The translations under genes were made by a program, and so were the position numbers. Positions 1 through 64,000 of a stretch of 64,000 bases of DNA are shown here, piece after piece. Source of the stretch: Escherichia phage ukendt. Position 1 is the first letter of the stretch. Each line of letters opens with the position of its first letter. The notes under the pieces are model-generated. The model searched no databases and was not told the origin of the DNA. It was given only the letters and a program-made list of their open reading frames with translations. The DNA is taken from sequence record NC_052661.1. One strand, given 5' to 3'.

Positions 1-183
1 AGCATTTTCATTTTCTTTGTCAACCCATTCTTCATAATTAGGCCATACATGAATCTCTACTCTACTTACAATATCTTCCATTCGCACAGTCCCAATGAAA
101 TACTCTTTGAGACTGCGCATAATGAAAGCTTCTCTCTCACGCCAATAATTTTCTATGACTTGAGAGGCAAGCTCGTCGATCAT
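1..183 (-). CDS. hypothetical protein, partial (runs off window start)
   Basis: Open minus-strand frame from ATG at 183 (MIDELASQVIENYW...) with no stop before position 1. Confidence 0.35.
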   Translation of the reverse strand, partial: MIDELASQVIENYWREREAFIMRSLKEYFIGTVRMEDIVSRVEIHVWPNYEEWVDKENENA

Positions 184-974
184 TTTTTAGCACCTACTTT
201 AACAACCCACTCTCCGAACTCTTCAGATAAGAGTTTGTCATAAAGCTCTGAATCTGTCAAGTCTAAATCTTTAATGCCAATAAAACCAACATTATCATAA
301 GCATTTGCCAGTTCTTTCAGGAAGCCAAACTTCTCATTACCAACGCCAACCATGAACCAATAAATAGGTTTATTCTTATTCTCTTCGATAAGACGACGAA
401 CAGCACTAGGATCACCATTCTCACCATCAGTCTGGAAGAATACAACACCAGGGGTAACGTCAGCACCTGGTTCAGATACAGCTACAACTTTTTCACGCTC
501 TACAGACACTGTTTCAGTTTTACCAAGCAGACGATTAAAGAAGCCTTTCTTTGGAGCCTCCTCTTGTACCACTTGTTTAGTGGTAATATATTTAGTAACA
601 GTGCCGAAATACTCATCGTAGATATCCGCCATTACAGGGGCGTAATTTGTTCCACCTCCGATACGAACATTACGCATACATTTACCAACATAGTCATCGT
701 AAACATCTGCTGTTGCTGGAGTAAGCTCTTGGGAACTCGTATTGAAGGCCCACATATCAATTTGTTGATTATCGTCGAACAGCATACCAAAAGGAAGCAG
801 TTTACCTACAAAATCACTCACTACCCCACTAGAATATAGACCATGCATACTACCAGAAATATCTAGAGCACATGCTACACGAAGAACAATCTTACCTTCG
901 TTCAGGTTCTTATTCTTTTTCAGAGAGAAAGCAAGGTTTTCTTGACGTTTTTTCAGGCTGATTTTCTCGGACAT
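180..974 (-). CDS. vWA-domain protein (TerY-like)
   Basis: 264 aa; MIDAS-like DISGSM motif near N-terminus. Confidence 0.5.
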   Translation of the reverse strand: MSEKISLKKRQENLAFSLKKNKNLNEGKIVLRVACALDISGSMHGLYSSGVVSDFVGKLLPFGMLFDDNQQIDMWAFNTSSQELTPATADVYDDYVGKCMRNVRIGGGTNYAPVMADIYDEYFGTVTKYITTKQVVQEEAPKKGFFNRLLGKTETVSVEREKVVAVSEPGADVTPGVVFFQTDGENGDPSAVRRLIEENKNKPIYWFMVGVGNEKFGFLKELANAYDNVGFIGIKDLDLTDSELYDKLLSEEFGEWVVKVGAKK

Positions 975-975
975 A

Positions 976-1320
976 TTATTTCTCCTTCTTAAGTGTAATA
1001 TTGGTAACTTCTAAATCTACTTCCACCATATTTGTATCTGGTGGGATGCAATGAGTATAGCCTCGTTGTGCTAGTGATCCATTAATACAGATCGCACTGT
1101 TTGTGGAATTTTTAATGAACACCAAGTTACGGTAGGTATCCAACCCTGCGTCTTCATAGGCATCATAATACATGAATGTGGCCCCTACGTCAAGATCTTC
1201 GAAAGCAATAGGTAAATCCTGACTTTTTTCTTCTTGAATATTGAATCTAAACACGCATACCTCCTCTACCAATTTTGAAGCCCAAATCGTAAGCTTCCTT
1301 AGTGATCTTTTGTAACTCAC
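976..1320 (-). CDS. hypothetical protein
   Basis: 114 aa ORF co-oriented in gene-dense minus block. Confidence 0.45.
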   Translation of the reverse strand: MSYKRSLRKLTIWASKLVEEVCVFRFNIQEEKSQDLPIAFEDLDVGATFMYYDAYEDAGLDTYRNLVFIKNSTNSAICINGSLAQRGYTHCIPPDTNMVEVDLEVTNITLKKEK

Positions 1321-1810
1321 TTATAGGAAGTGTTACAAGAGGATCATCTTCTTCAATTTCCATCTTGTCATCTTCTGTTTCAATGAGAGTATTATGCACT
1401 TTGTGATAAGGGTTGTCAACACGTTTAAACTTATTCTTTTCTGTGCTGAAAAAACAATCTGGATCTTCTTCACCATCACCCCAACCTTGATTAGGATCTC
1501 CGTCAGATTGTTCTGTAGGGATTTCACCTGTAAAGTACTCTTCCAGCACCATAGCAATACCGTCTCTTGGATTTGAGGAATGCATTAAATCACAAACCTT
1601 ACCCCAATCCGTAGCCCATTCGAACCGTTCACGAACGCCATTTTCACCCTCTTTTCCAGAGAAAACACAACCATAACTATCATAGTTGCCATACATCTCT
1701 TCAATAACAACACCGTCCTTCAAAAGAAAGAGGTAGCAAGGTGATCCGTCGAAAGAAGTAGAAAGGGCAGCTTTGCCCGATTCTTTGCACAAAAAGCTAA
1801 AACAACCCAT
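1247..1810 (-). CDS. hypothetical acidic protein
   Basis: 187 aa ORF, Asp/Glu-rich C-terminal half; overlaps next gene by 74 nt. Confidence 0.45.
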   Translation of the reverse strand: MGCFSFLCKESGKAALSTSFDGSPCYLFLLKDGVVIEEMYGNYDSYGCVFSGKEGENGVRERFEWATDWGKVCDLMHSSNPRDGIAMVLEEYFTGEIPTEQSDGDPNQGWGDGEEDPDCFFSTEKNKFKRVDNPYHKVHNTLIETEDDKMEIEEDDPLVTLPISELQKITKEAYDLGFKIGRGGMRV

Positions 1811-2013
1811 TACAAACCCTCCTTCAGATTATCAAGAGCTACAGTGGTTTCACAAGAGTCTCCATAAGTTTTATGATGTTCCAGAAAAGCTTCGGGTCCA
1901 CCCCAGTCATTATCTTGTGTATTCCAGCCATCAATAAAAGCATCTTCAATGATTGTGATCAGTTCTTGTCGGGTTAACTGGATAATATTAGGATCGTTAT
2001 CGTAGTTAAACAT
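1810..2013 (-). CDS. hypothetical protein
   Basis: 67 aa ORF, start overlaps upstream stop. Confidence 0.5.
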   Translation of the reverse strand: MFNYDNDPNIIQLTRQELITIIEDAFIDGWNTQDNDWGGPEAFLEHHKTYGDSCETTVALDNLKEGL

Positions 2014-2179
2014 CTTCTTCCTCCTCTAAAATATGGAACCCGTAATTACAATAATCCTGAAAGGTTTCGTGCGCAAGATCTTCTATATCCTCTTGAGACA
2101 TATCATCTTCAATTTCGATATCCACAACCTCATTGCATCCACACCAAGCAGTTTCAATATTCACTCGTAATATTTTCAT
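2006..2179 (-). CDS. hypothetical small protein
   Basis: 57 aa ORF not in track; ATG at 2179 overlaps stop of upstream gene (TAATG), acidic C-terminus. Confidence 0.3.
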   Translation of the reverse strand: MKILRVNIETAWCGCNEVVDIEIEDDMSQEDIEDLAHETFQDYCNYGFHILEEEEDV

Positions 2180-2379
2180 TACTCCTCCTCCTCCTCATTG
2201 AAGTCAATATCTGCAAGGAGTTCGAATTTACGGAAGTTACGACAACCTTCATAAATATAACAATCACGACAAACTGCTAGAACACTTGGGGGATATATAC
2301 CTCCCATCGGTGCGAATCGTTTTTCGTCATCATAACGGACACCAATGTCTTCATCAATTATATAGATACGGATTCTCAT
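2179..2379 (-). CDS. hypothetical protein
   Basis: 66 aa ORF ending in EEEEE. Confidence 0.45.
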   Translation of the reverse strand: MRIRIYIIDEDIGVRYDDEKRFAPMGGIYPPSVLAVCRDCYIYEGCRNFRKFELLADIDFNEEEEE

Positions 2380-3488
2380 TTACCAAGCCCTCGTTTCACA
2401 GCAGCTACCATCCCGTCTTCCAGAGATTGAACTTCATTAATATAATCAACACGAGCAGCACGGGCTTCCGTATTGATGCGGTTAGTTTCTTCCAACATCT
2501 TAACCAAGTTTTCCTGATCGTGACGCAGAGTTTCAATATCCAACACTTGACGGTTAGCCAGTGCTGCTGCTTCGATCTGATTCTGTGTGGCAAGATCGCT
2601 ACCCAGTTTAATTGCCAGGTTAAATTCATCAAGAACGTTATTCTGCGTCTCTGCTGCTTTCATTTGACGTAAGCTCTCGATATACATTGAGAAGTTAGCA
2701 GAGTAAGCAGGAATAACATTATTTACTATGTTACGCGCAGATCGCATTAAGCTTGCAGAAACTTTTTGCATACCTTGTACACGCGGTCCCATTTGGACAC
2801 ACAGTAGGCGCAATGCTTTTAAATCTGCAATACGAATCTCCAGAAGATCCAAAGTATCCCGGATCACTTGTCGCTGTTCTACTGCATCTTCTGGAAGAGC
2901 AGCCAAAGCTTGTTCTTCTTTTTCATAGGTTGCTGTTAGAAGCTGCATATCTCGGTTCAAACTTGCAGCATATTGTCCAATAGCTTGATGTAGCTTTTCA
3001 AGATATACCAAGGAATCTTCTTCTTTGCGAATATCCATTTGAAGGTTCTTTACCAACTCTTCAATACGGTTATTAACATTATCAAACTCCCCGAACAGGT
3101 CTTCTTTCATACCCATAACTTTTTTAATGAGTTTAGTAATACCTTTGCTTTGTTTAATAGAGTTTGGATCAAGTTGTTTTGCCTGTTTAATCAAAGCTGT
3201 GAGTCGTTCACTCATCTGATCGCCTTGATTACTACGTTGATGTTTTAATACCTCGGCATTCAAGGAACGCAAGGTTGTTCCTGCCTCTGCCCCAATCTCT
3301 TCGATCTCTTGTCGGGTCATAGAAGGCAAAACTGGAACTTCTTGCGGTGCTGCTGGTGCGTAAACAGGACTGGCATCTAACACGCTTGGAGCGAATACAG
3401 ATTTACTTGCATCTGTTGTTGCAGCAAATACGCTCATTTCAGGCTTCTTCTGACCACCAGTAGCTGCTTTTAAAAATGGACTTGTCAT
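2376..3488 (-). CDS. TelA-like (toxic anion resistance family) coiled-coil protein
   Basis: 370 aa, long heptad-rich helical regions, Ala/Pro-rich N-terminus; family call from overall resemblance only. Confidence 0.4.
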   Translation of the reverse strand: MTSPFLKAATGGQKKPEMSVFAATTDASKSVFAPSVLDASPVYAPAAPQEVPVLPSMTRQEIEEIGAEAGTTLRSLNAEVLKHQRSNQGDQMSERLTALIKQAKQLDPNSIKQSKGITKLIKKVMGMKEDLFGEFDNVNNRIEELVKNLQMDIRKEEDSLVYLEKLHQAIGQYAASLNRDMQLLTATYEKEEQALAALPEDAVEQRQVIRDTLDLLEIRIADLKALRLLCVQMGPRVQGMQKVSASLMRSARNIVNNVIPAYSANFSMYIESLRQMKAAETQNNVLDEFNLAIKLGSDLATQNQIEAAALANRQVLDIETLRHDQENLVKMLEETNRINTEARAARVDYINEVQSLEDGMVAAVKRGLGK

Positions 3489-4075
3489 TCTTCATTCTCC
3501 TCTTCTGCATCTCTTATATATGGTGAAACACCGTACTCTTTAGCTACTTTAACCCAATCGTCCCATTTATACAACCATAATTTTCCTTCGGTCCCTTCTT
3601 TATCTGATTTCAACCACATATTAGGTTGCTTACCTGGGTACATGCGATTAGGTTTACGATTATAACCTCTAACACATCTTGTCGCAAACCTATCTACCAG
3701 AACAAGAACATATTTATACTCGTGGTTCAACGGCTCTTTGGAAGTGGCTTTAGGATTAGCCCCTAATTCTGCTGCCAGTTTTTGCCAATGAGCACCGTGC
3801 CTACTAAACTTACCCATACAACCATCAATAGCATGAGCAATTTCGTGCTTCATTGTATCCACGATCATATCTCTTGTGGAGTTCTTATGCAAGTGCCAAT
3901 TTACAACAACAATTTTATCTCGGTAGTTGCACCAACCGAAAGAGTTATTCACTTTGTTTCTAACACAAGCTTTATATCCTGCTTCACGTAACATGTTGTA
4001 GTAAACAGGAAAATCTTCTTTTATTTCCTGCATCACTTCCCACCACAAGAGTTGCAAGTCTCTCTCGGTATGCAT
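3485..4075 (-). CDS. SprT-like zinc metallopeptidase
   Basis: 196 aa; HEIAH zinc-binding motif. Confidence 0.55.
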   Translation of the reverse strand: MHTERDLQLLWWEVMQEIKEDFPVYYNMLREAGYKACVRNKVNNSFGWCNYRDKIVVVNWHLHKNSTRDMIVDTMKHEIAHAIDGCMGKFSRHGAHWQKLAAELGANPKATSKEPLNHEYKYVLVLVDRFATRCVRGYNRKPNRMYPGKQPNMWLKSDKEGTEGKLWLYKWDDWVKVAKEYGVSPYIRDAEEENEE

Positions 4076-4078
4076 AAC

Positions 4079-4672
4079 TTACACCTTAAAAGCGAAATGC
4101 GTGGTCGTGGCTTCAAAATCAGGGCCAGATAAACTTGCACTGAAATCTGAAATATTTGTAATTAAAAAGCTTTTATACATACCTAACACAGCCACGCTTT
4201 CAATATCTTCTACTAACATTTCAATCATGTTAGAAACATGGCTGAACGTATAGTTTTGTTTTTTGATGGTGTAGAAAGAAAGACTCCCACCTGCTGTATA
4301 AGATACCTCTTCAAAATCTTTAATCGTATATTGTGTGCCATCAGTAAAGAAAATGGTAGCTTTATTAGTAGCACGTTTCTTGTTTTTTGGTCCTTTTTTA
4401 CGTTTACTGCGAGTAGGCAAACCGTTTGGAAATACTGTAGCTACAAATTCTTCAGGAGAAACCTCCTTACCGAAATCATAACCGTAAGAAACAGCGTCTA
4501 TAAACTCGTCGTCTTCATTTTTAAAATAATGAAAATAGGGCCAATTTGAGAGATTATCGAGCATCTTATGCTCATCCACAGCAGAGAACGTATCCCTCAA
4601 AGCACGTGTGATTTGCAAAGCATTAGGCAAACTTTTAACACCTGTAATGGAAGTACGAATAGAAATTGTCAT
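4079..4672 (-). CDS. hypothetical protein
   Basis: 197 aa ORF with basic patch RSKRKKGPKNKKR. Confidence 0.5.
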   Translation of the reverse strand: MTISIRTSITGVKSLPNALQITRALRDTFSAVDEHKMLDNLSNWPYFHYFKNEDDEFIDAVSYGYDFGKEVSPEEFVATVFPNGLPTRSKRKKGPKNKKRATNKATIFFTDGTQYTIKDFEEVSYTAGGSLSFYTIKKQNYTFSHVSNMIEMLVEDIESVAVLGMYKSFLITNISDFSASLSGPDFEATTTHFAFKV

Positions 4673-4686
4673 TGTTTTTCTCCTTA

Positions 4687-5124
4687 TTAACGTCGCTTGC
4701 TACGAGATGAACTCTTTTTACTTAAAGGGCTATTGTAAGATTTACGAGTTGTATAGCTACTATTTGTTTTAAAAGTTTGTCTCGGATTTTCATAAGTTTT
4801 TATCTCTTGTTTAGGCTTACCATAAAAATTAGTTTTCGGTTTAGGTGTATTATAATGCTTATTAATAATCGTTCTGTTATCGTTATAATCCCCACTGTTA
4901 CGATTACTACCACCACTCATCATATGCCCTAACAACATACCTGTAGCAAACTCACCAACACCGCTACTACTAGAACCGCCACCATTGTTGATAATAGTTG
5001 TATCTCCGTCAGATCCTTGTTGAGCGTATTGTTGAGGAGGTTGTTGGTATTGTGCAGGATTTGTTTCATCCTCGCAAGCTGTTAAAAAGATACAACCAAT
5101 TAAAATCAGGGCTAGTTTTTTCAT
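4687..5124 (-). CDS. lipoprotein, Gly/Ser-rich
   Basis: Start placed at internal Met giving signal peptide MKKLALILIGCIFLTAC with lipobox; RBS GAGGAA upstream. Confidence 0.55.
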   Translation of the reverse strand: MKKLALILIGCIFLTACEDETNPAQYQQPPQQYAQQGSDGDTTIINNGGGSSSSGVGEFATGMLLGHMMSGGSNRNSGDYNDNRTIINKHYNTPKPKTNFYGKPKQEIKTYENPRQTFKTNSSYTTRKSYNSPLSKKSSSRSKRR

Positions 5125-5311
5125 ATTTGCTTTCCTCATTTTGACTATTAATACATCTGTGTTTGAAATCTCCAGAGAAGCAATAAAGTTGCTCTCCATC
5201 TCGGTATAAACTCACTTTACTGCCGTTGATTACGCTTGTCAATACAAAAATTACAACAAACAACCCTATTGCAAAACAAATATTTTCAAACACAATCAAC
5301 AAGTATTTCAT
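5066..5311 (-). CDS. hypothetical membrane protein
   Basis: 81 aa ORF with hydrophobic N-terminus; start overlaps upstream stop. Confidence 0.35.
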   Translation of the reverse strand: MKYLLIVFENICFAIGLFVVIFVLTSVINGSKVSLYRDGEQLYCFSGDFKHRCINSQNEESKYEKTSPDFNWLYLFNSLRG

Positions 5312-5658
5312 TTTAAAAATACCTCATCATCAGTTTCATTATCCCAGAAGAACAAATCCCAACCATTCGGATCATTCCATTTGGCTGCTGGAGAAGTCCA
5401 TATTTGTTCGATATCAATATTCAAAACTTCACCGTTTCGTTTTGAAACAGCTTTAGTTAATTCCCAACGAGATACAGGCTCTACTTCCCCTGAACCACTC
5501 CCACAACAAGCTACCACGTTAGGAGGCAAATTAATTGGATCTTTGGTCACGATCATAACGCTTACCCCAGGGTAAACTTTTGAAAGATAATCTAAAACGT
5601 AATCCACATCACCAGATAAATCCCAAACAAGTTCTTGAATTTCATCAAAATTATTCAT
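5308..5658 (-). CDS. hypothetical protein
   Basis: 116 aa ORF, RBS AGGAGA upstream. Confidence 0.5.
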   Translation of the reverse strand: MNNFDEIQELVWDLSGDVDYVLDYLSKVYPGVSVMIVTKDPINLPPNVVACCGSGSGEVEPVSRWELTKAVSKRNGEVLNIDIEQIWTSPAAKWNDPNGWDLFFWDNETDDEVFLK

Positions 5659-5669
5659 AAGTCTCTCCT

Positions 5670-5696
5670 ATAAAATAGCCTCCCGAAGGAGGCTCA
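5670..5696 (-). terminator. rho-independent terminator after terC
   Basis: AGCCTCC-cgaa-GGAGGCT hairpin followed by a U-rich tract on the minus strand. Confidence 0.5.
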
Positions 5697-5700
5697 TCTA

Positions 5701-6675
5701 TTAAACAGCAGCTTCTTCTTTTTCAGGGAAGATAAAGCTTGCAATAACACCAAGAGCTAATGTGCCTAGAACAATCATCAGACTTACGTTAGGGGAAATA
5801 TCATGCGGGAGGAATGACCACTTGGCATGAAGTGTTTCACCGAACGGGTGATACATAAGTTTAGCACCGACAAATACCAGAACCACAGCAACAGCTTTCT
5901 CTAAGTGAACCAGATATTTCACAGCTACACTTAACACAAAGAAAAGTGCACGTAAACCAAGAACAGCCATCAGCATTGCAGAATAAACTAGCAGAGGTTC
6001 TTGTGTCACACCAATAACAGCCGGAACTGAATCAAAAGAGAACACAATATCTGTAAGCTCAATAACAAACACACAAAGAAGAGCAGGAGTTGCATATTTA
6101 ATACCATTCTTAATGGTAATGAACTTTTCACCATCCAGTGCGTTGTGCACAGGCAGAACTTTACCTACTAAACGAACAGCCCAATGTTTAGAGTAATCAA
6201 TATCTTCTTCTTCGTCACCACCTTTGATAATAGCAACGGCAGACCAAGCTACAATCAGACCGAACAACACTTGGACCGACCAATGCAGGTTAAACAAAGC
6301 TGTCCCTGCTGCAACAAAAACACCTCGGAAGACAATGGCACCTGCAATACCCCAAAGTAAAATCTTATGTTGGAGATGTGTGCTCTTAATTCCAAAGCTT
6401 GCAAAAATTGCCATGAACACCATTAGGTTATCTACAGAAAGACTCTTTTCCAACACATATCCACTTAGGAAAAGTGCGGCAAACTCTTTACCATGCTCTA
6501 CCCAAATGAATGCGTAATATCCTAAAGCTAAAGCAATCCAAAAAACAGACCAAAGCAAAGCAGATTTAATTCCAATTTCTTTATTCTCTTTATGACCAAA
6601 GAAATCGATACCAATAGACAATGCCAAAATACCAACTAAAACAACTACATCAATAATTGGGAAACCGAGTTGCAT
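5701..6675 (-). CDS. terC: TerC-family integral membrane protein
   Basis: 324 aa multi-pass membrane protein with EKSLSVDN and ELTDIVFSFDSVPAV motifs typical of TerC. Confidence 0.7.
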   Translation of the reverse strand: MQLGFPIIDVVVLVGILALSIGIDFFGHKENKEIGIKSALLWSVFWIALALGYYAFIWVEHGKEFAALFLSGYVLEKSLSVDNLMVFMAIFASFGIKSTHLQHKILLWGIAGAIVFRGVFVAAGTALFNLHWSVQVLFGLIVAWSAVAIIKGGDEEEDIDYSKHWAVRLVGKVLPVHNALDGEKFITIKNGIKYATPALLCVFVIELTDIVFSFDSVPAVIGVTQEPLLVYSAMLMAVLGLRALFFVLSVAVKYLVHLEKAVAVVLVFVGAKLMYHPFGETLHAKWSFLPHDISPNVSLMIVLGTLALGVIASFIFPEKEEAAV

Positions 6676-6692
6676 TCTTTTCTCCTCTCTTT

Positions 6693-6751
6693 GCGGGGAA
6701 CTATTCCCCGCTTCATGTGATATATCTTACTCTTTTTAAGAACTATGTCAA
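6693..6751 (-). promoter_or_regulatory. cassette-type promoter + 5' hairpin driving terC
   Basis: On the minus strand: TTGACA, 16 nt, TAAGAT, then ACATGAAGCGGGGAATAGTTCCCCGC hairpin, RBS, ATG at 6675. Confidence 0.55.
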
Positions 6752-6754
6752 CAC

Positions 6755-6976
6755 TTATTTTGTTGAATGAGAGGAAAAGATTCCTCGTAATACCGCCAGA
6801 ATAAACGAAACACAAACCACGGTCCAGAAGGTTACTGGGACAGTGATATCTGCATGACCCATAACTTCAGCAACATAGTTGTAAGCCAGCAACAGTAACC
6901 AAGCTGGAATCAAACTAAGCATAAAAGCAATAACAAAAAAGCTTACCACTGCAACAATACCTGCAAAAACACCCAT
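6755..6976 (-). CDS. small membrane protein
   Basis: 73 aa, two hydrophobic segments. Confidence 0.5.
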   Translation of the reverse strand: MGVFAGIVAVVSFFVIAFMLSLIPAWLLLLAYNYVAEVMGHADITVPVTFWTVVCVSFILAVLRGIFSSHSTK

Positions 6977-6988
6977 ACTAATCTCCTC

Positions 6989-7462
6989 TTAAAGTTTATA
7001 AATAGTCACATCGTGACCTGTTTTTACTAAAGTTTCTTCAATCATCACTTGGATGATAGCCCAATTACCTCCAGCATATCCAGCGCCAATCATAGGTAAG
7101 CCGATCTTACATTTTTGGTCACGGAGAAGCAAATCATTAGCCATAGCTATTAGTGCATCGTAAAGTGCATCATAGTCCAACTGACGACCTTTAGCATTGT
7201 ATCCGTAACGGTATTGTCCGTATAGATTATATACCAAAGGGTCTGATTGTTCGTCTGGCAACCCTAAACTAAAAGAACCTAACTTACTTTGATCACCAGC
7301 CATTGTGTCTAAATCTGCCGCATATGCATAAGGGAATGCTCGTTTAATTTGCGGAGCAATTCCTGCTCCCATATTACACATACAATTGCAACAATGAGCA
7401 ATAACAGTTACTTCTCCTGCTTTAGCGGCATCAATAAGATTACCTGTTTTCATTTTAAGCAT
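6989..7462 (-). CDS. macro-domain protein (ADP-ribose binding/hydrolase)
   Basis: 157 aa; VIAHCCNCMCNMGAGIA and IGLPMIGAGYAGG match the two macro-domain Gly-rich loops. Confidence 0.6.
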   Translation of the reverse strand: MLKMKTGNLIDAAKAGEVTVIAHCCNCMCNMGAGIAPQIKRAFPYAYAADLDTMAGDQSKLGSFSLGLPDEQSDPLVYNLYGQYRYGYNAKGRQLDYDALYDALIAMANDLLLRDQKCKIGLPMIGAGYAGGNWAIIQVMIEETLVKTGHDVTIYKL

Positions 7463-7476
7463 TTTTTAGCTCCTTA

Positions 7477-8304
7477 TTACAGAATATGTTGTTTTGTGTA
7501 ACGATCCAAGAATTCAAAGTTTTCAGCATACTTTGAAATTCGGTTGTAACCTTCTCCCAAACATCCAAAGAAAAGTTGCTCTACATAGTAGTGTGGCAAT
7601 TGGCTAAGAATGATTTTGAAGTCTTCGTGATTTTGGCCCATAAGATACTTAATAGGACGAACAAGGCACTGTGCATCACGTTCTTCATTAATCATTTTAA
7701 CAAACGCTTCTGGTGTATTGATGTAGTTAAAATTCAGTTTAGCTTCAGTATCTGCTTGATTACCTTCATATTTTGCAAAATACAAGAAGTAAACATCATT
7801 TTTAACTTGATTTTCATCAAGAATCTCAATCAGTTTGTCTTCATGAGTTCCGGTGATATTTACATCATCAATGAACACAAGCTTCTTATCACCCCAGAAT
7901 TCTTTGTTGCAGTAGAATGTATCCCCATCAATAAGTTTCTTACGACTAGCTTTATCCAAGAAACCATAATCGTTGATATAGCTAACTTTACGATGAATAA
8001 TATCCAGTTCTGCTGAACGACCTTGATCATATTGTGCTTGCAACATATTAAAGTAATTAATAAAATGATCTGTCATCATTGTTGCAGCATTATGCACATG
8101 GTTATAAGGAGAAGGGATGATAACAAATTGTTCCCCAATATGTTTCATTGCCACTTGAGCAAAAAACTGAAGTGCCAATTCTTTACCCATACGACGCGCA
8201 GCCTGGTTACTACCAAATTTCAATTTTGAATAGTCTTTGATATCAAAAGTAGCAGTTTCCAGGTCATCAAATTTATTTGCAAAAATTTGAGTTTGATTAC
8301 GCAT
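7477..8304 (-). CDS. type I phosphoribosyltransferase-fold protein
   Basis: 275 aa; PRPP-binding loop KLVFIDDVNITGT. Confidence 0.5.
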   Translation of the reverse strand: MRNQTQIFANKFDDLETATFDIKDYSKLKFGSNQAARRMGKELALQFFAQVAMKHIGEQFVIIPSPYNHVHNAATMMTDHFINYFNMLQAQYDQGRSAELDIIHRKVSYINDYGFLDKASRKKLIDGDTFYCNKEFWGDKKLVFIDDVNITGTHEDKLIEILDENQVKNDVYFLYFAKYEGNQADTEAKLNFNYINTPEAFVKMINEERDAQCLVRPIKYLMGQNHEDFKIILSQLPHYYVEQLFFGCLGEGYNRISKYAENFEFLDRYTKQHIL

Positions 8305-8953
8305 TTACAATTTCTCCTCTTTTAAGTTTCTCTAGTAAGTCGTTAGGGTTCTTAATATGACAGAAGTTAAATCCTAAGTCAACACATTTTCCATCATATT
8401 CTTCACTATCGCCTACGTGCAATACTTCGTGCCCTAACAGAGGGACCGGAGAATACGTGAGCGTGCGAGCAAAGAATCGCGGATCTGGTTTACAAAGTAA
8501 AGCTTCATCCGAGAAATGGGTGAACTCAAAACAATTCCAACTATCAAACTTACAAGCACGACGCAGGATATCCCCTGATATGAAGTTGGTATTGCTCTTA
8601 ATACTCAAATCATAACGCCCCGAAAGATACAGCAAGTACATCGGCAGATCCACGGCTACGTGTGGTGGAAACTTAAGGAACCACTGTTCACACTCGAAAC
8701 GAAGCTTTGCAGACTTCCAAGGCGTTATCCCAAGTTCAGAACCAAGTCTTTCCCAAGCGTATGCTGCACACTCGGCTTTGCCTTGAAGTGCTGCATTATC
8801 CAGTTCCTTTTTGATCTTCTTATAAGCTGCTCTTGCTTCCACTTCCGTAATATCTCCATATTTTGCGATAGTCCAGGCTCGCATGTCTGCGTAATTGGAG
8901 TTTGCTGTGATCAGTGTGTTCCATACATCAAAAGAGATATGTTTAATAGTCAT
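8297..8953 (-). CDS. HAD-superfamily hydrolase
   Basis: 218 aa; N-terminal FDVWNTL (DxD-type) and C-terminal HVGDS motifs. Confidence 0.5.
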   Translation of the reverse strand: MTIKHISFDVWNTLITANSNYADMRAWTIAKYGDITEVEARAAYKKIKKELDNAALQGKAECAAYAWERLGSELGITPWKSAKLRFECEQWFLKFPPHVAVDLPMYLLYLSGRYDLSIKSNTNFISGDILRRACKFDSWNCFEFTHFSDEALLCKPDPRFFARTLTYSPVPLLGHEVLHVGDSEEYDGKCVDLGFNFCHIKNPNDLLEKLKRGEIVNA

Positions 8954-8954
8954 A

Positions 8955-9560
8955 TTAAGCCCACCATGCGTCTAAGTTAAGATTACTGTCTACCACAACT
9001 TGTTCTATGTGGTAGCCTTTTATCTGTATCCCACTGTTCAAGAGCATATCATATGCTTCATTGAAACGCAACTTGTCTTCTGCGGAATATAAGCGAGCAT
9101 TATAAAATCGGTAATCAATTTCTTCAGCATTAGAAGAAATACGGAAGAAGTTTGTTTCTACTTCGGGATCACTTGCTGAAGTCTTAATGTGAACTTCTCC
9201 ATAATTTTCTTTGCTTAGATCCATGAAAAGAACACAGGCAACATGTTTAAACATTCGTTCCAGTTTGTAACGAACAACATTGAAACCTGCATTCTCAAGT
9301 TTTTCTACACACTGCAACATTAAAGTAGTGTCGAGATCGCTTTGATACTTTGTTAACATACGATCACGTTGAGACTTTGTATCCCGATGTAAATCAATTG
9401 TTGTGCATTTGGCACCAATAATCTTAGCTGCTTTCATCAACTCTTCAGAACTAACGTTAGATAAAGTAAGATGAAAATGGGCTTTCCACACTTTTTTAGC
9501 AGGGACACCAAAAGATTTATCCCCACTATTCGGCATGTTGACTACTACACTATGTTGCAT
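8955..9560 (-). CDS. hypothetical protein
   Basis: 201 aa ORF. Confidence 0.5.
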   Translation of the reverse strand: MQHSVVVNMPNSGDKSFGVPAKKVWKAHFHLTLSNVSSEELMKAAKIIGAKCTTIDLHRDTKSQRDRMLTKYQSDLDTTLMLQCVEKLENAGFNVVRYKLERMFKHVACVLFMDLSKENYGEVHIKTSASDPEVETNFFRISSNAEEIDYRFYNARLYSAEDKLRFNEAYDMLLNSGIQIKGYHIEQVVVDSNLNLDAWWA

Positions 9561-9575
9561 TACTTATCTCCTCAC

Positions 9576-9800
9576 TTAAAATGGAAGTCTTTGAAGTTCA
9601 TCTCCTCCGATATCAAGTAATTTAGCAACATCTCGATCAGAAAGCAACTCTTTTCTTTGTAAAATATCCACAAGGGTTGCAAGAATGTCCTTAACGTCCC
9701 GATCACTGTTCTTCAAAAGTTCTCCTGCCGTCCCTACCCTATCTCCTACAGCAAAATATGTAACCATAAAACCTCCTACGCTAATCTGATTGCCAACCAC
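9576..9800 (-). CDS. hypothetical protein
   Basis: 74 aa ORF overlapping nrdG 3' end by 20 nt. Confidence 0.3.
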   Translation of the reverse strand: MVGNQISVGGFMVTYFAVGDRVGTAGELLKNSDRDVKDILATLVDILQRKELLSDRDVAKLLDIGGDELQRLPF

Positions 9801-10251
9801 TCGCCGTTTTTGTCCATAATCTTTGATTATCTGACCCTCTGAAAGGTTTTGTGGTTGGATTGTTTATTTCATACTTTCCGTCTACAATAATGTCAACAAG
9901 ATTTTTAATATACAAAGGCACTTCCTCAAAAGTATATCCTGTATACACCATTATATCTTTGCTTGACCCATAAACGTCTCTAACCTTTTCTATAAGGTTT
10001 TTAACATTGTAAATATTCTGCGGATCTAATGGTTCTCCTCCTAAAATTGTTAAACCTTTTACAAACGGTCTTGACAAATCTTTTAAAACTTGCTCTACAT
10101 TTTCGTTAGTGAACGGTTTCCCATAAGAATAAGACCAGGCTTTCTGGTTAAAACAGCCACGACAACCGTGGCTACAACCACTAACCCAGAGGGAGCACCT
10201 AACTCCCTCACCATTAATAAGATCTACAGGTTCATATCCTGCAAAATTCAA
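9781..10251 (-). CDS. nrdG: anaerobic ribonucleotide reductase activating protein (radical SAM)
   Basis: 156 aa; CSHGCRGC cysteine cluster; immediately downstream of nrdD with overlapping stop/start. Confidence 0.75.
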   Translation of the reverse strand: MNFAGYEPVDLINGEGVRCSLWVSGCSHGCRGCFNQKAWSYSYGKPFTNENVEQVLKDLSRPFVKGLTILGGEPLDPQNIYNVKNLIEKVRDVYGSSKDIMVYTGYTFEEVPLYIKNLVDIIVDGKYEINNPTTKPFRGSDNQRLWTKTASGWQSD

Positions 10252-12062
10252 AGATGTTTCTCCCTTTGCAAAACTTCCTGCATTTTACCTTTGTTATAAG
10301 GCCGTGAATTAGGGGCAGAAAGATACCCTGATACACGTCTAACTACAGAAATAGTTTCTTCTTCATGGTTGCCACAATTAGGACACTCAAACCCTTTAGC
10401 CGTTGCCTTAAATTCTCCATGAAAACCACACTTAAAGCATTGATCCACGGGCTGATTAATACCAAAATAGTGAATATGTTCATAAGCGTAGTCTACTAAA
10501 GTCTCCAAAGCTTCTAAGTTATTCTTTAAGTTTGGTGTTTCGACATAACTTATGTTACCACCATTGCTAATCTGTGCAAAACCTGCTTCATAATCCCATT
10601 TTTCAAAAGGATTTGTTACCAACCATACAGGTTGATGAAAAGAATTAGTAAGATAATCTCTTTCTACCAGACCTGGATATTTTTCATTTAAAGCTGTTGC
10701 AAATTTATAGCACAAGGATTCTGCTGGAGTTCCATAAAGACTAAATGCCAACTTAGATCGTTCTTTAAACACAGCACACACATCTTTCATATGTTGCAGA
10801 ATGTTTTTACCTAGTGCCTTTTTATCTTTTTCCTCTGGATAAAGGATTTCCAAAGCTTCGGCAAGACCTACATAACCAATACTAATAGAAGCATAACCAC
10901 CTTCAAACAAAGCACCAATTTCATCGTTGGCATTTAAACGCGCTAAAGCCCCTTCCATGAAAAGAATAGGGTTTTCAGATGCTTTGGTATGTCTGATACG
11001 GTTTACACGTAGCATGTGAGCATCGTAGGCTATCTCCATATGTTTATTAAGAAGATCGGTGAAAGATTCTCCTTTACTTCTCGCTTCCGCAGCAATCAGA
11101 GGCAAGTTGATAGAAACTACTCCAAGGTTGAATCGTCCATCATATTTTTCTCCTTGTTCGGTGGCATAGTACGACAAAAAGGAACGACAACCCATACTCG
11201 TAACAGTACCATCTGCTGATCCCGTAACTTCTTTGTTCAAAGGAACAGAAATAAAGTCTGGATAAATACGATCAGCACAACATGCCAAAGCTTGTTGCTT
11301 AAGGTCATAGTTAGGATCACTAGGTTTCATGTTAACGCCTTCTTGTAAAAAGAAAATAACTTTAGGGAATACAGGCGTTACATGATCTTTGCCTAGACCA
11401 TTACTATGCACTTTAAGATAGTTAGCTGTGATCATTCTGCCAAAAACAGAGGTATCCAGACCCATACTGATTGTAATAAAAGGAGATTGTCCATTTACAC
11501 TCATTAAAGTATTAACCTGATACAAGAGAGTTTGCATAGCATCATATACATCTTGTTCGGTCATTTCCAGGGCTTCTTTCCTTGCATAACAGCCGTAGCG
11601 ACGTTTGGTTATCTCCATGTTTTTAAGGAAACTAGCTTCAACATAAGGACTAAGACCTTTATCAATGTGCGCACACGTTTGACCTCCATACTGACTGGAG
11701 GCAACAGCTTGAATGATTTGAGTTAGCACTGTAGTAGCTACCCCAATAGATTTTGGTTTTTCTATCTGTGCGGCTCCGATCTTAAAACCATTCTCTAACA
11801 TATCTTGATAATTAACAAGACAACAGTTTGTAAGAGGAGAGAGCAGATAATCCAAGTCGTGAATATGCCCAAAACCTTCTGTATGCCATTCTGACAAGTT
11901 TTTTGGCAGTATCTGTGTCATTGCCATATGTTTGCTTAAAATCCCCGCCAAGAGATCCCTATGCGTGTTAACGAGGTGGGAAGGTTTATTTGCATTCTCT
12001 CTAGTGTATGTTTCTGAAGTGCGATCTAAAAAAGAAAAAACATCTTGGTACAAATCTTTCAT
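10248..12062 (-). CDS. nrdD: anaerobic ribonucleoside-triphosphate reductase (class III)
   Basis: 604 aa; C-terminal glycine-radical motif RRVSGYL preceded by CxxC..CxxC zinc ribbon. Confidence 0.85.
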   Translation of the reverse strand: MKDLYQDVFSFLDRTSETYTRENANKPSHLVNTHRDLLAGILSKHMAMTQILPKNLSEWHTEGFGHIHDLDYLLSPLTNCCLVNYQDMLENGFKIGAAQIEKPKSIGVATTVLTQIIQAVASSQYGGQTCAHIDKGLSPYVEASFLKNMEITKRRYGCYARKEALEMTEQDVYDAMQTLLYQVNTLMSVNGQSPFITISMGLDTSVFGRMITANYLKVHSNGLGKDHVTPVFPKVIFFLQEGVNMKPSDPNYDLKQQALACCADRIYPDFISVPLNKEVTGSADGTVTSMGCRSFLSYYATEQGEKYDGRFNLGVVSINLPLIAAEARSKGESFTDLLNKHMEIAYDAHMLRVNRIRHTKASENPILFMEGALARLNANDEIGALFEGGYASISIGYVGLAEALEILYPEEKDKKALGKNILQHMKDVCAVFKERSKLAFSLYGTPAESLCYKFATALNEKYPGLVERDYLTNSFHQPVWLVTNPFEKWDYEAGFAQISNGGNISYVETPNLKNNLEALETLVDYAYEHIHYFGINQPVDQCFKCGFHGEFKATAKGFECPNCGNHEEETISVVRRVSGYLSAPNSRPYNKGKMQEVLQREKHL

Positions 12063-12133
12063 TATTAATCCTTATTTTGTGAGTAGAACTATTATTCTAC
12101 CTCTTCCAACCGAAAAAAGCTTTGAGGAAAATC

Positions 12134-12160
12134 AAAAAAGGCGCAAACTGCGCCTTTAAG
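12134..12160 (-). terminator. rho-independent terminator
   Basis: AAAGGCGC-5 nt-GCGCCTTT hairpin followed by TTTTGATTTT on the minus strand, just past the stop at 12163. Confidence 0.6.
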
Positions 12161-12162
12161 TT

Positions 12163-13524
12163 TTATTGTTTGGAGAGGAATTGTCTTCCCATGATCTTAC
12201 CGTTCTTTACAGCGGTCCCATCATGTCCATTATAATCCCAAGTTCCATCGATATTACGCAAGAAGCTATCACGAACAGTGTAGGCTTTACCGTTCTCTAC
12301 TTTACTTTCTTCAACAATGATTGCCATAACAAGCTTATTTTCAATTTCGGTAGTAACTGATTCTTTAATACCCTTTGTAACTTCACGATCATATTGGATA
12401 TAAACTCGCTCCTCGGTCACTTGCACGTCTACCACATTTTTAAATGTGTATGTCTGCTGTGTAGTGTAAAGGACACGAACGACACTCTTCTTACCTACTG
12501 GCGGCTTCTGACGACGCTTGCGGTAACGTGGTTTAGGGTTGTTAGTTGGAAGCCAACCAACAATATCCCGATCCTGTTCATGATGACCCCAAGTGAAATG
12601 CGTAGCCGATCCACTATCCGTAGTTCCGTCACGGAAGAGAACTTCTACGTGACCACCACAAGGGCGGTGTCCACCATTATGATAGTTGTATTTTGCCGTG
12701 CGCGGGAGAATGAAGTATTCTTTAATCGCCCATTCTTCCAGATCGTGATTATTGTCAACACTCCAGTTGAATACTGTCCCCTTAGCAACCTCTGTTTTAC
12801 CGTTGTTGAAGCGAACCTGCACGAAATCTTCTGAAGGCATAACACCTGTATTAGGAATATAGGTAGGCTCTGTGTCTTCTGGTTCAAAAGTCTCTTTTTG
12901 TTGTTCCACATCTTCCACTTTTCTTACATGTTTAGTATAAAACATATCTTTAAACTCCTGTGCTTCAACCTCAACTGCAAATTCATGTTCTCTGACAGCC
13001 GGAGGCACAAGGCTTCCACACTCAAGATGTAGAGCATCCAGACCTGCCATTTTATCGTAAAAGATAACTTTTCGATACTTCTTACCGTCTTCTGGAATAG
13101 CAGGGTCTACTCGTTTAAGACGGGAAGCATCGCTTTTAGTCCAAAAACTCTTCCCTGTTGTATTATTGAAAGTAGTAATCATTTCTCCAATTTCTTCTTC
13201 AGAAAGGTTACTAGTGTCTGTGTAAACATCTTCAATTTTTAGCATTTTAGTTTTCTTAAAAATTAAATCTAGCATTGCATCTCCTGTAAAACGTAGTTCA
13301 TTATCTCCTACTGTCGGCTCTCCAGAAAATTCATCGGTCCCGACTGTGTGACAGATGTATGGAAAATTTGTGCAACCGTGTAAAAGAGCATATTGTCCTG
13401 TAAGTTTAGGATCTGTCTCTTTAGTCCAACCATATGCAATCTCAATAGCTTTGCAAAGCCTATCGAACAAGCCCCGATTGTTTGCCGCTGTTACCAAATC
13501 TTGCTTATGTGCATATACATTCAT
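12163..13524 (-). CDS. hypothetical protein (weak RNase III-like signature)
   Basis: 453 aa; ELRFTGDAM resembles the RNase III ERLEFLGDA signature, no other support. Confidence 0.5.
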   Translation of the reverse strand: MNVYAHKQDLVTAANNRGLFDRLCKAIEIAYGWTKETDPKLTGQYALLHGCTNFPYICHTVGTDEFSGEPTVGDNELRFTGDAMLDLIFKKTKMLKIEDVYTDTSNLSEEEIGEMITTFNNTTGKSFWTKSDASRLKRVDPAIPEDGKKYRKVIFYDKMAGLDALHLECGSLVPPAVREHEFAVEVEAQEFKDMFYTKHVRKVEDVEQQKETFEPEDTEPTYIPNTGVMPSEDFVQVRFNNGKTEVAKGTVFNWSVDNNHDLEEWAIKEYFILPRTAKYNYHNGGHRPCGGHVEVLFRDGTTDSGSATHFTWGHHEQDRDIVGWLPTNNPKPRYRKRRQKPPVGKKSVVRVLYTTQQTYTFKNVVDVQVTEERVYIQYDREVTKGIKESVTTEIENKLVMAIIVEESKVENGKAYTVRDSFLRNIDGTWDYNGHDGTAVKNGKIMGRQFLSKQ

Positions 13525-14075
13525 AATAACCCTCCTCGTTTTATTGCAATAGATGCCCTAGGCTCTGCGATACCAGTGGCGTATAAATATGGATGACCTT
13601 GTGGAGAAGTTCTCATCCCAAACGAACCTAATTCTAACCCATACATATCTTCCACGTCAAGACCAATATCTGTCTCTATGATTTGAGTTTGAACTTTGTA
13701 ATACGTCCAAAAGAAATAGCGCATAGTTTCGGCATATTCTTTGACGGACGCTCCTGGATAAAACTCAATAATTTCCAACTTTAAGAAAATGTTAAAATGA
13801 GCATCATCCAACTCTTCTTCTGTTCGGTAGCAAGGTGTTAGAGCCATATAAGGATGATCTGTTGAAAATTCAAACCCATCTTTCTCCATCTGGAGGAAAG
13901 ACTGCTCTGCACTGGCTACGTAGAACTTACCATTAGGATGCCCCAAGGGGCGATCCTCTTTACCTTCTGGTAATGTATATGCAAGGATATCCGCATCTAC
14001 AAGATAAGGGACTTCCAACATCTCCGCAAATCGCCCGTAGTAATCAATAGCTTGAGCAATAACAGCTACGTTCAT
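13521..14075 (-). CDS. hypothetical protein
   Basis: 184 aa ORF, stop/start coupled to neighbours. Confidence 0.5.
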   Translation of the reverse strand: MNVAVIAQAIDYYGRFAEMLEVPYLVDADILAYTLPEGKEDRPLGHPNGKFYVASAEQSFLQMEKDGFEFSTDHPYMALTPCYRTEEELDDAHFNIFLKLEIIEFYPGASVKEYAETMRYFFWTYYKVQTQIIETDIGLDVEDMYGLELGSFGMRTSPQGHPYLYATGIAEPRASIAIKRGGLL

Positions 14076-14323
14076 GATCTTCCTCCTGTGCGGAAAGCGC
14101 GTTTAGTAATGCCGGACATAATGATTAAATCTTGTAAAGTCATATCTGGGAACTGTTGTTCTAAAACTCCTTCAACAGCCCCTATAATATCTGATAATTC
14201 AACAAGTTGCATTATTTTGCAATCCTGTTCAACAGCATCAAAAAGTTCTTCTACTTCCTCTTTAATCTTTTCTATGCTGCCATAAGGTTGTTTCTTAATG
14301 TCTGTTATGTGATACCCTGCCAT
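14072..14323 (-). CDS. small all-alpha protein, possibly MazG/HisE-like NTP pyrophosphohydrolase
   Basis: 83 aa; EExxE-rich helical pattern. Confidence 0.35.
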   Translation of the reverse strand: MAGYHITDIKKQPYGSIEKIKEEVEELFDAVEQDCKIMQLVELSDIIGAVEGVLEQQFPDMTLQDLIIMSGITKRAFRTGGRS

Positions 14324-15916
14324 TTAACGATCCTCTCTGATTTGATTAATCTTACGAGCAAGGGCAGCTATAAGTTTATCTTCTTCGGATATAGGAGCCG
14401 TGCTCTTACCTAAACGATGCATGTCTAGAATCTCTTGAACAGTCCGGTTCCATTGTAGACATTTAATACAACGTGTATGTGCAACATACAGAAGATTTCG
14501 TTCTGATTCTTCAAGACCTACCCACTCACCCTTCTTATCATAATTAGAAGGAAAGTCATTTGCAACAATAACCTGATCCCACTCCAAACCTTTTGATTTA
14601 TGGGCCGTAGTTAAAGTAACTTTAGCCGTTGGAGAGTTACGGTGCATACGTAAAGTGTATGCAATATTATTAGCTTTACCAGAAACAACAATGTTTAAAA
14701 GTCGTTTTGCATCAGGATCTGATTCTGCACACTCTACAAATTCTTCCCAAGAAGTGTAAGGTAGAACTGTCTCATGCTTAACTTTGTCCAAATCACCTCT
14801 ACGTAAAGCATTAACACTATCAACCATAGAAATGAAATCTTTGGTATCTACGTTAATAATAATCTCTTCTCCGTTAGCGATTCGATCCATAGCTTCGAGC
14901 AACAGGGTCAAATTCTTACGGAAAATAATGGTGTAAGGTTTACTATAATCTACCACATCAGAATGAAAACTTCCAGTGACAGTATCATAACCTTTCCCTA
15001 CCAGCGGATGCTTCAGAGGTGAGCGATCAGAAAGGATCGCATTAGCAATGTCCGCAACTTTAGGACCAAAGCGAAAACAAGCTGTCAGAGGCAACTCAAC
15101 CCCATATGTAGCCGTTTGCTTCATCATGTTCTGGCTTCCACGGAACTGATAAATACTCTGAAATTCATCACCCACAACAACAATACGTTTAGCCGATTTA
15201 GCATTGCGAAGGATAGACAGGAATGCAGGGTTAACATCCTGGAATTCATCTCCAAAAATAATATCGTATCCTAAATCTTCTTTACTCAATTCAAAGAGTT
15301 TCACATAGGTGTCATGAGTCATAATGGTTTCTGATTTAGGATCAATACGCTCACGCCAAAGTTGCTTCGCATATTTAACAACTTCGTTAATAAGTTTTTG
15401 TTCGTTGATGTTCTTACGTTTAAGATCTGACATATGCACTTTAGGAAAATGTTTATGTCCAATATGTTCATCGTCAGAAAACTCATATTTAGCTAAAGTT
15501 TGTTTTACCATTAACCCGATCATTGCACGAGTCAGTAGCACTTTACCATTCTTATCAATCAAGTTCTGAATCTTGAATTTTTTGGCAATCTCACTACCAG
15601 TTCCAGCTACGTTAACATATTGGCCTTCTGGACGAGACAATTTGTGTCGAAGGTTTTGTGGAAGACGCTGGTAACAGATTGAATGTAGCGTTCGGCACAT
15701 AACATTAGGCGGCATTTTACGTCGAGCTTCCTCTGCCATACTTTTGTTAAACGCCAAGTATAGAATACTATCATTTGTGCCATTAGCCAACATATACAGT
15801 GTTGACGTTTTACCTGATCCAGATTTAGCTTGAATTGTAACGAAACGATTTTCTTGATACCCACTTTCAATAGCGTATTGTTCATCGGTAGGTGTAAAAC
15901 TCAATTGTGTAGACAC
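14324..15916 (-). CDS. SF1 DNA helicase (UvrD/Dda-like)
   Basis: 530 aa; Walker A AKSGSGKTS near N-terminus, DEFQ-type Walker B. Confidence 0.6.
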   Translation of the reverse strand: MSTQLSFTPTDEQYAIESGYQENRFVTIQAKSGSGKTSTLYMLANGTNDSILYLAFNKSMAEEARRKMPPNVMCRTLHSICYQRLPQNLRHKLSRPEGQYVNVAGTGSEIAKKFKIQNLIDKNGKVLLTRAMIGLMVKQTLAKYEFSDDEHIGHKHFPKVHMSDLKRKNINEQKLINEVVKYAKQLWRERIDPKSETIMTHDTYVKLFELSKEDLGYDIIFGDEFQDVNPAFLSILRNAKSAKRIVVVGDEFQSIYQFRGSQNMMKQTATYGVELPLTACFRFGPKVADIANAILSDRSPLKHPLVGKGYDTVTGSFHSDVVDYSKPYTIIFRKNLTLLLEAMDRIANGEEIIINVDTKDFISMVDSVNALRRGDLDKVKHETVLPYTSWEEFVECAESDPDAKRLLNIVVSGKANNIAYTLRMHRNSPTAKVTLTTAHKSKGLEWDQVIVANDFPSNYDKKGEWVGLEESERNLLYVAHTRCIKCLQWNRTVQEILDMHRLGKSTAPISEEDKLIAALARKINQIREDR

Positions 15917-15930
15917 GTATTTCTCCTCTC

Positions 15931-16446
15931 TTAATAAAAACTCTTGACAATCCTCATCATTTCCTTAGCTCTGCTGGCGTAAGGTTCTTTTAGATTAGGT
16001 GGCAAATGTGCATTAATGTATCCCATTTGTTTTTCCCATGTCCACTTATCTTTAAATCTTGGCATGGTGTCTCCTGCTAAACTGTTTTCTTTTCGTGTTT
16101 GAATAATCCAATTACATGGAAAATGCACACCACCTTTACGGAAGGGAATATAATGTCCCAATGTGAATGCCTTATTGTTCTTTAAACGTCCAGCTAAATT
16201 AAGATTAACAATAAGACTACGAAACACGTAGTATTGATAAAGATTGTCAACAGTATATACAGAGTAGTATGCTCTAAGTGCATTATCTCGACTAAGATTA
16301 CCAACATCCAAACTGCACCAGTTTAAATTACTTGGATCGTAGTTGTGATTATCAATCCATTCTTCTCTTTCCTCAAATTCTGCATTAACAGCAGACTGCC
16401 CTGTTGTAGATACAAAAAGAGAATTTGCATCAAAGAACATACTCAC
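15931..16446 (-). CDS. hypothetical protein
   Basis: 171 aa ORF. Confidence 0.5.
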   Translation of the reverse strand: MSMFFDANSLFVSTTGQSAVNAEFEEREEWIDNHNYDPSNLNWCSLDVGNLSRDNALRAYYSVYTVDNLYQYYVFRSLIVNLNLAGRLKNNKAFTLGHYIPFRKGGVHFPCNWIIQTRKENSLAGDTMPRFKDKWTWEKQMGYINAHLPPNLKEPYASRAKEMMRIVKSFY

Positions 16447-16454
16447 TCCCCCCT

Positions 16455-16808
16455 CTAGTTTACATCGTTTAGAGCATTACCAATCTTTAAGATAATAACA
16501 TCATTAAGAGCTTCTTCTCCATTAAGGCCAGAGAAAGCAGGAGTAACGAAAGTTACCATATAATAATGGTCTTCTTGTAGAATTGCGATAACGCCGTCTA
16601 GTTTAACATCTCCTGTGAAACGAAAAACTTTCAACTTTTGTTCTAAAGGAAGATCTCCTTCAACATTTAAAACCATATCTCCGACACCAAACTTTTCTGC
16701 CCCGATGTAGATGTAAGCTTGGTCCTCTTTTTTATGATAATACAATGTTGCTTGTTTGTCTTGTAGTGTTGTGATACCAAACACATCTACATCAATAATA
16801 TTTTTCAA
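16455..16808 (-). CDS. hypothetical protein
   Basis: 117 aa ORF. Confidence 0.5.
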   Translation of the reverse strand: MKNIIDVDVFGITTLQDKQATLYYHKKEDQAYIYIGAEKFGVGDMVLNVEGDLPLEQKLKVFRFTGDVKLDGVIAILQEDHYYMVTFVTPAFSGLNGEEALNDVIILKIGNALNDVN

Positions 16809-16820
16809 AAAATTCTCCTC

Positions 16821-17364
16821 TTATTTTGTGTTGACCTTATTTCGCATTAACCTGTGGGATACAGAGTTGCGAGATCTGTTTAGAACCTTACCAATCCCTG
16901 CATGACTATACCCTTCACTATTTAACTTTTCAAGAATCTGGTCTTCTTCCTCTGTCCAGTAGCGGCGTTTAGCTTGTCTATCATCCACACCATACATGAT
17001 AGGTTGCTTTACATCCATCACTTTTAGCAATCTGACAGCCTCTTCCGCTTTCTCTTTTTTTGAAACGGAGATAAGGGATTAAATTCTCAAGCAATCTTAT
17101 CACACTTTCTCTGCTGCTAACATTGATATTATACATCAAATTATCATATTTTTCAGCCCAAGCTACGCGCGATGTGAAAGAGACAGTATATCCATAACTT
17201 TCCAACTCTTTAGCCAAATCGGTCATTTCTTCTGCCGATCTCTCGTGTTGTGTAAGGTTTACTGTGTAGGAGTCTGAAGTCTCCCTGTTTCTGCTTATAA
17301 TAGACCCATCACAATCTATGCAACCTGCGTAGTAAGCATAAAACAGTTGTTCTTTTATGTCCAC
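16821..17364 (-). pseudogene. LAGLIDADG homing endonuclease, split by a frameshift at an A7 run
   Basis: Upstream ORF carries YYAGCIDCDGSI (LAGLIDADG-like); the downstream frame opens at the A7 run 17055-17061 and encodes an HTH-like tail. Confidence 0.45.
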
Positions 17365-17368
17365 AATA

Positions 17369-17731
17369 TTAACCTAAACACATACGTGCGATCAGACCCT
17401 GGATGAGTTTATCTGCTTCTTCACGATCATAGTCGGTATCTTCTATACCACCATCTTCGTCACGATAAACTTTACCTTCCAGGTACCCAGCATCGATCAA
17501 ACCAATAATCAAATCAAACTGCCAGCAAGAGTTACCGAAAGGGCGTTTTCCACTGAAACTGTCTTCTTCTTCCCAAAGTGTAGAGAGCAGTCGTCTGAAA
17601 TATTCACGCACAGTAACAGTTCCAAGATCATCGTCTTCAAAAACAACATCTAAAGCGTCTGGTTCAGCTTTCTCTACAACAGGCACATAACGTTGACCAT
17701 TAATAACAACATCTACAATCGTTTCTCTCAT
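17369..17731 (-). CDS. hypothetical protein
   Basis: 120 aa ORF. Confidence 0.5.
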   Translation of the reverse strand: MRETIVDVVINGQRYVPVVEKAEPDALDVVFEDDDLGTVTVREYFRRLLSTLWEEEDSFSGKRPFGNSCWQFDLIIGLIDAGYLEGKVYRDEDGGIEDTDYDREEADKLIQGLIARMCLG

Positions 17732-18090
17732 TTTTCCTCCTTCTTGTATTCTAAGAACATGTCAACTTCATAAGCTGTCCGTTCATTAAATTTACTAGGA
17801 TCTACTAAAATAAAAAGTTGTTTATTTATATCTTGAAACTCTTTTACTACAATGTAAAGGTGTTTCTTACAAGAGAAGCCTGTTGCTTGATAAGCATCGC
17901 CCCAATCATCCACACCTTTTAATGTTTCTACATACTTACATTTTATTTTATCTTTACCGTCTTGGTAAAGTGCTTCACCTCCGAACCATGTGAAGAATTT
18001 AGTGCGATCTGCCCCAACCTTAAAGCCGTCACGAGCAAAAACACCAGCAGAGGCTAATAACAGCAAGGCAAACAGCACTTTTCTCATCAC
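17728..18090 (-). CDS. secreted protein
   Basis: 120 aa; signal peptide MMRKVLFALLLLASAGVFA. Confidence 0.5.
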   Translation of the reverse strand: MMRKVLFALLLLASAGVFARDGFKVGADRTKFFTWFGGEALYQDGKDKIKCKYVETLKGVDDWGDAYQATGFSCKKHLYIVVKEFQDINKQLFILVDPSKFNERTAYEVDMFLEYKKEEK

Positions 18091-18395
18091 ATCTCCTCGT
18101 CGGACTTCAAGGCTTTAGAGAATACTACATTAAACATTTCACCGCAACCATTATTAACATAATACATGATGTAATTATCATCTTCGTCTACAGGCGCACG
18201 ATACTCCAATTCATAACTATACAGATTAGAATTACTTGTGCAACCTTGTGGATACCAAAAGTAAAGTTCACCACAAGATTCTACCCATTTAAGACCAGTC
18301 CGATCTTCAAACACCAATGTAGAAGGGTTTTCTGAATCTTTCACAGCTTCTTCATACTGTTGATGTACCATAACTGCTAATGATAATGTACTCAT
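18087..18395 (-). CDS. hypothetical protein
   Basis: ORF 18087..18398 in track; ATG at 18395 with GGAGG RBS preferred. Confidence 0.5.
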   Translation of the reverse strand: MSTLSLAVMVHQQYEEAVKDSENPSTLVFEDRTGLKWVESCGELYFWYPQGCTSNSNLYSYELEYRAPVDEDDNYIMYYVNNGCGEMFNVVFSKALKSDEEM

Positions 18396-18568
18396 CACGC
18401 CTCCAAATAGTGTTTACAAATGACAAAACGCCATGTTTGTTTATAATAGTCTCTTTTTTCAAGAGCCTCTTTGTAAGAGGGTATACGTTGCGACAGAAGC
18501 ATCCATTCACAATCTGCACCCATTCTTCCATAAAGCGCGTAACGGATGTTACTTTGTTTATCTCCCAT
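18395..18568 (-). CDS. hypothetical small protein
   Basis: 57 aa ORF not in track; RBS AAGGAGG; stop overlaps next start (ATGA). Confidence 0.3.
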   Translation of the reverse strand: MGDKQSNIRYALYGRMGADCEWMLLSQRIPSYKEALEKRDYYKQTWRFVICKHYLEA

Positions 18569-18611
18569 AAATGCCTCCTTAATCTTGTTTACAAGTATAC
18601 CCTCTAATTAG

Positions 18612-18809
18612 TTACACTTTTTCCCAAGTACCAAAAGCACAGGAAGGGTAGATTCCAACTTGAGGGTTTCCGTTATCATCTTTGAAAGTAAAACTGTTGT
18701 TGTCTTTATCAAGAACTGTAGAATAAATCTTACCAACAGTAACGCAGTTGGAAGCTTGACCCAGTTCAGTGAGAGTAAGACATTTCATTTTCTGTTTCTT
18801 TGTAGCCAT
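18612..18809 (-). CDS. hypothetical protein
   Basis: 65 aa ORF with sigma70-like promoter upstream. Confidence 0.5.
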   Translation of the reverse strand: MATKKQKMKCLTLTELGQASNCVTVGKIYSTVLDKDNNSFTFKDDNGNPQVGIYPSCAFGTWEKV

Positions 18810-18839
18810 TTATAAAATCTCCTTAGTAAGTGAATCTTT

Positions 18840-18869
18840 ATTCTACACAAAGAGCTTTGCACATGTCAA
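18840..18869 (-). promoter_or_regulatory. sigma70-like promoter
   Basis: On the minus strand: TTGACA, 18 nt, TAGAAT, upstream of the gene starting at 18809. Confidence 0.45.
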
Positions 18870-18891
18870 GTAACTCTTTGTCAGATTAGTC

Positions 18892-19161
18892 TTAATGATT
18901 AGTGATGTTGATGACAATCTTAGTTTCAACCTTAGCCCAACAGTAGTCTGCTTCATTAAAACGACTAGTCACAATGTATTCTCCTGCACGAGAACCTGTT
19001 AAGCACACTGCACCTGTATCTGTAGCTAAGTAGTAGTCCCGTTCTTGTTCACTTACTTCTGAATCGTAGTAGTAGAAAACAGACATAGGTTCAATTTCAT
19101 CTAAACGATATAATTTTGGAACAGGGGATTTCTCGATAAACTCGATAGAAGTCTTACTCAT
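18892..19161 (-). CDS. hypothetical protein
   Basis: 89 aa ORF. Confidence 0.5.
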   Translation of the reverse strand: MSKTSIEFIEKSPVPKLYRLDEIEPMSVFYYYDSEVSEQERDYYLATDTGAVCLTGSRAGEYIVTSRFNEADYCWAKVETKIVINITNH

Positions 19162-19394
19162 TTGTTTTCTCCTAGATCTAAACTAATTAAGAAGTCACGA
19201 AGGATGATCATTTGTTCTGTAGATAATGATAATACACCTTCTCCATAAATATCACCAGACCATTCAGCAGTTAGATCTAGTGTACCAGTACCAGGAAACC
19301 AATCAATAGTGATCTGATTACCATTAGAGTCAGGTAGTATTTCACTAACTAACATAACACACTCTCCTATTATTGTTCTTGATCTTACGATCAT
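19158..19394 (-). CDS. hypothetical protein
   Basis: 78 aa ORF. Confidence 0.5.
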   Translation of the reverse strand: MIVRSRTIIGECVMLVSEILPDSNGNQITIDWFPGTGTLDLTAEWSGDIYGEGVLSLSTEQMIILRDFLISLDLGENK

Positions 19395-19464
19395 CTACCG
19401 ATAAGAACAAGTACTTAAATCTCTGTTCTTCGAACATCTAACGATAGAGATTAATCTATTACAT

Positions 19465-19528
19465 AATCTATACTCGCTATCGCTCGACCCTTCGGGGTTA
19501 GGGTAGCATATTTTTTGAAAAAAGTCAA
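19465..19528. repeat. conserved 65-bp intergenic element, copy 1
   Basis: AATCTATACTCGCTATCGCTCG, hairpin ACCCTTCGGGGT, then TTAGGGTAGCATATTTTTTGAAAAAAGTCAA. Confidence 0.55.
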
Positions 19529-19881
19529 CACTTATTTTTGGTAAGTAGAGAAATCAATTGTTCACCTGCTTCTGGTGCATATAGTGCTTTAGTATCGAAG
19601 TCAAAGAAGTGAGTGACCCCTGTTACTTTGGATGCCTGAATAGATAATCGTGCAAGCTTAAGCAGATTATCCATTTCCGCAATCTTTGCACGAAACACTG
19701 CACGTGTAGCGTCAAAAGCTGTATGTGGCATGTATTTACGATTTAGACTACTACGTTTAAATTTACGATAATCTGCAATGATTCTGTTACGTTCTTTGTT
19801 CAAGTGTTTTACCAGTGCAGTGTATACATGTGGTTCTTTGTTAGCCATTGTTAATCTCCTCTTCATATGTTGGTAGTGCAT
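19525..19881 (-). CDS. hypothetical protein
   Basis: 118 aa ORF. Confidence 0.5.
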   Translation of the reverse strand: MHYQHMKRRLTMANKEPHVYTALVKHLNKERNRIIADYRKFKRSSLNRKYMPHTAFDATRAVFRAKIAEMDNLLKLARLSIQASKVTGVTHFFDFDTKALYAPEAGEQLISLLTKNKC

Positions 19882-20053
19882 GGTATGCGATCACAGGTGC
19901 CAAGTCAAAATAAAAATGACCATTGATAACAGCTATCGTGCCATTGCGTGTTTTGTTAACTTCACAGAATCCCTTCTTGCCGTTTGCCATGATTACAAGC
20001 CACTCTCCGATAGGAACATCCTCGGTACCAGATACTTTAATCCATCCACTCAC
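19841..20053 (-). CDS. hypothetical protein
   Basis: 70 aa ORF. Confidence 0.45.
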   Translation of the reverse strand: MSGWIKVSGTEDVPIGEWLVIMANGKKGFCEVNKTRNGTIAVINGHFYFDLAPVIAYHALPTYEEEINNG

Positions 20054-20307
20054 TTTACTCCCCCTTTGTAATCGGACACTATACCAGGTCTTACTTTTGC
20101 CTTAAGATGTTTCAACTCTACCATAGGAGTTGCCACTTGTATAGGGCTAACTTCAACCTTGTAGATAGTATATTCATAAGTCGCATATTTACCGATGGAA
20201 TGCAAATACTTAATTGCGTGTTCAGGGGAATCTGCTTCAACATACCCTAAATCTTTCGTAGTACGACCTTCGGTATCGCCTTCAGTGGTTACGTGATAAA
20301 GTGTCAT
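20050..20307 (-). CDS. hypothetical protein
   Basis: 85 aa ORF. Confidence 0.5.
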   Translation of the reverse strand: MTLYHVTTEGDTEGRTTKDLGYVEADSPEHAIKYLHSIGKYATYEYTIYKVEVSPIQVATPMVELKHLKAKVRPGIVSDYKGGVK

Positions 20308-20627
20308 AAAACCTCCTTCTGGTTGGCTGCTTCAATCATAACGTTAAGAGTCTCCATACCGCTTTCAACTGCTTGAGCAATCTCTTGGAACACTGTTTTC
20401 TTAAAGATGTATAAAGATCCTGCCTGTAAGCGTTGCACACAGCATAAGAGGGTTTGGTGATCCATAACAAAGTCTCCATAAGCACAATCAATTTTCCCTG
20501 TGATTGGGTTGTCTCGTGAGCGAGGATCGTATTCTAATGTGATATGCGTTACACCAGGTAAAGTAACAAACTGACAACGGATGTTGACACGTGGTGCAAT
20601 TGACACGCTAAACAAACTGTTTGACAT
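20304..20627 (-). CDS. hypothetical protein
   Basis: 107 aa ORF, RBS GAGGAGG. Confidence 0.5.
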   Translation of the reverse strand: MSNSLFSVSIAPRVNIRCQFVTLPGVTHITLEYDPRSRDNPITGKIDCAYGDFVMDHQTLLCCVQRLQAGSLYIFKKTVFQEIAQAVESGMETLNVMIEAANQKEVL

Positions 20628-20774
20628 TTAAACCTCCTCGTAGTAAGGCAAAGCTTTGATCAGCTGTTCTGAAGTGCCATTCTCTGTCCATGTAACCCCG
20701 TTGTCAAGAGAAACATACCCTTTCTTATCGATAAATTTACGGAGACAACCAGTGAACTTGTTTTTGTAGATCAT
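20628..20774 (-). CDS. hypothetical small protein
   Basis: 48 aa ORF not in track; start overlaps upstream stop (ATGA). Confidence 0.3.
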   Translation of the reverse strand: MIYKNKFTGCLRKFIDKKGYVSLDNGVTWTENGTSEQLIKALPYYEEV

Positions 20775-21214
20775 TTCTTCTTTCCTTTCTTTAATTTGTT
20801 GTGACCTTTACCCTTATAAAGCTTGTGATTACGAGCAGATGGGTTATTTTGGTTCTCCAGTCGGCTAACAGGTGTATTCCAAAGATTTCCTGCTACAAAA
20901 GATGCTGCCACAAGTTCTTCCAGGTATACAAAATCCAAAGCAGGTATCTTTGTTTCCCTCATCTTGCGTTCTACATTAGACAACACGCCTTCTTCCTTAC
21001 TGTCTTCTTTTTCAATTACAGACCAACCCTCTTCCTGCCAAGCTTCCCCTCTGAACCAAGTTTCCATGTTATAACCTTGTTCGTCGAGAATAACACCATC
21101 TCGCATCTCAAACCATTCGCCACCACAAAAATGGCGGTGCTCAACACGTCTACCTTCCTTCATTGCTTCTTTAGCTTCGGGCCAAGTCAGTTTGATGTTT
21201 TGGATGTTTTGCAT
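20771..21214 (-). CDS. hypothetical protein
   Basis: 147 aa ORF, first gene of minus block. Confidence 0.5.
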   Translation of the reverse strand: MQNIQNIKLTWPEAKEAMKEGRRVEHRHFCGGEWFEMRDGVILDEQGYNMETWFRGEAWQEEGWSVIEKEDSKEEGVLSNVERKMRETKIPALDFVYLEELVAASFVAGNLWNTPVSRLENQNNPSARNHKLYKGKGHNKLKKGKKK

Positions 21215-21328
21215 TTGTTTTCTCCTTTTGTTTGGTAGGAGTTGATCTTAACAAGATTAAAAAGTATGTCAATACTTGATCTGAAATTATTTTCAGGTAT
21301 CATGTATGAACATTAACAAGAGAGGTAG

Positions 21329-21622
21329 ATGATGAACATTACTTTAGCAACTAAGAATATTTCTGAAACAATTAACGGTTTTGGTGTGATTGTAGCCTTG
21401 CACGGTAACAATGAGAAATGGTTGGCTTCTTTTGAAGAGGATCGCCAACACAACATTATTTTAGATGCCCCTATAAAAGTTATGCATATCGTTGGTGAAA
21501 GCAAAGTGCTCACTTCCTCCCGTTCAAAAGAACAAATTACAAATGAATTAGTAAAACTGCTTGACAATGTTCTTAACATGTTTGATAATGCACCCATCGA
21601 TACAAAACGTGTCTTAATGTGA
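21329..21622 (+). CDS. hypothetical protein
   Basis: 97 aa, first gene of plus block, RBS AGAGAGG. Confidence 0.5.
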   Translation: MMNITLATKNISETINGFGVIVALHGNNEKWLASFEEDRQHNIILDAPIKVMHIVGESKVLTSSRSKEQITNELVKLLDNVLNMFDNAPIDTKRVLM

Positions 21623-21634
21623 GAGGAGAACAAA

Positions 21635-21922
21635 ATGTACTATTCACAAGACGAAGCAGCAAACATTAAACTGGCAGTGGGCGATCTTATTGTGTCACCT
21701 AACTACCATTGGGATAACACAGACTTGGTTGAAGTAGTAACCCATGTTGGAGTTGAAGGTATTGTGCTCTACACACTAGGTGGAGGTGTTGTTGGGGAAA
21801 TGGAACGTTATACAACGACCAAGAAACTGGTAAGCTCTTATCGCATGTTTTTACACCAAGGTTCTGAAGAGTATACAGCTTTCTTGTCGAAATTAGATGC
21901 AGATCGGGAGAATGCACGATGA
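21635..21922 (+). CDS. hypothetical protein
   Basis: 95 aa ORF, RBS GAGGAGA. Confidence 0.5.
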   Translation: MYYSQDEAANIKLAVGDLIVSPNYHWDNTDLVEVVTHVGVEGIVLYTLGGGVVGEMERYTTTKKLVSSYRMFLHQGSEEYTAFLSKLDADRENAR

Positions 21923-22275
21923 AAATTGTACACGATGAAATTCAAATAGAAGAAAGTGACCTGATGGATTTGGATGCAGCTTTGGGGAAGGTAATCTATG
22001 CAGGAATTAAAGCCTTCCGTGAGAAGGCAAACAATAGCACGTTTGTCATGATCCCCACTAAACTGATGCGTGTTTTGTATCCAAATAGAAGTGCGCCGTA
22101 TACAGATGAAGAAGAGGAGACAGGTAGAAGAGAGTGGTTAAATATTTTAGAAAAGATGGAGAATGCTTTTATTGATAGTGGTAATCCAGAAATCGTGTAT
22201 GCTGAAGATCAAAGGAAGGCACGGTTAGAGGGCCGTCTTTTATTCGCTAGTTATTTTGATAATCTTTGGAGCTAA
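21919..22275 (+). CDS. hypothetical protein
   Basis: 118 aa ORF. Confidence 0.5.
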   Translation: MKIVHDEIQIEESDLMDLDAALGKVIYAGIKAFREKANNSTFVMIPTKLMRVLYPNRSAPYTDEEEETGRREWLNILEKMENAFIDSGNPEIVYAEDQRKARLEGRLLFASYFDNLWS

Positions 22276-22277
22276 AT

Positions 22278-22454
22278 ATGTCTGAATTCTTCACAATGGC
22301 TTTCTTAGGGATCTATCTGATTATTAGTGCTGTTGGCTTAATCATGTCTCTAATAGAGGAAATGGGAATTAAGTGGAATTGTGCATTCGGTATAGCTCTT
22401 ATGCTCACTCCAGTTTGGATTTACATTTGCAAATCGGTTGAACTAATTGGTTAA
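22278..22454 (+). CDS. small membrane protein
   Basis: Start refined to ATG at 22278; two hydrophobic segments. Confidence 0.45.
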   Translation: MSEFFTMAFLGIYLIISAVGLIMSLIEEMGIKWNCAFGIALMLTPVWIYICKSVELIG

Positions 22455-22464
22455 TGGAGGTAAT

Positions 22465-22803
22465 ATGTTTAGTAAAGAAATGAGAGAGGTGATCGCTACT
22501 CTGGTAGTTGATCATGGTGTTGAAGTTGAGCGTCACGTTTGGAAAGATGAGCCTCCTTTCTTTGATTTGGCATCACGGGCTAAAAGTCACATGTATCTCC
22601 TTGAAGATGATAAGGATTTTATTCTGCGTATGCGTTATGATCGAGAGTTTAGAATTCCTCTTGACACAGATCCTGATGATGTAGTATTGTGGTTGGCAGA
22701 GCATTTCGCATTTAACGCTCTACATGGAAGAAGTTTTGGTAATGAACGTTGGGATACCATTTGTCGTAAACATAATATTGAACCAGAATACGGGAGTATG
22801 TAA
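22465..22803 (+). CDS. hypothetical protein
   Basis: Start refined to ATG 22465 after GGAGG. Confidence 0.5.
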   Translation: MFSKEMREVIATLVVDHGVEVERHVWKDEPPFFDLASRAKSHMYLLEDDKDFILRMRYDREFRIPLDTDPDDVVLWLAEHFAFNALHGRSFGNERWDTICRKHNIEPEYGSM

Positions 22804-23054
22804 TGTTAAGCGTTAAGCCTAAGATGATCAGTGAAGACCAGAAAGATTTCATTTACAAGTGTGGACGAATCTGGAGAGAGTATACCAAGGGTAACGAGGT
22901 CGTGGTGGTTACTGAACACCAGATTGAAATCTCTGATCTTTTCGGTGATTATTTGCAAGTGATCAAATTAGGCATTGACAGAGGTTTGGTGCAGGTGTTA
23001 ACATTATCCCAAGTTGAAGCAGAACACTTAGACAAAATCATTGTCGAGTTCTAA
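22803..23054 (+). CDS. hypothetical protein
   Basis: 83 aa ORF. Confidence 0.5.
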   Translation: MLSVKPKMISEDQKDFIYKCGRIWREYTKGNEVVVVTEHQIEISDLFGDYLQVIKLGIDRGLVQVLTLSQVEAEHLDKIIVEF

Positions 23055-23067
23055 GAGGAGAAAGAAT

Positions 23068-23232
23068 ATGATCTCTTTAGAATCAATAGCTTTTAAGAAA
23101 GGGTATACCGCAGGGTTCAAGTTTGGTATGTTTAATAAAGTAAATCCATATTGTCCAATGACACACAAAAAGGAATTCGAAGAATGGGAAGATGGATTTT
23201 CTAAAGGCTATCAGGCAAAGGGTTGGTTGTAA
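23068..23232 (+). CDS. hypothetical protein
   Basis: Start refined to ATG 23068 after AAGAGGAG. Confidence 0.45.
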   Translation: MISLESIAFKKGYTAGFKFGMFNKVNPYCPMTHKKEFEEWEDGFSKGYQAKGWL

Positions 23233-23241
23233 GGAGAGAAT

Positions 23242-23406
23242 ATGATTTTAAACTTCATCATCAACTTGTGTTTGACATTGGGACTACTTTGTGCAATAGT
23301 ATCCCCTTTGGTTGGTGAATATTGTTCTGAATTGGCGATGTTTATAGTTCTTGGTGCGGCTATTGCTAATATGTTTGTCGCTGCGATTTGTATGTTGTGG
23401 GAATAG
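23242..23406 (+). CDS. small hydrophobic membrane peptide
   Basis: 54 aa ORF not in track; RBS AAGGAGAG. Confidence 0.35.
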   Translation: MILNFIINLCLTLGLLCAIVSPLVGEYCSELAMFIVLGAAIANMFVAAICMLWE

Positions 23407-23417
23407 GAGGGAAGTTT

Positions 23418-23774
23418 ATGAAAAAATTAATCTTAGCCACATTGCTGGCTACCGTAAGCTTCACCACTTACGCTCAAAAATTTGTAGCAGTTAAAACGGA
23501 TATTGGTAAAGATGTTGTGATCACAGGCAACAAGTTTTACTATACACCTGGGAATGGTGTTCTAGAAGAGTGCAAAGATGTTGAGGCATATACAGGAAAA
23601 GAAGATAACACGGAACGTCCTTTTTATTCGATTATAGCTACTTGCAAAAATGAAATAGTAGCTATTAAACAATACAAAGATGCCCCTGGAGGAGAATACT
23701 TATTAATCAAGAATATTAAGAGTGAAAAAACTGCAAAGTTTACAGTAATTATTTTAAAAGGAGAAACGTTCTAA
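23418..23774 (+). CDS. secreted protein
   Basis: Start at ATG 23418 gives signal peptide MKKLILATLLATVSFTTYA. Confidence 0.5.
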   Translation: MKKLILATLLATVSFTTYAQKFVAVKTDIGKDVVITGNKFYYTPGNGVLEECKDVEAYTGKEDNTERPFYSIIATCKNEIVAIKQYKDAPGGEYLLIKNIKSEKTAKFTVIILKGETF

Positions 23775-24913
23775 TGAAATACACTATTTTTGGAGATGTG
23801 GCTGTTGTAAATAAGGAATATGGTGTTGAAGCTAATAAACTTCCTGCTGGAGTTTGGGTTGTCAACTGCGATCCGCACGGTAACTACTCTTTAGTGCGTG
23901 GCGAAAGTTTCTCTCTTCCGAACACTCTTTATGGGGAAACTAAAGACCGCGCCGCACATGTTATTAAAACATTTGCTCGTCGTAGTAAAGAAGGTAAAAA
24001 TACTGGGGTGTTACTGACAGGGACAAAGGGCAGTGGTAAGACGATGTTAGCTAAACTGATTAGCATGTCCCTAATGTCCACAGAAGGTTTAGGTATTCCA
24101 ACCATTTTGGTGACACAGCCTTACACAGATGCTGGATTCTTAGAATTTATGAGTAAAATTACAGATCGCGCTGTTGTTTTATTTGACGAGTTTGATAAAG
24201 TGTACGCTAAGAAAGAAGATCAGGAAGCACTGTTGACCTTGTTAGATGGAACAGGAAGTGGAAATAAACTTTACATCCTCACTAAAAATAGTGGCTATAT
24301 CTCGGAATATTTTGTAAACCGTCCTAGTCGTATCTATTACAGTTTCAATTACGATAAACTGTCTAGTGAAACTATGTTAGATTACTTGGATAAGAACTTG
24401 GTAAATAAAAAACACGTAGATAACTTCCAACGTTTATGGGATGTTAGCACAGAGTTGTCTTTCGATGTTATTCAAGGCATTGTAGAAGAATTGAATTTCT
24501 ATCCAAAAATGACTTTTAAAGAATGTCTTGAAATGATGGGTATTTCTTTAGGGAACGATGCTAAATGGAATGTGGCTTCTATCGTAGCTAATGGCAAAAC
24601 CTTGAAGGTGAATTGGATCAATAACTGGCACGACTTCACCCCTACTAAGTTTTTGTCGGGTGCTTGTTCCCTGAACATCTATCTACAAAGTTTGAAAGAT
24701 GGTGAAGTGGAAGCAATGGAAACCAACAGTTATGTTATCCTGGATGAAGATGGTGATCCACATATTGATCTATGTGCAACGGCTGATGGTCTAACTTGTG
24801 ATCTGATTGAAGGTGGTAAGATTCTGGTTATGAGCACTACACCAGGAAACACTCTGCGAGTGGTGCTGGAGCCTGTAACACAACGTTCCACCACACTGGG
24901 TAGCGTGTTCTAA
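23774..24913 (+). CDS. AAA-family ATPase
   Basis: 379 aa; Walker A GTKGSGKT and Walker B VVLFDEFD. Confidence 0.55.
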   Translation: MKYTIFGDVAVVNKEYGVEANKLPAGVWVVNCDPHGNYSLVRGESFSLPNTLYGETKDRAAHVIKTFARRSKEGKNTGVLLTGTKGSGKTMLAKLISMSLMSTEGLGIPTILVTQPYTDAGFLEFMSKITDRAVVLFDEFDKVYAKKEDQEALLTLLDGTGSGNKLYILTKNSGYISEYFVNRPSRIYYSFNYDKLSSETMLDYLDKNLVNKKHVDNFQRLWDVSTELSFDVIQGIVEELNFYPKMTFKECLEMMGISLGNDAKWNVASIVANGKTLKVNWINNWHDFTPTKFLSGACSLNIYLQSLKDGEVEAMETNSYVILDEDGDPHIDLCATADGLTCDLIEGGKILVMSTTPGNTLRVVLEPVTQRSTTLGSVF

Positions 24914-24918
24914 TAAAG

Positions 24919-24940
24919 ATGCCCCGCAAGGGGCATTTCT
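24919..24940 (+). terminator. rho-independent terminator
   Basis: ATGCCCC-GCAA-GGGGCAT hairpin then TTCTT, after the AAA ATPase gene. Confidence 0.5.
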
Positions 24941-24954
24941 TATAGGATGAAATC

Positions 24955-26163
24955 ATGAGTAAAGCTAAAAGTTGGGAAGAATATAAAGCAGAATGCGAGA
25001 TCATAGCTCTCTCTAAAGGATATAAAATTTTAGGCCATAAAGAATGGAAAGGGTGTGAGACTAAACTCCTGATAGAATGTCCTGTGCACGGTGTATGGGA
25101 TACTTGTAAAATATCTAACTTTAAAAGTGGGAAGTCTTGCCCTTCTTGTGGTGAATTAACAAAAAGGGAGAAGAGAACGAAGAGCAGAGAGGACCAAGAG
25201 AAAGAGTGTGAAGAAGAAGCGTTAAAAAGAGGTTGGCGCTTCTTGGGTATCTACGGAGAATGGCTGAAAGCTAAAAAGACACGAGTAATCTTACGTTGTG
25301 ATAGGGGTCACGAGTTTAACACATCTACCATAGACAACTTTAAGAATAATAAACAAGGTTGTCCAGTTTGTCGTTTAGAGGATATAGGTAAACACAATAA
25401 GCTTTCAGACGATCAGCACATACAAGATTTCATGAGTACGGGTGTGTTTCCCGAAGGCACTACCTTCACTAATACAGGGGAAAAAGCTGGGAGGAGCGAA
25501 ATACTTTGGAGTGTATTTTGCCCTATCTGTGCTATAGACGAGTTTTCCAAAGCTGGGGTAGGAACGGGATATTTTATCGGTAGAGGTAGTTCATTAAAAC
25601 AGGGTATGCGCCCTTGTCGTTGTTCTGCCAGTTACAAATATTCTGAAGAAGAGATGACATTTAGAGCAAAAAGTGACGTAGAACGTAGAGGGTACGTGTG
25701 GTTGGGGTGGATCGGGAAAGCTTCTATACTTGGGGATTTTGAATATGGTTGCAAGGATCATGGGAAACATGTGTGTAGTGCTAACAATTGGTTAAATAAG
25801 GGGTGTGGTTGCCCTGGTTGTGCAGGTATGAATCAACAACAAGCCTACATTAATTATATTTACGATGAGCAAGATATTATCTGTGCACTGAAGTTTGGTA
25901 TTGCTAATAATAGTAATCGCCGTATCAAAGAACAAAATAGTCGTAATGTGTTTACTATGAAACAGAGCCAAGTGTGGCACTTCCCTACTGTGAAGCAATG
26001 CAAAGATGCAGAAAAGCGTTGTAAGCGTGTCCTTCACACGGAAGCAGTGAGCAAATATTCTATGCCAGATGGCTACACAGAGACAGTGGAGTTATCTTGC
26101 ATGGCATCAATACAAAATATTTATAAACTTTATGGTGGAACATTACAGGAGGAAACATGTTAG
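24955..26163 (+). CDS. Cys-rich repeat protein with four zinc-ribbon-like modules
   Basis: 402 aa; four repeats of G(Y/W)xxLG...CxxGHxF...GCPxC pattern. Confidence 0.5.
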   Translation: MSKAKSWEEYKAECEIIALSKGYKILGHKEWKGCETKLLIECPVHGVWDTCKISNFKSGKSCPSCGELTKREKRTKSREDQEKECEEEALKRGWRFLGIYGEWLKAKKTRVILRCDRGHEFNTSTIDNFKNNKQGCPVCRLEDIGKHNKLSDDQHIQDFMSTGVFPEGTTFTNTGEKAGRSEILWSVFCPICAIDEFSKAGVGTGYFIGRGSSLKQGMRPCRCSASYKYSEEEMTFRAKSDVERRGYVWLGWIGKASILGDFEYGCKDHGKHVCSANNWLNKGCGCPGCAGMNQQQAYINYIYDEQDIICALKFGIANNSNRRIKEQNSRNVFTMKQSQVWHFPTVKQCKDAEKRCKRVLHTEAVSKYSMPDGYTETVELSCMASIQNIYKLYGGTLQEETC

Positions 26164-26522
26164 TTGACGTTCAAATTATGCGCAACGAAAGAATGGACTT
26201 CTTTGAAGCAGTAGAGAAACATCTGATCCGATGGGACTATGAATTTGTTCCTGCTGGATGTGGACCAGTAGAGCATTTAGCGGAAGACGACGATGTATAC
26301 ATGATCATTCGTCAAGTGTACCAGACAGACCAGTGTGAAGAAACTCCCGAACTGATTTTGTTTGAGTGTAAAGATCTTGCAAAATATTTTGACTATGGCG
26401 GAAAAGAGGGTCATAATCTCTCCAGATACAATAAACGTCTACTTATCTTAGACTACATGCGGAACAACAAACACAAACTCATCGACGCAGAAGCAGTTTA
26501 TGGCTACTGGTGGATGGACTAA
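26157..26522 (+). CDS. hypothetical protein
   Basis: 121 aa ORF. Confidence 0.5.
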   Translation: MLVDVQIMRNERMDFFEAVEKHLIRWDYEFVPAGCGPVEHLAEDDDVYMIIRQVYQTDQCEETPELILFECKDLAKYFDYGGKEGHNLSRYNKRLLILDYMRNNKHKLIDAEAVYGYWWMD

Positions 26523-26535
26523 CAAAGGAGAAACT

Positions 26536-26715
26536 ATGGCACGTTTAGCAGATCATGAAATCTTTAAACCTATTCTGAACCACTATGATGAACTTAAAGC
26601 AGTGTTGGATTGTTATAGAGAGGATGAAGAACGTTTGGAAGTCAATCTTAAGATAGTTCTGATGAAAGCTTTTCAAGACGGGCAAGCTAAAGTTTTAGAA
26701 GGCATGAAAAAATGA
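26536..26715 (+). CDS. hypothetical protein
   Basis: Start refined to ATG 26536 after AAAGGAG. Confidence 0.45.
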   Translation: MARLADHEIFKPILNHYDELKAVLDCYREDEERLEVNLKIVLMKAFQDGQAKVLEGMKK

Positions 26716-27254
26716 GAATAACTGATGAATATGTATTCTTCTTTTCACATAAAGATGTGTTTAGTAATTGGTATATTGCACCCTTTACAGAAACTGAACC
26801 AGGTTACAATGAGACTTTCTGTTGTGTTGAGCAATATATGATGTGGCGTAAGGCTTTGCTGTTCAAGGATCATGCGATTGCAGCAGCTATCCTTGATCAC
26901 TCAACTATACGTGACAACGAGAGGAAACAAGCATACTACAAACGTATGGGTCGAGCGGTATCTGGTTTTAATAATGATATGTGGGAAGAGAACCGTGAGC
27001 GTATTGTTATGCGAGGCTTATGCTTGAAATATGTACAGAATCCAGATTTGTATGCAGACTTACACCTTTACCAATACAAAACGTTTGTTGAAGCAAGCCC
27101 CTACGATAAGGTTTACGGAATTGGAATGGGGATGTATGAACCAGGGGTGCTAAACCCTGCTACCTGGAAAGGGCAGAATCTTTTAGGCAAATATCATAAT
27201 AAACTGATCGAAATACTCTTCCAAGACAAAATACCGCAAAGACGATATTTGTGA
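26712..27254 (+). CDS. NADAR (YbiA-like) domain protein
   Basis: 180 aa; FFFSHKDVFSNWY...CCVEQYMMWRKA matches the NADAR signature. Confidence 0.6.
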   Translation: MRITDEYVFFFSHKDVFSNWYIAPFTETEPGYNETFCCVEQYMMWRKALLFKDHAIAAAILDHSTIRDNERKQAYYKRMGRAVSGFNNDMWEENRERIVMRGLCLKYVQNPDLYADLHLYQYKTFVEASPYDKVYGIGMGMYEPGVLNPATWKGQNLLGKYHNKLIEILFQDKIPQRRYL

Positions 27255-27310
27255 TATTTTAACTTTTTTCATTTTTAGAACAAAGGTGTCACTTTGTAGC
27301 ACAGAAATAA

Positions 27311-27345
27311 GGCTCCTACAGCACCGTAGAGAGCCTGTTATTTTA
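27311..27345 (+). terminator. rho-independent terminator after the NADAR gene
   Basis: GGCTCCTAC...GTAGAGAGCC hairpin followed by TGTTATTTTA. Confidence 0.45.
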
Positions 27346-27496
27346 TCCTATACAAACCCTTGTCTTTTTCAGTTTGCATCACTAGGATTCGATCTGAGTG
27401 GGTTCCTGAAGGTCTGCCAATAAGATTAAAGGTTATCTCAAATTCCCACTACCTATTATCTCAAAAATCCCTCAAATTATTTAAACTTTTTAAGAA

Positions 27497-27536
27497 TTTA
27501 CAAAAGTGAAAGTTGAAAACCAAAATTTAAAGTTTA
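27497..27536. repeat. direct repeat, copy 1 (TTTAAAGTTTA-containing unit)
   Basis: TTTACAAAAGTGAAAGTTGAAAACCAAAATTTAAAGTTTAG, imperfectly repeated at 27636. Confidence 0.5.
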
Positions 27537-27635
27537 GGAAAATTATCTTAAAATGTTAGATACAAAACAAAACTCAAAAGTCAAGGAAAATTTTAAAAAT
27601 TTTGCGCGCCCACAGTATTTAAAGTTTTTTTGCTT

Positions 27636-27675
27636 TTACAAAAATGAAAGTACAAAAGCAAAATTTAAAGTTTAC
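27636..27675. repeat. direct repeat, copy 2
   Basis: TTTACAAAAATGAAAGTACAAAAGCAAAATTTAAAGTTTAC. Confidence 0.5.
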
Positions 27676-27722
27676 AAAAATTTTTATGCAGGTGAAAATG
27701 AGAAGAGTTCTCATATGGAAAT

Positions 27723-27745
27723 GCAAATGATAATGATTCGCATTT
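27723..27745. promoter_or_regulatory. Fur-box-like operator (site A)
   Basis: GCAAATGATAATGATTCGCATTT, about 14 of 19 to the Fur consensus, 60 bp upstream of site B. Confidence 0.4.
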
Positions 27746-27761
27746 AAGTTTATAAATGAGA

Positions 27762-27803
27762 TTGATTCTTATTTAATAAGGTAAATGATAATCATTCTCA
27801 TTT
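27762..27803 (+). promoter_or_regulatory. promoter with Fur-box-like operator across the -10 (site B)
   Basis: TTGATT, 18 nt, TGATAAT; palindrome AAATGATAATCATTCTCATTT matches the Fur consensus GATAATGATAATCATTATC at 16 of 19 positions. Confidence 0.5.
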
Positions 27804-28021
27804 AGAGAATGACGCGCAGGGGCGGTGTTTGTCTCGCGCTCCCGTGTCCCCTCGCCATGTAATAAGAATAACAGATCCAGCCAGGAAAGCAAGAGATTAT
27901 TTTATCTTTACATTTCTTTACAAATATATAGCGCCCAGCCTACCGGCGATCAACCTTCCAACCAGTGCCTCTGGTATGTTAGCCCCGCCTTTACGCCGTG
28001 GGGTGGCGCTTCCTCTTCTGT

Positions 28022-28056
28022 ATGTAAAACAGTATAAGCCCGATCCCTGGGCTTGT
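28022..28056 (-). promoter_or_regulatory. sigma70-like promoter reading leftward into non-coding DNA
   Basis: On the minus strand: TTGACA, 17 nt (AGCCCAGGGATCGGGCT, itself a hairpin), TATACT. Confidence 0.4.
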
Positions 28057-28061
28057 CAAGA

Positions 28062-28328
28062 TTATTTTTTGTTTTCTTGCCAGGATAGGACACCTAACCA
28101 AAAATACATATCGCCCCGCGCCCCTGGTGGTATCTTGCTTTCCCCGCCGCCACTGCAAGCCCATAGATAACCATTTGCGAACGTATCAAAATGATCTATC
28201 TCTTCCACCTTATGATCGCCCAGGTTGAGAACGGTTTCAACCTTTAAGCCCGTTGCGCTTGCTACCTGGTGCACCGTGCCGCCTTGCCAGCCCAATGAGT
28301 GCATAAGGTGTAATGTAGTATTTGTCAT
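28062..28328 (-). CDS. hypothetical protein (divergent gene at left edge of cassette array)
   Basis: 88 aa ORF in GC-richer DNA; GC hairpin about 30 nt upstream of its ATG. Confidence 0.4.
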   Translation of the reverse strand: MTNTTLHLMHSLGWQGGTVHQVASATGLKVETVLNLGDHKVEEIDHFDTFANGYLWACSGGGESKIPPGARGDMYFWLGVLSWQENKK

Positions 28329-28437
28329 GGTATCGCCCTTTCTTTGATGTGCGCCCTGGTTGGCGCGGTAGAAAGATGATAGCCCTTTCTTTTATATATA
28401 GCAAGCAAAAAGAAAATAAAAAAGATTGAAAAAGTGA

Positions 28438-28496
28438 TTGACGTTCGCCAGGTGGCGGCATAATATTTACCACGTAGGGCGGCAATGGTGCCGCTC
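28438..28496 (+). promoter_or_regulatory. cassette promoter + 5' hairpin module
   Basis: TTGACG, 17 nt, TAATAT, then ACGTAGGGCGGCAATGGTGCCGCTCA hairpin. Confidence 0.55.
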
Positions 28497-28515
28497 ATTA
28501 TTTGGAGTTAAAATC

Positions 28516-28713
28516 ATGGCAACATTGCACATTGTGGCGAAAGCTGGACAAATAAACGTGGTAGTAAACGGTTTTACTGAGTTCAGTCATCCCCAGGATG
28601 ATCATGAAACGGTTTTATCTTTCATTGATTCACTGTTAGAAATGGGAGTAATTACAGAAGACCAGCACGCTACAAAATGCAAACGCGTTAATCAGATTGC
28701 AGGAATAGAATAA
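28516..28713 (+). CDS. cassette small protein
   Basis: 65 aa; own promoter-hairpin module; GGAG RBS. Confidence 0.5.
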   Translation: MATLHIVAKAGQINVVVNGFTEFSHPQDDHETVLSFIDSLLEMGVITEDQHATKCKRVNQIAGIE

Positions 28714-28720
28714 AAAGTAT

Positions 28721-28783
28721 TGACAACAACCAACAACCTGATAAGATGTATCACATAGGGCGGCGGAATGGTCCAGCCGCTCA
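28721..28783 (+). promoter_or_regulatory. cassette promoter + 5' hairpin module
   Basis: TTGACA, 16 nt, TAAGAT, then ACATAGGGCGGCGGAATGGTCCAGCCGC hairpin. Confidence 0.55.
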
Positions 28784-28805
28784 CAACAGAAGAGAGATTA
28801 TAATC

Positions 28806-29078
28806 ATGGCATCATATAGCGCAACAATGATCGTAGCTGGCACCACTGGTAAACCTATGAGCGGTGGCGGATCTTTCGCAAATATCAACATTGACGGGCG
28901 TTTATCCCTGGACGCAGCGATCACCGTGGCGCGGGAAACATTTAAGAAAGAATGTAAATTCAATAAACAAGATTATCTCGGTTTTGCTATTGAAAAAACC
29001 GCGCGTTTTGTTGATTATAAAAGCCCAAAAATGGTTGATACTACACTAAAAGCGCAAGATGTAGCGTTTTTGCTTTAA
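28806..29078 (+). CDS. cassette small protein
   Basis: 90 aa; promoter-hairpin module; start refined to 28806. Confidence 0.5.
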   Translation: MASYSATMIVAGTTGKPMSGGGSFANINIDGRLSLDAAITVARETFKKECKFNKQDYLGFAIEKTARFVDYKSPKMVDTTLKAQDVAFLL

Positions 29079-29082
29079 GGTT

Positions 29083-29136
29083 TGACATTAACGAATAATT
29101 TGTTAATATGTTACATAAAGCGGGAATAGTTCCCGC
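29083..29136 (+). promoter_or_regulatory. cassette promoter + 5' hairpin module
   Basis: TTGACA, 16 nt, TAATAT, then GCGGGAATAGTTCCCGC hairpin. Confidence 0.55.
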
Positions 29137-29154
29137 TATTTGTAAGGTGGTAGA

Positions 29155-29412
29155 ATGTTTTACATCAAATTAAAAGGTCACGTGATCGCGTTCAAGGATA
29201 ACGCTTTTTACAGATTAGCAAAGTATGCGTTAATACATCCCCATTATGTTTATATAAGGGGGCGTGATGAAATAAATATTTTTGATCAAACAACATGCGA
29301 GAACATCGAGATCCGCAAGGTTGGCGTACGTGACTATCGTACATCTTTCTACCCTTGCAAGGATTCAGCAAGTCTTTTTAAAGTATGCCGATTGTTGAAA
29401 AAAGGTGGTTAA
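29155..29412 (+). CDS. cassette small protein
   Basis: 85 aa; promoter-hairpin module. Confidence 0.5.
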   Translation: MFYIKLKGHVIAFKDNAFYRLAKYALIHPHYVYIRGRDEINIFDQTTCENIEIRKVGVRDYRTSFYPCKDSASLFKVCRLLKKGG

Positions 29413-29413
29413 T

Positions 29414-29971
29414 ATGGGCCGCGAATATGTGATCCAGTCTTGGGTAAAACATGAAGCAGATGATCCGCGCATCATTCCTGATTATCTTGTCGATGAATCC
29501 ACGGGCTATAGCGGGGAGCAAATAGGTAACAGATTAGCACGTAGTAACGGCAACGTAAAAGCGCGTTATGTGCGCCCTGGTTGGCTGGCAAATGGTAACG
29601 CTGATTTATCCAGTGCGGAAGATGCGAGCGACGGCGCGAAAGATAATCCCTTGTACAAAGTTGATCCGGCTTTTCGTGTCCTGGATGAATACCCCAACAA
29701 GATAGCGGCGCTTGATGAAGCACTAGAAAGTAAGCGCATCACCTGGACCGCTTACAACATGGCAAAAAACGTACTTGATGGTAAACTGATTCAAGCGGAG
29801 AGAAAATTAGCCAAAATTGCAGCCATAGCCCAGGAGGAAGACGAGGAGACAACGGAAGAGGAAGAGTACGAAGAGATCCCGCCGTTGTTGTGTGTTGATG
29901 CTTTTCCTGATTATCAGCCGACAGAGGAAGAAAAAAGGATCGCCCTAGAAAACTTTGAAAATAGTCTTTGA
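29414..29971 (+). CDS. cassette protein with highly acidic C-terminus
   Basis: 186 aa; EEDEETTEEEEYEE tail; co-transcribed with preceding gene. Confidence 0.5.
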   Translation: MGREYVIQSWVKHEADDPRIIPDYLVDESTGYSGEQIGNRLARSNGNVKARYVRPGWLANGNADLSSAEDASDGAKDNPLYKVDPAFRVLDEYPNKIAALDEALESKRITWTAYNMAKNVLDGKLIQAERKLAKIAAIAQEEDEETTEEEEYEEIPPLLCVDAFPDYQPTEEEKRIALENFENSL

Positions 29972-30026
29972 CATATCGCCGCCACTAGCATAATATTTAC
30001 CACGTAGGGCGGCAATGGTGCCGCTC
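29968..30026 (+). promoter_or_regulatory. cassette promoter + 5' hairpin module
   Basis: TTGACA, 17 nt, TAATAT, then GCGGCAATGGTGCCGC hairpin. Confidence 0.55.
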
Positions 30027-30053
30027 ATAGTGAAATTATACAAGAGGCTTACA

Positions 30054-30149
30054 ATGATTAATAAAGAAAATAGCTTGACGGTTGGAACGATTAACGGTAT
30101 CATTCTAGCCGTTCCATTTTGGATTGTAGTAGCGGTTATTATTTTCTAA
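30054..30149 (+). CDS. cassette hydrophobic peptide
   Basis: 31 aa; own promoter-hairpin module. Confidence 0.35.
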   Translation: MINKENSLTVGTINGIILAVPFWIVVAVIIF

Positions 30150-30157
30150 AAATATTC

Positions 30158-30218
30158 TTGACAACGTTTTTTAATCTGATAAGATGTATCACATAGGGCG
30201 GCGGAATACTTCCCCGCC
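30158..30218 (+). promoter_or_regulatory. cassette promoter + 5' hairpin module
   Basis: TTGACA, 16 nt, TAAGAT, then GGGCGGCGGAATACTTCCCCGCC hairpin. Confidence 0.55.
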
Positions 30219-30239
30219 AAAACAAAAAAGGGTAACACA

Positions 30240-30602
30240 ATGAGCAAGCAAATCAATACTATCATGTTTAATCTGGTATCTTTCCGCGATGATATGAAAA
30301 ATTTACCACGTGAAACGGTTGATATTCATGTTTCAGCTTATCGCGCCCTTATTGACATGTTACCGCTAAAACGTGATCAACATGCCGCTAATATGATGCT
30401 TAATGCTATGCTTAAAAAGATGATTCAAACGGATCTTACTCTGGCATATGAGTATCAAGGGCGCTTATATGCAACTTACAACAAGGCGGTACCTGGTCTG
30501 GGAAGTACCGAAGAGTTGCACGGCTTAAACCTGGATCAAAACACTTGGGATAGTATGCGCCGCGTTATGGTATGGGCCGAAAGCGGTAAAATTTACGAAT
30601 AA
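30240..30602 (+). CDS. cassette small protein
   Basis: 120 aa; promoter-hairpin module. Confidence 0.5.
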   Translation: MSKQINTIMFNLVSFRDDMKNLPRETVDIHVSAYRALIDMLPLKRDQHAANMMLNAMLKKMIQTDLTLAYEYQGRLYATYNKAVPGLGSTEELHGLNLDQNTWDSMRRVMVWAESGKIYE

Positions 30603-30608
30603 AAACGG

Positions 30609-30668
30609 TTGACACTGTTTAAACTTCTGGTATAGTTTACCACATAGGGCGGGAAGTGGTTTCCCGCC
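30609..30668 (+). promoter_or_regulatory. cassette promoter + 5' hairpin module
   Basis: TTGACA, about 17 nt, TATAGT, then GGCGGGAAGTGGTTTCCCGCC hairpin. Confidence 0.55.
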
Positions 30669-30690
30669 AACAATTAAAAAGGTTATCATC

Positions 30691-31056
30691 ATGGCTATTA
30701 ATATTAATGTTTCCTCTTATGCTACCCTGGCTGACACGGCTAAAATTGAATTATCCAGCATTGAGGCGGTGCATATTAGCGCCCGTCGCTGGTTTCAACA
30801 GTCCTACGGTAACACATATTTTTCTTTAATGGTTGACGTTGAGATCGGCGGTAAACTGATCGAGGTGGTTAACGTTCCGTTTCAATATGGTTATGGTGAT
30901 CATTTTGATACCGTCGCCCTGGAAGAATTTAGCAAGGTCGTTAATATGGAAGGTAAAGAGTTTTCACGCGGCGCGTATCTTTCCCGTTTTTGCCGTGACA
31001 ATGGGATCACTGTATACAGTCATGCAAGCGATGTTAAACGTAAAAAAGATCTATAA
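30691..31056 (+). CDS. cassette small protein
   Basis: 121 aa; promoter-hairpin module. Confidence 0.5.
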   Translation: MAININVSSYATLADTAKIELSSIEAVHISARRWFQQSYGNTYFSLMVDVEIGGKLIEVVNVPFQYGYGDHFDTVALEEFSKVVNMEGKEFSRGAYLSRFCRDNGITVYSHASDVKRKKDL

Positions 31057-31063
31057 AAAGCAT

Positions 31064-31121
31064 TGACAGCACGAATAAAAAGAGTAAACTGTATTACATA
31101 GAGAGCGGGAACACTTCCCGC
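31064..31121 (+). promoter_or_regulatory. cassette promoter + 5' hairpin module
   Basis: TTGACA, 16 nt, TAAACT, then GCGGGAACACTTCCCGC hairpin. Confidence 0.55.
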
Positions 31122-31145
31122 CTCACTGAAAAAGAGAGAAAAATC

Positions 31146-31385
31146 ATGGCTAAATCTAAAATGTACAACGGTCACAAAAACAAAACTCATTGGAATGTAA
31201 GCCTTTGGATTAATAACGATGAATCATTGTATCGGTTTGCATTGGGATTGATCAATGAGTGCGGTAATAAAGATCAGGCGGCTGATTTAATGTGCTACCG
31301 TTTGAAACAGGATGGAATCACTACAACGCCAGACGGCTTTAAGTATAGTAAAACTGCAATCCGCGCCGCTATGGTTGGAATGTAA
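31146..31385 (+). CDS. cassette small protein
   Basis: 79 aa; promoter-hairpin module. Confidence 0.5.
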   Translation: MAKSKMYNGHKNKTHWNVSLWINNDESLYRFALGLINECGNKDQAADLMCYRLKQDGITTTPDGFKYSKTAIRAAMVGM

Positions 31386-31394
31386 TAAAAACAG

Positions 31395-31454
31395 TTGACA
31401 ACGTTTAAAATTAGTGTAAGATGTATCACATAGGGCGGGAAGTGGTTTCCCGCC
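31395..31454 (+). promoter_or_regulatory. cassette promoter + 5' hairpin module
   Basis: TTGACA, 16 nt, TAAGAT, then GGCGGGAAGTGGTTTCCCGCC hairpin. Confidence 0.55.
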
Positions 31455-31476
31455 AACAACAGAGAGATTAAAGATT

Positions 31477-31704
31477 ATGGCTATCAATATTGTTCGTGTA
31501 TCCGGCACCGTTGGCAGTTCCCAGGTTGTAGCAGTTATCACAGAGAAGAAAGGGGATGATCTTCACTCTTCCTTGAATAGCTGGGCGGTCGCTAACTTCG
31601 GGCAATGGTCGAGCGTTGAGTACATCGAATCCTACCAGGTGCCGACGATTAGCCTAACCGATCTCAACGTTGATCGCTTGTTGTGCCTGGATGAATTAAT
31701 CTGA
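31477..31704 (+). CDS. cassette small protein
   Basis: 75 aa; promoter-hairpin module. Confidence 0.5.
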   Translation: MAINIVRVSGTVGSSQVVAVITEKKGDDLHSSLNSWAVANFGQWSSVEYIESYQVPTISLTDLNVDRLLCLDELI

Positions 31705-31714
31705 AAAAAGATTG

Positions 31715-31772
31715 TTGACACCGGAAAGAAAAAGAGTAGAATATATTACATAGGGCGGCAATGGTGCCGCTC
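31715..31772 (+). promoter_or_regulatory. cassette promoter + 5' hairpin module
   Basis: TTGACA, 16 nt, TAGAAT, then GCGGCAATGGTGCCGC hairpin. Confidence 0.55.
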
Positions 31773-31795
31773 ACAACAGAAGAGAGATTATCACG

Positions 31796-32011
31796 ATGGC
31801 TAATATCCGCACTTTACTGAAAAATGCAAGTCAAGTTTTATTTTCAGATGACGAGTATTTCAATAAAGACATTACAGGCGTGAAAAATTTAAAAGACGTG
31901 AAGGATGTTATCGGTATTCGTGGATCTTTACGTAAAGGTGATTACTATGGTAACAAGGTGCAATATAAACTGTCAAAGGATTACAATTTTACTTTGACAA
32001 TTATTTCATAA
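31796..32011 (+). CDS. cassette small protein
   Basis: 71 aa; promoter-hairpin module. Confidence 0.5.
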   Translation: MANIRTLLKNASQVLFSDDEYFNKDITGVKNLKDVKDVIGIRGSLRKGDYYGNKVQYKLSKDYNFTLTIIS

Positions 32012-32017
32012 AACCGC

Positions 32018-32077
32018 TTGCAATACTGCAAAAATAAAGTAAACTATATTCATCAAGGCGGGGAATGGTCCGCCGCC
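32018..32077 (+). promoter_or_regulatory. cassette promoter + 5' hairpin module
   Basis: TTGCAA, 16 nt, TAAACT, then GGCGGGGAATGGTCCGCCGCC hairpin. Confidence 0.5.
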
Positions 32078-32101
32078 TAACAAAGAGAAGAGGAAAACAT
32101 C

Positions 32102-32275
32102 ATGATCACTTTCGCTACCCGTGAAGCCGCTCGCAACGTTGCACGTAAAGTTAACGCCGCCAACCTGGGCGCTACACTTAAAGCCCCGGTGAAAGATGAA
32201 TCAGGCAAATGGATCTTCCCTGGTCTGCGTCATGCTGACAAGTTAGGTACTTTAAGCCTTAAAAATAATCGTTGA
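32102..32275 (+). CDS. cassette small protein
   Basis: 57 aa ORF not in track; promoter-hairpin module. Confidence 0.4.
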   Translation: MITFATREAARNVARKVNAANLGATLKAPVKDESGKWIFPGLRHADKLGTLSLKNNR

Positions 32276-32309
32276 CTTTTCGTTATAGCGCCTTACAATG
32301 GGCGCTATA
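32272..32309 (+). promoter_or_regulatory. variant cassette promoter with palindrome across the -10
   Basis: TTGACT, 16 nt, TACAAT, embedded in TATAGCGCC...GGCGCTATA inverted repeat. Confidence 0.45.
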
Positions 32310-32342
32310 GAGAAGAGAAACCACTATTAACAAGGAAACATC

Positions 32343-32564
32343 ATGATTACTTTTGCTATTGTCGCCGTTGTTGCTGGTCAGGTTTACGTAAATGATACAT
32401 TCACCACAGAAGACAAGGCAGCAGGAGACATCACCGCCGCTTATAATGAGTGCAAGGCAGTAGAAAGGATGTTAGCGCCTTGTATGCTAATGAGTGAACG
32501 CCAGGACGGAATAACAGTATTTACTAACATTGAAACAGGGTACCAAATGGTAGTAACAAAATAA
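32343..32564 (+). CDS. cassette small protein
   Basis: 73 aa; variant promoter with palindrome. Confidence 0.5.
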   Translation: MITFAIVAVVAGQVYVNDTFTTEDKAAGDITAAYNECKAVERMLAPCMLMSERQDGITVFTNIETGYQMVVTK

Positions 32565-32567
32565 AGC

Positions 32568-32624
32568 TTGACACCGATTTAATTTTTAGTAAACTGTTAC
32601 ACGTAGGGCGGGAATAGTTCCCGC
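32568..32624 (+). promoter_or_regulatory. cassette promoter + 5' hairpin module
   Basis: TTGACA, 16 nt, TAAACT, then GCGGGAATAGTTCCCGC hairpin. Confidence 0.55.
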
Positions 32625-32643
32625 TCAAAAAGAGAGAAAGACC

Positions 32644-32997
32644 ATGAAAGCACAAAATGCAATTAAAGAGTACATCCTTGCCGCTATCGATTTTAATGAT
32701 TACGGTATTACAACCGAAAAAGAGAAGATCGCGGAATTGATGCGCCGTTTTAATTCCGAGTACTGGTACCCTGATAACCAATCACGTTTTAATTATAGTA
32801 TTGTTAAAGCACTTGCATCATGGTTACAAGGCTTGCCATCAGATATCAATATCGCTTTCGAATATTGGGAAATTGATCGCCTGTTAACATCCTGGGGATA
32901 CATTAAAGAGAATAGCAGCGATGATAAAATCCAACGAGAAAGGGAAAATTATTGGCTTTATATTGCAGGCGTGATCCTTGCTTGCTCTTATGAATGA
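32644..32997 (+). CDS. cassette small protein
   Basis: 117 aa; promoter-hairpin module. Confidence 0.5.
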   Translation: MKAQNAIKEYILAAIDFNDYGITTEKEKIAELMRRFNSEYWYPDNQSRFNYSIVKALASWLQGLPSDINIAFEYWEIDRLLTSWGYIKENSSDDKIQRERENYWLYIAGVILACSYE

Positions 32998-33003
32998 TAA
33001 ACC

Positions 33004-33058
33004 TTGACAATTTTACAAAACAGTTTAAATTAACAATATAGCGGCAATGGTGCCGCTC
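33004..33058 (+). promoter_or_regulatory. cassette promoter + 5' hairpin module
   Basis: TTGACA, A/T-rich -10 region, then GCGGCAATGGTGCCGC hairpin. Confidence 0.5.
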
Positions 33059-33076
33059 ATATGAAGAGGAAACAAA

Positions 33077-33223
33077 ATGAATACATCTAATCGCGCAGAA
33101 AAAATTCAATCTTCCAAGATCCGCAAGGCCTGGAACGAGGAAGTGATCCGCAAAGGCGACAAGCGCAATAAAACAAAGCGCGGGAAGAGTGACAAATATA
33201 ATTGGATGGATTTAGAGGATTAA
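33077..33223 (+). CDS. cassette small basic protein
   Basis: 48 aa Lys/Arg-rich; promoter-hairpin module; followed by terminator. Confidence 0.4.
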   Translation: MNTSNRAEKIQSSKIRKAWNEEVIRKGDKRNKTKRGKSDKYNWMDLED

Positions 33224-33230
33224 CATAACA

Positions 33231-33257
33231 AGGGCGCATCAAGCGCCCTTTCTTTTT
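33231..33257 (+). terminator. rho-independent terminator inside the cassette array
   Basis: AGGGCGC-ATCAA-GCGCCCT followed by TTCTTTTT. Confidence 0.6.
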
Positions 33258-33278
33258 ACATGTAGAGGATAAACAAAA

Positions 33279-33464
33279 ATGATTTTAAACGAGCTTAAAA
33301 CAGCCTACAACGCAACATTAAAAATAGCCGTGCGTTACCGTGATGCGTACGGTTTTATCGCGCAGGGCGTGATCCTGGGCTTTTCTGACGATGGTTTGAT
33401 CTATGTTGATGCACATCACAACAAGGTTAAACCGGAAAACGTTATCAATATAAAATATCTTTAA
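33279..33464 (+). CDS. cassette small protein
   Basis: 61 aa; RBS GAGGA. Confidence 0.45.
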   Translation: MILNELKTAYNATLKIAVRYRDAYGFIAQGVILGFSDDGLIYVDAHHNKVKPENVINIKYL

Positions 33465-33470
33465 AAGTGG

Positions 33471-33527
33471 TTGACACCATAACCGGACCTGTTAAACTGT
33501 ATTACATCAGGCGGGGAATAGTTCCCC
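33471..33527 (+). promoter_or_regulatory. cassette promoter + 5' hairpin module
   Basis: TTGACA, 16 nt, TAAACT, then GGGGAATAGTTCCCC hairpin. Confidence 0.55.
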
Positions 33528-33550
33528 CACCATACAAAAAGGTAAATATT

Positions 33551-33757
33551 ATGATCACCGCAAAACAAGAAAAAATCATTATCGACGTTGCAGCCGTTGC
33601 CGCTATTGCTATTATTGGATCTTATTATGATACCCGTTTCCCGTCGGCTATGCATGAGATCGCCGCCGTTGCATCAGTCGGCGTGCTGTTTTACGTTGGT
33701 AAACGCTATTTATCACCAATGATTAACAAGCTGACACCGTGGAAAAATAAAGGTTGA
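33551..33757 (+). CDS. cassette small membrane protein
   Basis: 68 aa; promoter-hairpin module; start refined to 33551. Confidence 0.5.
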   Translation: MITAKQEKIIIDVAAVAAIAIIGSYYDTRFPSAMHEIAAVASVGVLFYVGKRYLSPMINKLTPWKNKG

Positions 33758-33810
33758 TCCTGTTTTATATTGTGTTATAGTTATCGTGTAGGGCGGCAAT
33801 GGTGCCGCGC
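33754..33810 (+). promoter_or_regulatory. cassette promoter + 5' hairpin module
   Basis: TTGATC, 16 nt, TATAGT, then GCGGCAATGGTGCCGC hairpin. Confidence 0.5.
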
Positions 33811-33829
33811 CCCCTTTGAGGATGAAATC

Positions 33830-34114
33830 ATGAGTAAAGCTAACACCGTGCTAATGTTTTCCCTGATTAATGATCCCGCTTACTTGTCCAACATGACGCA
33901 GGAGGGTAACACATTAACGGCAACATTCACCAATAAGCTTGACCGAGTGATCATCATCTCACTGAAAACAGTTAGTAAAGGCTTTTACTCGTTAGCTTAT
34001 CATTGGATCACCGATACCGATGAGACAAGCCAGGACTATAGCGCCCCTTTCCCTGAATCAATGGCACGGGAGATCATCGCCGCCGTTGTAAATGATGGTT
34101 TGTTTACTGCATAA
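33830..34114 (+). CDS. cassette small protein
   Basis: 94 aa; shares 25-nt initiation region with gene at 24955. Confidence 0.5.
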   Translation: MSKANTVLMFSLINDPAYLSNMTQEGNTLTATFTNKLDRVIIISLKTVSKGFYSLAYHWITDTDETSQDYSAPFPESMAREIIAAVVNDGLFTA

Positions 34115-34131
34115 ATAATTTAGAAAAAGGC

Positions 34132-34188
34132 TTGCAATCATTTTGAGATAGTGTATATTTAATTCATAGGGCGGCGGGAATAGTTCCC
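34132..34188 (+). promoter_or_regulatory. cassette promoter + 5' hairpin module
   Basis: TTGCAA, 16 nt, TATATT, then GGGAATAGTTCCC hairpin. Confidence 0.5.
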
Positions 34189-34211
34189 AAAGCAAACGAG
34201 AGGATTACACG

Positions 34212-34330
34212 ATGAGCAAGTACACAGTAGAATACACGGTAGAAAATCCGGCAGTATCCGAAGGTAAAAAGATGACATTTGCCATCAGTATAATCGCTTT
34301 CGTTGTCACTATCTTATCAATCATCTTATA
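34212..34330 (+). CDS. cassette hydrophobic peptide
   Basis: 39 aa with C-terminal TM segment; promoter-hairpin module. Confidence 0.35.
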
Positions 34331-34341
34331 AGGTGCACACC

Positions 34342-34503
34342 ATGAAAACAACAGATATTATCAAAGAGATCGCCCTTGCCGCTGGCGTTGAGATCGAGGA
34401 AGTGATCGCGCTCAATCTTACAGAAAACGATCTGCGCAACTATGAAGCGGAAAGCGTGAAAGCAAGCGGTGCGATCCTGGCATATAATCCGGCTAACAAG
34501 TAA
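34342..34503 (+). CDS. cassette small protein
   Basis: 53 aa ORF. Confidence 0.35.
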   Translation: MKTTDIIKEIALAAGVEIEEVIALNLTENDLRNYEAESVKASGAILAYNPANK

Positions 34504-34512
34504 GGGGATAAC

Positions 34513-34623
34513 ATGAATCCGAAAGATATGCAAGCATGGAAAGGGTACGACGATCTGAGCGCCTTGCGTAATAAGTCCAGCCGTAACCTTAGACGATTGC
34601 AAGCAAAGAAAAAGAAAAAATAG
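34513..34623 (+). CDS. cassette small basic protein
   Basis: 36 aa ending KKKKK. Confidence 0.3.
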   Translation: MNPKDMQAWKGYDDLSALRNKSSRNLRRLQAKKKKK

Positions 34624-34624
34624 T

Positions 34625-34682
34625 TTGACAAGTCCGCTTAATCTGATAATATGTATCTTGTAGGGCGGCAATGGTGCCGCTC
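34625..34682 (+). promoter_or_regulatory. cassette promoter + 5' hairpin module
   Basis: TTGACA, 16 nt, TAATAT, then GCGGCAATGGTGCCGC hairpin. Confidence 0.55.
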
Positions 34683-34701
34683 ACAAGAAGAGAGAAAAAT
34701 C

Positions 34702-34986
34702 ATGAAAATCACAAAAAGCCTAACTAATTATGCAGCACGTCGCGGATTATGTTTAACCGTTGAAAACTTAGGGAAAGAAGACTTTTTGTGTTTTTGGGAG
34801 CTTGAAAACGATTGCGAGTGGATGTTTTCCTATTCTATCTGCGAAGATCAAAACGGTTGTTTGTTAACCTGGCGCGGTAATATTTATTTACCGGAAGAAA
34901 TTAAAGAGGAATTACCAGGTACGATCATGACAGAGAGACAGCTTAAGGAAATGATTAATTTTGTAGGGCAAAACATTAAAAAATAA
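34702..34986 (+). CDS. cassette small protein
   Basis: 94 aa; promoter-hairpin module. Confidence 0.5.
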   Translation: MKITKSLTNYAARRGLCLTVENLGKEDFLCFWELENDCEWMFSYSICEDQNGCLLTWRGNIYLPEEIKEELPGTIMTERQLKEMINFVGQNIKK

Positions 34987-34987
34987 T

Positions 34988-35050
34988 TTGACAGCACGCA
35001 AACAACGTAGTAAAGTTTACCACATAGGGCGGCGGAATGGTCCACCGCTC
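34988..35050 (+). promoter_or_regulatory. cassette promoter + 5' hairpin module
   Basis: TTGACA, 17 nt, TAAAGT, then GGGCGGCGGAATGGTCCACCGC hairpin. Confidence 0.55.
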
Positions 35051-35071
35051 ACAACAGAAGAGAAACAAATC

Positions 35072-35242
35072 ATGATCCCGACTATGTTTTATGTATCGCG
35101 CAAAGGTCACAATATTTTTTGGTCTGAAGATTTAAATGAAGCCATGACGTTTGCCCGTGATCGTGTTGCTATCGGTGGCGTTAACATCACCGTAACCGAT
35201 GAAAATGGCATTGAATACTATAACGGCGACGATGAAGAGTAA
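35072..35242 (+). CDS. cassette small protein
   Basis: 56 aa; promoter-hairpin module. Confidence 0.45.
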   Translation: MIPTMFYVSRKGHNIFWSEDLNEAMTFARDRVAIGGVNITVTDENGIEYYNGDDEE

Positions 35243-35249
35243 TTAATGA

Positions 35250-35267
35250 GGCGGGGAGTACCCCGCC
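35250..35267 (+). promoter_or_regulatory. cassette-type GC hairpin without recognisable -35/-10
   Basis: GGCGGGGAGTACCCCGCC, 20 nt upstream of the ATG at 35287. Confidence 0.4.
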
Positions 35268-35286
35268 GTCAATAAAGAGGTAAATC

Positions 35287-35556
35287 ATGAAAATATCATT
35301 GGACGTTGCAATCAAGGCCATCGAATCCGGTTACATCCTGGTAAAAGATGATAAGGCTAAAATAGTGCATCATGTTAACAAGGAAACAGGCGAGAGCATG
35401 ATCACATATAAAGCCGCCTACTTTCTCCAATCAGTAGCAGATCCGCGCGTACAACGCCAGGTTACAGCGGCTATTGCTAAAAAATTATGTGCTTTACAGG
35501 GTGCAAGTTTTAACGAGATTGCCCCGTGTTTTGAGTGGTCAAGCTTGAAAAAATAA
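35287..35556 (+). CDS. cassette small protein
   Basis: 89 aa; preceded by GC hairpin only. Confidence 0.5.
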   Translation: MKISLDVAIKAIESGYILVKDDKAKIVHHVNKETGESMITYKAAYFLQSVADPRVQRQVTAAIAKKLCALQGASFNEIAPCFEWSSLKK

Positions 35557-35557
35557 T

Positions 35558-35619
35558 TTGACAACAATTATAAATCGGGTAGAATGTATTTCGTAGGGCG
35601 GGGCAATAAGGCAACGCCC
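35558..35619 (+). promoter_or_regulatory. cassette promoter + 5' hairpin module
   Basis: TTGACA, 16 nt, TAGAAT, then GGGCG...CGCCC hairpin. Confidence 0.5.
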
Positions 35620-35634
35620 ATTAATGAGGGTAGA

Positions 35635-35742
35635 ATGATGTTAGAGAAAATTTTCACGGTTGTAATAGTGGGCCTGGCGTTATCGGTTGGAGTGGTTGCA
35701 ACTATGGCTAACATGATCCTATCTTCCCACGGTATCGGCTAA
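35635..35742 (+). CDS. cassette hydrophobic peptide
   Basis: 35 aa single TM; promoter-hairpin module. Confidence 0.35.
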   Translation: MMLEKIFTVVIVGLALSVGVVATMANMILSSHGIG

Positions 35743-35752
35743 GGTGAAACAA

Positions 35753-35968
35753 ATGATCACGAATAAGACAGGTAAAACGGAATTTTTACGCGGCTTGCAA
35801 GTTGGTAAACCTGAGATCTGGCATTGTACTAAATCCGCGCATAATGAAATGAAAGATTTTACCGCTACTTTACAACGTGTTAAAATATCTATCACACAGA
35901 AAAAAGCCTTGTTAGTAGTAGAAAACGAGATCCCGCAAACTATTATTATTGTCGAGCGTACAGCATGA
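35753..35968 (+). CDS. cassette small protein
   Basis: Start refined to ATG 35753. Confidence 0.45.
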   Translation: MITNKTGKTEFLRGLQVGKPEIWHCTKSAHNEMKDFTATLQRVKISITQKKALLVVENEIPQTIIIVERTA

Positions 35969-36351
35969 AAACAGAAATCATTATTGAAATCATCAACGGT
36001 TATAAAGAAGCCTTTATTTTTGCTGAATCAGCAAGGGATCATGAAGGTAATTTTATTGAAAACTTAGACGATTATGATTTTTCTCCTAGCGCGGACGAAC
36101 GGATCGCCCAGGATGTAACAGCCTTTATTAATGCTAATCTTGCCGCTATCTCTGAGGCAATGAGCGACGGCGCAACAGCCAACCAGATCGGGAATGATTT
36201 ACATTTTACCCGTAACGGTCACGGCGTAGGCTTTTGGGATCGCCCTGAAATATACACCACTAACACGGCGAACCGCCTAACCAATGCAGCTAAGTTTATG
36301 CCGAACGTGTCGGCTTACATTGGTGAAGATAATTTGATTTATATTGAATAA
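35965..36351 (+). CDS. cassette small protein
   Basis: 128 aa; translationally coupled. Confidence 0.5.
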   Translation: MKTEIIIEIINGYKEAFIFAESARDHEGNFIENLDDYDFSPSADERIAQDVTAFINANLAAISEAMSDGATANQIGNDLHFTRNGHGVGFWDRPEIYTTNTANRLTNAAKFMPNVSAYIGEDNLIYIE

Positions 36352-36357
36352 AAAGTA

Positions 36358-36415
36358 TTGACACAGATCGCCAGTGTGCTAATATTTACCACGTAGGGCG
36401 GCAATGGTGCCGCCG
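36358..36415 (+). promoter_or_regulatory. cassette promoter + 5' hairpin module
   Basis: TTGACA, 16 nt, TAATAT, then GGCGGCAATGGTGCCGCC hairpin. Confidence 0.55.
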
Positions 36416-36432
36416 ATAATGAGGAAAGTAAA

Positions 36433-36732
36433 ATGGAAACTATCGCTATTGTTACCGTAGAAAAACTGGTTGTTGGTGATGTATTCGCGTTAATGGTGCC
36501 TAACAGCAGCAAGCTGGGCGCTTATGAAGTAATGGATCATAAAAATGAATCATTTGGCGACGGTTGCACAATGGCGGTAAAATCTTTAAAGGATGGAATT
36601 ATCCGCCAGGCTAACTGGCACAAAGGGAATCAAGTCGGTTTAATATCAGCTAATTTCTTGCCAGAAGAGCAAACGTTAGACCAACTATCAGGCGGTAAGA
36701 CGTTAGCCGAACTACTGGAAACAGCGATCTAA
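36433..36732 (+). CDS. cassette small protein
   Basis: 99 aa; promoter-hairpin module. Confidence 0.5.
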   Translation: METIAIVTVEKLVVGDVFALMVPNSSKLGAYEVMDHKNESFGDGCTMAVKSLKDGIIRQANWHKGNQVGLISANFLPEEQTLDQLSGGKTLAELLETAI

Positions 36733-36739
36733 TCGACAA

Positions 36740-36755
36740 GGGGCGGCAACGCCCC
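36740..36755 (+). promoter_or_regulatory. cassette-type GC hairpin without recognisable promoter
   Basis: GGGGCGGCAACGCCCC between stop at 36732 and ATG at 36786. Confidence 0.35.
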
Positions 36756-36785
36756 CATTAAACGCAATAGGAAGAGGATAGACAC

Positions 36786-37076
36786 ATGAAAAAGATGATC
36801 GCAGTAGTTGCCCTGGTTGTTGGTATTAACGCGCCTGTAATGGCGAAAGAGTTGCCAGAATCCATCACGTTAACCGATATCAACGCAATAAACCGGATCG
36901 GCGTTAATTATCGCCTATGCCTTGCCGCTAAAACTTTCCAGGACGGCACAACAGAGTACTACGGATTCGAGGGTACCCGCTGCGGTGAGCTTGCACGCGA
37001 CCTTAAGGAAGATCCAGACCTTGAGGCCATACCGATGACCGTAAACGGTAAAGCTTACGTAAACCGCCAACAATGA
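36786..37076 (+). CDS. cassette secreted protein
   Basis: 96 aa; signal peptide MKKMIAVVALVVGINAPVMA. Confidence 0.5.
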   Translation: MKKMIAVVALVVGINAPVMAKELPESITLTDINAINRIGVNYRLCLAAKTFQDGTTEYYGFEGTRCGELARDLKEDPDLEAIPMTVNGKAYVNRQQ

Positions 37077-37207
37077 GAAAGGTAATCATCACAATGGGGA
37101 TCGTAGTAGCAACGCTGGCGCTTATCCCCTTCATGGTTGAACATGTGCTGATCAGTGTTGTCCTTGTAGTCAGTGACCTATTGGAAACGGTTGGCACCTG
37201 GTTTTAA
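37073..37207 (+). CDS. cassette hydrophobic peptide
   Basis: 44 aa ORF overlapping upstream stop (ATGA). Confidence 0.35.
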   Translation: MRKVIITMGIVVATLALIPFMVEHVLISVVLVVSDLLETVGTWF

Positions 37208-37381
37208 GATAATAAATAGGGCTTGCAATAGTCCTATTTTTTGTTATACTTATTGAACGGGCGGCACCTGGGAGCAGGGGAAGATAATCACCGGAAGACC
37301 CCGCTATATATTGATAACTAACGCCTATCAAACAACAAAACATCAAAGGAACAAACTATCAAATCTTTACAATTCTACCTA

Positions 37382-37410
37382 TTGACACCGGATCACGCTT
37401 ACATTATTAT
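37382..37410 (+). promoter_or_regulatory. sigma70-like promoter with degenerate hairpin
   Basis: TTGACA, 17 nt, TATTAT, then ACGTAGGGC without the complementary arm. Confidence 0.45.
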
Positions 37411-37456
37411 TTATCACGTAGGGCAAATCATTTTAAACGGTAAACGAGGAATCACC

Positions 37457-37840
37457 ATGAGCAATATCATCAACCTGGCAGCGACTGTAAACGGTAAAGA
37501 CTTTAACGGCGCTGTAGACCGTGATCCTATGTGGTGCTTGTCAGTGTTTAAAGGTGACTTGGTTGAAGTTAGAACAACCGAAGGGTATAGCGATGATTAT
37601 AAATGCGAGATCCATTTACATAACTGGTACACGGGTAAAACTTATGCGCTGAATCATGCGTTTATCGGCAAGGTTGAATATAGAGAAATGATCGACGATG
37701 AAACGGGGCAGGATTTTAGCGAAAACGTTTATATTCGTTCCGAGACATTAGCCGAACGTTTGATCGAGAAAATGAAAGCAAAAAATAAAATTAATTTATC
37801 TCATTGGATTGATATAACAAACGATCCAGCTTATCAGTAA
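37457..37840 (+). CDS. cassette protein
   Basis: 127 aa; promoter without hairpin; followed by terminator. Confidence 0.5.
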   Translation: MSNIINLAATVNGKDFNGAVDRDPMWCLSVFKGDLVEVRTTEGYSDDYKCEIHLHNWYTGKTYALNHAFIGKVEYREMIDDETGQDFSENVYIRSETLAERLIEKMKAKNKINLSHWIDITNDPAYQ

Positions 37841-37855
37841 ATAACATTTCATACC

Positions 37856-37882
37856 AGGGCGCACAAAGCGCCCTTTCTTTTT
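37856..37882 (+). terminator. rho-independent terminator at the right end of the cassette array
   Basis: AGGGCGC-ACAAA-GCGCCCT followed by TTCTTTTT; near-identical to the terminator at 33231. Confidence 0.6.
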
Positions 37883-38019
37883 GCCCGAACAATGTTGATA
37901 GCTTTCGCCTATGAAAAACCGACACAGAACAAAACTGAATAAATCACGGTATCAAGCTAATCGACCATTAAACGAATAACCATACATCCCAGGGCAACAG
38001 GCTGTTAGAGAGCTATTTA

Positions 38020-38360
38020 GAGCGGTTAAAATCGATCAACAACCAACAACAAACCATCAAAAACACCCTTTTACCTCCTTTCTAGTGCAATGATAACCAT
38101 TATCATCTACCCATGATTATCTATGCAATATAAGCGCATAATTATAATGTTGATAATAGTTCGCAACAACTAACCAACAAACAACATAAAACAATAAGCA
38201 AACTAATCATAATCAAAGGAATAATAGCAAGATGATTGATAACGACAAACAATCAAACCATGATGAATACTAAGCAAAACAACGATAACACGACAAAACA
38301 ACCAACTAACGAACAATAACAAACGAAACCATTAAAATAACAACTATTAGCAAAATAGTG
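38020..38360. repeat. A+C-rich low-complexity tract with AAC/CAA repeats
   Basis: Long runs such as CAACAACCAACAACAAACCATCAAAAACACCC with almost no G on the plus strand and no ORF. Confidence 0.55.
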
Positions 38361-38489
38361 CCTAAATGAAATCATTACAAAACGAATCATTCACAGGATC
38401 ATCATTAGCACGCTATGCCGGACACATAGCGAGCTAATAATAAGCCAACTACACCCCAACAATCATAACCATCGGTGACGGTTATTTCT

Positions 38490-38520
38490 TGTTACTGCGT
38501 AGCTTGCAATAATTGCAAGC
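38490..38520. repeat. perfect palindrome CTTGCAATAATTGCAAG
   Basis: 17-bp inverted repeat within the non-coding region. Confidence 0.45.
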
Positions 38521-38843
38521 GTAATGACGCTTACACTTATTGCGCTGGCTTATTATTAGCATTATATGTAATTACCAAGATCATAACATTAGCGCAATAA
38601 CAATAATCATTGTGGTAATTACAAGATGAAATCATTAGCAAGATGAATAATTGCACGTAGCAACATGAGCGAATAGCGACAGGTTGCATAGTGTGCACAT
38701 AGTGTATAAACATACAAGAAAATAAAGGCTAATCTTTTGGGGGCGAATACTATCGCGTAGCGATATGTTGAGCACCTTCTCTTAAACGTAAATAAAATCA
38801 GAAAATTCTTGATTTATTTTAGTTTTTATGTTAATAAACGTTT

Positions 38844-38864
38844 AAATAATAATCATTCTCATAT
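38844..38864. promoter_or_regulatory. Fur-box-like operator (site C)
   Basis: AAATAATAATCATTCTCATAT shares the core AATCATTCTCAT with sites B and D. Confidence 0.4.
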
Positions 38865-39002
38865 AAATAATAGTCTGCTTGTCATGAGCGGGATTAGTTG
38901 ACAATGTTCCGTCATATGATGAAGTTGCCAAACCATTGATAAATAAGTGTTTGTGTGATTTATAATCAAGTGGCCCACCTTGTCGCTATGTTGGCATGAG
39001 CC

Positions 39003-39044
39003 TTGCATAAGTCATTGAATACGAATGATAATTATTCTCATTCG
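39003..39044 (+). promoter_or_regulatory. promoter with Fur-box-like operator across the -10 (site D)
   Basis: TTGCAT, 17 nt, TGATAAT; palindrome CGAATGATAATTATTCTCATTCG. Confidence 0.5.
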
Positions 39045-39374
39045 CATGATATTTGGGAATTGTCGCTGCGTGGACCTGACGGCCCGAAAATTCGCGTTAA
39101 GCACTTCTTACGTATGCGCCATGATTTTTGCCATATGATATTGATTCTATTAGATATTCTTGCCATGAAACAAGGTGTGTCGAAATAATCTCTCCCCGTA
39201 GATATTTTGGGTTACTTTTTATACAAGAGTGGGGTGTCAAAAATAATCGGTATATATGGGATAATTGATAGGAATCCCCTATGGTAATTCGATTGTAATT
39301 CCTTAAGATTGATCGTATGATGTTGGTGATTGATGATTGCCATGAAAGATGGCTAACGATGAGAGGAGATTGTC

Positions 39375-39749
39375 ATGCAAGAGAGTAAAAATATTCCGTT
39401 GAGTAGTGCAACATTGCTTCGCTTCTATAAAGCATGGATTGCCAACTATCCTGCAATGAATCGCACAACGAGTGGCTTATGTGGTTGTCTGGTAGATTAT
39501 GTAGATGATTTTGTTGGTGAGACAACTAGAGAAGAAGATAGAAGATGGCGTGATCATTTGTTGGACCGTTTGAAATATGAAATGAGGAAACAATTTACAT
39601 GTGCAGGGCTGGACTACAATCTTCCGTTCAATGCAGATTGCATGGATTACCTTTCAGAGTGTATAAACTTGGCGTGTCATACCAACACGTTACGTCTTCA
39701 ATGGGTGAAAGATCGGATTGAAGATGCAAATAATGCTTGCATTGAATAA
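39375..39749 (+). CDS. family A paralog (WVKDR motif)
   Basis: 124 aa; GLCxxL...LPF...RLQWVKDRI shared with four other ORFs. Confidence 0.55.
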   Translation: MQESKNIPLSSATLLRFYKAWIANYPAMNRTTSGLCGCLVDYVDDFVGETTREEDRRWRDHLLDRLKYEMRKQFTCAGLDYNLPFNADCMDYLSECINLACHTNTLRLQWVKDRIEDANNACIE

Positions 39750-39798
39750 AGATGTTTGTATAATGGATGACATAACAGATAGCCAATGAGGAGATGAA

Positions 39799-40008
39799 AT
39801 GAAGAATTTGAAAACTGTCACAATGTTCTTGACTGATCCTACACGTGTGCAAGCACTGGCTAAAGCCAGCCGTGTAGCTGTAGAATTCCAAAACTTTAAG
39901 CCGTCCGTTGTGACAGGCAGTGAAACGTGTGTTATCGATTTCATTAACGAATACTTCCGAGGGAATCCGGTTGGTCGTTACTTTATTAAGGGTCTGAAGG
40001 ATGCATAA
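39799..40008 (+). CDS. hypothetical protein
   Basis: 69 aa; RBS GAGGAG. Confidence 0.5.
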   Translation: MKNLKTVTMFLTDPTRVQALAKASRVAVEFQNFKPSVVTGSETCVIDFINEYFRGNPVGRYFIKGLKDA

Positions 40009-40231
40009 CATGAAACGCATGAAAATTCGTATTGAGAATGGTGGTGGTTATAAAGGATTGGCACATGCAAAATTTCCACTTGTGTTGGAAGCTACAGTGG
40101 AATACAGTGGGCTTGCTCATGTGCGATTCTCGAAGATGATGGAAGTGCAGGAATGGTTTTGGGACGAGATAGATGCACGAGAAGGAGAAGATTATGTTTT
40201 CTTTCCTCACGAATATAACATTGTCTATTAA
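40001..40231 (+). CDS. family B paralog (EGxDYVFF motif)
   Basis: 76 aa; WFWDE...EGEDYVFF shared with 44336..44557. Confidence 0.5.
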   Translation: MHNMKRMKIRIENGGGYKGLAHAKFPLVLEATVEYSGLAHVRFSKMMEVQEWFWDEIDAREGEDYVFFPHEYNIVY

Positions 40232-40243
40232 AGGTTGTGTGCA

Positions 40244-40483
40244 ATGATCACACCACAACAGAATGAAGCAGCAATGGATCTTCTTGATAGTTTGTATTTC
40301 GATAATTGGTACTCTGAATGTGAATGGATGAATGTGCAAACTCTGAAAGAGAAGACAGAAGCGTTGATTACCGTAGATCAATTTCTTGCAGAGACGGAAA
40401 GAATGAATTATGATATGGCATCTCGCGCACGACGCGTTTCCATTTTCAATAAAATGTTAGCATTATGGGGAGGTAGAAAATGA
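40244..40483 (+). CDS. hypothetical protein
   Basis: Start refined to ATG 40244. Confidence 0.45.
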   Translation: MITPQQNEAAMDLLDSLYFDNWYSECEWMNVQTLKEKTEALITVDQFLAETERMNYDMASRARRVSIFNKMLALWGGRK

Positions 40484-40941
40484 GACAATTCACTATACTG
40501 GCAGCTTATGTGCAATGTGTTCACGACTATGTTAGTGCTCATACAGGTGTGCTGGAAGTTACCAGTAAAATTGAAGGTAATATGGGTACTGTCTGTGTGC
40601 AACATACTTTATCCAATGTGCCGTTTAAAGTGTTCACTGTTGTAGCTGCCGATTACAATCGTGTAGATGTGCGTTTCTTGGATCATAATTTTCGTAACGC
40701 ACTAGATAATATCGAAGATTATCTTCCCGTGAAACCTTTGTCATTTCCACCGAGTCGTGCAAATAATGTAGTGACAAACCTTAATGAAAGGAATGTGGCT
40801 ATGCACAAAAAAGTTCGTCAATTGAAAATGCTGATGGAAATGCAAGAAGAGATTGAAAAAGAACTGAAAGAAGATTTCGGTATGCTTCCAAAAGACGCTT
40901 TGAAATGGTATGATGAACTAGGAGGAGAAAGTTATGAATAA
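40480..40941 (+). CDS. hypothetical protein
   Basis: 153 aa ORF. Confidence 0.5.
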   Translation: MRQFTILAAYVQCVHDYVSAHTGVLEVTSKIEGNMGTVCVQHTLSNVPFKVFTVVAADYNRVDVRFLDHNFRNALDNIEDYLPVKPLSFPPSRANNVVTNLNERNVAMHKKVRQLKMLMEMQEEIEKELKEDFGMLPKDALKWYDELGGESYE

Positions 40942-41128
40942 AGGAACTACTGTATATTTAGTGACTAAGAACACCCCAGGTTGGAATCAGTGCACAACAA
41001 CTCCATATAAAGTCTGTGCAACACTGGAATTAGCACAACGTGCAGAAGCAGAAGTTGATGCTATGCAATACAGCTACGGTGAAATCATTCCTTTTACTCT
41101 TGAACAAGAAGGAGCACATCATGTTTAA
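40934..41128 (+). CDS. hypothetical protein
   Basis: 64 aa ORF. Confidence 0.45.
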   Translation: MNKGTTVYLVTKNTPGWNQCTTTPYKVCATLELAQRAEAEVDAMQYSYGEIIPFTLEQEGAHHV

Positions 41129-41906
41129 AGTAGGTTTTGTTTATAATTTCAAATCGGAAGATACCAAAAAGAATTTTGGTAAAGCCAGTATTCGTAACGC
41201 TTTCTTTGTAGGTTGCATTCAAGATAGTAAGTTTAAAGTTTTAGATGTTGATTTTCTAGGTTCTGTGTCAAAGGTGAAGGTATTAGACACAAATAAGATC
41301 ATCGAAGGTAGTTCTGGGCTTTTTCCTGAAGGCTATAAGCTTGTAAGTTGTATAGATTATAGTCGTTTTGAAGAACATCCTCCTGAAGATTATGAGGATT
41401 CTCCTACAGGAGGTTGTGTCTTTGTAGAAGGTGGTGTCTATAAGTTTGCAAGTGAACAAGATCGTAAGCTTTTCGCCAATTATATTGACGGCGGACAAAC
41501 GACAAACAATGTAAACCGAAAAATTTCCGATCTTATTGGCGATGATCCTTTCGTGATCACAAAGATGGTTGGACAAGATGTAACAGCAATCCGTAGGCTT
41601 GTATGTAATACAAATCATGTAGCAGGTGAAGGTTGGTTCAAGGAAGCTTGTGCGCTGCTAATCAAAAGTGATAACCCTTATTTTAAAAATATTAAAGATG
41701 TTGTTGAGCCTAAACAAGAGGAACCCGCAGCGAATTTTAAACACTATGCTATTGTTAAAGGTATGAATGTCCAACTGGTGTCACATTCTTACGAAGAGAT
41801 CGCCACAGAAGCAAAAAAGATGAAGGAAGAATACCCAATTTCTACTGTTGAGATCTATGAGCGTATTGGTGTTGTTAGTATTGAGCCTACTGCGGTAATA
41901 AAATAA
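41121..41906 (+). CDS. hypothetical protein (MFKV family)
   Basis: Start refined to ATG 41121; N-terminus MFKVGFVYNFKS paralogous to 41916..42353. Confidence 0.5.
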   Translation: MFKVGFVYNFKSEDTKKNFGKASIRNAFFVGCIQDSKFKVLDVDFLGSVSKVKVLDTNKIIEGSSGLFPEGYKLVSCIDYSRFEEHPPEDYEDSPTGGCVFVEGGVYKFASEQDRKLFANYIDGGQTTNNVNRKISDLIGDDPFVITKMVGQDVTAIRRLVCNTNHVAGEGWFKEACALLIKSDNPYFKNIKDVVEPKQEEPAANFKHYAIVKGMNVQLVSHSYEEIATEAKKMKEEYPISTVEIYERIGVVSIEPTAVIK

Positions 41907-41915
41907 GGAGCTATT

Positions 41916-42353
41916 ATGTTCAAAGTTAATGCTGTTTACTGTTTCAAAAGCAAAGCTGCATGTGAAGCTTTCTCTATGATCTCTGATGAAAATTTCAAAA
42001 TGGCAGCTTTGATTGAAGGGTCTTGTTTCCGCGTCGAAGATGTTAGTGAATCAGGGTCTGTTTGCTCATTGACTTTATTGGACAGCGGAGATATTATTGA
42101 AGCTGGACAGTATCCGTTCAGAAGTTGGGAGATATTGTTAGCTCGCGGAGAGCGTAACTTTTTTATGTGCGTGTCTGCGGGGGAAGTTGTGAAAGAAACT
42201 AAGGATGTTTCTGTTTACAATTCTGAATTTATAAGTTATAGTGAGTATCAACATCTGGAAGGCATTGTTGGTCACTTGTTATCTCTGATTGACATTGAAT
42301 GTGACTTGCCTGAATCATTGAAAGAAGAGTTGAAAGCATTAGATCTGCTGTAA
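41916..42353 (+). CDS. hypothetical protein (MFKV family)
   Basis: 145 aa; N-terminus MFKVNAVYCFKS. Confidence 0.5.
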   Translation: MFKVNAVYCFKSKAACEAFSMISDENFKMAALIEGSCFRVEDVSESGSVCSLTLLDSGDIIEAGQYPFRSWEILLARGERNFFMCVSAGEVVKETKDVSVYNSEFISYSEYQHLEGIVGHLLSLIDIECDLPESLKEELKALDLL

Positions 42354-42380
42354 TGTTCCGCACAACGAAAGGAGAATAAA

Positions 42381-42680
42381 ATGAATCTGACCGAACAGTT
42401 ACGCCGTATTGCAAAAGAAGCTTCCTTCAACTTCCCTGTTGAAGAAGTGATCGAGACATGTTTTGCTGAAGCACGAGCGGGAAACTCTTCAAGAAATTTC
42501 ACGCCATCTGATTTTGGTCTGGATAATTCCCCTACCCACCCAGGGGAGATCTACAATCAGGTGAAGTGGATGGATGAAGCAGTAGCAATTCTTCGTGAGC
42601 GTGGGCTTATTGTTTATAAAGAAATGGATCTGAACGGGGCATACGAGTGGATCACTATTGATTGGTCGGAGGTGAAATAA
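42381..42680 (+). CDS. hypothetical protein
   Basis: 99 aa; RBS AAAGGAG. Confidence 0.5.
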   Translation: MNLTEQLRRIAKEASFNFPVEEVIETCFAEARAGNSSRNFTPSDFGLDNSPTHPGEIYNQVKWMDEAVAILRERGLIVYKEMDLNGAYEWITIDWSEVK

Positions 42681-42889
42681 TGGTTACTATCACATTGACA
42701 GTTACACAAGAGCAAGCAGAAGAATTACGTGATGCAGTGGCATACATGGGACGCTCTTATTATATGCCTTATAAATCACAAGATGTTTTTGCTACAGCCA
42801 TTGAGAAAGCTTTAAACAAATATCGAGAAACTCATGCCGTTCCTAAAGTATCAGCAGAAGAGTTTGGCACTTGGCACGAAGTTAACTAA
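42680..42889 (+). CDS. hypothetical protein
   Basis: Start refined to ATG 42680. Confidence 0.45.
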   Translation: MVTITLTVTQEQAEELRDAVAYMGRSYYMPYKSQDVFATAIEKALNKYRETHAVPKVSAEEFGTWHEVN

Positions 42890-42899
42890 GGAGGTATCG

Positions 42900-43133
42900 A
42901 TGAAAGGTAACAAGATGAAAGTTAATCAGGTACCGAGTGCATACACTTTGTGGCTTGCGCGAGCGTTACACCAGACGATCAAAAATCCTAAGAAGCCAAT
43001 GAAGAGTGGGAAGAAGTTTATGTCTAAGGGCAAAACAACCTTTGGCTTCACTCGTATGTCTGTTAAGATGGAAAGGCTGGGGTACAAGCCAAACTACGCT
43101 CGTTACCCTTCCGAATACAACTGGTTTGACTAA
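42900..43133 (+). CDS. hypothetical basic protein
   Basis: Start refined to ATG 42900 after AAGGAGG. Confidence 0.45.
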   Translation: MKGNKMKVNQVPSAYTLWLARALHQTIKNPKKPMKSGKKFMSKGKTTFGFTRMSVKMERLGYKPNYARYPSEYNWFD

Positions 43134-43148
43134 AGAGGAGAACAAAAC

Positions 43149-43433
43149 ATGAAAACATCTATTCGCGTGAAACATGATCCGAACAGCAGTTACCCATACG
43201 TGTATGTTGAACGTCATGAAGGGGACTATTACACCATAAAACGTAAAGTCCCAACTGACACAGGGTTTAACTTCGATGTTATCGCACTGGATGATCAAGG
43301 TGTTGATAATCTGGTGAATGCATTACTCGCATTGAAGGAAGTACGACATGAAAATCAGACTAAAGGTAAAGTGGCTTTCGATTCTTGTGATCGTTTAGCC
43401 GAAGAGATTGCCGAATGGCGTGATACTCACTAA
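43149..43433 (+). CDS. hypothetical protein
   Basis: 94 aa; RBS AGAGGAG. Confidence 0.5.
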   Translation: MKTSIRVKHDPNSSYPYVYVERHEGDYYTIKRKVPTDTGFNFDVIALDDQGVDNLVNALLALKEVRHENQTKGKVAFDSCDRLAEEIAEWRDTH

Positions 43434-43448
43434 AACAGGAGAAAGATT

Positions 43449-43625
43449 ATGGCTACTTTTCAACAACTCAAAGATGTTTCACGTTTAGTAAGAAAAATCC
43501 GAGAAGCAGACGCTGCTGTGCGGAATGCATTAACGCCAGCAGAGCGTGAAGATCTTGAAGAGGAGGTGAAAACAGCCGAGAATGCTTTTGCTGCGTATCT
43601 TTCAACACTGTACACAGGAGGTTAA
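43449..43625 (+). CDS. hypothetical small protein
   Basis: 58 aa ORF not in track; RBS CAGGAGA. Confidence 0.35.
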   Translation: MATFQQLKDVSRLVRKIREADAAVRNALTPAEREDLEEEVKTAENAFAAYLSTLYTGG

Positions 43626-43940
43626 ATGTCAGAAGAACTTAAAGAATTTTATCAGGCATATCATAACTGGCTGTTAGCTGGTGCTCCAGATAATAATCCT
43701 TTCTGGCACGATAAAGGGTTATGTAGTTGCCTCTACCTTTGGACTGGTGGTTACGATGATCTAAATTATGAAATGCAAATGCAATTTCGAGAAGCAGGGT
43801 TGTCTGAAGAATACCCGTTTGATGACGGGGACAGGTTTAAATATGATTTTGCACAAAGAAACGGGCTGCTACATTTGAATGCTGCCCGTATAAAATGGGT
43901 AAAAGATCATGCTACACAGGAGGATGTGCAATGCCTATAG
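43626..43940 (+). CDS. family A paralog (WVKDR motif)
   Basis: 104 aa; WLLAGAPDNNPF...GLCSCL...RIKWVKDH. Confidence 0.55.
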   Translation: MSEELKEFYQAYHNWLLAGAPDNNPFWHDKGLCSCLYLWTGGYDDLNYEMQMQFREAGLSEEYPFDDGDRFKYDFAQRNGLLHLNAARIKWVKDHATQEDVQCL

Positions 43941-44131
43941 TGTTTGTTTTCTTGGCGATTGTTATTGTAGTTCTTTTCGCTGCATGGCTTTGGGATTTTG
44001 ACCCAGGAGCCGCGCAGCAAAGAGCTACAGACTTGAAAGAACAATGTATTGTGCTCAAACATGAACGAAATGCGGAGAAATTTCTTGACCTGGAGTGTGA
44101 TCGCCTTGTAAGATACAAGCAAGATAAATAA
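43931..44131 (+). CDS. small membrane protein
   Basis: Start refined to ATG 43931 (MPIVFVFLAIVIVVLF). Confidence 0.45.
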   Translation: MPIVFVFLAIVIVVLFAAWLWDFDPGAAQQRATDLKEQCIVLKHERNAEKFLDLECDRLVRYKQDK

Positions 44132-44145
44132 CCTTGAGGTGCAAA

Positions 44146-44334
44146 ATGGTAATTGAGATTAAACTTGAATATGCTGGGGCTGTTGCCTTGATCGCACAAA
44201 TGCTTGGAGCAAAGATTGAAGAAGTGTATATCAATGCCTGGAGCGTAGAGATTGATGTTCCTATGGATAACATTGCTAATCGCTTGCTGGTAGCAGAGTG
44301 TGAACGCACCAACATAATCTACAAAGGAGCATAA
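44146..44334 (+). CDS. hypothetical protein
   Basis: Start refined to ATG 44146. Confidence 0.45.
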   Translation: MVIEIKLEYAGAVALIAQMLGAKIEEVYINAWSVEIDVPMDNIANRLLVAECERTNIIYKGA

Positions 44335-44335
44335 T

Positions 44336-44557
44336 ATGAAAATTAGAGTTTGTGATGTATTGGGTTATGTTGGTTTTGAGAATGTTCAGATTCCTTTTGT
44401 TGTTGAAGCACATCTTGTTAGCGATGATATGACAACATTCTTTGTTACGATAGAAGAAATGTCTAAAGTTGAGGGATGGGAGTGGTTTGAAGAAGATGTT
44501 TGGGAAGGTTGTGATTACGTATTTTTCTCTGACGAAGTGAATGTTCTTTCGGAGTAG
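44336..44557 (+). CDS. family B paralog (EGxDYVFF motif)
   Basis: 73 aa; WEWFEEDVWEGCDYVFF. Confidence 0.5.
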   Translation: MKIRVCDVLGYVGFENVQIPFVVEAHLVSDDMTTFFVTIEEMSKVEGWEWFEEDVWEGCDYVFFSDEVNVLSE

Positions 44558-44559
44558 GT

Positions 44560-44766
44560 ATGTCTTGTTTTACAAAAGCAGTGTCCATATGTAAGAAACA
44601 GTATGAAAGTGATTACGGAATATTTAATCTTCCAGTGGATCATACGGAGTATTGTTCATGTGGTGGCAGGATGAAGAAAACAGTGATTTATGCGGATAAT
44701 GGAGATGAACTTGTTCCGGTTATGGTTTGCAAAGCTTGTCATTCTGTTAAAACATTAAAAGCGTAA
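44560..44766 (+). CDS. zinc-ribbon small protein
   Basis: 68 aa; CSCGG...CKAC. Confidence 0.45.
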   Translation: MSCFTKAVSICKKQYESDYGIFNLPVDHTEYCSCGGRMKKTVIYADNGDELVPVMVCKACHSVKTLKA

Positions 44767-44861
44767 GGAGTCGGGACACCCGACGATTGGAGCTAAAAAT
44801 TTTGCGTACAACCCTTTCCGCCCAACAGGGGCGCGTCGGGTAAATAAAGAGGAGAGTTTAT

Positions 44862-45260
44862 ATGAAAAAGATCATCGTAGGTTTCTTGTTACTCATTGCA
44901 TCACTTGGAACAGCAAGTGCGTCTCAAGTTTATGAGTGTGTGTCAGATGTGGTTGTTAAAAATCTGAAAGGTGAAGTGATTTCTGGTCCTAAGAAAATGG
45001 CTTCTGTTATCATTAATAAAGATAACTCCTTTATCCTTAAAAATTCGGGTGGTGCTTTGATGAGTGGCATTCTGCAATACACAGGAGAAAAAAGTAAAGA
45101 TGGTAGTGCTATGTACGGTTCACAACAGTTTATTGGCACTACTGAAGTTGTGATGATGCGCACAGAGTATCGAGACACTTTGGCTTGGTTTGCATTTCTA
45201 AAAAATGATAAAACAATAACGAATGTTCTTACTCTAGAAGCTGATTGCACGCAACGATAA
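44862..45260 (+). CDS. secreted protein
   Basis: 132 aa; signal peptide MKKIIVGFLLLIASLGTASA. Confidence 0.5.
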   Translation: MKKIIVGFLLLIASLGTASASQVYECVSDVVVKNLKGEVISGPKKMASVIINKDNSFILKNSGGALMSGILQYTGEKSKDGSAMYGSQQFIGTTEVVMMRTEYRDTLAWFAFLKNDKTITNVLTLEADCTQR

Positions 45261-45269
45261 GGGGTATTT

Positions 45270-45716
45270 ATGACTAAAATGAGACATTATGCTGTAAACT
45301 GTAACGATGTTTGGCGTTTGTGTCCTGATGATCCGACAGAAGGCACATTTGTAAGATATGAGGATTATAAAGAGTTATCAGATGCTGTGATCGCATTGTT
45401 AACTGATATCCGTTCACGTTATCCAGGACAAGATTTCACTTGCCCTCACATCAAACTTCTTGCTTGTCTGGTAGAAGGTGAGAAAGAAGTGGAAGATGGC
45501 TTCAAGCGTGTAGAGTATCAAGGTGAAACTTTAGAGGTTCCTGAATTTGTTAATTATATTGCAACAGATTCGAGTGGCGAGCGTTATGGCTACAGCCATA
45601 AGCCAGAGATTCCTGATTGGATTCCCGCTTGGAGATATTCCGTTAGTACCGGAGACTATATCTTCCTTGGTGTAGGTAGTAGTAAGGATTGGCGTTTCTC
45701 TTTGACAGAGGTTTAA
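45270..45716 (+). CDS. hypothetical protein
   Basis: 148 aa ORF. Confidence 0.5.
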   Translation: MTKMRHYAVNCNDVWRLCPDDPTEGTFVRYEDYKELSDAVIALLTDIRSRYPGQDFTCPHIKLLACLVEGEKEVEDGFKRVEYQGETLEVPEFVNYIATDSSGERYGYSHKPEIPDWIPAWRYSVSTGDYIFLGVGSSKDWRFSLTEV

Positions 45717-45720
45717 TAAT

Positions 45721-45984
45721 ATGAAAGAGACATTGCCAGCAGCATACCGTTTGAATGATGAACGTATTTGGGAGTGGACCGACGTTTCTTGTTTTTACCC
45801 TGAAATAGTTCAATATTGGCGAGCGAAAGGGTGTGTTGTAGTTATCAACCCTTGTGGACCAGTAGATGAAGATTGCTTGTATCTCGATGGAAAGTGGCAC
45901 AGTTATTGTCGCTGGCCTTTTGAGTGGATGTGTAAAGAAGATCTCCCAGAGGGTTGGGAGTATCCAAAAGCAAATAGGAGATAA
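45721..45984 (+). CDS. hypothetical protein
   Basis: 87 aa ORF. Confidence 0.5.
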   Translation: MKETLPAAYRLNDERIWEWTDVSCFYPEIVQYWRAKGCVVVINPCGPVDEDCLYLDGKWHSYCRWPFEWMCKEDLPEGWEYPKANRR

Positions 45985-45985
45985 T

Positions 45986-46348
45986 ATGTCTAAAGATTTT
46001 GTTGAAGTGTTTGTCAAAGACGAAGAAACTGGTTTAGGCACAGGTTTCATTTGTGAAGAAACCTTTAAGCGTGAACAAGAAAAAGCTATTCTTATGCGAA
46101 ACTATGATCACGCATTAGAACAATGGAAAAATGCAGAACAAAAATGCAAAAACCTTTATGCAGAAAATAGAAAACTACAAGATCAAATGGAGTTGTTAGC
46201 TATCAGTTTACGATCTCTCATTTTGGCTGTAGAAGATGGTTTTAAAAATCCAGATGGTTTTCCTGTGAGCGATATTGAACATGATTTGTATCTTGCTCGT
46301 GGTGCTTACTTTTATGTTAAACAGAAGTCTGTAGAAGGAGAGAAGTGA
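45986..46348 (+). CDS. hypothetical coiled-coil protein
   Basis: Start refined to ATG 45986 after AGGAGA. Confidence 0.45.
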   Translation: MSKDFVEVFVKDEETGLGTGFICEETFKREQEKAILMRNYDHALEQWKNAEQKCKNLYAENRKLQDQMELLAISLRSLILAVEDGFKNPDGFPVSDIEHDLYLARGAYFYVKQKSVEGEK

Positions 46349-46545
46349 TGGAAGAAAAACTGGAACGTATTATCGAGTTAGCCATGTCTATTGGCTACGA
46401 CGATTGTTTTATCCAAACTATTGGAGAAACACAGAACGATTACGACTCTTGGGTGAAAGAGTTGGAAGAACTCAAAACTTCCTTGATTGCTGACTTTGCT
46501 GAAGCAGAGGATAAAGCAGATCGTTACAACTATCTGTGTCGATAA
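46345..46545 (+). CDS. hypothetical protein
   Basis: 66 aa ORF. Confidence 0.45.
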   Translation: MMEEKLERIIELAMSIGYDDCFIQTIGETQNDYDSWVKELEELKTSLIADFAEAEDKADRYNYLCR

Positions 46546-46607
46546 ACCTTGACATTTATTTTATGTATGGTATACATACATTATCAACGTGAGCAAGGTG
46601 GTGTAAT

Positions 46608-46880
46608 ATGAATAAAGATCGGTTTCTTTCTTTAGTCGCGGAAGCGCCTTTTGATGTTCTTGGGGTGAGATTATGGAAAGACAGAAACTATGGGTTAGAT
46701 GTTCAAACATATTCTCTTTGGTTGGTTGGGGAGCACAGCTTAGATGAAAGCTTGTGCATGGGTAGGGATTCTCGTTCCCTTTGTTTAAAGTTCAGAAGCT
46801 TAGAACGCGCAAACAAAGAGCAAGAAAAACTAACGAGGTGGCTAAATGAAAACAAGCACAGGGTTGATGGAGTTTTATAA
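46608..46880 (+). CDS. hypothetical protein
   Basis: 90 aa ORF. Confidence 0.5.
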   Translation: MNKDRFLSLVAEAPFDVLGVRLWKDRNYGLDVQTYSLWLVGEHSLDESLCMGRDSRSLCLKFRSLERANKEQEKLTRWLNENKHRVDGVL

Positions 46881-47172
46881 AATTTATCTAGCATGGATTG
46901 ATGTTGGTGCTCCTGATGGTAAACCTTTTCGGCGGGATTGTGGTTTGTGTGCCAACTTGTTCGATTATGTGCACAGAGGTAATTACAACCCCATTATAAC
47001 AACCTTGTCAGATGAAATGCACGCACAGTTTTACCATAAAGGGTTGAATCAAGGACTCCCTTTCAATGAGAACTACGATGCATATGTCTTAGAGTCAGAT
47101 GCAGATGCCTGTCACCTGAACGTGGACAGAATTAATTGGGTAAGAGATCGTATTGCAGAGGAGGATGAATAA
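46846..47172 (+). CDS. family A paralog (WVKDR motif)
   Basis: 108 aa; WIDVGAPDGKPF...GLCANL...RINWVRDRI. Confidence 0.55.
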   Translation: MKTSTGLMEFYKIYLAWIDVGAPDGKPFRRDCGLCANLFDYVHRGNYNPIITTLSDEMHAQFYHKGLNQGLPFNENYDAYVLESDADACHLNVDRINWVRDRIAEEDE

Positions 47173-47399
47173 TGTCGGATTATAACTGGTATGAACTTGA
47201 AGCTGTTTGTCAGTTTTATGATTCAATAGTTCTACGTGATCCAATCTGTCAAGAATTGAGTCGCCGTGCAAGTGCATTGGCAATCCGTGTTAAAATAAAT
47301 GGTTGGAACCCAGACTTGGAAAAAGAGTTGGAATTTCTCTTAGAAACAACACGTGTCTTCCACAAAGTGTTCCCTGAATGGTTCGAGATGGAAGAATGA
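47172..47399 (+). CDS. hypothetical protein
   Basis: 75 aa ORF. Confidence 0.5.
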   Translation: MSDYNWYELEAVCQFYDSIVLRDPICQELSRRASALAIRVKINGWNPDLEKELEFLLETTRVFHKVFPEWFEMEE

Positions 47400-47401
47400 T
47401 C

Positions 47402-47617
47402 ATGTGGATTGTACGTCTTAAATATGATGGCCCTGATCCTTGGGTGCATAACGTTTGCGGTTGTGATTCCGAAGAAGCAGCACATAAAGCAGGAAGAGCA
47501 GTAAGTGCCTTCTATAATGACAAACCTTTTTGTTTAGAAATGGCAGGTGTGGTTTGTATGAGCATGTTCGAATACTACTCTTATGAAATCAAAGAACACC
47601 AAGGGGAATGGAAATAA
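47402..47617 (+). CDS. hypothetical protein
   Basis: Start refined to ATG 47402. Confidence 0.45.
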   Translation: MWIVRLKYDGPDPWVHNVCGCDSEEAAHKAGRAVSAFYNDKPFCLEMAGVVCMSMFEYYSYEIKEHQGEWK

Positions 47618-47679
47618 ATCGTTGACAGAAGGATCTGTCTTTGTCATAATCATCTCATCGAAACAAAGAGGAGAAAATC

Positions 47680-48093
47680 ATGAAAAAGTTTATTTGCACC
47701 CGTTCCACTAACAGTGATATCCTTGTAGGTAAGGTTATCAAAGGAGAACTCTTCCATGCAAATGGTAAGAAATATATTCTGCTGAAAGATTCTTTCAACG
47801 GGGAATATCCGCGCTGCACTTTCTTCAATTACAACACTCCATTTGCTTTAGAAGGAGATGCTTGGGAATGGGCTGAACTCAATCCTTGTTATGAGGAAGA
47901 AGAATCTATGTTCTTAGGTTTAAACGTTTACCGTGTAGATTACACCATGTGCGGAGCGGAACATTCTGTTCGCGTAGAAGCCGAATCCAAACTACAAGCA
48001 CCTTTCAAGGCAGGATTGACTTTGGGTCATTGTTTGGCAAACATTGAAGATGTTGTGATCCAAAGAGTTGTTTTAGAGAAAGAGGCTATTTGA
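47680..48093 (+). CDS. hypothetical protein
   Basis: 137 aa; RBS GAGGAG. Confidence 0.5.
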   Translation: MKKFICTRSTNSDILVGKVIKGELFHANGKKYILLKDSFNGEYPRCTFFNYNTPFALEGDAWEWAELNPCYEEEESMFLGLNVYRVDYTMCGAEHSVRVEAESKLQAPFKAGLTLGHCLANIEDVVIQRVVLEKEAI

Positions 48094-48147
48094 CAGAAGA
48101 CGGTACAATATTTAAAATATAAAGATTAACCACAAAAGGAGAGAAAC

Positions 48148-48447
48148 ATGCAAGTTGAAGACCTGATCAAGATTCTGAATAAAGCCAAAGAGAAGGGTGC
48201 TATCAAAGACTGGAAACGTGAAACAAGTGAAGATTTATCTCATTGTTGTCGAGAATTTTACATTGAAGGTATTGCTAACGATCATTATACTATTGAATGG
48301 TATATTAACTTAATGACTCTTAAACACGGTTCATTTGAGGTTTGGTTTGATGACATTGATGTAAATGGTTTTCATCCTGGCTATAAAATCGCTATGCAGT
48401 TATCTTATCGTAGAGAAGTTGTAGCACATTTGGGTTTACATAACTAA
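48148..48447 (+). CDS. hypothetical protein
   Basis: 99 aa; RBS AAGGAGAG. Confidence 0.5.
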   Translation: MQVEDLIKILNKAKEKGAIKDWKRETSEDLSHCCREFYIEGIANDHYTIEWYINLMTLKHGSFEVWFDDIDVNGFHPGYKIAMQLSYRREVVAHLGLHN

Positions 48448-48457
48448 GGAGAAAAGA

Positions 48458-48781
48458 ATGCAAGCAGTTGTTAACGAAGCTATTATGAACTTATCCTTCT
48501 TGTTAGCTGGTTTAGGAGGTGTTCTCATAGGTTTGGCTCTTATCTGGTGTATTCGTCGATTAATCGGGTACCGACAAAAAGGTGTTTCATGTTTTGTATC
48601 TTACAATTTTACAACTGCTTACAGCAATGAGGTTGGATCTGGTAATGCTCAAGCATTTTTACCAACATATCCTCCTACGGTGGAAGATATTCGAAACTTG
48701 GAAGTAGAACTTATGGGACTAAGTGATAACTATACATCTCTCGTTATTCAAAATATTTTTCGACTAAAACAGGAGGCGTGA
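48458..48781 (+). CDS. membrane protein
   Basis: 107 aa; N-terminal TM segment. Confidence 0.5.
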   Translation: MQAVVNEAIMNLSFLLAGLGGVLIGLALIWCIRRLIGYRQKGVSCFVSYNFTTAYSNEVGSGNAQAFLPTYPPTVEDIRNLEVELMGLSDNYTSLVIQNIFRLKQEA

Positions 48782-48994
48782 ATGAAGGCACATTACCCTC
48801 ATCCCTTTGATCCTAAAAACAAAGCCGTAATTCTTCGTCAGTGGCAACGGGTTTGTCGTACTAAATGTCCAATTAATAGCCAACACAATGTGGACAAGGA
48901 TTATCTTGGGACATTTGTTGAATACACTTACATAGACAAAAACAAGCGTAAACAACATGTCGAGGAATACTGCTTAAAAGTAGAATGGCTGTAA
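48782..48994 (+). CDS. hypothetical protein
   Basis: 70 aa ORF. Confidence 0.45.
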   Translation: MKAHYPHPFDPKNKAVILRQWQRVCRTKCPINSQHNVDKDYLGTFVEYTYIDKNKRKQHVEEYCLKVEWL

Positions 48995-49064
48995 ATAATA
49001 AATACCTTGACAAGTGTTTATTCGTTTTGTAAAGTGAGAATACAGCAATGGTTTAGGAGTGGTT

Positions 49065-49736
49065 ATGAAAAAGTTTGTTGTTTACAGTCGTCTTTCTAAA
49101 CAGAAAAAAGGTGAGGCACAATATGGTATGGAGAGCCAAGAGAACGATATCCGTTACTTCTTAGACTCTGTGCCTGACGCTGAAGTTATTGGTCAATTTT
49201 CTGAATACTATTCGGGTAAGGGCGATTGGAAGCAACGTAAGGAACTGGTTAAAGCGGTTGAAATGTGTAAAGCTACCGGAGCAACTTTATTGGTAGCTAA
49301 AGTTGACCGCTTGGGTCGTAACAACGCCTCCGTAGCAACTCTCCTAGAAATGATCGATGTTAAGATAGCCATCATGCCAGACGCAGATAAAATGGTTATA
49401 CAGCTTCTGTCTGTTTTGGCTGAACAAGAAGTTAGAGGTATTGCTGATCGTATTAAAAAGGGTCTTGCTGTAGCAAAAAGCAAAGGTGTTTTATTAGGCA
49501 GTGCTAATCCTAAAACTGCCGCTGCACGTAGAAAAGGAAAAATGGAATACAACTCTGTTAAAGCAGACGCTTTTGCAGAGACATTCCGTGAACGCTTGGA
49601 GATCCTTAGAGATTTAAATACACCTTACAAAACTATTGCTGAAAAATTTAATAGTAAGAAAATAGCAACAGCACGTGGTGGTAAATGGGATGCTAAGACT
49701 GTTTCTCGTTTGTGTGCCAGACTGAACATTAAATAG
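49065..49736 (+). CDS. serine recombinase (resolvase/invertase family)
   Basis: Catalytic-region motifs VVYSRLS and VAKVDRLGRN; C-terminal HTH-like segment; start refined to ATG 49065. Confidence 0.6.
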   Translation: MKKFVVYSRLSKQKKGEAQYGMESQENDIRYFLDSVPDAEVIGQFSEYYSGKGDWKQRKELVKAVEMCKATGATLLVAKVDRLGRNNASVATLLEMIDVKIAIMPDADKMVIQLLSVLAEQEVRGIADRIKKGLAVAKSKGVLLGSANPKTAAARRKGKMEYNSVKADAFAETFRERLEILRDLNTPYKTIAEKFNSKKIATARGGKWDAKTVSRLCARLNIK

Positions 49737-49744
49737 GAGAGGAT

Positions 49745-50167
49745 ATGAAACAAGAAAATGAATCTGTAGATCACTTAATCATGCTGTCAGCCCTTTTTGC
49801 AGGATGGGACGTATTTTTTGAAAATTTGTTCAATTCTGCTACAGATGGTTCCGATTTTATGCGCCAGTTTAAACGACGAACTGTTGAGGACTATGCTTTC
49901 TATTCAGGTCGGATTGAAAAAGGTTACGAAGATACAAATACAACACTCACCATTAAAGTTTTAGATGTGATGTTTAGTGTTATAGATGCTATCGACGAAA
50001 GTCTTCCGATCCTAGACAATTGTAATACGAAAGCCTATGTTTACAAAATAGCTCGTGCTTATGTGTCTGCAAACAGTTGCCTTCTTTCCACCCAGATTGC
50101 CGTGAACAATCTTGCCAACTTGTTCGATGAAGGAGAAACTTTTTATGACAATCGATTTGAAGTGTAA
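49745..50167 (+). CDS. hypothetical protein
   Basis: 140 aa ORF. Confidence 0.5.
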   Translation: MKQENESVDHLIMLSALFAGWDVFFENLFNSATDGSDFMRQFKRRTVEDYAFYSGRIEKGYEDTNTTLTIKVLDVMFSVIDAIDESLPILDNCNTKAYVYKIARAYVSANSCLLSTQIAVNNLANLFDEGETFYDNRFEV

Positions 50168-50510
50168 GAGGATTCTTTTAGATTTCTATAATAATTGGTT
50201 AGAACACCTCCGTCTCTTTCCAAGAGAAAGTGGTTACGCTGATGTTGGCTTATGCCGAGGTCTACGTATGTATATAAGTGATGAATTTCGGGCCGAGCAT
50301 TCTTTAGCATATTCTGTTTATGGTATGCAATTAGCCAGTTTTGAAAACGCTGGCTTAGATACAACTTTCCCATTTAACACAGCAAAATCTTTTGAGCAAG
50401 AGTGTAAGGAAAAACGTTGCATGTTTAATGAAAAACGTGTACAGTGGGTTAAGGATCGAGTTAAACAACTGGAACAAGAGTTGGATTTCTTCTATGATGA
50501 GGCAGAATAA
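50145..50510 (+). CDS. family A paralog (WVKDR motif)
   Basis: Start refined to ATG 50145; GLCRGL...FPF...RVQWVKDRV. Confidence 0.5.
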   Translation: MTIDLKCKRILLDFYNNWLEHLRLFPRESGYADVGLCRGLRMYISDEFRAEHSLAYSVYGMQLASFENAGLDTTFPFNTAKSFEQECKEKRCMFNEKRVQWVKDRVKQLEQELDFFYDEAE

Positions 50511-50782
50511 TGGATAGACAAACCTTAAAAACAATGGCAGATGCCACTAATTCCCCGTACTTTGAAAAAGTAAGTAAATTGGTAGCTCAAGCCGCAGAGG
50601 AAGGATATTATAACATAAACATCCACAACCCAAGTCTTATACTAGAAATGCCAAGTGATAAGAAGATACAAGAGAGTATCTGTGAAGGTATTGTTAGTTA
50701 CTGGCGCGAGCGTGGGTGTGGTGCAAACATGGCTTTAGACAGTGCAAACATTGTAAGATATATAAATATTTCTTGGGGGTGA
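50510..50782 (+). CDS. hypothetical protein
   Basis: 90 aa ORF. Confidence 0.5.
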   Translation: MDRQTLKTMADATNSPYFEKVSKLVAQAAEEGYYNINIHNPSLILEMPSDKKIQESICEGIVSYWRERGCGANMALDSANIVRYINISWG

Positions 50783-50786
50783 TTTT

Positions 50787-51398
50787 ATGATTCAATGCAC
50801 TCATATCCAAATTACTTGGAGAGATGAACTTTACCATTTGGGACAATTTACTGTAGGGGAAACATACCCTATCATTAAACATAATCCTAACATCGCAAAC
50901 TTTGACAGGATGGTTCTTGTTGAGGACGATCTAGGTCAAACTTATTCTTTAGATCTAAAATATCCGTTTTCTTACGGCTACGATTGGATCGTTACTTTTG
51001 AAGACGTGGAGGAAAATAAAACAATGAACGAAAAAAATTCTTGGTATTATCGTTGTGAACTGCCACCAGTAGGTGAAAAGGTTATCTTTGTCCCTGATTT
51101 GGAAAGATATTCTTGGGACAGTTCTTATTCTGTTCCTAAAGAAGGCACCGAAGTTGAAGTTATTGCACATCGCACAACTTCGCATGGTAACGATGTAGCA
51201 GTTGTTTTCTGGGATGATGAAGGCGCTGCTTGTGCAGGTGGCTTTGTTGCAGGTAATTTTGAACCCCTGCCAGATCCTTTGAAGGAGGCAATTTTAGGCG
51301 TAGCTTCTTTTGGACTCTCTTACACATCTGCACAAGAGATCGTAGAAGGTATTTTAAACGGTACCGTTCCAAACGAAATTTTTAAACAGATTAAATAA
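50787..51398 (+). CDS. hypothetical protein
   Basis: 203 aa; followed by terminator. Confidence 0.5.
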   Translation: MIQCTHIQITWRDELYHLGQFTVGETYPIIKHNPNIANFDRMVLVEDDLGQTYSLDLKYPFSYGYDWIVTFEDVEENKTMNEKNSWYYRCELPPVGEKVIFVPDLERYSWDSSYSVPKEGTEVEVIAHRTTSHGNDVAVVFWDDEGAACAGGFVAGNFEPLPDPLKEAILGVASFGLSYTSAQEIVEGILNGTVPNEIFKQIK

Positions 51399-51404
51399 TA
51401 GTTG

Positions 51405-51430
51405 CACCCCGTTCTGCGGGGTGTTATTGT
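51405..51430 (+). terminator. rho-independent terminator
   Basis: CACCCCG-TTCTG-CGGGGTG followed by a T-rich tract. Confidence 0.5.
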
Positions 51431-51449
51431 ATATGTAAAGGAGGCGCTA

Positions 51450-51788
51450 ATGTATTACACTGAAGACTACATATTGTATAACTTTTTTAAAGGTTGGTTG
51501 AAATGGGCGGAACAAGCTCCTGTCGGAGATTGTGTTTTTCCTTGGGATTCTCGTCAAGGCTTGTGTCGTTGTTTGGAAGATTGGCTTATAACCACAAACT
51601 ACAATTCAGAAACTAAGAAATCTACATCAAACAGATTAAAAATGTTATTTGAAGAAGATGGTTTAGATCCAATTTATCCTTTCGGTGCTGAAAGCTTCCA
51701 CAATAGTCTTTTTCTTGGCACTCAACATTATGACAAAGATCGCGTAGATTGGGTAAAAGAAAAGGTAGCACAGTATGAATGGGGCTAA
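51450..51788 (+). CDS. family A paralog (WVKDR-like motif)
   Basis: Start refined to ATG 51450 after AAAGGAGG; GLCRCL...YPF...RVDWVKEKV. Confidence 0.5.
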   Translation: MYYTEDYILYNFFKGWLKWAEQAPVGDCVFPWDSRQGLCRCLEDWLITTNYNSETKKSTSNRLKMLFEEDGLDPIYPFGAESFHNSLFLGTQHYDKDRVDWVKEKVAQYEWG

Positions 51789-51978
51789 GACTTATCATCG
51801 TTGGTTAGAAAGTTATATTAAGAAATGTGAACTTGGTGTTCCAGGTTATACTTACGACACGGACGAGATTCTTGATGAGATGGAAGTTTGGTTTAAAGAG
51901 CCTCGTGAACTATTGTCAAATATTCTAATGGCTTGGGATGGTACAGCACAAAGCATCGGAGGAGGTAGAAATGAGTAA
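51775..51978 (+). CDS. hypothetical protein
   Basis: 67 aa ORF. Confidence 0.45.
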   Translation: MNGAKTYHRWLESYIKKCELGVPGYTYDTDEILDEMEVWFKEPRELLSNILMAWDGTAQSIGGGRNE

Positions 51979-52105
51979 GAAATTGTTTAATATTCGTGAG
52001 AACCGTGATGGATCGTTCTCTGTAGTTAATGAGTTTAACGTTTCGGTTGGGACTTTTATTACTAAACGTCAAGCAGAACAAGTAAGAGATACTTTAAACA
52101 AGTAA
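51971..52105 (+). CDS. hypothetical small protein
   Basis: 44 aa ORF not in track; RBS GGAGGAGG. Confidence 0.3.
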   Translation: MSKKLFNIRENRDGSFSVVNEFNVSVGTFITKRQAEQVRDTLNK

Positions 52106-52122
52106 GTTTTTAAGGGGGACTT

Positions 52123-52542
52123 ATGTTAGGTAAGATCAAAGCTTTTTTCAAACGTATTATTGAAGGAAGTCCAACAGAAGGTGCATTAGGAAGATCTCTA
52201 ACAGGAGAACCACTTTCCATAATTTCTATCAGTCGGTATGGTGGATATTCAATTCGACAAACACCTTTAGGTATAGAAGGTAGTATGCTTTCTTGGACAA
52301 TATCTCAAGTTGGTGATAACAGACTTGCAGCTATAGCGTTACTTCGTGGGGAGTATGACTACTGTTTATCAGCATCTTGTAAAAAGCACCTCATAGAGCA
52401 CATTAGAGACAGAGTAGAAAGAGAAGGCGGATACTTCTTCGAAACTAAGAGAAACGAACAAGGAACTCTTGACTTCACTAAGGTTTACTGGGACAATCAT
52501 ACTCGTCAAACTGTTGAACAACTTCTGGAGGAAAGATGTTAA
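52123..52542 (+). CDS. hypothetical protein
   Basis: 139 aa ORF. Confidence 0.5.
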   Translation: MLGKIKAFFKRIIEGSPTEGALGRSLTGEPLSIISISRYGGYSIRQTPLGIEGSMLSWTISQVGDNRLAAIALLRGEYDYCLSASCKKHLIEHIRDRVEREGGYFFETKRNEQGTLDFTKVYWDNHTRQTVEQLLEERC

Positions 52543-52745
52543 AAGCTTTTGCTATATACTCTACTGTAGGATTCTTTTATTGGATTATAGTTATTGTTGG
52601 ATGTTGGTTAGGTTCTTCTGTTGTGATGGGAGAATGGTTAACATACAATGTATTTGAATGGGATGTATTTTGTAGATCATTACTTGTTATATGGACTGTT
52701 ATTGTTTGTTGGATAACTGTTAGTCTAACATTAGATCTATACTGA
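52536..52745 (+). CDS. small membrane protein
   Basis: 69 aa; two TM segments. Confidence 0.45.
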   Translation: MLKAFAIYSTVGFFYWIIVIVGCWLGSSVVMGEWLTYNVFEWDVFCRSLLVIWTVIVCWITVSLTLDLY

Positions 52746-52839
52746 TTAATAGATGGTAGATAGATGATTATAGTTTATCTACCTTCACTTACGTTTCATA
52801 CCTCACTATCGTGAGTAACATGAAACATTATTATATAGA

Positions 52840-52904
52840 AATCTACTACTCGCTATCGCTCGTAAACATATGTTTAGGGTACCATATTTTTTTGAAAAAG
52901 TCAA
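52840..52904. repeat. conserved 65-bp intergenic element, copy 2
   Basis: AATCTACTACTCGCTATCGCTCG, hairpin AAACATATGTTT, then TTAGGGTACCATATTTTTTTGAAAAAGTCAA. Confidence 0.55.
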
Positions 52905-53105
52905 TGCTGGTTCACCTATCAATTATGTGTTTAAGATAAGTCTTACCTATCAATCCAATTCTTACTTTATATTACACCCATAGTAAGACTATTCTTATGG
53001 TTATTAATCACCTTCTTCTGTAGAATGTAATTAGATCCTTGACAAACTCACAAAGCTTGTGTTACATTATGTCTCACAGGTGAATAATACCGAACAGGAG
53101 GAAGA

Positions 53106-53321
53106 ATGAGTTCCAATTTTCTATACAAAGCAAAAGATTCACGAGATGGAGAGAACCATTGGTGGTTGATCACAGAAGATGGTGTTATCATCCTACCGTG
53201 GGACGGAGAGACGAAAGTTCAAATACTAGAGAAAGTAAAAGGCGTTAGTTTTAATGTTAGTCATGACATAACAACTTTCAAAGCTTTTGCTATGAATCCT
53301 AGTCTTATTGCTGAATGGTAA
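53106..53321 (+). CDS. hypothetical protein (C-terminal LIAEW)
   Basis: 71 aa; RBS CAGGAGG. Confidence 0.5.
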   Translation: MSSNFLYKAKDSRDGENHWWLITEDGVIILPWDGETKVQILEKVKGVSFNVSHDITTFKAFAMNPSLIAEW

Positions 53322-53334
53322 TCCAGGAGAAAAT

Positions 53335-53553
53335 ATGACTAAAATGTATGCAGCCGTTGATAAGCTGGATGGGTCTGATTCTGTTTTTATTTTGAATAAA
53401 ATGGGTGTCTTAGTTTATGCCCGAACTTCTCAAAACATAGAGCACCAAGTGGAAGCAGCACAAATTTTAGAGCAAATAACCCCTCCATACCTATACTCAA
53501 ATGTTGAGCGTTTTAACGATGCACTTGGTTTGACGTTAATAGCGGAATGGTAA
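53335..53553 (+). CDS. hypothetical protein (C-terminal LIAEW)
   Basis: Start refined to ATG 53335. Confidence 0.5.
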   Translation: MTKMYAAVDKLDGSDSVFILNKMGVLVYARTSQNIEHQVEAAQILEQITPPYLYSNVERFNDALGLTLIAEW

Positions 53554-53555
53554 TA

Positions 53556-53753
53556 ATGGCGAAAATGTTGGAAATTGATAATGTCGTAACAATCACTACG
53601 TCCATACCTTGTCCTCCTATACCTTGCCCCTATTGTGGTGGTGCAGGATATGTTATGGCAGATGTAGGTCAAATTTACGAGTGTAACCCGTGCAAAACCA
53701 CAGGCTATATCGAAATAGAATCAGAGGAGAAACACTATGAGCCAAAACGCTAA
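53556..53753 (+). CDS. DnaJ-type CxxCxGxG zinc-finger small protein
   Basis: CPYCGGAGY and CNPCKTTGY repeats. Confidence 0.45.
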   Translation: MAKMLEIDNVVTITTSIPCPPIPCPYCGGAGYVMADVGQIYECNPCKTTGYIEIESEEKHYEPKR

Positions 53754-54186
53754 AGAAAAAGAAGTAATCACGGCAATCCGTCAGATGGAAGGTGCCGAAA
53801 ACAATGCTTTTGTTACTAAGATTCTTCTTAATATCTTTGAAGATATTATTTTAAACAATCCTGGTCATAAAGATTATCAGTATGATGTTATGATGGGTGC
53901 TTTGCTTGAGATTAACAAAAACACTTTTGCTGAATATGAGCAACACATGCTTTTACCAGAGGAAGATCAGGATTATTTGTTATCTGGTGCTTTAAGTGCA
54001 CAAGAAAATTTCTACCACGTTCTTAATATGGCTTATGCAGATGAACTGGCTGTATCCCTTGAAGAGCGGATTCAAATGGTCCGTGATGTAATGAATGAAC
54101 AGATCCAAGAAGTTGAAGATTTGGTAGCAGAACCTTTAGCAGAAGTTCGTGCAGCTATTGAAAAACAAAAAGGAACTCAATCATGA
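53737..54186 (+). CDS. hypothetical protein
   Basis: 149 aa ORF. Confidence 0.5.
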   Translation: MSQNAKEKEVITAIRQMEGAENNAFVTKILLNIFEDIILNNPGHKDYQYDVMMGALLEINKNTFAEYEQHMLLPEEDQDYLLSGALSAQENFYHVLNMAYADELAVSLEERIQMVRDVMNEQIQEVEDLVAEPLAEVRAAIEKQKGTQS

Positions 54187-54350
54187 TGCAAGTAGGTGAT
54201 GTGGTTTGTCTTAAAGGTGCAAACAAACAAATGACAGTAATAGAAAGTTATGGCGAATCTTGTAAAGTAACGTGGTTCGATGAAAACGGAGAGTTGCAAC
54301 ACGCTATATTCGATCAAAAAGCTTTGCGGAAGGTTGAAGAAAAAGAATGA
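54183..54350 (+). CDS. hypothetical small protein
   Basis: 55 aa ORF not in track. Confidence 0.3.
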   Translation: MMQVGDVVCLKGANKQMTVIESYGESCKVTWFDENGELQHAIFDQKALRKVEEKE

Positions 54351-54610
54351 GCTATCCGTCAATATTCTTCTGTTTTGTAGATCTTGAAAACGAATCTTTA
54401 ATCGTTGATAGTGATGGTTACTTCACTTATTGGGAATCCGAGCACGAAACTATAAGTGTAGTGAAAGAAATTATGCAAACTAATCCAAACCTACCAGCAC
54501 ATAAGTACGGTATTGCAAAAGTGTTTGTTACTAAAACAGAGTACACAAAAGAGCGAAGCACTTTGTATCATAATATTGAAGTGATTCACTATTTCAAAGA
54601 TGTTATTTAG
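54347..54610 (+). CDS. hypothetical protein
   Basis: 87 aa ORF. Confidence 0.5.
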   Translation: MSYPSIFFCFVDLENESLIVDSDGYFTYWESEHETISVVKEIMQTNPNLPAHKYGIAKVFVTKTEYTKERSTLYHNIEVIHYFKDVI

Positions 54611-54618
54611 GAGGTTAT

Positions 54619-55227
54619 ATGGAAGAGAAGATTTGGGATGGTAAAGATCCTTTAGAAGTGGGACATGTAGCACGTGTCAAAAAATCTACTACAGGCCCTG
54701 GTTTTTCTGGTTTGTATCATATACCAGAAGAGGGTCAGCACGTTACAATTTTGGCTCGTGACAAACAAAACGGATCAACACCTGTGTGGATTGTTCGTTG
54801 GTATGACAAAGATCTTAACATTTGCTTGTCACCTATTATGGCTCATTTGCTGGAAGCCCCTTGCTCTGAAGAAGCTCTCATTTTTGTTTCGGCTTTTCAG
54901 AAAGCCACAGGTTTAACATTAGATGCAAAAGATGTGCAAAAAGCATTTGACATTATTCAGGAAGACAACGATACTACATCTAACGACGAACTGGTTGAAG
55001 TTACAATCTTATCTTCAGCAGATATTCGAGAGATTGATAATTGTGATTTTCCAATCACATTTAAAATGTCACAGAAAGACGTGCAGTCATCTGGAAGTTG
55101 TTTTGGTATACCTCGTTGGTTTTTTGATTCTATCAAAAATTCTACTACAGAGGGATCAGATTATGATCAAGATGACATGCTTTGGTTCTTAAAAAACCGA
55201 GAGATTGTTCTCTCACCACTTAAGTAA
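54619..55227 (+). CDS. hypothetical protein
   Basis: 202 aa; RBS AGGAGG. Confidence 0.5.
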   Translation: MEEKIWDGKDPLEVGHVARVKKSTTGPGFSGLYHIPEEGQHVTILARDKQNGSTPVWIVRWYDKDLNICLSPIMAHLLEAPCSEEALIFVSAFQKATGLTLDAKDVQKAFDIIQEDNDTTSNDELVEVTILSSADIREIDNCDFPITFKMSQKDVQSSGSCFGIPRWFFDSIKNSTTEGSDYDQDDMLWFLKNREIVLSPLK

Positions 55228-55236
55228 GGAGAAATA

Positions 55237-55338
55237 ATGGTTTCATTTATCGTAGGTGTAGTTGTAGGCTATCTTATTAACAAATATCAAGACGTTATCA
55301 CGGCAAAAGTAAAAGACATTTTAGACTCATCTAAATAA
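55237..55338 (+). CDS. small hydrophobic peptide
   Basis: 33 aa ORF not in track; RBS AAGGAGA. Confidence 0.3.
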   Translation: MVSFIVGVVVGYLINKYQDVITAKVKDILDSSK

Positions 55339-55390
55339 TCTATCAAAGCTGCATCTTCAATAGGTGCAGCCTTTTAAAAGGAGATACGGC

Positions 55391-55564
55391 ATGACTAAAC
55401 GCACTGATTTTAAATGTATGCATTGTGGGAAATCTTTTGGGGATCATCAAGCTCGCACATTCAATTGTCCACGTAAAGGTCGCGGAAATTTTAAAGGTTT
55501 TAATCCCGCACATGTTTATTCTCCAGATTACGATAAACCAGAAGAAGAAAAATTTGTTATTTAA
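55391..55564 (+). CDS. zinc-finger small protein
   Basis: Start refined to ATG 55391; CMHCG...NCPRKG. Confidence 0.45.
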   Translation: MTKRTDFKCMHCGKSFGDHQARTFNCPRKGRGNFKGFNPAHVYSPDYDKPEEEKFVI

Positions 55565-55576
55565 TAAGGAGGTAAT

Positions 55577-55858
55577 ATGGAACTCGTTCAAGAACTGTAT
55601 AATGCTTTAGGAGCAAAAGGAAAAGATTGGCCCGAACATGCGCTTATTGCTATAAGAGACTCCGATGGTGAGATTAAGTTTTCAAGCGTAAGTAAAGAGC
55701 ACATTGTACAAACAAAACTGGGTATTTATATGCGTGGAACTTATTGCTTATTCAACACCAGAATGGTAGAAGCCCCTGTTATCGAGGATGGAACAAAAGG
55801 TTGCCCCACAATCGTAACAAAAGCTGAATATGAGAAGTTTTTCTACGCTAAGGCTTGA
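55577..55858 (+). CDS. hypothetical protein
   Basis: 93 aa; followed by terminator. Confidence 0.5.
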   Translation: MELVQELYNALGAKGKDWPEHALIAIRDSDGEIKFSSVSKEHIVQTKLGIYMRGTYCLFNTRMVEAPVIEDGTKGCPTIVTKAEYEKFFYAKA

Positions 55859-55902
55859 CACAGAAACAATACTATAGGATAGTGATTCTATCGTAGCAAT
55901 AG

Positions 55903-55925
55903 AACCCGCTTCGGCGGGTTTTTTC
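55903..55925 (+). terminator. rho-independent terminator
   Basis: AACCCGC-TTCG-GCGGGTT followed by TTTTC. Confidence 0.6.
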
Positions 55926-55949
55926 ATATCTGTAGCAATAGGAGGTCGT

Positions 55950-56180
55950 GTGTTAAATAAAATCGAAGAAGGTTGTATGGCATTTTTGGTAGATAACCCG
56001 TTTCCGTTTATGGTTAAGATCCATGTAGGAGAGTATTTAGGTAATGACGAATGGGATTGTAGTATCAATAGCGAAATGCACTACTACCAACCAACAATAC
56101 TTAAGACGGATCAAATGGCGCGTATTACAGTAGAGGATGAATTGATCATTGAGTTATACGAGAGAGCACTGCACAAATAA
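55950..56180 (+). CDS. hypothetical protein
   Basis: 76 aa; last gene of plus block. Confidence 0.45.
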   Translation: MLNKIEEGCMAFLVDNPFPFMVKIHVGEYLGNDEWDCSINSEMHYYQPTILKTDQMARITVEDELIIELYERALHK

Positions 56181-56221
56181 GCTAGAACCCACCTAAATCG
56201 AACAGAGACGCTCTAAAATAG

Positions 56222-56250
56222 AAAAGGCACCCACTTGGGTGCCTTTGTTT
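56222..56250. terminator. bidirectional rho-independent terminator at the convergent junction
   Basis: AGGCACCCA...TGGGTGCCT hairpin flanked by an A-run upstream and a T-run downstream. Confidence 0.6.
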
Positions 56251-56522
56251 TATTCTTCGTTAGATTGCGTTTCAGATGCGTTAAATTCGGTTTCAGTACA
56301 ACTTGCTAGGTAACTTATATTTTGCATCACTACAACTACAGGTGTTTGAAGTTTATCTTCTAGCCCCGCAGCTACTTGAGCCAAGGCATTATCAATATTT
56401 GATTTCCTAACACCTGTTCCATGTCCTGTTGCCAAGTAAAGATTACCTTCCCCTTTTTGTGTAGCATTAGCAAAGTAGTAAACGTAATGTGCAAGGTAGT
56501 AATCACGGATTTCTTCAGTCAT
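56250..56522 (-). CDS. hypothetical protein
   Basis: 90 aa ORF between two terminators. Confidence 0.45.
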   Translation of the reverse strand: MTEEIRDYYLAHYVYYFANATQKGEGNLYLATGHGTGVRKSNIDNALAQVAAGLEDKLQTPVVVVMQNISYLASCTETEFNASETQSNEE

Positions 56523-56539
56523 TTTATTCTCCTAATAAG

Positions 56540-56562
56540 AAAGGGGCCGAAGCCCCTTGAGT
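56540..56562 (-). terminator. rho-independent terminator after the Sir2 gene
   Basis: AAGGGGC-CGAA-GCCCCTT hairpin. Confidence 0.45.
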
Positions 56563-56565
56563 GGT

Positions 56566-57366
56566 TTATTTGTTTAAATGGTCTTCAACCATTTTGATAA
56601 AGCCTTCATCACTGAAGACTGTTCCTGCTTTCTCTCGGTAGACAAGCACTCCACGTTCTTCGTAGAGAGTTTGTTCTACAAAATTCAAACCTGGGTTAAC
56701 TACAACCATCTTAACCCCAATATTCAGGGCAGGGAAGAGTTCCCAGTTGAAGTTGATTACTTGGTTAGAGCAGCCTACAACGATAACCATATCTTGTGAT
56801 GTTAGTTGATCCAGTTTGTGATACATGTCTGTGTAGAGCGGTGCATTCTCACCAAAAAACACCACATTAGGCTTCACATATTTGTAATCGTCTACATCAA
56901 TAGCTGCGTAACCCACATCTTTGATAATTTTGTTATCAACAACAACTTCTGGCAAGAAACCATGAACGTGCAATATTTCTTCTCTATCGATTCCAGCGCG
57001 TTCTAATAGATCGTCAACGTTAGTAGTGATGTTAATAATCCTTTCTGCACCGTATTTTTCGAACCATTCTCCAATCTGAAGATGTGCTGGATTCGGGTCA
57101 ACTTTCTCTAATTCCACGCGACGTTTATTGTAGAAGTCGTGAGTTTTACGGTAGAGGTTATATCCTTCCACATCTAAGCCACCCATAGCATCAGGAATAC
57201 CCTGTTCTTGCTGATAACCGTCACGGAAGTTGAAAATGTCACAGACTTCTGTCAAATCGTATTCATCCCATAATGCCTTTCCAGAATCTGTTTCTGTGCG
57301 AAATGTTTGGATTCCGCTGTCAGCACTTAGTCCCGCACCACTAATAAAATATACACGTCTTGGCAT
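56566..57366 (-). CDS. Sir2-family (sirtuin-like) NAD-dependent protein
   Basis: 266 aa; FISGAGLSADSGIQTFR, HG, NVVFFGEN and VVGCSN motifs; no obvious zinc-ribbon Cys4. Confidence 0.6.
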   Translation of the reverse strand: MPRRVYFISGAGLSADSGIQTFRTETDSGKALWDEYDLTEVCDIFNFRDGYQQEQGIPDAMGGLDVEGYNLYRKTHDFYNKRRVELEKVDPNPAHLQIGEWFEKYGAERIINITTNVDDLLERAGIDREEILHVHGFLPEVVVDNKIIKDVGYAAIDVDDYKYVKPNVVFFGENAPLYTDMYHKLDQLTSQDMVIVVGCSNQVINFNWELFPALNIGVKMVVVNPGLNFVEQTLYEERGVLVYREKAGTVFSDEGFIKMVEDHLNK

Positions 57367-57839
57367 TATTCGTCCTCCTCAAATGGATCATAAGAATCAT
57401 ATTCGTAAGTATCATCTTCTGAAAATTCTACTTCAAAATAAATATCAAACTCTGCAAATAGACAGAGGATGTTAGACATGCTATAATAATTATCGTAGGC
57501 AGATTCAGCTTCATAATAAACATAAAGCAAATGGTTAGCCTTATCATCTTCCAAATATTTCCCGTCTGCATAAGCATAATCCGCATATGCTTTACCTGCA
57601 TCTTCTACAAAGGAACGATCAAGCAGAGTAGGAAAGGGTTTCTCTTTTTCTTTTAGTTTGCTCACCAACCAATGTGCAATCTCACTCCAGTCTGCATCCA
57701 TTCCACTGAAACAACTGGCACCTTCACCAAATTCTGCTTCTCCTAAGTCCCCTTTAATAGTAACTACAGTAGAGCTATTGTAACCGCAATCTTCACAGTC
57801 TGAATAACTATTGTGGACATTAATTTCTACTTGAAACAT
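57366..57839 (-). CDS. highly acidic protein
   Basis: 157 aa Asp/Glu/Tyr-rich; stop overlaps Sir2 start. Confidence 0.5.
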   Translation of the reverse strand: MFQVEINVHNSYSDCEDCGYNSSTVVTIKGDLGEAEFGEGASCFSGMDADWSEIAHWLVSKLKEKEKPFPTLLDRSFVEDAGKAYADYAYADGKYLEDDKANHLLYVYYEAESAYDNYYSMSNILCLFAEFDIYFEVEFSEDDTYEYDSYDPFEEDE

Positions 57840-57854
57840 ATTCCCTCCTATAAA

Positions 57855-57880
57855 GAAAAGCCCCCTGAAACAGGAGGCTT
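57855..57880 (-). terminator. rho-independent terminator
   Basis: AGCCTCCTG-ttt-CAGGGGGCT hairpin with one mismatch, then TTTTCTTTAT on the minus strand. Confidence 0.45.
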
Positions 57881-57896
57881 TGTTCAGATGTTGGCA

Positions 57897-58550
57897 CTAT
57901 ACCAGACTTTGTAGGTATTTGTCAAGGGCTTCTTGATCACCTTGGCAAACATAGCAACGGAAGTCTTGAGACGAAGGTTGTTTATTTTCATCCCAATCCC
58001 AATAAACATTACCTTTATAACGTGAGCCAGGAAACTCAAAAGAGGCTGTATGTGTAATGTATCCTGGGCCACCAGTGAAATCACAGAATGAGAATTGAGG
58101 GTATGCCGCCTTTACTGCCTCAATAAACCAAGCTTTACGATCTAATGCTTCATTGATGCTATATGCATGTCTCTCCATTTCTTCCCAAGTTTTCCAGACA
58201 CTTCTCTCATCAGGAGAAAAGACAAGCCATTCTGGAAGGTAGAGAGTGTCATAGTAATCATCATATTCGATCTCGGAGGCGCACGAAGCTGACTCCTCCA
58301 GTTTTGAGTAATCAAAAGCCGAATATACCCACCAACCATCTTCCAGTAAGGCTTTGATAGGGACGAAGCCTTTATCAACATATTGATCGAATTGTTTGAC
58401 ACGGTGGCTTGTGCAGTCTTCAAACTCACATTCTAAACGATAGGCACCTTTTCGACGAGCCTCAAGACCGTGTGTACTGAAAATAACAACACTTCCTTCA
58501 CCATCGTTACGATCTACTTGATAAGCAACTACTGGTTTTGAATTTGACAT
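57897..58550 (-). CDS. hypothetical protein
   Basis: 217 aa ORF. Confidence 0.5.
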   Translation of the reverse strand: MSNSKPVVAYQVDRNDGEGSVVIFSTHGLEARRKGAYRLECEFEDCTSHRVKQFDQYVDKGFVPIKALLEDGWWVYSAFDYSKLEESASCASEIEYDDYYDTLYLPEWLVFSPDERSVWKTWEEMERHAYSINEALDRKAWFIEAVKAAYPQFSFCDFTGGPGYITHTASFEFPGSRYKGNVYWDWDENKQPSSQDFRCYVCQGDQEALDKYLQSLV

Positions 58551-59275
58551 TATTTCTCCTTATCTAGAAGATTGTTAGACAAAAACACGGCACGAGCAAA
58601 ACCACGTGCGGTTAGGGATCTAAGTTGTTTTGTTTTTGCACTAGCTCCACCTAAGCTTTTCCAACCCCAGAAGCAGCCTATATGATCTACTGGTTTCTTC
58701 ACTGGTTGAACAAAACCATTGCCGTGCCAAATACAAGTTTTCTTTGTATACCCATCACGGGTAGGCATTTTAGGATGAAAGCTCCCTTCCTCTTCAAACA
58801 AATACCCACCATACTCATAAGGATCAAAGTAAAAATCGGGTTTACGCCATAAGGTTGAAAGTTTACCTACTGGGTTCTCAATCATCCAAGGAACATTATA
58901 TTTGTTACCCAAAGCTTCCACTACACGAATATTAGCTAAAGCTTCATCCAATTCCTCTGTGCTACGTTCGTGTTTGCTACCACTACCTGCTAACATAGTG
59001 CAAGGTGGAAATCCAAAAATAATATCGGGTTTAGGTATCCCATGATCTTCAGGGTTGAATGTAGAATCTATCCAAGCATTCACATAGGTTATGTTTGGGT
59101 GCTCCATCCTAACCTCGTATTTACCGTGATCCCCTTCATCAGCGTTTACACAAAAACACTTGTGACCTGCTTCGGCATAACGTAACACCATGATCCCAGA
59201 TCCGTCAAACATAGACAAAACTGTTTTACTCATTACCCCTCCATTCAAGACAAGCCATAACTTTACGCCAATCAC
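58550..59275 (-). CDS. C5-cytosine methyltransferase-like protein
   Basis: LSMFDGSGI (motif I-like), FGFPPCT (PC motif-like), IENPVG (ENV-like); short, no clear target-recognition domain. Confidence 0.4.
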   Translation of the reverse strand: MIGVKLWLVLNGGVMSKTVLSMFDGSGIMVLRYAEAGHKCFCVNADEGDHGKYEVRMEHPNITYVNAWIDSTFNPEDHGIPKPDIIFGFPPCTMLAGSGSKHERSTEELDEALANIRVVEALGNKYNVPWMIENPVGKLSTLWRKPDFYFDPYEYGGYLFEEEGSFHPKMPTRDGYTKKTCIWHGNGFVQPVKKPVDHIGCFWGWKSLGGASAKTKQLRSLTARGFARAVFLSNNLLDKEK

Positions 59276-59639
59276 TTTCTGTAAGAAAAATCTCGTTTGC
59301 TTTCTTCCACAAATCTAAATCGTGAAGGGTTGGAATACGATATGTTAGTTCACAGAATCTATGCTCTTCTTCTGTAATATAACCAAAATGCAGAGCCACA
59401 TCGTGAAACCAACACCAACCATGCATCTCTCGAACAACATGGTCATGCTGAGACATTGTTTTATGCCGTAAACCTAACCAACAAGGAACAGATACTTTAG
59501 TAGTCTTTAATCTGTGATCAACAATATTAGAGTATTCAATAATAGCTGTCAGTTTCAATCGTGCTTTTTCTAAATCCTCGTGGGTCACTTTGAAATAACT
59601 TTCTGAAAGATATCCACACATATTAATAACCTCCTTCAA
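59226..59639 (-). CDS. hypothetical protein
   Basis: 137 aa ORF. Confidence 0.45.
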   Translation of the reverse strand: MKEVINMCGYLSESYFKVTHEDLEKARLKLTAIIEYSNIVDHRLKTTKVSVPCWLGLRHKTMSQHDHVVREMHGWCWFHDVALHFGYITEEEHRFCELTYRIPTLHDLDLWKKANEIFLTESDWRKVMACLEWRGNE

Positions 59640-60564
59640 AAGGCTTAACTACATGTTGATTAGCTTTAAAACGTTCAACATAGTCGTTTTCACCCATGTT
59701 TTCATATAGCTTAGTAACAACATAAAAGTTTTCCCAAGCATATTCCCTAAACCAACCACTAGTGATGGATGTGCAGACTTTAGATAAAGCCATTATAAAA
59801 CTTTGCTTAGGGGTTGGACCTCCGATCTCTCCACCGAAAGGAATTTGTGAACGTTCCAAAGCCAAAACACACGCTTCTTCATAAACACCTAACAGGCGCA
59901 CATGTTTTGGTTGAGCAAAAAACTTTTCTTTGCTGGTCATAACTTCACTTCCATCCTTCATATAAGATTTATATGCTGGAGCATCCATTACTGCGATTGC
60001 TTCATGAATAGAGTCATGATCATAAACATACGGAACCTCATCACCTTTAAAGAAGTCTTTACTTCTCACGTTTAAGTTTGGATGAGAGTAAGTGTATGTT
60101 TCTTTCTCACGCAACTCATAAATACTCTTAAGATTTTCTGGGATCTTTGCGCCTAGTGATCGCATGAAATGAATATCTTTCATAGTTTTAAAGAAGTGAG
60201 GACTATCCTTTTTAAAACGATGACTCATTTTAAGAAGGTAGAGCACATCTAAAGGAGCAACAACGTGTCCAGCGTAAGTTCGACGAATATCATCAGAGTC
60301 TTCACAATAACTAATCAAAGCTTCTGTGCTATCTCCTTGAGAAGCAATATCGTATTCCAAGTGTGCACCAGCTATCATTTTGACATGGCCCTTGTTCCCT
60401 TTACGCTCTACAAGTTCAACAAACTCATCTTGAGAGAACATTTTTGATAATTCTTCCCACTCTTGTTCTGTACAGAGATAATCTAAATCTACACAAGGGC
60501 GATACAAGTCTTTTCCCATGTCCATAGCATGAATTTGTAATGCACGGCTACCAATTAACACCAT
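59623..60564 (-). CDS. hypothetical protein (possible nucleotidyltransferase fold)
   Basis: 313 aa; N-terminal GS...DLD pattern; sigma70-like promoter upstream. Confidence 0.45.
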   Translation of the reverse strand: MVLIGSRALQIHAMDMGKDLYRPCVDLDYLCTEQEWEELSKMFSQDEFVELVERKGNKGHVKMIAGAHLEYDIASQGDSTEALISYCEDSDDIRRTYAGHVVAPLDVLYLLKMSHRFKKDSPHFFKTMKDIHFMRSLGAKIPENLKSIYELREKETYTYSHPNLNVRSKDFFKGDEVPYVYDHDSIHEAIAVMDAPAYKSYMKDGSEVMTSKEKFFAQPKHVRLLGVYEEACVLALERSQIPFGGEIGGPTPKQSFIMALSKVCTSITSGWFREYAWENFYVVTKLYENMGENDYVERFKANQHVVKPFEGGY

Positions 60565-60589
60565 AATATTTCTCCTCTATTGGTTGATA

Positions 60590-60618
60590 GGTTAAGTTTA
60601 TCAAGCTTCCAGATTTCT
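60590..60618 (-). promoter_or_regulatory. sigma70-like promoter
   Basis: On the minus strand: TTGACA, 17 nt, TAAACT, upstream of the gene starting at 60564. Confidence 0.45.
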
Positions 60619-60622
60619 GTCA

Positions 60623-60650
60623 ATAAAAAACCCGCCGAAGCGGGTTATTA
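60623..60650 (-). terminator. rho-independent terminator
   Basis: AACCCGC-TTCG-GCGGGTT followed by TTTTTTATTG on the minus strand. Confidence 0.6.
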
Positions 60651-60654
60651 TTTA

Positions 60655-60927
60655 CTAACACATTGAGGAAGAAGAGATCCAAACACCTCTTGTGGTTAAA
60701 CCATTTTCATCCAACTCTACACCATAATCTTCACAAATGAAATCAATATAGTGATCTGCGGCTGGCGTTCCTGTAGGGTAATAAGTTTCTCCGTTACCGT
60801 AGTCACCTATCCAAGCTTGTTCCTGAAACTGTTCACAAAGTTCTTCAATCTCCTTACGAAACTTTCTTTGTGCTTGTTCCATCTCTTTAACTTTCTTTTT
60901 TATCAGCAGTTCGCCTTCAGACTCCAC
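60655..60927 (-). CDS. small protein, C-terminal W-x-SSS-C family
   Basis: 90 aa; ends GVWISSSSMC. Confidence 0.5.
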   Translation of the reverse strand: MESEGELLIKKKVKEMEQAQRKFRKEIEELCEQFQEQAWIGDYGNGETYYPTGTPAADHYIDFICEDYGVELDENGLTTRGVWISSSSMC

Positions 60928-60936
60928 AATCTCTCC

Positions 60937-61197
60937 TTAACAGCTACTACTGTGCCAAACGCCTTGAGAATTAACGACGAAACCATCATCACCTTCACCA
61001 TAACAAGAAGAGGATTGCCAATCTTCAAAACAGATTGCGTCATTTTCTAAACTAAGACCAAAACCAGCATCTTCAGCTTCTTTTGTAAGTTCGTCCACTA
61101 AAGCCATAATAGCTTGGGCTTTTTCAGTTAATTCTTCAACATTACGATCACTCATTAGTATTTCTCCTCTGGTTGGAAAACTGAACGACAAGCCCAC
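60937..61197 (-). CDS. small protein, C-terminal W-x-SSS-C family
   Basis: 86 aa; ends GVWHSSSC. Confidence 0.5.
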   Translation of the reverse strand: MGLSFSFPTRGEILMSDRNVEELTEKAQAIMALVDELTKEAEDAGFGLSLENDAICFEDWQSSSCYGEGDDGFVVNSQGVWHSSSC

Positions 61198-61469
61198 ATA
61201 CTAGCTTCTTTTAAATGTTTAATAGCACAACGGATTTGATCAATACGTTCGTATGCAAGATCTAATTCTTTTTCTGTGCCGTCAAAAGACCCATGATATG
61301 CTTCACAATACTCTTCCTCTAAAGCTTTGAAGATTAAACCTAAACGCTCTTCTGCATCTTTAATAGCGTTAACCTTGCCAATCTTATCGTCAGTATGCGC
61401 CTTATAACCTTTGATATCTTCGATTCCCACTTTACCTCCTATTAACAACTTAAAGAAGATGGGTGCCAA
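61155..61469 (-). CDS. hypothetical protein
   Basis: 104 aa ORF. Confidence 0.45.
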   Translation of the reverse strand: MAPIFFKLLIGGKVGIEDIKGYKAHTDDKIGKVNAIKDAEERLGLIFKALEEEYCEAYHGSFDGTEKELDLAYERIDQIRCAIKHLKEASMWACRSVFQPEEKY

Positions 61470-61639
61470 TTTGTTCCAGTATTCTCATTTTCATCTTCTG
61501 GATCATAATAGCCACCCATCCCATATTCAGGGGAGAAACGGAAACCTTTACCAGTCTCATCTGCTAACTGCTCTGCTTCCGCTAAAGCCTCATAAGCTGC
61601 TTTTACGGCTTCTTCTACTGTTTTAAACTTGGTCGTCAT
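61442..61639 (-). CDS. small protein, C-terminal W-x-SS-x-SC family
   Basis: 65 aa; ends NWHPSSLSC. Confidence 0.45.
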   Translation of the reverse strand: MTTKFKTVEEAVKAAYEALAEAEQLADETGKGFRFSPEYGMGGYYDPEDENENTGTNWHPSSLSC

Positions 61640-61913
61640 AAAATTTCTCCTCTCCTAAAGACATGTTGACATGAAATGCACGATATGTAAATTCGTTGTC
61701 CGTTGTGTTTGAATAAAACTCAAATTGAACAACACCGTCTTGAGAAGACAGATACATGCCAATTTGAACTGTTCCTTCTGGTACCAGGTAAGCATACTCT
61801 GGACGTAGTGTTACATTGTAAAAATAAAGTTCCCCAACACCCATTTCATCCCAAGCTTCCCAAGCGGTAACGAAGTTACTTTCAAAACTTGTTACTGATC
61901 TGAACTCTGCCAT
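61623..61913 (-). CDS. hypothetical protein
   Basis: 96 aa ORF. Confidence 0.5.
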   Translation of the reverse strand: MAEFRSVTSFESNFVTAWEAWDEMGVGELYFYNVTLRPEYAYLVPEGTVQIGMYLSSQDGVVQFEFYSNTTDNEFTYRAFHVNMSLGEEKFYDDQV

Positions 61914-62404
61914 AAAACCTCCTCAATCTTGTAGTTTGACTCCATCTCCAACACATTTCCACGAACGTCTCTCCGAAGAAAGGCATAAGCTTTATTAGGT
62001 ATTGTAGACTCATATTTAACCATATCTGGCACAGCAAAAGATACTACTACTCCTGCTGGGCTTCTGTCAAGAGCCTTATTAATATTTCTAAGGATATCGT
62101 TAGCCAAGATTTCTGCCAATTCTCCAAGAACGGTTTCGGTTATATCTTTATATCCCATTAAGTATTTGTTGATATCTTTCATCTCTGTATTGTTCAGAGT
62201 ATAATCCAAAGGATAGAAATTCAAAGCGGAGTCACTTTTATGTGTCCACATGAAATGCACCCGATCCGAGCAGAATCGTAACCCTCTTTGAAGAATATCT
62301 TCTACAACAGGCAGAATTTCTTTTGTCACATCATTAACCATGTTGTAATCTAAGATTTCTGCCAAGTTTGTTCTTTGTTCACCACGTTTACGTTTAGGAA
62401 TCAC
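61892..62404 (-). CDS. hypothetical protein
   Basis: 170 aa ORF. Confidence 0.5.
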   Translation of the reverse strand: MIPKRKRGEQRTNLAEILDYNMVNDVTKEILPVVEDILQRGLRFCSDRVHFMWTHKSDSALNFYPLDYTLNNTEMKDINKYLMGYKDITETVLGELAEILANDILRNINKALDRSPAGVVVSFAVPDMVKYESTIPNKAYAFLRRDVRGNVLEMESNYKIEEVLWQSSDQ

Positions 62405-62999
62405 TTGTTATTGCCCTCATTACCAAAGGTCGTAGAAAATCGTAAATCTCTTGTTTTGTTTTCCCACGAATGTTTAAACAAGGAACATTATTGGCTTTAG
62501 CTATCTTCCAAGCCGTAGCTGTTCCGCCTTTTGCATCCCCATGTTTATCAGTATTAGCACAAGCCAACAAGAAACACGATGGAGCAGGATTCTCCAAATC
62601 TCTGCCTAACACCTGATGCACATTACGTTGGTGCAATTTTCTAGCACCCTGCTTAAGCTTTTCATAAGCTGGGTGAACATCTTTGATCCATTGCACAGAG
62701 ATAGCATAGTTCATTGTATCTGGTTTTGCAAGAACAATAACATCACCTGGAATCTGATTACCTTTGAAATTTTCCCAAGGAACATAAATCTCCTTGTTAG
62801 TAGGATTTTCAGACTCTTGGACACCTGTTTCAAAAGCAGAATCACTACCCTCTGCCTTCCCAGACCTTAATTTAAACCCAAGGTTTGAAAGCCATTTCCC
62901 TATGCCTACCATCAAAGCCCACTCTTCTTCAGATATATCTCTACTTCCAACTCCCGTATAGAACAGTTCTGCCATAATCACCTCAACAAGTAATTTCAA
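62394..62999 (-). CDS. DprA/Smf-like Rossmann (SLOG superfamily) protein
   Basis: 201 aa; GVGSRDIS, LRSGKAEGSDSAFETG and GGTATAWKIAKANNVP resemble DprA nucleotide-binding loops. Confidence 0.4.
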   Translation of the reverse strand: MKLLVEVIMAELFYTGVGSRDISEEEWALMVGIGKWLSNLGFKLRSGKAEGSDSAFETGVQESENPTNKEIYVPWENFKGNQIPGDVIVLAKPDTMNYAISVQWIKDVHPAYEKLKQGARKLHQRNVHQVLGRDLENPAPSCFLLACANTDKHGDAKGGTATAWKIAKANNVPCLNIRGKTKQEIYDFLRPLVMRAITSDS

Positions 63000-63291
63000 A
63001 AGGTGTATAGGGTTCCGTATTTCTCATGATCCAAGGACTGCTAGGATTGCTCGGATCATAAGGACCAAAAGGTTTTATGGTAGGTTGTGTTTCTTTCTTC
63101 TGAATCTCTTCAAAAATACGACGAAGTTCAGAATATTCTTGATCCACCATAAGATTCGGTGCATCCGATTCTACAGTTTGCAGGTTATCTTCCTTAAAAA
63201 CAATCTCACGAACAAGATTAACATCTTCTGTTTCTAAGATAACTTCTTTACGGATATTACCTACACTTTGAATAATTGTAATCTTATACAT
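62983..63291 (-). CDS. hypothetical protein
   Basis: 102 aa ORF. Confidence 0.5.
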   Translation of the reverse strand: MYKITIIQSVGNIRKEVILETEDVNLVREIVFKEDNLQTVESDAPNLMVDQEYSELRRIFEEIQKKETQPTIKPFGPYDPSNPSSPWIMRNTEPYTPFEITC

Positions 63292-64000
63292 TAATCCTCC
63301 TCAAGAGTTGAATAAAATTGAAGACCACCGTCCATATCGAAATAAGCAAATGTTAAGTTATTATTGAACACAGATCCAGTATCCATATAAACACGATTCG
63401 CATTGATAATAGGTGTTTTTACATAAGAGTGTCCATGGAACACATAGTCCACACCCATCACAACAGGAAGTTTCATTCCCTCTTTAGCACAGTCCACCAT
63501 ATCTCTGTCCCACATAAGTGCTTCAGCAAAACGGTTTTCCTGTGTTTTTGTCATCTTCAAAGTGTATTCTGGAATATCTGTTACAGGGAGATATTCCAAA
63601 GAAGATGGATACCCACCATGAATAAACGCAAGTTTCATGCCTCTGTAGTTAACAATGAGAACAACAGGTAAATCTTCTGTCATCATTGCTAAGGCTGTAG
63701 CTCCTTCTTCACCACATTCTTCAAGGACTGTATATCCTCCATTTTGATACCAACACTCGAAGTAGCTACGATCTCCTTCCAGCATACCTTTAATCATCAT
63801 GTCTTCATGATTTCCACGAATAGCGTAGCGATTGTGTTTACGAGTAAATTCTAAAACACAACGAAAGTTTTGCTTTCCACGGTCAGTAAGATCTCCTAAA
63901 GATACAACTACATCTGTATCTCGGATACCTAACTTTGCCTTTCCTTTTTCATACAAATTATAACAACCGTGTAGATCTCCAATTATAAAAAGATCTTGAT
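63291..64000 (-). CDS. Ser/Thr protein phosphatase (calcineurin-like metallophosphoesterase), partial
   Basis: GDLTDRG and GNHE motifs; frame stays open past 63956 and encodes GDLHG near the window end, so the true start lies beyond 64000. Confidence 0.6.
   Translation of the reverse strand, partial: QDLFIIGDLHGCYNLYEKGKAKLGIRDTDVVVSLGDLTDRGKQNFRCVLEFTRKHNRYAIRGNHEDMMIKGMLEGDRSYFECWYQNGGYTVLEECGEEGATALAMMTEDLPVVLIVNYRGMKLAFIHGGYPSSLEYLPVTDIPEYTLKMTKTQENRFAEALMWDRDMVDCAKEGMKLPVVMGVDYVFHGHSYVKTPIINANRVYMDTGSVFNNNLTFAYFDMDGGLQFYSTLEED

Follow-up and report, generated by a model that had tools for sequence, protein, structure and literature searches.

Conserved genes for very small predicted membrane proteins in the early-region array of a Phapecoctavirus-like coliphage

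Introduction

In the large virulent coliphage T4, the small Imm and Sp proteins, of roughly 80-100 aa, early expressed and located in the inner membrane or facing the periplasm, cause superinfection exclusion by blocking the DNA entry or the cell-wall penetration of later phages. In the Staphylococcus phage PhiNM1, the small membrane protein Gp11, the product of an early gene, binds MurG and DivIC (PMC11237401). The bacterial small membrane proteins KdpF (29 aa), AcrZ (49 aa) and MgrB (47 aa) act by docking on larger membrane proteins (PMC12648545). As for the arrangement of small phage genes, in the T4-type PeSL (promoter-early stem-loop) a stem-loop is located 5' of an AT-rich region and of the -35 hexamer, where it was interpreted as terminating the transcription that comes from upstream (PMC2839356). 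We analysed a stretch of 64,000 nucleotides of Escherichia phage ukendt (NC_052661.1), hereafter the window. This phage is a Phapecoctavirus-like coliphage with 95% identity to KKP 3954 and a member of the Stephanstirmvirinae, and is not T4-like. It carries several genes for very small hydrophobic peptides within an array of early-region cassettes.

Results

The array comprises about 19 cassettes across 28.4-37.5 kb of the window; every one of them combines a sigma-70 promoter with a 5' hairpin and a Shine-Dalgarno (SD)-ATG arrangement. The alignment of 19 cassettes showed a leader consensus made of an A-rich stretch, TTGACA, N16-17 and TAnnnT followed by the hairpin, with a near-perfect -35 hexamer, and 59 promoter-like sites were observed for 28.5 expected. 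The hairpin is placed 3' of the -10 hexamer, within the predicted 5' UTR, and the T-run is mostly missing; in the predicted leader folds the hairpin is formed while SD and AUG are unpaired. Since these promoters are strong and of the host (sigma-70) type, most of the peptide genes are probably expressed early in infection. The initial annotation had given each of these peptides its own promoter, but the same leader heads the array gene units of every kind (about 19) and is the standard of nearly all of them. Neither does each peptide have its own promoter: the ORF at 30054 (the sole one of its unit) and the ORF at 35638 (the first of three) do, the site before 34212 is weak, and 37073 has none. 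The neighbours of the peptide ORFs in the array are small hypothetical early-region genes, likewise behind sigma-70 promoters. Comparison of cassette content and order showed that both vary between relatives: the cassette of the 30054 ORF is first in Justusliebigvirus and fourth here, and tuntematon and KKP 3954 carry additional genes. The location of the ORFs does not match that of holins and other lysis proteins, the ORFs having no lysis-cassette position beside endolysin or spanin genes and lying in an early-region sigma-70 setting.

All six ORFs initially reported were found, with 31, 39, 35 and 44 aa at 30054, 34212, 35635 and 37073 in the array and 54 and 33 aa at 23242 and 55237 outside it. 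One of them, genuine as an ORF, had been given a wrong start and length: the codon at 35635 is ATC in 11 of 11 relatives and the PHROG profile has 34 aa, so the start was moved to 35638 and the product shortened to 34 aa. We refer to the four array products as tm31, tm39, tm34 and tm44. The best 19-residue Kyte-Doolittle mean is 2.45-2.69 in five of the six ORFs, and all four array ORFs exhibit a hydrophobic stretch of membrane-span length (about 19 residues or more), with a 19-residue maximum of 2.48-2.69. The description of the peptides as single transmembrane (TM) helices stands for tm31, tm39 and tm34, but in tm44 the hydrophobic residues form two segments (4-22 and an extra one of 12 residues, 25-36) and the 23242 product has two TM helices. 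The 55237 product is not a clear TM helix, because its hydrophobic N-terminus of about 14 residues falls short of a membrane span, its maximum hydropathy is 1.19 and its tail is charged. This protein is kept in 125 phage records, phi92 gp032 among them.

Hydrophobic frames may arise from T-rich codons in intergenic DNA, and in that case the ORFs would be spurious. In the six frames of the whole window, 21 of the 436 ATG-ORFs of 28-60 aa, about 5%, match that hydropathy by chance, and one or more of the ORFs were left out of several relatives' annotations. However, high hydropathy combined with an SD sequence was found in only five distinct ORFs, 30054, 34212, 35635 and 23242, all from the initial set, plus 22278; the SD is located 5-7 nt 5' of the tm31, tm39 and tm34 starts. 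In 9-15 fetched relatives the four array ORFs are uninterrupted and keep their start and length, and they stay intact even between two phage subfamilies, where identity is 50-60%. The in-frame dN/dS was 0.22 for tm31, 0.42 for tm39, 0.23 for tm34 and 0.31 for tm44, compared to 0.5-2.8 in the shifted frames, these values being pairwise over 9-13 related short sequences that are not independent of one another. Pooled variable sites at codon positions 1, 2 and 3 numbered 93, 56 and 131, a third-position excess (p=3e-7), although for tm39 taken alone codon periodicity did not reach significance (p=0.17), and for tm34 it was borderline (p=0.056). The VLVVSDLL motif of tm44 was preserved across 6 synonymous changes, and the ATMANMILSS.GIG motif of tm34 across 4 synonymous changes and 1 replacement. 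These conservation data already contradict a spurious origin, to which we assign a next to negligible probability. The two ORFs outside the array are likewise conserved in relatives under purifying selection.

Full-length PHROG matches ranged from E=2e-22 to 1e-38, with 1e-12 for the 55237 product, and the profile lengths of 39, 34, 44 and 54 aa are those of tm39, tm34, tm44 and the 23242 product. No match to the peptides was found in Pfam or NCBIfam, and those in PHROG were to unnamed families only. All four array ORFs are already annotated somewhere in GenBank, often as hypothetical or membrane protein; the same ORFs appear as tuntematon gp029, Mt1B1_P17 gp004 and gp016, and Bas51_0125. In the literature on this phage group we found no Ribo-seq, proteomics, expression or functional data. 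As judged from conservation, dN/dS and motifs, the array ORFs represent four genuine, conserved genes whose products are predicted membrane proteins of 31-44 residues, in agreement with the initial proposal of very small membrane proteins (Table 1).

Table 1. Coordinates of the predicted features in the window.
Feature	Position	Strand	Remarks
54-aa protein, two TM helices	23242..23406	+	phrog_27459; tightly packed operon, outside array
Sigma-70-type promoter, tm31 cassette	29968..29996	+	TTGACA-17-TAATAT; A-rich stretch 5' of promoter
5'-proximal leader hairpin, tm31	30007..30026	+	GGGCGGCA-AUGG-UGCCGCUC; predicted MFE -14.4 kcal/mol; motif common to cassettes
tm31, 31 aa	30054..30149	+	SD AAGAGG; sole ORF of its cassette
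Weaker promoter-like site, tm39	34132..34159	+	TTGCAA-16-TATATT, 9/12; followed by degenerate leader hairpin
tm39, 39 aa	34212..34331	+	phrog_10979 'membrane protein'; first ORF of multi-gene unit
53-aa soluble partner of tm39	34342..34503	+	phrog_35944
Promoter, tm34 unit	35558..35585	+	TTGACA-16-TAGAAT, 11/12
5'-proximal leader hairpin, tm34 unit	35596..35619	+	predicted MFE -14.9 kcal/mol, z -3.1
tm34, 34 aa	35638..35742	+	phrog_14631; first of three genes behind promoter
71-aa partner of tm34	35753..35968	+	phrog_5988; 10 nt after tm34
128-aa third gene, tm34 unit	35965..36351	+	phrog_1915; ATGA overlap
96-aa protein, N-terminal signal peptide, partner 5' of tm44	36786..37076	+	phrog_9845
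tm44, 44 aa	37073..37207	+	phrog_16005; ATGA-coupled to 36786 gene
Intrinsic-terminator-like hairpin with T-run	37214..37239	+	closes tm44 transcription unit
33-aa protein, short hydrophobic N-terminus and charged tail	55237..55338	+	phrog_11666; tightly packed operon, outside array

In each of the four peptides the sequence of the TM helix drifts, and a short motif outside it is invariant, the conserved residues being located outside the TM core. The tm31 protein has a conserved polar N-terminus, MI[NK]K.NSLTVGTINAI, followed by a C-terminal TM helix, with a basic C-terminal tail in some variants; it is present in 112 phage records, in many as hypothetical protein, and the profile search matched it to no PHROG family. 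Its stop ends at 30149, and the -35 hexamer of the next promoter starts at 30158. In tm39, too, the N-terminus is polar and conserved (V.Y...NPA..EG[KR]K) and precedes a C-terminal TM helix; this protein is present in about 62 phage records and matches phrog_10979, of the moron/host-takeover category, over profile positions 1-39/39 (E=5.9e-23). The order is reversed in tm34, found in 226 phage records, where an N-terminal TM helix precedes the invariant C-terminus ATMANMILSS.GIG (phrog_14631, E=1.7e-22, profile 1-34/34). In tm44 (66 phage records; phrog_16005, E=5.5e-30, profile 1-44/44), MRK and the TM helix are followed by the conserved C-terminus VLVVSDLL..[VI]G..F, with ETVGT[WL]F in most relatives.

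The same neighbour gene is kept across relatives for tm39, tm34 and tm44. The 53-aa gene lies 10-30 nt 3' of tm39 in 11 of 11 Phapecoctavirus-type loci, tm34 and the 71-aa gene are adjacent in 14 of 15 loci, and the 96-aa gene adjoins tm44 in 11 of 12. Vequintavirus (rV5-like) has the tm34 and tm44 pairs as well, with the same 10 nt between tm34 and the 71-aa gene, each pair being kept across Stephanstirmvirinae and Vequintavirinae. Neighbour genes in phage arrays can also stay joined by plain linkage, without physical interaction. The tm44 gene is the last of a unit that runs from a promoter at 36358 through genes at 36433 and 36786; its start has no SD, and its ATG overlaps the preceding stop codon (ATGA). 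The 96-aa protein with tm44 was also considered as a spanin pair and rejected from a reading of the sequence, in which the signal peptide ends ...APVMA|KE and no lipobox Cys is present. The 96-aa protein gave the only usable fold model, and structure comparison of this model returned no informative match.

This organisation bears on whether the ORFs could be translated leaders only, coupling or regulating the translation of the downstream gene, with the peptide itself incidental. Such a role would suit tm39 and tm34, which stand first in multi-gene units, 10-13 nt before the next start codon. However, the tm31 cassette has no downstream gene, nothing but a terminator follows tm44 in its unit, the amino-acid sequences are under purifying selection and the motifs are kept by synonymous changes. 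In Justusliebigvirus, moreover, the tm39 locus is without the 53-aa partner gene, and tm39 keeps exactly 39 codons and its N-terminal motif at 39-42% identity. We regard the leader role as very improbable.

Discussion

We propose, with a confidence only a little better than even, that the peptides are genuine small inner-membrane proteins in which the TM anchor holds a conserved motif for a specific partner. The genes would be transcribed by the host RNA polymerase early in infection, and their mRNA would be stabilised by the 5' hairpin. Hydropathy and the positive-inside rule predict a cytoplasmic N-terminus for the inserted peptides, a topology against which the basic C-terminal tail of some tm31 variants can be set. 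The helix would then serve as a generic anchor that keeps the conserved motif on the membrane surface; the specific partner bound there would be the phage protein encoded alongside, a protein of the host inner membrane, or both of them. The motifs of tm31 and tm39 would be cytoplasmic, and those of tm34 and tm44 would lie towards the outer leaflet or periplasm, which for tm44 is also the side of the secreted 96-aa partner. As an accessory trait for host takeover or exclusion, the peptides may serve to alter a function of the envelope. The idea of membrane-active effectors had initially been drawn from dedicated promoters, an argument that fails because all array cassettes share the promoter-hairpin leader and the tm44 gene has none; conserved motifs outside the helix and three fixed partner genes speak for it instead. 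The available sequence data support a better fit of these motifs and partners to specific effectors than to random hydrophobic ORFs.

A different membrane activity would be that of non-specific toxins such as TisB, Hok, Ibs or holins, which would oligomerise, depolarise or permeabilise the membrane and aid host shut-off. The format of the peptides agrees with the description of type I toxins (PMC12648545), which have fewer than 60 aa, a single TM helix and short extensions; strong promoters and open ribosome-binding sites fit as well, and the 55237 product has a weak holin-family match (E=0.09), the sole holin profile match of the ORFs. A pore or carpet mechanism predicts, however, the reverse of the observed conservation outside a drifting hydrophobic core. 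No antitoxin-type control was seen in the leaders, with SD and AUG unpaired, and as antisense promoters near the ORFs only weak 9/12 minus-strand matches were found, at chance level. There are no adjoining lysis genes, the promoters are of the early and not of the late type, and losing the membrane potential as infection begins would presumably hurt phage replication. Toxins of this kind thus appear quite unlikely.

Superinfection exclusion would be a special case of the membrane-anchored model, in which one or more of the peptides would block the DNA entry or cell-wall penetration of later phages. Its most plausible candidate is the secreted 96-aa protein with tm44, on the periplasmic side of the inner membrane: the C-terminal segment of tm44 would be periplasmic if the N-terminus is cytoplasmic, and the coupled partner has a signal peptide. 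The early-type promoters and the predicted inner-membrane location are consistent with such a function, and the cassettes are accessory and variable among relatives, as exclusion genes often are. Against it, no similarity to known exclusion proteins of the T4 Imm/Sp type was detected in Pfam, NCBIfam or the named PHROG families, by sequence or profile, and the fold of the 96-aa protein is without informative match. We consider exclusion unlikely as well, if less so than toxicity.

Returning to the anchored-motif proposal, it is a speculative extension, less probable than either of these roles, that tm34 with the phrog_5988 protein and the phrog_9845 protein with tm44 form undescribed two-component early modules. 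If true, a tiny membrane anchor would tether its partner, soluble or periplasmic, to the inner membrane, either to block a membrane-based host defence or to exclude competing phages.

The peptides and their array were compared with described systems. The families PHROG 10979, 14631, 16005, 27459 and 11666 matched by the ORFs are without experimentally known function. KdpF, AcrZ and MgrB resemble the present peptides in their size (fewer than 50 aa), their single TM helix and their short extensions with a function, but are host-encoded, with no homology to them in Pfam or NCBIfam. With PhiNM1 Gp11 the likeness is that of a small early phage membrane protein, acting in the case of Gp11 via specific host membrane-associated proteins; no relationship in sequence is expected, and the likeness concerns a different phage with a Gram-positive host. 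TisB, Hok and IbsC share the format (<60 aa, one TM helix, short tails), but type I toxins are under antisense-RNA or SD-sequestration control, which was not seen in the present leaders by predicted folds and promoter scan, and the present peptides differ from them in having conservation concentrated outside the helix. T4 Imm and Sp are larger, and comparable in predicted location to the secreted 96-aa protein and tm44 pair. The array itself resembles the T4-type PeSL (PMC2839356, PMC4122927) in its repeated strong sigma-70 promoters, A-rich element, GC-rich stem-loop and small orphan genes. Both lie in a variable region, in which T4-type cassettes come, go or change place between close relatives and in which, here, cassette content and order differ among relatives. 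The two differ in the hairpin, which is downstream of the -10 hexamer here, in the 5' UTR and mostly without T-run, and agree in the promoter, with an AT-rich element and a sigma-70 promoter repeated between small orphan genes in the 19 aligned leaders.

Small hydrophobic ORFs and their start codons

The initial annotation described four ORFs of the array of about 19 promoter-leader cassettes as single transmembrane helices (here tm31, tm39, tm34 and tm44, starting at 30054, 34212, 35638 and 37073) and named two similar peptides outside it, at 23242 and 55237. Inspection of the window found all six small ORFs at the lengths then given. The similarity outside the array was only partial: the 23242 product is hydrophobic but has two helices, and the 55237 product is not a clear transmembrane helix because its hydrophobic N-terminus spans only ~14 residues and its tail is charged. 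In a six-frame chance control, a hydropathy of at least 2.4 occurred in 21 of 436 ATG-ORFs of 28-60 aa, and high hydropathy together with a Shine-Dalgarno (SD) motif was found in only five distinct ORFs (30054, 34212, 35635, 23242 and 22278). The SD motifs were AAGAGG for tm31, GAGAGGA for tm39 and GAGGG for 35635/35638, with SD motifs also ahead of 23242 and 55237 (AAGGAG). The tm44 ORF has no SD, and its start overlaps the stop of the preceding gene (ATGA).

The 35-aa ORF at 35635 exists, but its first codon is ATC in 11/11 relatives, so that the conserved start is 35638 and the peptide, tm34, has 34 aa; its PHROG profile, with 34 positions, agrees with this start. At tm31, an ATG in the conserved hairpin loop (GGCAATGGTGCC) opens an in-frame alternative ORF of 44 aa (30015-30149), and in the WPEC1 record the ORF is extended to 47 aa by a start further upstream. 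Such a start is probably a mis-call, since it has no SD and lies inside the stem-loop.

Small ORFs and sequence elements of the region
Feature	Position	Strand	Description	Maximum 19-residue hydropathy	Phage records matched (tblastn)
tm31	30054		31 aa	2.65	112
tm39	34212		39 aa	2.69	about 62 at >=60% identity, plus divergent copies
tm34 (initial start)	35635		35 aa	2.48	226, ~71 of them Vequintavirus (rV5-like) at 50-59% identity
tm44	37073		44 aa	2.59	66
Small ORF outside array	23242		54 aa, two helices	2.45	
Small ORF outside array	55237		33 aa	1.19	125, phi92 gp032 among them
Membrane-protein gene	22278-22454	+	58 aa, 2 TM helices, phrog_22639		
Membrane-protein gene	33551-33757	+	68 aa, 2 TM helices, phrog_30003, own cassette promoter at 33471		
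Membrane-protein gene	43931	+	66 aa, N-terminal anchor		
Membrane-protein gene	52536	+	69 aa, several hydrophobic segments		
Palindrome copies	27726, 27755, 27784, 38089, 38845, 39024		19 bp		
Terminator-like hairpin	37214-37239		with T-run, after tm44		
Strong terminator-like hairpin	33230-33250		AAGGGCGC..GCGCCCTT + T-run, inside array; reads as terminator on both strands		
Strong terminator-like hairpin	37856-37874		AAGGGCGC..GCGCCCTT + T-run, just past array		

Relatives and coding evidence

The region at 29.9-37.4 kb shares 95.5% identity with Escherichia phage KKP 3954 across its entire length; identity to many further records of Phapecoctavirus (Stephanstirmvirinae) is 93-97%, and 263 phage records match the region in all. 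Relatives were drawn from GenBank phage records, and 17 related loci were compared: 14 across the array (Phapecoctavirus and Justusliebigvirus records, phi92 included, and a few that are unclassified or filed elsewhere), plus 3 short Vequintavirus loci. An IMG/VR scan with a neighbouring 94-aa gene returned a single locus. Records about 95% identical to the array region include ones labelled as Campylobacter, Acinetobacter and Pseudomonas phages; Campylobacter phage B15 and Acinetobacter phage ABPW7 show about 94-96% DNA identity, and Pseudomonas phage PsgM04F a tm39 match at 79% protein identity. Contamination or mis-assignment may explain the host labels of these three.

By tblastn, every small ORF is intact with a conserved ATG in the relatives, codon 35635 excepted, and tm39 keeps exactly 39 codons even in Justusliebigvirus versions at 39-42% identity. 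Pooled pairwise Nei-Gojobori estimates, on few, related and short sequences, gave in-frame dN/dS values of 0.22 for tm31, 0.42 for tm39, 0.23 for tm34, 0.31 for tm44 and 0.35 for 23242, compared with 0.5-2.8 in shifted frames. Variable sites by codon position were 93/56/131 when pooled (chi-square p=3e-7), with individual p values of 0.016, 0.17, 0.056, 0.005 and 0.036. In codon alignments, the last 14 codons of tm34 differ between the window and Vequintavirus by 4 synonymous changes and 1 replacement, and the VLVVSDLL segment of tm44 is preserved despite 6 synonymous changes. The reading of the ORFs as spurious was rejected, with conservation, dN/dS, codon periodicity and synonymous changes all against it; judged from sequence comparison, the coding tests taken together exclude a non-coding origin.

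Promoters and leader hairpins

Repeat finding and a pattern scan delimited ~19 plus-strand units with a common leader at 28438-37460. The aligned leader consists of an A-rich stretch, TTGACA, 16-17 nt and TAnnnT, followed by (T)ATCAC(A/G)TAGGGCGGC-AATGG-TGCCGC(T)C and then a purine-rich SD and ATG; the hairpin core common to the cassettes, CAC(A/G)TAGGGCGGC..GCCGC, falls in the predicted 5' UTR. There were 59 promoter-like sites, about double the 28.5 of shuffled sequence. Predicted RNA folds place a GC-rich hairpin near the 5' end and leave the SD and AUG unpaired, and stem differences between cassettes keep pairing (GGCGGC/GCCGC vs GGCGGGAA/TTCCCGCC, in an alignment judged by eye). The phAPEC8 GenBank record marks the leader elements as "putative promoter determined with PHIRE" and as "host dependent promoter determined with MEME". 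In overall layout the units are similar to the PeSL cassettes of T4-type phages, in which a stem-loop stands ahead of the promoter (PMC2839356); the hairpin of the window differs in lying downstream of the promoter, 3' of the -10 hexamer.

That each peptide has its own promoter was borne out for tm31 and tm34, weakly for tm39 and not for tm44. The tm31 ORF is the sole one between the 29968 promoter and the -35 hexamer of the next cassette at 30158, and the 35558 promoter (11/12 match) heads a three-gene unit that begins with tm34. The tm39 promoter is a 9/12 site, TTGCAA-16-TATATT, with a truncated hairpin. No promoter was found for tm44; the sole element ahead of its partner gene at 36786 is a hairpin that immediately follows the preceding stop codon. 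The promoter of the peptide ORFs is the generic one of the array. The four peptides are conserved, selected coding sequences in host-type promoter units, with ribosome-binding sites or translational coupling. A role purely as leader ORFs is excluded for tm31 and tm44, whose positions contradict it, and is unlikely for tm34 and tm39 given the selection on their peptide sequences.

Conserved motifs and gene pairs

In tm31, a conserved polar N-terminus (MI[NK]K.NSLTVGTINAI) precedes a variable helix and a variable C-terminal end (31-35 aa). The tm39 peptide has a polar N-terminus of 20 residues, in which V.Y...NPA..EG[KR]K is conserved down to 39-42% identity, and its C-terminal helix is the drifting part. 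In tm34 the N-terminal helix drifts and the C-terminus, ATMANMILSS[HN]GIG, is nearly invariant across two subfamilies, while tm44 starts with MRK and a moderately conserved helix; a charged pair then leads to VLVVSDLL, which is invariant, and ETVGT[WL]F, which is nearly so. What is conserved is found mostly outside the hydrophobic core in each of the four peptides. With a drifting helix beside a fixed motif and no sign of antitoxin-type control in the predicted leader folds, the peptides are less well explained by a non-specific toxin mechanism. Holin and spanin readings were rejected.

Three of the peptides belong to gene pairs. A 53-aa soluble protein (phrog_35944) follows tm39 at 10-30 nt in 11/11 Phapecoctavirus-type loci, a pairing not kept in Justusliebigvirus, and a 71-aa protein (phrog_5988) follows tm34 at 10 nt in 14/15 loci, three Vequintavirus genomes included. 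A 94-96-aa signal-peptide protein (phrog_9845) precedes tm44, overlapping it or 3-6 nt away, in 11/12 loci, two of them from Vequintavirus genomes; tm31 has no partner gene. The partner families are narrow (41 and 14 clusters), and their named members are all from phages of rV5-, phAPEC8-, CR9- and Salmonella-type, with one record labelled Acinetobacter phage.

Annotation of the peptides and neighbouring features

PHROGs assigned peptides and partners only to unnamed families: tm39 to phrog_10979 ("membrane protein"), tm34 to phrog_14631, tm44 to phrog_16005, 23242 to phrog_27459 and 55237 to phrog_11666, with no family matched by tm31. No peptide or partner had a Pfam or NCBIfam hit above noise, and the window gave no hits in Rfam or tRNA scans. 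In a database of 5.8 billion proteins tm44 fell into 28 clusters, all named ones from E. coli or Klebsiella phages. Annotation among relatives is inconsistent: tm34 and tm44 are unannotated in KKP 3954 and tm39 in Ro121c4YLVW, and the peptides are annotated in Mt1B1_P17, TSP7_1, tuntematon and Bas51. A 71-aa cassette gene (31796-32011) is called 'phosphoribosylpyrophosphate synthetase' in tuntematon, alia and other records, a label implausible at ~70 aa that seems to have propagated from phage Av-05. Further small membrane-protein genes lie in the plus-strand early block (table).

The 19-bp palindrome AATGAkAATsATTCTCATT occurs in 6 copies (0.28 expected), only in non-coding AT-rich stretches flanking the array. 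Three copies are phased at 29 nt, and that at 27781-27799 differs from the E. coli Fur-box consensus at no more than 3 positions. The copies could be operator sites or origin/terminus elements. Also upstream of the array, a non-coding 72-nt direct repeat (27473-27544 and 27611-27682, 138 nt apart) is 82% identical. Beyond the array lies an AT-rich stretch without long ORFs (37900-39370, GC 0.34). The physical genome end is probably inside the window, because the homologous array in phi92 occupies the right genome end, directly before the direct terminal repeat.

Proposed role

The class of small membrane proteins encoded in early, variable phage regions is well known, and small hydrophobic early proteins are expected in a large virulent phage; very small ones are often missed or unevenly annotated, and few have a known role. 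The present ORFs already stood in the records as hypothetical or membrane proteins, and our literature search turned up no transcriptomic or functional work, nor any Ribo-seq, on Stephanstirmvirinae early genes. New here are the purifying selection on all four peptides, the shift of the tm34 start to 35638, the conserved motifs as defined above and the gene pairings shared by two subfamilies.

Sigma-70 consensus promoters are in use before phage-directed polymerase changes, so the peptide genes would be expressed early in infection; from established knowledge, the 5'-terminal hairpin would protect the mRNA against 5'-end-dependent decay. Given how conservation is distributed in the peptides and that their gene pairs are fixed, we suggest that each peptide is a membrane anchor that carries a short motif for specific binding. 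By the positive-inside rule the topology is predicted to be N-in, so that tm31 and tm39 would expose their motifs to the cytoplasm, and tm34 and tm44 theirs on the periplasmic side, as for the secreted partner of tm44. Superinfection exclusion, one of the roles initially suggested, is a reasonable special case of anchored binding, above all for the periplasm-facing pair, though no result of this analysis specifically favours it. The motifs and partner genes offer concrete targets for mutagenesis and interaction screens, and since this phage group serves therapy and biocontrol against pathogenic E. coli, accessory early genes acting on the host envelope are of practical interest. Such an anchor with a binding motif would match the way of working of the characterised bacterial small membrane proteins KdpF, AcrZ and MgrB (PMC12648545). 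The proposed binding of specific partners also resembles Gp11 of phage PhiNM1, an early small membrane protein that binds MurG and DivIC (PMC11237401).

Follow-up and report, generated by a model that had tools for sequence, protein, structure and literature searches.

What is the role of a gene-free tract made up largely of A and C on the plus strand of Escherichia phage ukendt? This phage is a Phapecoctavirus (phAPEC8-like), and the tract lies at 38020-38360 of the window, i.e., of the whole 64-kb stretch of DNA that we analysed (record NC_052661.1). The first-pass annotation had described an ORF-free sequence of almost only A and C, with ARN-type repeats and palindromes. It had proposed three roles: an Hfq-binding sponge RNA, a replication origin or DNA-unwinding element, or a DNA-transfer or packaging signal. 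The tract turned out to be part of a 1.53-kb gap (37841-39374) that contains only short ORFs and whose synteny is common to 138 records. Because the direct terminal repeats of related phages map to 38771-39099, this gap is probably the concatemer junction, where one genome copy gives way to the next. Recognising the gap as a genome junction reorganised the whole interpretation of the tract.

Composition and conservation of the A+C-rich tract

The strand asymmetry of the tract is real and far from chance. With 48.1% A, 21.4% C, 10.0% G and 20.5% T, i.e., 69.5% A+C, it marks the extreme among 341-nt stretches of the window (z=4.6; window mean A+C 50.4%, sd 4.2%), and the A+C maximum per 341 nt is 71%, at 38133-38473. 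A+C reaches 75% in the core (38160-38360; 55% A, 20% C, 9.5% G, 15% T), with a peak of 81% per 100 nt. The earlier wording of "almost only A and C" nevertheless went too far, as around 30% of the bases are G or T. The strings quoted there are all present, including CAACAACCAACAACAAACCATC at 38037 and AACGAACAATAACAAACGAAACC at 38308. So are the palindromes (CTTGCAATAATTGCAAG and ATCGCGTAGCGAT) and the repeated motif (ATCATTAGCA at 38401 and 38631), but they lie outside 38020-38360.

The tract region is AT-rich (70%) and poor in structure. The minimum free energy of the folded RNA is -6.7 kcal/mol for 201 nt on the plus strand (z=-0.2) and -18.4 kcal/mol on the minus strand (z +2.0). Phasing of A-tracts by 10-11 bp, as in bent DNA or a bent pac site, was not significant (p~0.28). 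The tract has no similarity to E. coli genomes, and therefore no host mimicry is seen.

Directly 3' of the last gene, C is around twofold more abundant than G for ~600 nt, and the surrounding plus-strand genes have more G than C. The plus-strand A+C in all relatives is mostly 50-73% to the left of a folded element that lies close to the tract (see below), and mostly 37-55% to its right. Because this switch from A+C to G+T across the fold recurs in all relatives, the asymmetry appears to be tied to the junction. Justusliebigvirus has other A/T/C-rich repeats in place of the core, with A+C of ~60%, and because of this difference the bias itself may not be a functional feature. In its extreme form, it is specific to the Phapecoctavirus/phiWec lineage.

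The tract is present and well conserved in related phages. It is 84-97% identical to that of phiWec188 per 100 nt, with no indels, and 91.5-94% identical to those of the phiWec group, with zero indels. The terminal repeat, at 54-74% (about 70%) against phiWec188 and the phiWec group, is well below these values. Against phiWec188, the alignable downstream genes (39650-40450) show 55-80% identity, and the upstream gene ~40%, a different gene being present there. By these comparisons the tract is the best-conserved segment of its neighbourhood. This may partly reflect recent recombination; Schickermooser has phiWec-type variants within the tract. Block B (Table 1) is the only part of the tract that is kept in Justusliebigvirus (~70% identity by BLAST, tract query positions 39-187).

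The claim that the tract carries no ORF stands in the sense that there is no real gene in 37841-39374, although the minus strand of the tract has three short ORFs (36-45 aa), given as CDS in some deposited records. Among eight relatives, 46 columns vary, and by codon phase they divide into 17, 15 and 14. In the phiWec group the longest of these ORFs is broken by a 17-nt indel. By these tests the tract is non-coding.

Terminal repeat, boundary words and oriented repeats

The first 329 bases of the Schickermooser record are also its last 329 bases, and both copies map to 38771-39099 with 96-98% identity. The record of Mt1B1_P17 likewise begins and ends with a repeat, of 328 bp, that maps to 38771-39098. 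A terminal repeat of 328 bp has been reported (PMC6563267), and the published lengths are 328 bp and 342 bp. Many related records open or close at 38770/38771 or at 39090-39099. If the termini of these relatives, whose repeat is 96-98% identical to the window sequence, hold for the window phage too, they would fall at 38771-39099, and this repeat would stand at both ends of the packaged DNA. With the termini mapped in three related phages, the tract is placed 410-750 bp inside the right genome end.

The junction would then read as follows (Table 1). The last gene of the right arm and its terminator would be followed by ~0.9 kb of conserved non-coding DNA, holding blocks A and B, the A+C tract, AAYCATT heptamers and a fold of ~170 nt. 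Then would come a hairpin and TGTTG^AGC, the terminal repeat, CGTTA^AGCAC and, last, the leader of the left-end genes.

Table 1. Features of the putative genome junction and its flanks (window positions; ^ marks a boundary of the repeat)
Feature	Position	Strand	Remarks
Last right-arm gene	37457-37840		T4 Gp30.8-like protein
Intrinsic terminator	37856-37874	+	AGGGCGC-ACAAA-GCGCCCT, then T-run; ends gene 37457-37840
Block A	37875-38019	+	non-coding; kept in Phapecoctavirus and Justusliebigvirus (alignments)
A+C-rich tract	38020-38360	+	non-coding; structure-poor on both strands
Block B	38085-38165		AATGATAACCATTATCAT and TATGCAAT...GCATAA; inside tract
AAYCATT heptamers (eight)	38095, 38327, 38370, 38385, 38605, 38630, 38851, 38931	all +	span 38095-38937
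Folded element	38398-38568	lean to minus	~170 nt
Hairpin H1	38411-38417 with 38425-38431
Long-range helix P2	38433-38447 with 38546-38560		15 bp
CTAC/GTAG helix	38449-38452 with 38499-38502
Hairpin H3	38465-38473 with 38477-38485
Palindrome	38503-38519		CTTGCAATAATTGCAAG
Alternative to palindrome	38506-38512 with 38537-38543		GCAATAA with TTATTGC
Alternative, second helix	38517-38522 with 38527-38532		AAGCGT with ACGCTT
Variable-length hairpin	38523-38540		in folded element
Terminus module	38752-38776	+	hairpin ATCGC-GTA-GCGAT (38752-38764), one base, TGTTG^AGCACC
Direct-terminal-repeat equivalent	38771-39099		mapped from relatives
Right boundary word	39095-39104	+	CGTTA^AGCAC; direct-orientation copy of left GTTG^AGCAC
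Left-end leader	39100-39374	+	G+T-rich; precedes first left-arm gene (39375-39749)

The terminator has a stem of 7 bp with six G-C pairs and the tail TTCTTTTTGC, and a terminator feature is annotated at the equivalent position in phAPEC8, Schickermooser and ASO2A. By BLAST, block A is 91-96% identical within the Phapecoctavirus/phiWec phages and 78-83% identical to Justusliebigvirus. It includes a small hairpin, AACAG-G-CTGTT (37996-38006), instead of which Justusliebigvirus has TAAG-GCG-CTTA. At the other side of the junction, the leader has TTGCCATGA repeats, at 39160 and at 39337, and a promoter-like site (39160-39189).

The left boundary of the repeat falls between 38770 and 38771, as given by the record ends of Schickermooser, Mt1B1_P17 and 10C3. 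It divides the word GTTG^AGCAC (38767-38775), and the right boundary lies in GTTA^AGCAC (39096-39104). The word GTTRAGCAC occurs only three times on the plus strand of the window, two of them at the repeat boundaries. The boundary words recur in a second genus: BME3, a Justusliebigvirus with a 342-bp repeat, has TTGTTG^AGCC and CGCGTT^AAGCAC. The sequence TGTTGAGCnnnTTCTC is kept in 19 distinct loci, around 15 of which have a hairpin ending 1-4 nt before it. In the window this hairpin is the palindrome ATCGCGTAGCGAT (38752-38764), and its sequence shows complete turnover among loci.

The heptamers form an iteron-like array that crosses the tract, flanks the fold and enters the terminal repeat. 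Eight copies were observed on the plus strand for 0.5-0.6 expected, none of 1000 shuffles reached eight, and the minus strand has none. The relatives checked that are labelled E. coli, Serratia or Pseudomonas have 4-8 copies on the plus strand and 0-1 on the minus strand; those of Citrobacter and Klebsiella have 2-5 and 2-3, respectively. The equivalent place in Justusliebigvirus is taken by a 16-nt tandem array (GTAAYCATTKCATACA). Oriented repeat arrays are typical of the binding sites of terminases or initiators. The gap also has nine matches to the Fur box, the site of the E. coli iron regulator (GATAATGATAATCATTATC), with at most five mismatches, against 0.2 expected. The best (15/19) is at 38086, in AATGATAACCATTATCAT of block B, and the repeat of phiWec188 has GATAATGATAATTATTCTC, which matches 16/19 in a count by eye. 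This likeness may simply reflect the word AATCATT.

A covarying fold next to the tract

Helices kept by compensatory changes are a property of 38398-38568 and not of the A+C tract. Using RNAalifold and pair counts on 17 phages, we found 46 pairs with 98.4% of the cells paired, and changes on both sides in 12 of the 46. None of 500 shuffles equalled this, and slid controls were 21-47% paired. The alternative hairpin of the fold (Table 1) covaries too. Folded as single-stranded DNA, the element has a z-score of -9.45 on the minus strand and -6.67 on the plus strand.

With a covariance model of the fold, a single copy was recovered from the window and from each of 26 related loci. The model matched neither a locus of a Mydovirus (Vequintavirinae) whose upstream gene is homologous, nor four metagenome/MAG loci that share only the palindrome. 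The fold is conserved across the Stephanstirmvirinae sampled, and it sits 180-320 nt to the left of the repeat boundary in the eight lineages in which both were located. The Rfam 15 covariance models had no match at E<=1 on either strand of 36500-40500, the scan of the whole window for tRNA and tmRNA found none, and a tandem-repeat finder gave only trivial low-score arrays. The fold is probably a new structured element, absent from current RNA libraries.

Candidate functions of the genome-end region

We favour, with confidence close to even, a reading in which the tract belongs to a control region that acts in cis, as DNA, where the phage chromosome ends. Among the roles of such a region, packaging and terminus processing are the most likely, the rivals being the priming of end replication and a non-coding RNA. 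Of the roles proposed in the first-pass annotation, the position just inside the right end favours the packaging or transfer signal, whereas the Hfq sponge is unsupported. From what was demonstrated, i.e., the position relative to the termini of relatives, the conservation and non-coding nature of the tract, the oriented repeats, the covarying fold and the boundary words, we infer the functional steps: terminase binding, cutting chemistry, packaging direction and the role of the fold.

The genome would be linear, with a short (~329 bp) direct terminal repeat. The terminase, whose gene lies outside the window, would recognise, probably via its small subunit, the oriented repeats and the conserved blocks of the unique right-end region, in a manner resembling pacB in T3/T7. 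It would cut at the GTTR^AGC words on either side of the repeat, and packaging would begin there. The easily melted, strand-asymmetric tract would be a spacer or an unwinding segment, and the fold would form when the DNA is single-stranded, or would be extruded, as the repeat is duplicated. A point against this reading is the long-range helix. Its compensatory changes imply folding as a single strand, which plain recognition of double-stranded DNA by a terminase does not need, and they would be explained no less well by an RNA or by a signal for replication priming. Our literature search found no transcriptome or packaging study of the subfamily.

The junction of T7 and T3 has a short direct terminal repeat, pacB in unique right-end DNA, and pacC cleavage sites at the boundaries of the repeat. 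Arrays of short repeats lie beside the terminal repeat, and the duplication of the latter involves a hairpin intermediate. In both cases the genome is linear and ends in a short exact repeat, of 160 bp in T7 and 329 bp here, and arrays of short oriented repeats lie in DNA without genes, next to the right-end repeat on its unique side. The region described here also shares with the T7/T3 junction small inverted repeats by the repeat boundary and defined, here predicted, cleavage positions. It differs in belonging to a 150-kb myovirus, for which, in contrast to T7/T3, we know of no phage RNA polymerase, and in the much greater length of the non-coding right-end region (0.9 kb). The covarying multi-helix fold and the strand-asymmetric tract of 200-350 nt also set it apart, and there is no sequence similarity. 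Repeated sites for the terminase small subunit are also known as the R sites of lambda cosB, the pacL/pacR boxes of SPP1 and the pac hexamers of P1. Like these, AAYCATT is a short word in several copies of one orientation, within a few hundred bp of the cleavage site. Unlike these cos or headful phages, the present genomes have exact terminal repeats; no signature of intrinsic bending was found in the tract, and the AAYCATT words are candidate sites.

It is possible, if rather unlikely, that the region is instead a non-coding RNA gene. Fold and tract would be transcribed, more likely leftward (minus strand), into an RNA with a structured 5' domain and a long U/G-rich tail. Working in trans or in cis, this RNA would serve, e.g., regulation, packaging or the upkeep of the genome ends. 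Six helices, the 15-bp long-range one among them, covary strongly, and there are inserted hairpins specific to single lineages, a pattern that is the textbook mark of nucleic acids that fold. In 23 of 23 sequences the fold is more stable on the minus strand (mean -77.9 vs -59.6 kcal/mol), but this energy advantage is expected from G+T richness alone. Similarly, helix mismatches are mostly C.A or A.C on the plus strand, i.e., G.U on the minus strand (15 vs 5 cells), and the alternative hairpin keeps two G.U pairs on the minus strand; counted by independent events, however, the bias is only ~5:1 and not significant. Neither strand has a conserved sigma-70-like promoter at a fixed distance, in scans of both strands of the window and in our own minus-strand scan upstream of the fold in 12 lineages. 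A conserved leftward terminator is equally missing, the stem at 37856 having a T-rich flank on the minus strand only in phAPEC8-type genomes. No Rfam family matches, and most hairpin loops have 3 nt, a size commoner in hairpins and palindromes of DNA than in RNA. The pRNA of phi29 may offer a parallel, being an element of ~170 nt by the genome end, with a long closing helix around a multi-branch junction and a structure that is, in parts, kept more than its sequence. But phi29 is a protein-primed podovirus without such terminal repeats, and its pRNA is abundant and has a known promoter, whereas no promoter was seen here, and the Rfam scan was negative.

A replication element at the chromosome end, whether it were an origin, a DNA-unwinding element or a signal for single-strand initiation (priming), is unlikely. 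On the exposed lagging-strand template of a fork coming from the right end, the fold would recruit primase or a primosome, and the tract would be the unwinding or loading zone. T7 has secondary origins beside both of its ends. The AT-richness and the structure-free strands of the tract are consistent with this role, as are the iteron-like heptamers. The local switch from A+C to G+T across the junction has the polarity seen at bidirectional origins, and the lean of the fold to the minus strand would suit a template-strand signal. Yet no genome-scale skew switch occurs here. The cumulative GC skew of the window turns at ~22 kb and ~56 kb, where gene orientation changes, and the authors of the rV5 study found only transcription-linked skew changes. 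No initiator gene adjoins the region, and a second ORF-free gap (27255-27828), with direct repeats of ~50 nt, is at least as origin-like. Known single-strand or hairpin signals include the complementary-strand origins of G4 and phiX174, plasmid ssi/Frpo and the hairpin promoters of N4. The fold resembles them as a multi-hairpin structure of 100-170 nt with compensatory changes, 3-nt loops and possible strand specificity. They differ from it in acting on naturally single-stranded DNA, or as supercoil-extruded hairpins read by a virion RNA polymerase.

It is decidedly unlikely that fold and tract together make up a functional nucleic acid of a kind not described before, one that serves specifically the chromosome end in a large myovirus. 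Such an element could be a non-coding RNA for packaging or end maintenance, with a function like that of phi29 pRNA, or a telomere-like signal in single-stranded DNA that primes the copying of the repeat.

A zone of Rho-dependent back-up termination, or insulator, is very unlikely. Read-through at the 37856 terminator would give a C-rich, G-poor and unstructured RNA on which Rho would load, and transcription would stop short of the packaging site and of the early genes in the genome copy beyond the junction. The twofold excess of C over G past the last gene would suit this, as would the predicted lack of structure in the plus-strand RNA and the stretch 38031-38108, with 24 C, 4 G and 14 YC dimers. 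But A, not C, predominates in the core of the tract, where YC dimers number only 2-5 per 78 nt, the intrinsic terminator before the tract is already strong, and a compositional signal leaves an indel-free identity of 92-97% unexplained.

The leading idea of the first-pass annotation, an RNA rich in (A-R-N)n that acts as a sponge for Hfq or another chaperone, now seems extremely improbable. The plus strand is A-rich and its RNA would be unstructured, but there are only two (A-R-N)n>=4 runs (of 4-5 triplets), and 113 of 500 dinucleotide-preserving shuffles reach as many. The sponge is unsupported because these runs fit the composition and no conserved promoter was found; in addition, a strong terminator lies just upstream, and there is no similarity to any E. 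coli sequence or Rfam family. The position at a genome junction and the oriented DNA repeats suggest a role at the level of DNA, and a purely compositional sponge would not need such high, indel-free conservation. We give almost no credence to the minus-strand ORFs (38142-38252, 38203-38322 and 38253-38390) as genes for small hydrophobic peptides: they are annotated as CDS in ETEC-TG and PsgM04F, but the even spread of variable columns over the codon phases and the indel in the longest ORF argue against them, no Shine-Dalgarno sequences were seen by eye, long ORFs arise by chance on A-poor strands, and the curated records of phAPEC8, Schickermooser and nieznany annotate nothing here.

The phAPEC8-like and phi92-like phages are widely isolated, are candidates for therapy and are used in screens of defence systems. 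Their genomes are deposited with arbitrary starts, and some records fill the junction gap with short, probably spurious CDS. Recognising the gap as a junction provides a rule for orienting and annotating these genomes, and candidate cis elements for packageable vectors or engineered phages. It also provides a testable model for the recognition, cleavage and duplication of genome ends in a large myovirus with short exact repeats, processes that are understood, for such repeats, only in podoviruses of the T7/T3 type.

Genome junction and neighbouring genes

The A+C-rich tract (38020-38360) lies in a 1.53-kb ORF-free gap, itself inside a long run of small plus-strand genes. A similarity search with 37800-39400 matched 123 phage records. 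The top matches were full-length, 95-98% identical and all phAPEC8-like (Phapecoctavirus, Stephanstirmvirinae). Two records with unexpected host labels, Pseudomonas phage PsgM04F and Campylobacter phage B15, belong among the Phapecoctavirus-like phages. In phAPEC8, genes 0017 and 0018 flank the equivalent 1.5 kb, where a terminator is the sole annotated feature. The junction gap holds six to eight short CDS calls on both strands in ETEC-TG (locus L002), PsgM04F (L010), the related loci L016 and L017, and other records; judged by our coding tests (below), these calls are probably spurious.

Numerous related records start or stop within the gap. Short direct terminal repeats were described in Schickermooser (328 bp, PMC6563267) and in BME3 (342 bp, PMC12210895), and a third paper mentions them with the words "like other Stephanstirmvirinae members" (PMC12695924). 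We compared both record ends in two phages and found an exact repeat of 329 bp in Schickermooser (window equivalent 38771-39099) and a repeat of 328 bp in Mt1B1_P17 (38771-39098). The 10C3 record has its first base at the equivalent of 38771 and its last at 38770. By transfer of the termini from these mapped relatives, the gap is the genome junction. With the repeat at 38771-39099, the tract would sit 410-750 bp inside the right end of the packaged DNA; it is contained in a unique non-coding stretch of ~930 bp that separates the last gene from the right-hand repeat copy. The BME3 record (L007/L008, PP239276) has 788 bp of the left end present again near the right end, besides the 342-bp repeat, and its DTR-L annotation is shifted by 73 bp relative to the repeat that the sequence itself defines. 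Both are probably assembly or annotation artefacts.

The gene preceding the gap shares 85-99% DNA identity with Justusliebigvirus phages. An unrelated gene (phAPEC8_0017) occupies its position in phAPEC8 and the phiWec group, which indicates mosaicism right at the chromosome end. The terminator and the next ~90 nt (37857-37964) are ~80% identical to Av-05, 24-2-1 and FBKp34, all outside the subfamily, and a second, 36-nt terminator copy lies at 33222-33257. Minus-strand genes within 2376-6675, 10248-12062 and 14324-15916 encode TelA-like and TerC-like (tellurite-resistance family) proteins, NrdD (anaerobic ribonucleotide reductase) and a UvrD-type helicase. The 64-kb window lacks a terminase gene.

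Features of the junction gap and its flanks (window coordinates)
Feature	Position	Strand	Description
Final gene ahead of gap	37457-37840	+	T4 Gp30.8-like protein product
Strong intrinsic terminator	37856-37874	+	directly after this gene
Block A	37856-37990		conserved in Justusliebigvirus
Block B	38085-38165		conserved in Justusliebigvirus
Block C	38398-38562		conserved in Justusliebigvirus
Terminus module	38740-38776		GGGGCGAA, hairpin, 1-4 nt, then TGTTG^AGCnnnTTCTC / TGTTGAGCnnnTTCTC; 19 distinct loci
Left boundary word	38767-38775	+	...ATGTTG^AGCACC
Right boundary word	39096-39104	+	...GCGTTA^AGCACT
First gene beyond gap	start 39375		

Boundary words and oriented repeats

The word GTTR^AGCAC marks both repeat edges in direct, not inverted, orientation, and on the plus strand of the 64-kb window GTTRAGCAC has just three occurrences. 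The boundaries in BME3, from the sister genus, are TTGTTG|AGCC and CGCGTT|AAGCAC. The same direct word at both boundaries, common to BME3, suggests that one cleavage specificity may serve both edges. The hairpin of the terminus module was seen in ~15 of the 19 loci, with a sequence that varies freely among lineages. It corresponds to ATCGCGTAGCGAT of the first-pass annotation and lies directly left of the repeat boundary. Two related loci (L020 and L030) carry the module twice, ~80-90 nt apart.

The gap has eight copies of the heptamer AAYCATT, only on the plus strand, against an expectation of 0.5-0.6 (0 of 1000 shuffles reach eight). The tract contains two of them and the repeat another two; two or three stand shortly before block C and two follow it. 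The one-sided excess recurs in the checked relatives labelled E. coli, Serratia and Pseudomonas (4-8 plus, 0-1 minus) and is weaker in those of Citrobacter and Klebsiella (2-5 plus, 2-3 minus). Justusliebigvirus has a 16-nt tandem array including this word at the equivalent place.

Other motifs were observed in the window and in phAPEC8. Fur-box-like 19-mers (at most five mismatches to GATAATGATAATCATTATC) number 22 vs 5.7 expected, and nine vs 0.2 expected in the junction gap (e.g., at 38086, 38596, 38842 and 39021-39027). Others lie at 27723-27787, among them the overall best (16/19) at 27781, a short way ahead of the gene at 27829. These 19-mers may be Fur sites of the host, phage-regulator operators or a by-product of AATCATT. 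A second ORF-free gap (27255-27828) resembles a promoter cluster or an origin. It contains four promoter-like sites, a pair of ~50-nt direct repeats (TTTACAAAAnTGAAAGT..AAAATTTAAAGTTTA) at 27497 and 27635, an 8-bp inverted repeat (TCATTCTC-ATTTA-GAGAATGA) and, at 27433-27493, the window's longest stretch free of G. The left-end leader carries TTGCCATGAAAnnnGG at 39160-39175, overlapping a promoter-like site (TTGCCA-18-AATAAT), and at 39337-39352, and there is an additional TTGCCATGA copy in phAPEC8 and ETEC-TG. In phAPEC8 (L001), the annotation includes a 20-nt 'PHIRE promoter' (GTAGGGCGGCAATGGTGCCG at 62-81, 1293-1312 and 2708-2727). This sequence is a hairpin, GGCGGCA-ATGG-TGCCGCC, one copy of which closely follows a good sigma-70 promoter, and it resembles a transcript 5' stem-loop more than a promoter.

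Composition and conservation of the tract

The first-pass annotation described the tract as almost only A and C. Its asymmetry is indeed the extreme of the window (64-kb mean 50.4%, sd 4.2%, z=4.6), but A+C amounts to just 69.5% (48% A, 21% C, 10% G, 21% T), with 75% across 38160-38360 and a 100-nt maximum of 81%. Every string quoted was found in the window; the palindromes and ATCATTAGCA copies are real but located to the right of 38020-38360. The reported ARN-type repeats come down to two (A-R-N) runs of at least four triplets, a number equalled by 113 of 500 composition-preserving shuffles. Neither strand of the tract has much structure: the plus strand folds at -6.7 kcal/mol for 201 nt (z=-0.2), and the minus strand (-18.4 kcal/mol) folds more weakly than 198 of 200 shuffles.

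Compared per 100 nt with phiWec188 and PsgM04F, 37850-38350 is 84-97% identical, and 37880-38363 is indel-free. Identity is 54-74% in the terminal repeat (~70-71% over the whole equivalent interval) and 55-80% in the alignable downstream genes (39650-40450); the upstream gene is entirely different. Among eight Phapecoctavirus-type sequences, 46 of the 341 tract columns vary, evenly over codon phases (17/15/14), and a 17-nt indel interrupts the longest minus-strand ORF. The tract is thus non-coding and, with its high identity, under more constraint than its neighbours. Recombination may contribute to its conservation, since Schickermooser carries phiWec-type variants there.

The phi92-like Justusliebigvirus have the same gap position and order, and blocks A, B and C alone are recognisably conserved. 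Other A/T/C-rich repeats (A+C ~60%) replace the A+C-rich core. All relatives examined have a plus strand rich in A+C to the left of block C (mostly 50-73%) and rich in G+T to its right (A+C mostly 37-55%). Hence, the composition switch at the junction is general, and the extreme A+C value is lineage-specific.

A folded element and the role of the region

Block C was aligned in 17 sequences (Phapecoctavirus, the phiWec group, Justusliebigvirus, two Klebsiella phages, one Citrobacter phage and IMG/VR contigs). It has six helices with 46 pairs, 98.4% of cells paired and two-sided changes at 12 pairs; 0 of 500 shuffles match this, and slid controls drop to 21-47% paired. The 15-bp long-range helix (38433-38447 with 38546-38560) shows four pair-type combinations, hairpin H3 has undergone complete sequence turnover with complementarity kept, and one site takes perfect, lineage-specific hairpin insertions. 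Covariation also links the three central bases of the previously noted palindrome CTTGCAAT-A-ATTGCAAG to TTATTGC at 38537-38543 (TAA/TTA, TTA/TAA, CAA/TTG, TGA/TCA), so the alternative long hairpin is real too. The covariance model matches the window exactly once, and each of 26 related loci also once; one Mydovirus locus and unrelated palindrome matches gave no hit. Rfam gave no match to block C. The minus strand is the more stable in 23 of 23 sequences and the majority of helix mismatches would be G.U on it, a bias that is only ~5:1 by independent events, on a strand that is G+T-rich regardless.

These sequence features suggest that the gap region acts in cis to control the chromosome end. 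T7/T3-type phages with short exact repeats carry a recognition site in the unique DNA of the right end, are cleaved at the repeat boundaries, and have arrays of short repeats plus an inverted repeat next to the junction. The region studied here is laid out analogously, and we therefore favour terminase recognition and terminus processing as its role. The tract would be a conserved, easily melted segment bearing part of the oriented repeat array, and block C would fold during repeat duplication, in DNA that has become single-stranded or been extruded.

A simple double-stranded recognition site needs no covarying long-range helix, which keeps two other readings alive. The helix might belong to a non-coding RNA, for which neither promoter nor terminator evidence was found. 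It might also be part of an end-replication or priming signal. Support for this comes from the local change in composition, from AT-rich DNA free of structure and from the iteron-like words, but a genome-scale skew switch is absent within the window. A Rho-dependent insulator would account for the C>G bias and leaves the sequence conservation unexplained. An Hfq sponge, one of the roles first proposed, is without support (A-R-N runs at composition level, no similarity to E. coli genomes), and so are small peptides from the tract, given the lack of codon-phase bias and the ORF-cutting indel.

The terminal repeats themselves are already known, and the rV5 paper marks a bare "non-coding" box. In the literature searched we found no description of the junction architecture, boundary words, oriented heptamers or folded element. 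There is a modest chance that the block C fold is a new functional nucleic acid. We read the region as a phage genome-end or packaging region, terminase recognition and terminus processing being its favoured role.

Follow-up and report, generated by a model that had tools for sequence, protein, structure and literature searches.

Fur boxes are familiar from textbooks as the operators of iron genes in bacteria, and two palindromes of this type, boxes C and D, lie in non-coding DNA of a virulent coliphage. What do they do there? They were noticed in a 64,000-nucleotide stretch of the genome of Escherichia phage ukendt (NC_052661.1), hereafter the window, by a first-pass annotation that described them as the second of two pairs of Fur-box-like operators and placed them upstream of an early gene block at 39375-56180. 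Both sequences and their coordinates proved exact. The window is 94-98% identical to phAPEC8-like phages, which assigns it to the genus Phapecoctavirus in the subfamily Stephanstirmvirinae. Phages of this type are virulent myoviruses that infect E. coli and have genomes of about 150 kb.

Position of the boxes in the direct terminal repeat

We compared 11 genomes of three lineages: Phapecoctavirus proper, the phiWec181/phiWec190/PsgM04F clade, and Justusliebigvirus (phi92, muut, phiWec187 and KKP_3264). The relatives were taken from GenBank phage records; a search of viral contigs gave a single locus. At least eight deposited relatives start or end exactly at the equivalent of window position 38771. 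The Schickermooser record carries an exact 329-bp prefix that is repeated as its suffix and aligns to 38771-39099, and the paper on this phage gives 328 bp for its terminal repeat (PMC6563267). In phi92, which belongs to the sister genus (NC_023693), the annotated 343-bp DTR-L and DTR-R are homologous to the same segment, and the terminal repeat of BME3 measures 342 bp. Segment 38771-39099 is therefore homologous to a repeat that is identical at both ends of linear relatives, and we refer to it as the direct terminal repeat (DTR). Its boundaries in the window were set by homology from the exact repeats of Schickermooser and phi92, and read ...ATGTTG/AGCACC... on the left and ...CGCGTTA/AGCACT... 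on the right, the slash marking the boundary.

The window contains one copy of the DTR, which indicates a permuted or collapsed assembly. Homology predicts the virion order: the small-gene array (28438-37840) would form the right end and the plus-strand block from 39375 the left end. Because C and D are both inside the DTR, they should be present at both ends of the virion DNA. Their placement upstream of the early block thus needs amending: a promoter-like pair that points right does lie over D, but the boxes belong to a repeat found at either virion end. The array had also been described as bracketed by homologous operator-promoter units. Fur-type boxes are indeed present on both of its sides, in a layout that is conserved and recurs in phage Av-05, but where C and D are concerned, the bracketing arises in part from the permuted assembly.

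The boundaries themselves are well conserved. The sequence TGTTGAGC at the left boundary is invariant in 11 of 11 genomes, and the conserved motif at the inner boundary is related to it. This suggests that the two motifs may be two similar cutting or nicking sites. A near-palindrome between the left boundary and C is one of the four stretches with the highest conservation in the DTR. Protein coding across the DTR was considered and rejected, as curated relatives have no gene annotated there and the alignment contains indels of 1, 2, 4 and 6 nt. A search of the whole window with Rfam returned nothing at gathering thresholds, the two non-coding regions giving only sub-threshold microRNA noise, and a tRNA scan of the window detected no tRNA genes. 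The coordinates of all features are collected in Table 1.

Table 1. Features located in the window (numbering of the 64,000-nucleotide stretch; a slash marks a DTR boundary)
Feature	Position	Strand	Sequence and remarks
Left cluster (sites A/B of the first-pass annotation)	27696..27803	none	boxes at 27696, 27725, 27754 and 27783; about 29 nt apart
Box E	38088..38108	none	CAATGATAACCATTATCATCT; 1 mismatch to consensus
Box E2	~38148..38168	none	degenerate partner of E, about 60 nt beyond it; 3 mismatches in the window
Left DTR boundary motif	38765..38784	+	ATGTTG/AGCACCTTCTCTTA
DTR	38771..39099	none	329 bp; single copy in the window; located by homology to relatives
Conserved near-palindrome	38795..38816	none	AAATCAGAAAATTCTTGATTTA; 12 of 15 columns invariant
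Box C	38844..38864	none	AAATAATAATCATTCTCATAT; Fur-box-type palindrome; core TAATAATCATTCTCA at 38847-38861
Promoter candidate between C and D	38898..38926	+	sigma-70-like TTGACA-17-GAAGTT; weak -10 in the window
Promoter-like pair of the window's lineage	38936..38966	+	TTGATA-19-TATAAT; 12.8 bits
Promoter proposed by the first-pass annotation	39003..39032	+	TTGCAT, 17 nt, TGATAAT (= TTGCAT-18-GATAAT)
Box D	39022..39044	none	CGAATGATAATTATTCTCATTCG; Fur-box-type palindrome; core TGATAATTATTCTCA at 39026-39040
Inner (right) DTR boundary motif	39086..39104	+	GAAAATTCGCGTTA/AGCAC; conserved in 11 genomes
Box-free promoter-like pair	39160..39189	+	TTGCCA-18-AATAAT; between D and the first gene
Proximal promoter-like pair	39293..39321	+	TTGTAA-17-TATGAT; 54 nt upstream of the first gene; no Fur-type box
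First gene of the left-end block	39375..39749	+	124 aa; no known family

Likeness to host Fur operators and conservation

As Fur consensus we used the 19-bp sequence GATAATGATAATCATTATC, read as the 7-1-7 inverted repeat TGATAATnATTATCA. When up to 2 mismatches to the 7-1-7 consensus TGATAATNATTATCA are allowed, the window contains 7 matches against 0.86 expected, a number reached in none of 100 shuffles, and 5 of the 7 fall in three non-coding spots. C differs from the consensus at 2 positions, D and E at 1 each, and the phi92 copy of C at none (15/15). A 12-nt core, AATCATTCTCAT, had been reported as common to all sites; it is exact in C (at 38851) and in the left cluster (at 27790), but D carries it with one mismatch, as AATTATTCTCAT at 39030.

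Six copies of the motif (C, D and the four boxes of the left cluster), grouped by a repeat finder with no prior motif, were used to build a symmetric matrix. With it, C scores 24.3 bits and D 24.9 bits, or 22.5 and 19.2 bits in leave-one-out scoring. Strong boxes are few: the window has seven (the four of the left cluster, E, C and D), all other sites scoring 12 bits or less, and the best score in a further 100 kb of Schickermooser is 12.6 bits. The seven window sites above 17 bits compare with a mean of 0.055 in first-order Markov random sequences of 64 kb.

The same matrix was then applied to three stretches of E. coli K-12 DNA, 76 kb in total. The best 8 matches all fall within six promoter regions, those of fecI (23.6 bits), fepB/entC (20.5), fhuA (20.4), fecA (17.9), fepA/fes (14.7) and fepD/entS (13.1), which are known to be Fur-regulated and which make up 1.67% of the bases scanned. 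C and D thus score as high as the K-12 operators, and 15 consecutive bases of the fhuA box TTATAATAATCATTCTCGTTT, located upstream of E. coli fhuA, are identical in C. By sequence, the two boxes are indistinguishable from host Fur operators. They fit the sequence definition of Fur boxes, and host Fur presumably binds them. The 7-1-7 palindrome TGATAAT-N-ATTATCA is common to both sets, but the E. coli operators overlap promoters of iron-uptake genes, whereas C and D lie in a phage DTR with no iron-related gene downstream and with promoters that are predicted. A Zur box was considered on account of its similar flanks (AAATG...CATTT) and rejected: the half-site core TGA(T/G)AAT differs at 3 of 7 positions from the TGTTATA of Zur sites, and the matrix retrieves Fur promoters.

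The boxes are conserved well beyond their surroundings. C, D and E occupy the same places in all 11 genomes, in DTRs that are only 55% (phi92) to 64% (phiWec190) identical to that of the window. Within the core of C, 13 of 15 columns are invariant, compared with 40% in the rest of the DTR. In 10 of 11 genomes, 84-86 bp separate the centre of C from the terminus; muut was set aside, its repeat figure of 367 bp probably coming from an earlier chance match of the boundary pattern. The centre of D lies 62-66 bp from the inner DTR boundary in 11 of 11, while the C-D spacing varies (179, 185 or 195 bp). In the other lineages D is widened by at least 6 nt to overlapping or tandem boxes, GATAATGATAATTATTCTCA, and 17 of 19 positions of the widened D, GATAATGATAATTATTCTC, match the classical Fur 19-mer. 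The DTR of phi92, homologous to that of the window, shares its boundary motifs and has its own boxes at 79-93 and 274-288; it differs in its perfect-consensus C and in a D extended by extra hexamers, and its annotation names the repeat without the boxes. Judged by this conservation, the boxes are under selection, and because they are kept across related phages, the phage probably uses the iron sensor of its host at its DNA ends. The original description of C and D as Fur-box-like operators is borne out in that they are Fur-box-type sequences, homologous to the left cluster and conserved across three lineages, whose matrix retrieves host Fur promoters.

These comparisons bear on two other explanations. 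The first is that the boxes have no function and are AT-rich palindromes present by chance or descent. The regions are indeed AT-rich, with 34% G+C at 38001-39000. Markov models of the AT-rich non-coding stretches themselves, however, yield a site above 17 bits in only 0.4% of trials, few stretches of the otherwise 55-64% identical DTR are as well conserved as the boxes, and the layout recurs in Av-05, a member of another subfamily. We regard this explanation as very improbable.

The second is that a DNA-binding protein of the phage (an early shut-off repressor, a replication initiator or the small terminase subunit) recognises the boxes, their likeness to Fur sites being coincidence or mimicry. 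The early proteins mostly lack a recognisable domain, which leaves room for a novel binder, and phi92 gp005 is annotated as a predicted transcription regulator; moreover, the four evenly spaced palindromes of the left cluster, beside AT-rich direct repeats, resemble the iterons of a replication origin. Yet what the motif picks out in host DNA are true Fur operators and nothing else, and phi92 C agrees with the Fur consensus at every position. The same motif also turns up in T5-like phages, with which the phage studied here has no first-step proteins in common, and no Fur-family gene was found in either phage group: with E. coli Fur as tblastn query, there was no match in the phi92/phAPEC8-like group or in T5-like phages. 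A phage-encoded binder is thus an unlikely candidate, although a better one than chance.

Promoter-like elements around C and D

Box D had been reported to overlap the -10 element of a promoter directed at the early block. Both hexamers are present (TTGCAT at 39003-39008, TGATAAT at 39026-39032), but the promoter is weak and its -35 is not conserved. TTGCAT matches 3 of 6 consensus positions, the pair is below the threshold of a consensus scan and reaches about 6.9 bits in a hand calculation with a promoter weight matrix, and the other lineages have TCGCCT or TCTTAT at this position. In 8 of 11 genomes, TTGAAT-18-TATTCT is found over D instead, with its -10 inside the box. Each lineage therefore has a rightward promoter-like pair over D, although the hexamers that form it differ. 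The overlap of D with a -10 is by itself weak evidence, because Fur boxes by nature contain -10-like hexamers.

The candidate between C and D keeps its alignment column in all 11 genomes and averages 9.8 bits; its phi92 version, TTGACA-17-TAGACT, reaches 14.2 bits. The best pair in the DTR of the window is TTGATA-19-TATAAT, but its spacer is long and it is not conserved elsewhere. Promoter-like pairs occur in this AT-rich stretch at the chance rate (11 found against 8.8 expected). Outside the DTR, the proximal pair TTGTAA-17-TATGAT reaches 10.6 bits and occurs in 8 of 11 genomes. Because better, box-free promoter-like sites are available between D and the first gene, the proposal that the whole 39375-56180 block is under common control with the boxes is not indicated. 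An effect of C and D would be limited at most to transcripts that start in the DTR.

The reading that we favour, with a probability of roughly 40%, is that C and D are sites for iron-loaded host Fur, kept by selection in the DTR, where they modulate transcription starting there. The DTR would supply rightward promoter-like elements to the host RNA polymerase, one between C and D and one over D, and transcripts started on them would run through the inner boundary and on into the genes of the left-end block. With ample iron, the boxes would be filled by Fur-Fe2+. Bound at D, it would either cover the -10 or stand in the way of transcription about 100 nt downstream of the conserved promoter, while C is located about 80 nt upstream of this promoter. 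Early transcription initiated in the DTR would be damped in this way, and under iron limitation the boxes would be vacant. In this scheme the operator-like sequence, the DTR location and the conservation are observed; that Fur binds, that the promoters are used and which way the effect goes are predicted from them.

We favour modulation because Fur is a repressor, because in all lineages the boxes have promoter-like elements beside or over them, and because the arrangement in Av-05 is canonical. In Av-05 (Avunavirus, Vequintavirinae), a box of 27.9 bits upstream of the small-gene array exactly fills the spacer of TTGAAT-18-TAGAAT, the clearest operator-type architecture of the set. An E/E2 pair lies past the array terminator of this phage, with the E2 counterpart at 12.6 bits, and one further box is found about 900 nt beyond. 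We also counted in favour of modulation that no phage-encoded Fur was found, that Pfam assigned no domain to nine early proteins, and that strong boxes are rare. Counted against it were the box positions, which are fixed relative to the DTR boundaries while the C-D spacing drifts, and the left cluster and its T5 counterpart, both of which are placed between convergent genes, where there is no protein-coding operon for them to control. Since the box-free promoter-like sites are both closer to the gene block and stronger, the effect of Fur on this block would be modulation at most. Strong repression of essential early genes is unlikely, because routine growth takes place in rich, iron-replete media.

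Other boxes, the T5 injection stop signal and the genome ends

The idea of two pairs of boxes holds for C and D, but the inventory is larger: the left cluster comprises four boxes, to which E and the degenerate E2 are added. With the DTR counted twice, each virion genome would carry 9 boxes. E scores 17.9 bits with a matrix built without it and lies 214 nt past the terminator (37856-37874) that closes the small-gene array; E2 is a strong box, TGATAATCATTCTTA, in the phi92 lineage. The boxes of the left cluster score 22.7-29.2 bits and belong to the repeat families D10/D17, and phi92 has 4-5 boxes at the same place. The cluster adjoins AT-rich direct repeats (27473-27690) and lies between the convergent genes 26712-27254 (+) and 28062-28328 (-). 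Because of this position it is not the operator of a protein-coding operon, and its earlier interpretation as an operator-promoter unit was dropped. A Pfam search with the adjoining 88-aa gene gave no match, and RNAalifold favoured neither strand of the conserved 250-nt segment beside the cluster (-28.5 vs -29.7).

A further possibility is that the boxes act mainly as decoys. A replicating genome with 7-9 boxes of predicted high affinity would titrate Fur, so that iron uptake and iron-sparing functions are derepressed and feed the iron-dependent ribonucleotide reductases of the phage. The boxes equal or exceed natural operators in score, there would be 9 of them per virion genome, and class Ia and class III ribonucleotide reductases are encoded in the phage group. 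In the Fur titration assay, multicopy Fur boxes derepress the Fur regulon, and on this established ground some titration by replicating DNA is hard to avoid. Decoys, however, need no fixed position, yet the positions are kept within a few bp across lineages, and instead of being scattered over the genome the boxes occur in just three non-coding places. The benefit within one lytic cycle would be a supposition. We consider titration as the main role improbable, slightly more so than recognition by a phage protein.

The fixed distances to the DTR boundaries point to an alternative that we rank second: the boxes would bind Fur or another protein for the sake of the DNA ends and not of promoters. 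They might mark or hold the DTR boundaries for terminase and repeat duplication, protect or anchor the entering end, or delimit the segment that enters first, as in T5. Phage T5 injects its DNA in two steps. In the last variant, the right-terminal 11.4 kb of the phage studied here, with the left cluster, the small-gene array, E and the DTR, would form a domain resembling the T5 first-step transfer.

T5, an unrelated siphovirus, has four boxes, at 9551, 9586, 9655 and 9690 (18.5-29.3 bits; span 9551-9710), within the annotated injection stop signal at 9140-10149. Davison's analysis placed the first-step shear point at about 9618, in the DRE repeats; it called the function of the repeats unknown and did not mention Fur. 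The T5-like phage VEc33 has the same cluster, 55 nt of which are 87% identical to the left cluster of the window. The left cluster is located 11.4 kb from the right end at 39099, that is 7.5% of the genome, and the T5 figure is 7.9%. Like the T5 stop signal (DRE repeats, Repeat Region 3), the left cluster at 27696-27803 is thus a group of repeats in non-coding DNA, between convergent genes with no gene controlled, at about 8% from a terminus.

The two systems also differ. T5 has paired DnaA boxes and the A1/A2 proteins, on which the resumption of its DNA transfer depends, and the phage studied here is without both. The DnaA box TTATNCACA has 1 match in the 64 kb against 4 expected and none in the box regions, and a tblastn search with the T5 left-repeat proteins, A1 and A2 included, found nothing at E <0.1 in the window or in 100 kb of Schickermooser. 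The terminal repeat of T5 measures 10 kb and contains its cluster, against 0.33 kb here. The absence of first-step proteins common to T5 and this phage points to a shared host factor, which would speak for an end-related role; the lack of the usual companions of the T5 repeats speaks against it. Another T5 box, at 230, is near the terminus, but it is in coding DNA and weaker in EPS7. To our knowledge, Fur has no role in DNA entry or packaging. A host DNA-binding protein is used at a packaging site in phage lambda, where IHF acts at cos. As with C and D, the site of a host protein adjoins the place where genome ends form, but the protein is another one, the ends are cohesive, and a packaging role of C and D would be conjecture only. 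Taken together, we judge a genome-end role a serious competitor of the modulation reading, less likely than it but better placed than either a phage-encoded binder or titration.

We infer the following order: modulation of DTR-initiated transcription comes first, followed by a role at the genome ends, a phage-protein operator, Fur titration and, last, no function. These roles are not mutually exclusive. A bolder form of the genome-end alternative would be that the genome-end functions of two unrelated virulent coliphage groups have in Fur their missing trans-acting factor, box-bound Fur helping to arrest or organise DNA entry or to define the DTR, and the clusters delimiting a first-entering block of small early genes. 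We hold this to be a long shot, about on a par with titration.

The motif is not confined to these phages. The exact 19-mer AATGATAATCATTCTCATT was found in at least 120 IMG/VR contigs, often clustered, which is far above plausible chance for a 19-mer. Fur sites on temperate phages are an established theme: the stx1 promoter of a temperate phage is iron-regulated. Lambdoid temperate phages carry a Fur box in front of sitABCD (PMC6969025). These are likewise host Fur sites on phage DNA, but they control cargo genes that help the lysogen, whereas the present boxes are part of the non-coding, cis-acting DNA that forms the physical genome ends, and the phage is virulent. Our search of the literature, which was incomplete, yielded no description of Fur boxes in virulent phages, either in terminal repeats or in non-coding control regions, and no identification of the T5 injection-stop repeats as Fur boxes.

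The presence of the boxes in the injection-stop region of T5 makes an old open question accessible to simple experiments. If Fur were the trans-acting factor, the 50-year-old injection stop signal of T5 would gain a molecular identity, and a T5-like stepwise entry would be predicted in phi92/phAPEC8-like myoviruses. If Fur binds the DTR, the development of the phage would be tied to the iron status of its host, a result that would surprise phage specialists and that makes iron-dependent phage development testable. Members of this phage family are used in therapy against pathogenic E. coli. Between laboratory broth on the one hand and the gut or infected tissue on the other, host iron status is sharply different, and such a link would therefore bear on how these phages perform in therapy.

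Flanks of the left box cluster

Four Fur-type boxes (the left cluster, 27696-27803) lie between two distinct non-coding tracts (see table). The tract on their left consists of AT-rich direct repeats, also present in phi92, a relative from the sister genus. Taken with the spaced palindromes that it adjoins, this tract resembles a replication origin in its sequence layout.

On the right, the last box of the cluster is immediately followed by a -10-like GAGAAT. In relatives, the box lies in the spacer of TTGAAT-18-TAGAAT, TTGAAT-18-CAGAAT or TTGAAT-18-CTGAAT. Beyond the GAGAAT comes a G+C-rich segment that is 91% identical in phi92 and 74-83% identical in the Vequintavirinae phage Av-05 and other contigs, and that terminates with the hairpin AAGCCCgatccctGGGCTT and a T-run. 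We consider this segment to be a candidate small RNA under Fur control. Alternatively, it could belong to the convergent 88-aa gene, as its 3' region. RNAalifold preferred neither strand of the segment, and an Rfam search with it returned no match.

Further right, most genes of the small-gene array have in front of them a promoter close to the consensus (TTGACA-17-TAnnAT) and a stem-loop (TAGGGCGGCAATGGTGCCGC) that is conserved. The array may resemble the cassettes of promoter plus stem-loop known from T4-type phages.

Coordinates of the features (window positions unless another sequence is named)
Feature	Position	Remarks
AT-rich direct repeats	27473-27690	72-nt and 34-nt families; directly left of the four-box cluster
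-10-like GAGAAT and G+C-rich non-coding segment of ~250 nt	27805-28078	segment follows GAGAAT; counterparts L005 1100-1400, L077 1785-2110, L083, L087, L035
Small-gene array, ~25 genes	28438-37840	plus strand
Nested inverted repeats	38396-38447/38546-38569; 38506-38543; 38567-38623	in the 900-nt stretch left of the terminal repeat
Leader element GGGGTGTCAAAAATAATCGGTATATATGGGATAATTGATAGG	39231-39272	just outside the terminal repeat; partial copy 39173-39190
Fur-type boxes, Av-05 (NC_025830, L143)	17684, 26550, 26610, 27460	
Counterpart of the T5 Fur-type box region, VEc33 (L091)	1047-1570	
Ribonucleotide reductases class Ia (NrdAB) and class III (NrdDG), glutaredoxin, ThyX, Schickermooser	L138 10904-14277; L139 43883-47653	

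Surroundings of the terminal repeat

The 900-nt non-coding stretch left of the direct terminal repeat (features at 38020-38340 and 38396-38660) is strongly A/C-rich on its top strand, with CAACAAC-type repeats; its inverted repeats are recognisable in phi92 too. Because a related motif, GTT(G/A)|AGCAC(C)TTCT, sits on both boundaries of the repeat (38771 and 39099/39100), the sequence suggests that cutting or nicking at two similar sites generates the repeat. In the leader, conservation is highest in the element at 39231-39272, which is nearly invariant in all 11 genomes compared and which in the lineage of the window contains an extended -10-like TGnGATAAT.

Fur-type boxes in other phages

Av-05, which belongs to a different subfamily, has the same box layout as the window, with one box 5' of a plus-strand small-gene array and a box pair just past the terminator of the array. 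In an unrelated 41-kb viral contig, IMGVR_UViG_3300025631_000015, the ends overlap (L023 1-420; L051 6815-7234); five Fur-type boxes lie in these ends, alongside a (GAGAAT)n run. Across IMG/VR, at least 120 contigs contain the exact Fur-box 19-mer, and in many of them it is clustered.

Phage T5 (NC_005859, L140) carries four or five Fur-type boxes at 9551-9710, scoring 18-29 bits with the matrix built from the repeats of the window. They lie inside the annotated injection stop signal and surround the first-step shear point reported for T5. The publication in which these repeats were analysed makes no connection to Fur. A perfect box of the 7-1-7 inverted-repeat form is also found at 230-250, 230 bp from the terminus and within the dmp gene; it is retained in the T5-like phage VEc33 and weaker in EPS7.

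Iron- or redox-dependent enzymes of the phage group

The phage group codes for NrdAB, NrdDG, glutaredoxin and ThyX, as located in the close relative Schickermooser. All of these enzymes except ThyX need iron or rely on redox chemistry, and this dependence could make it worthwhile for these phages to sense or manipulate the iron control of their host.
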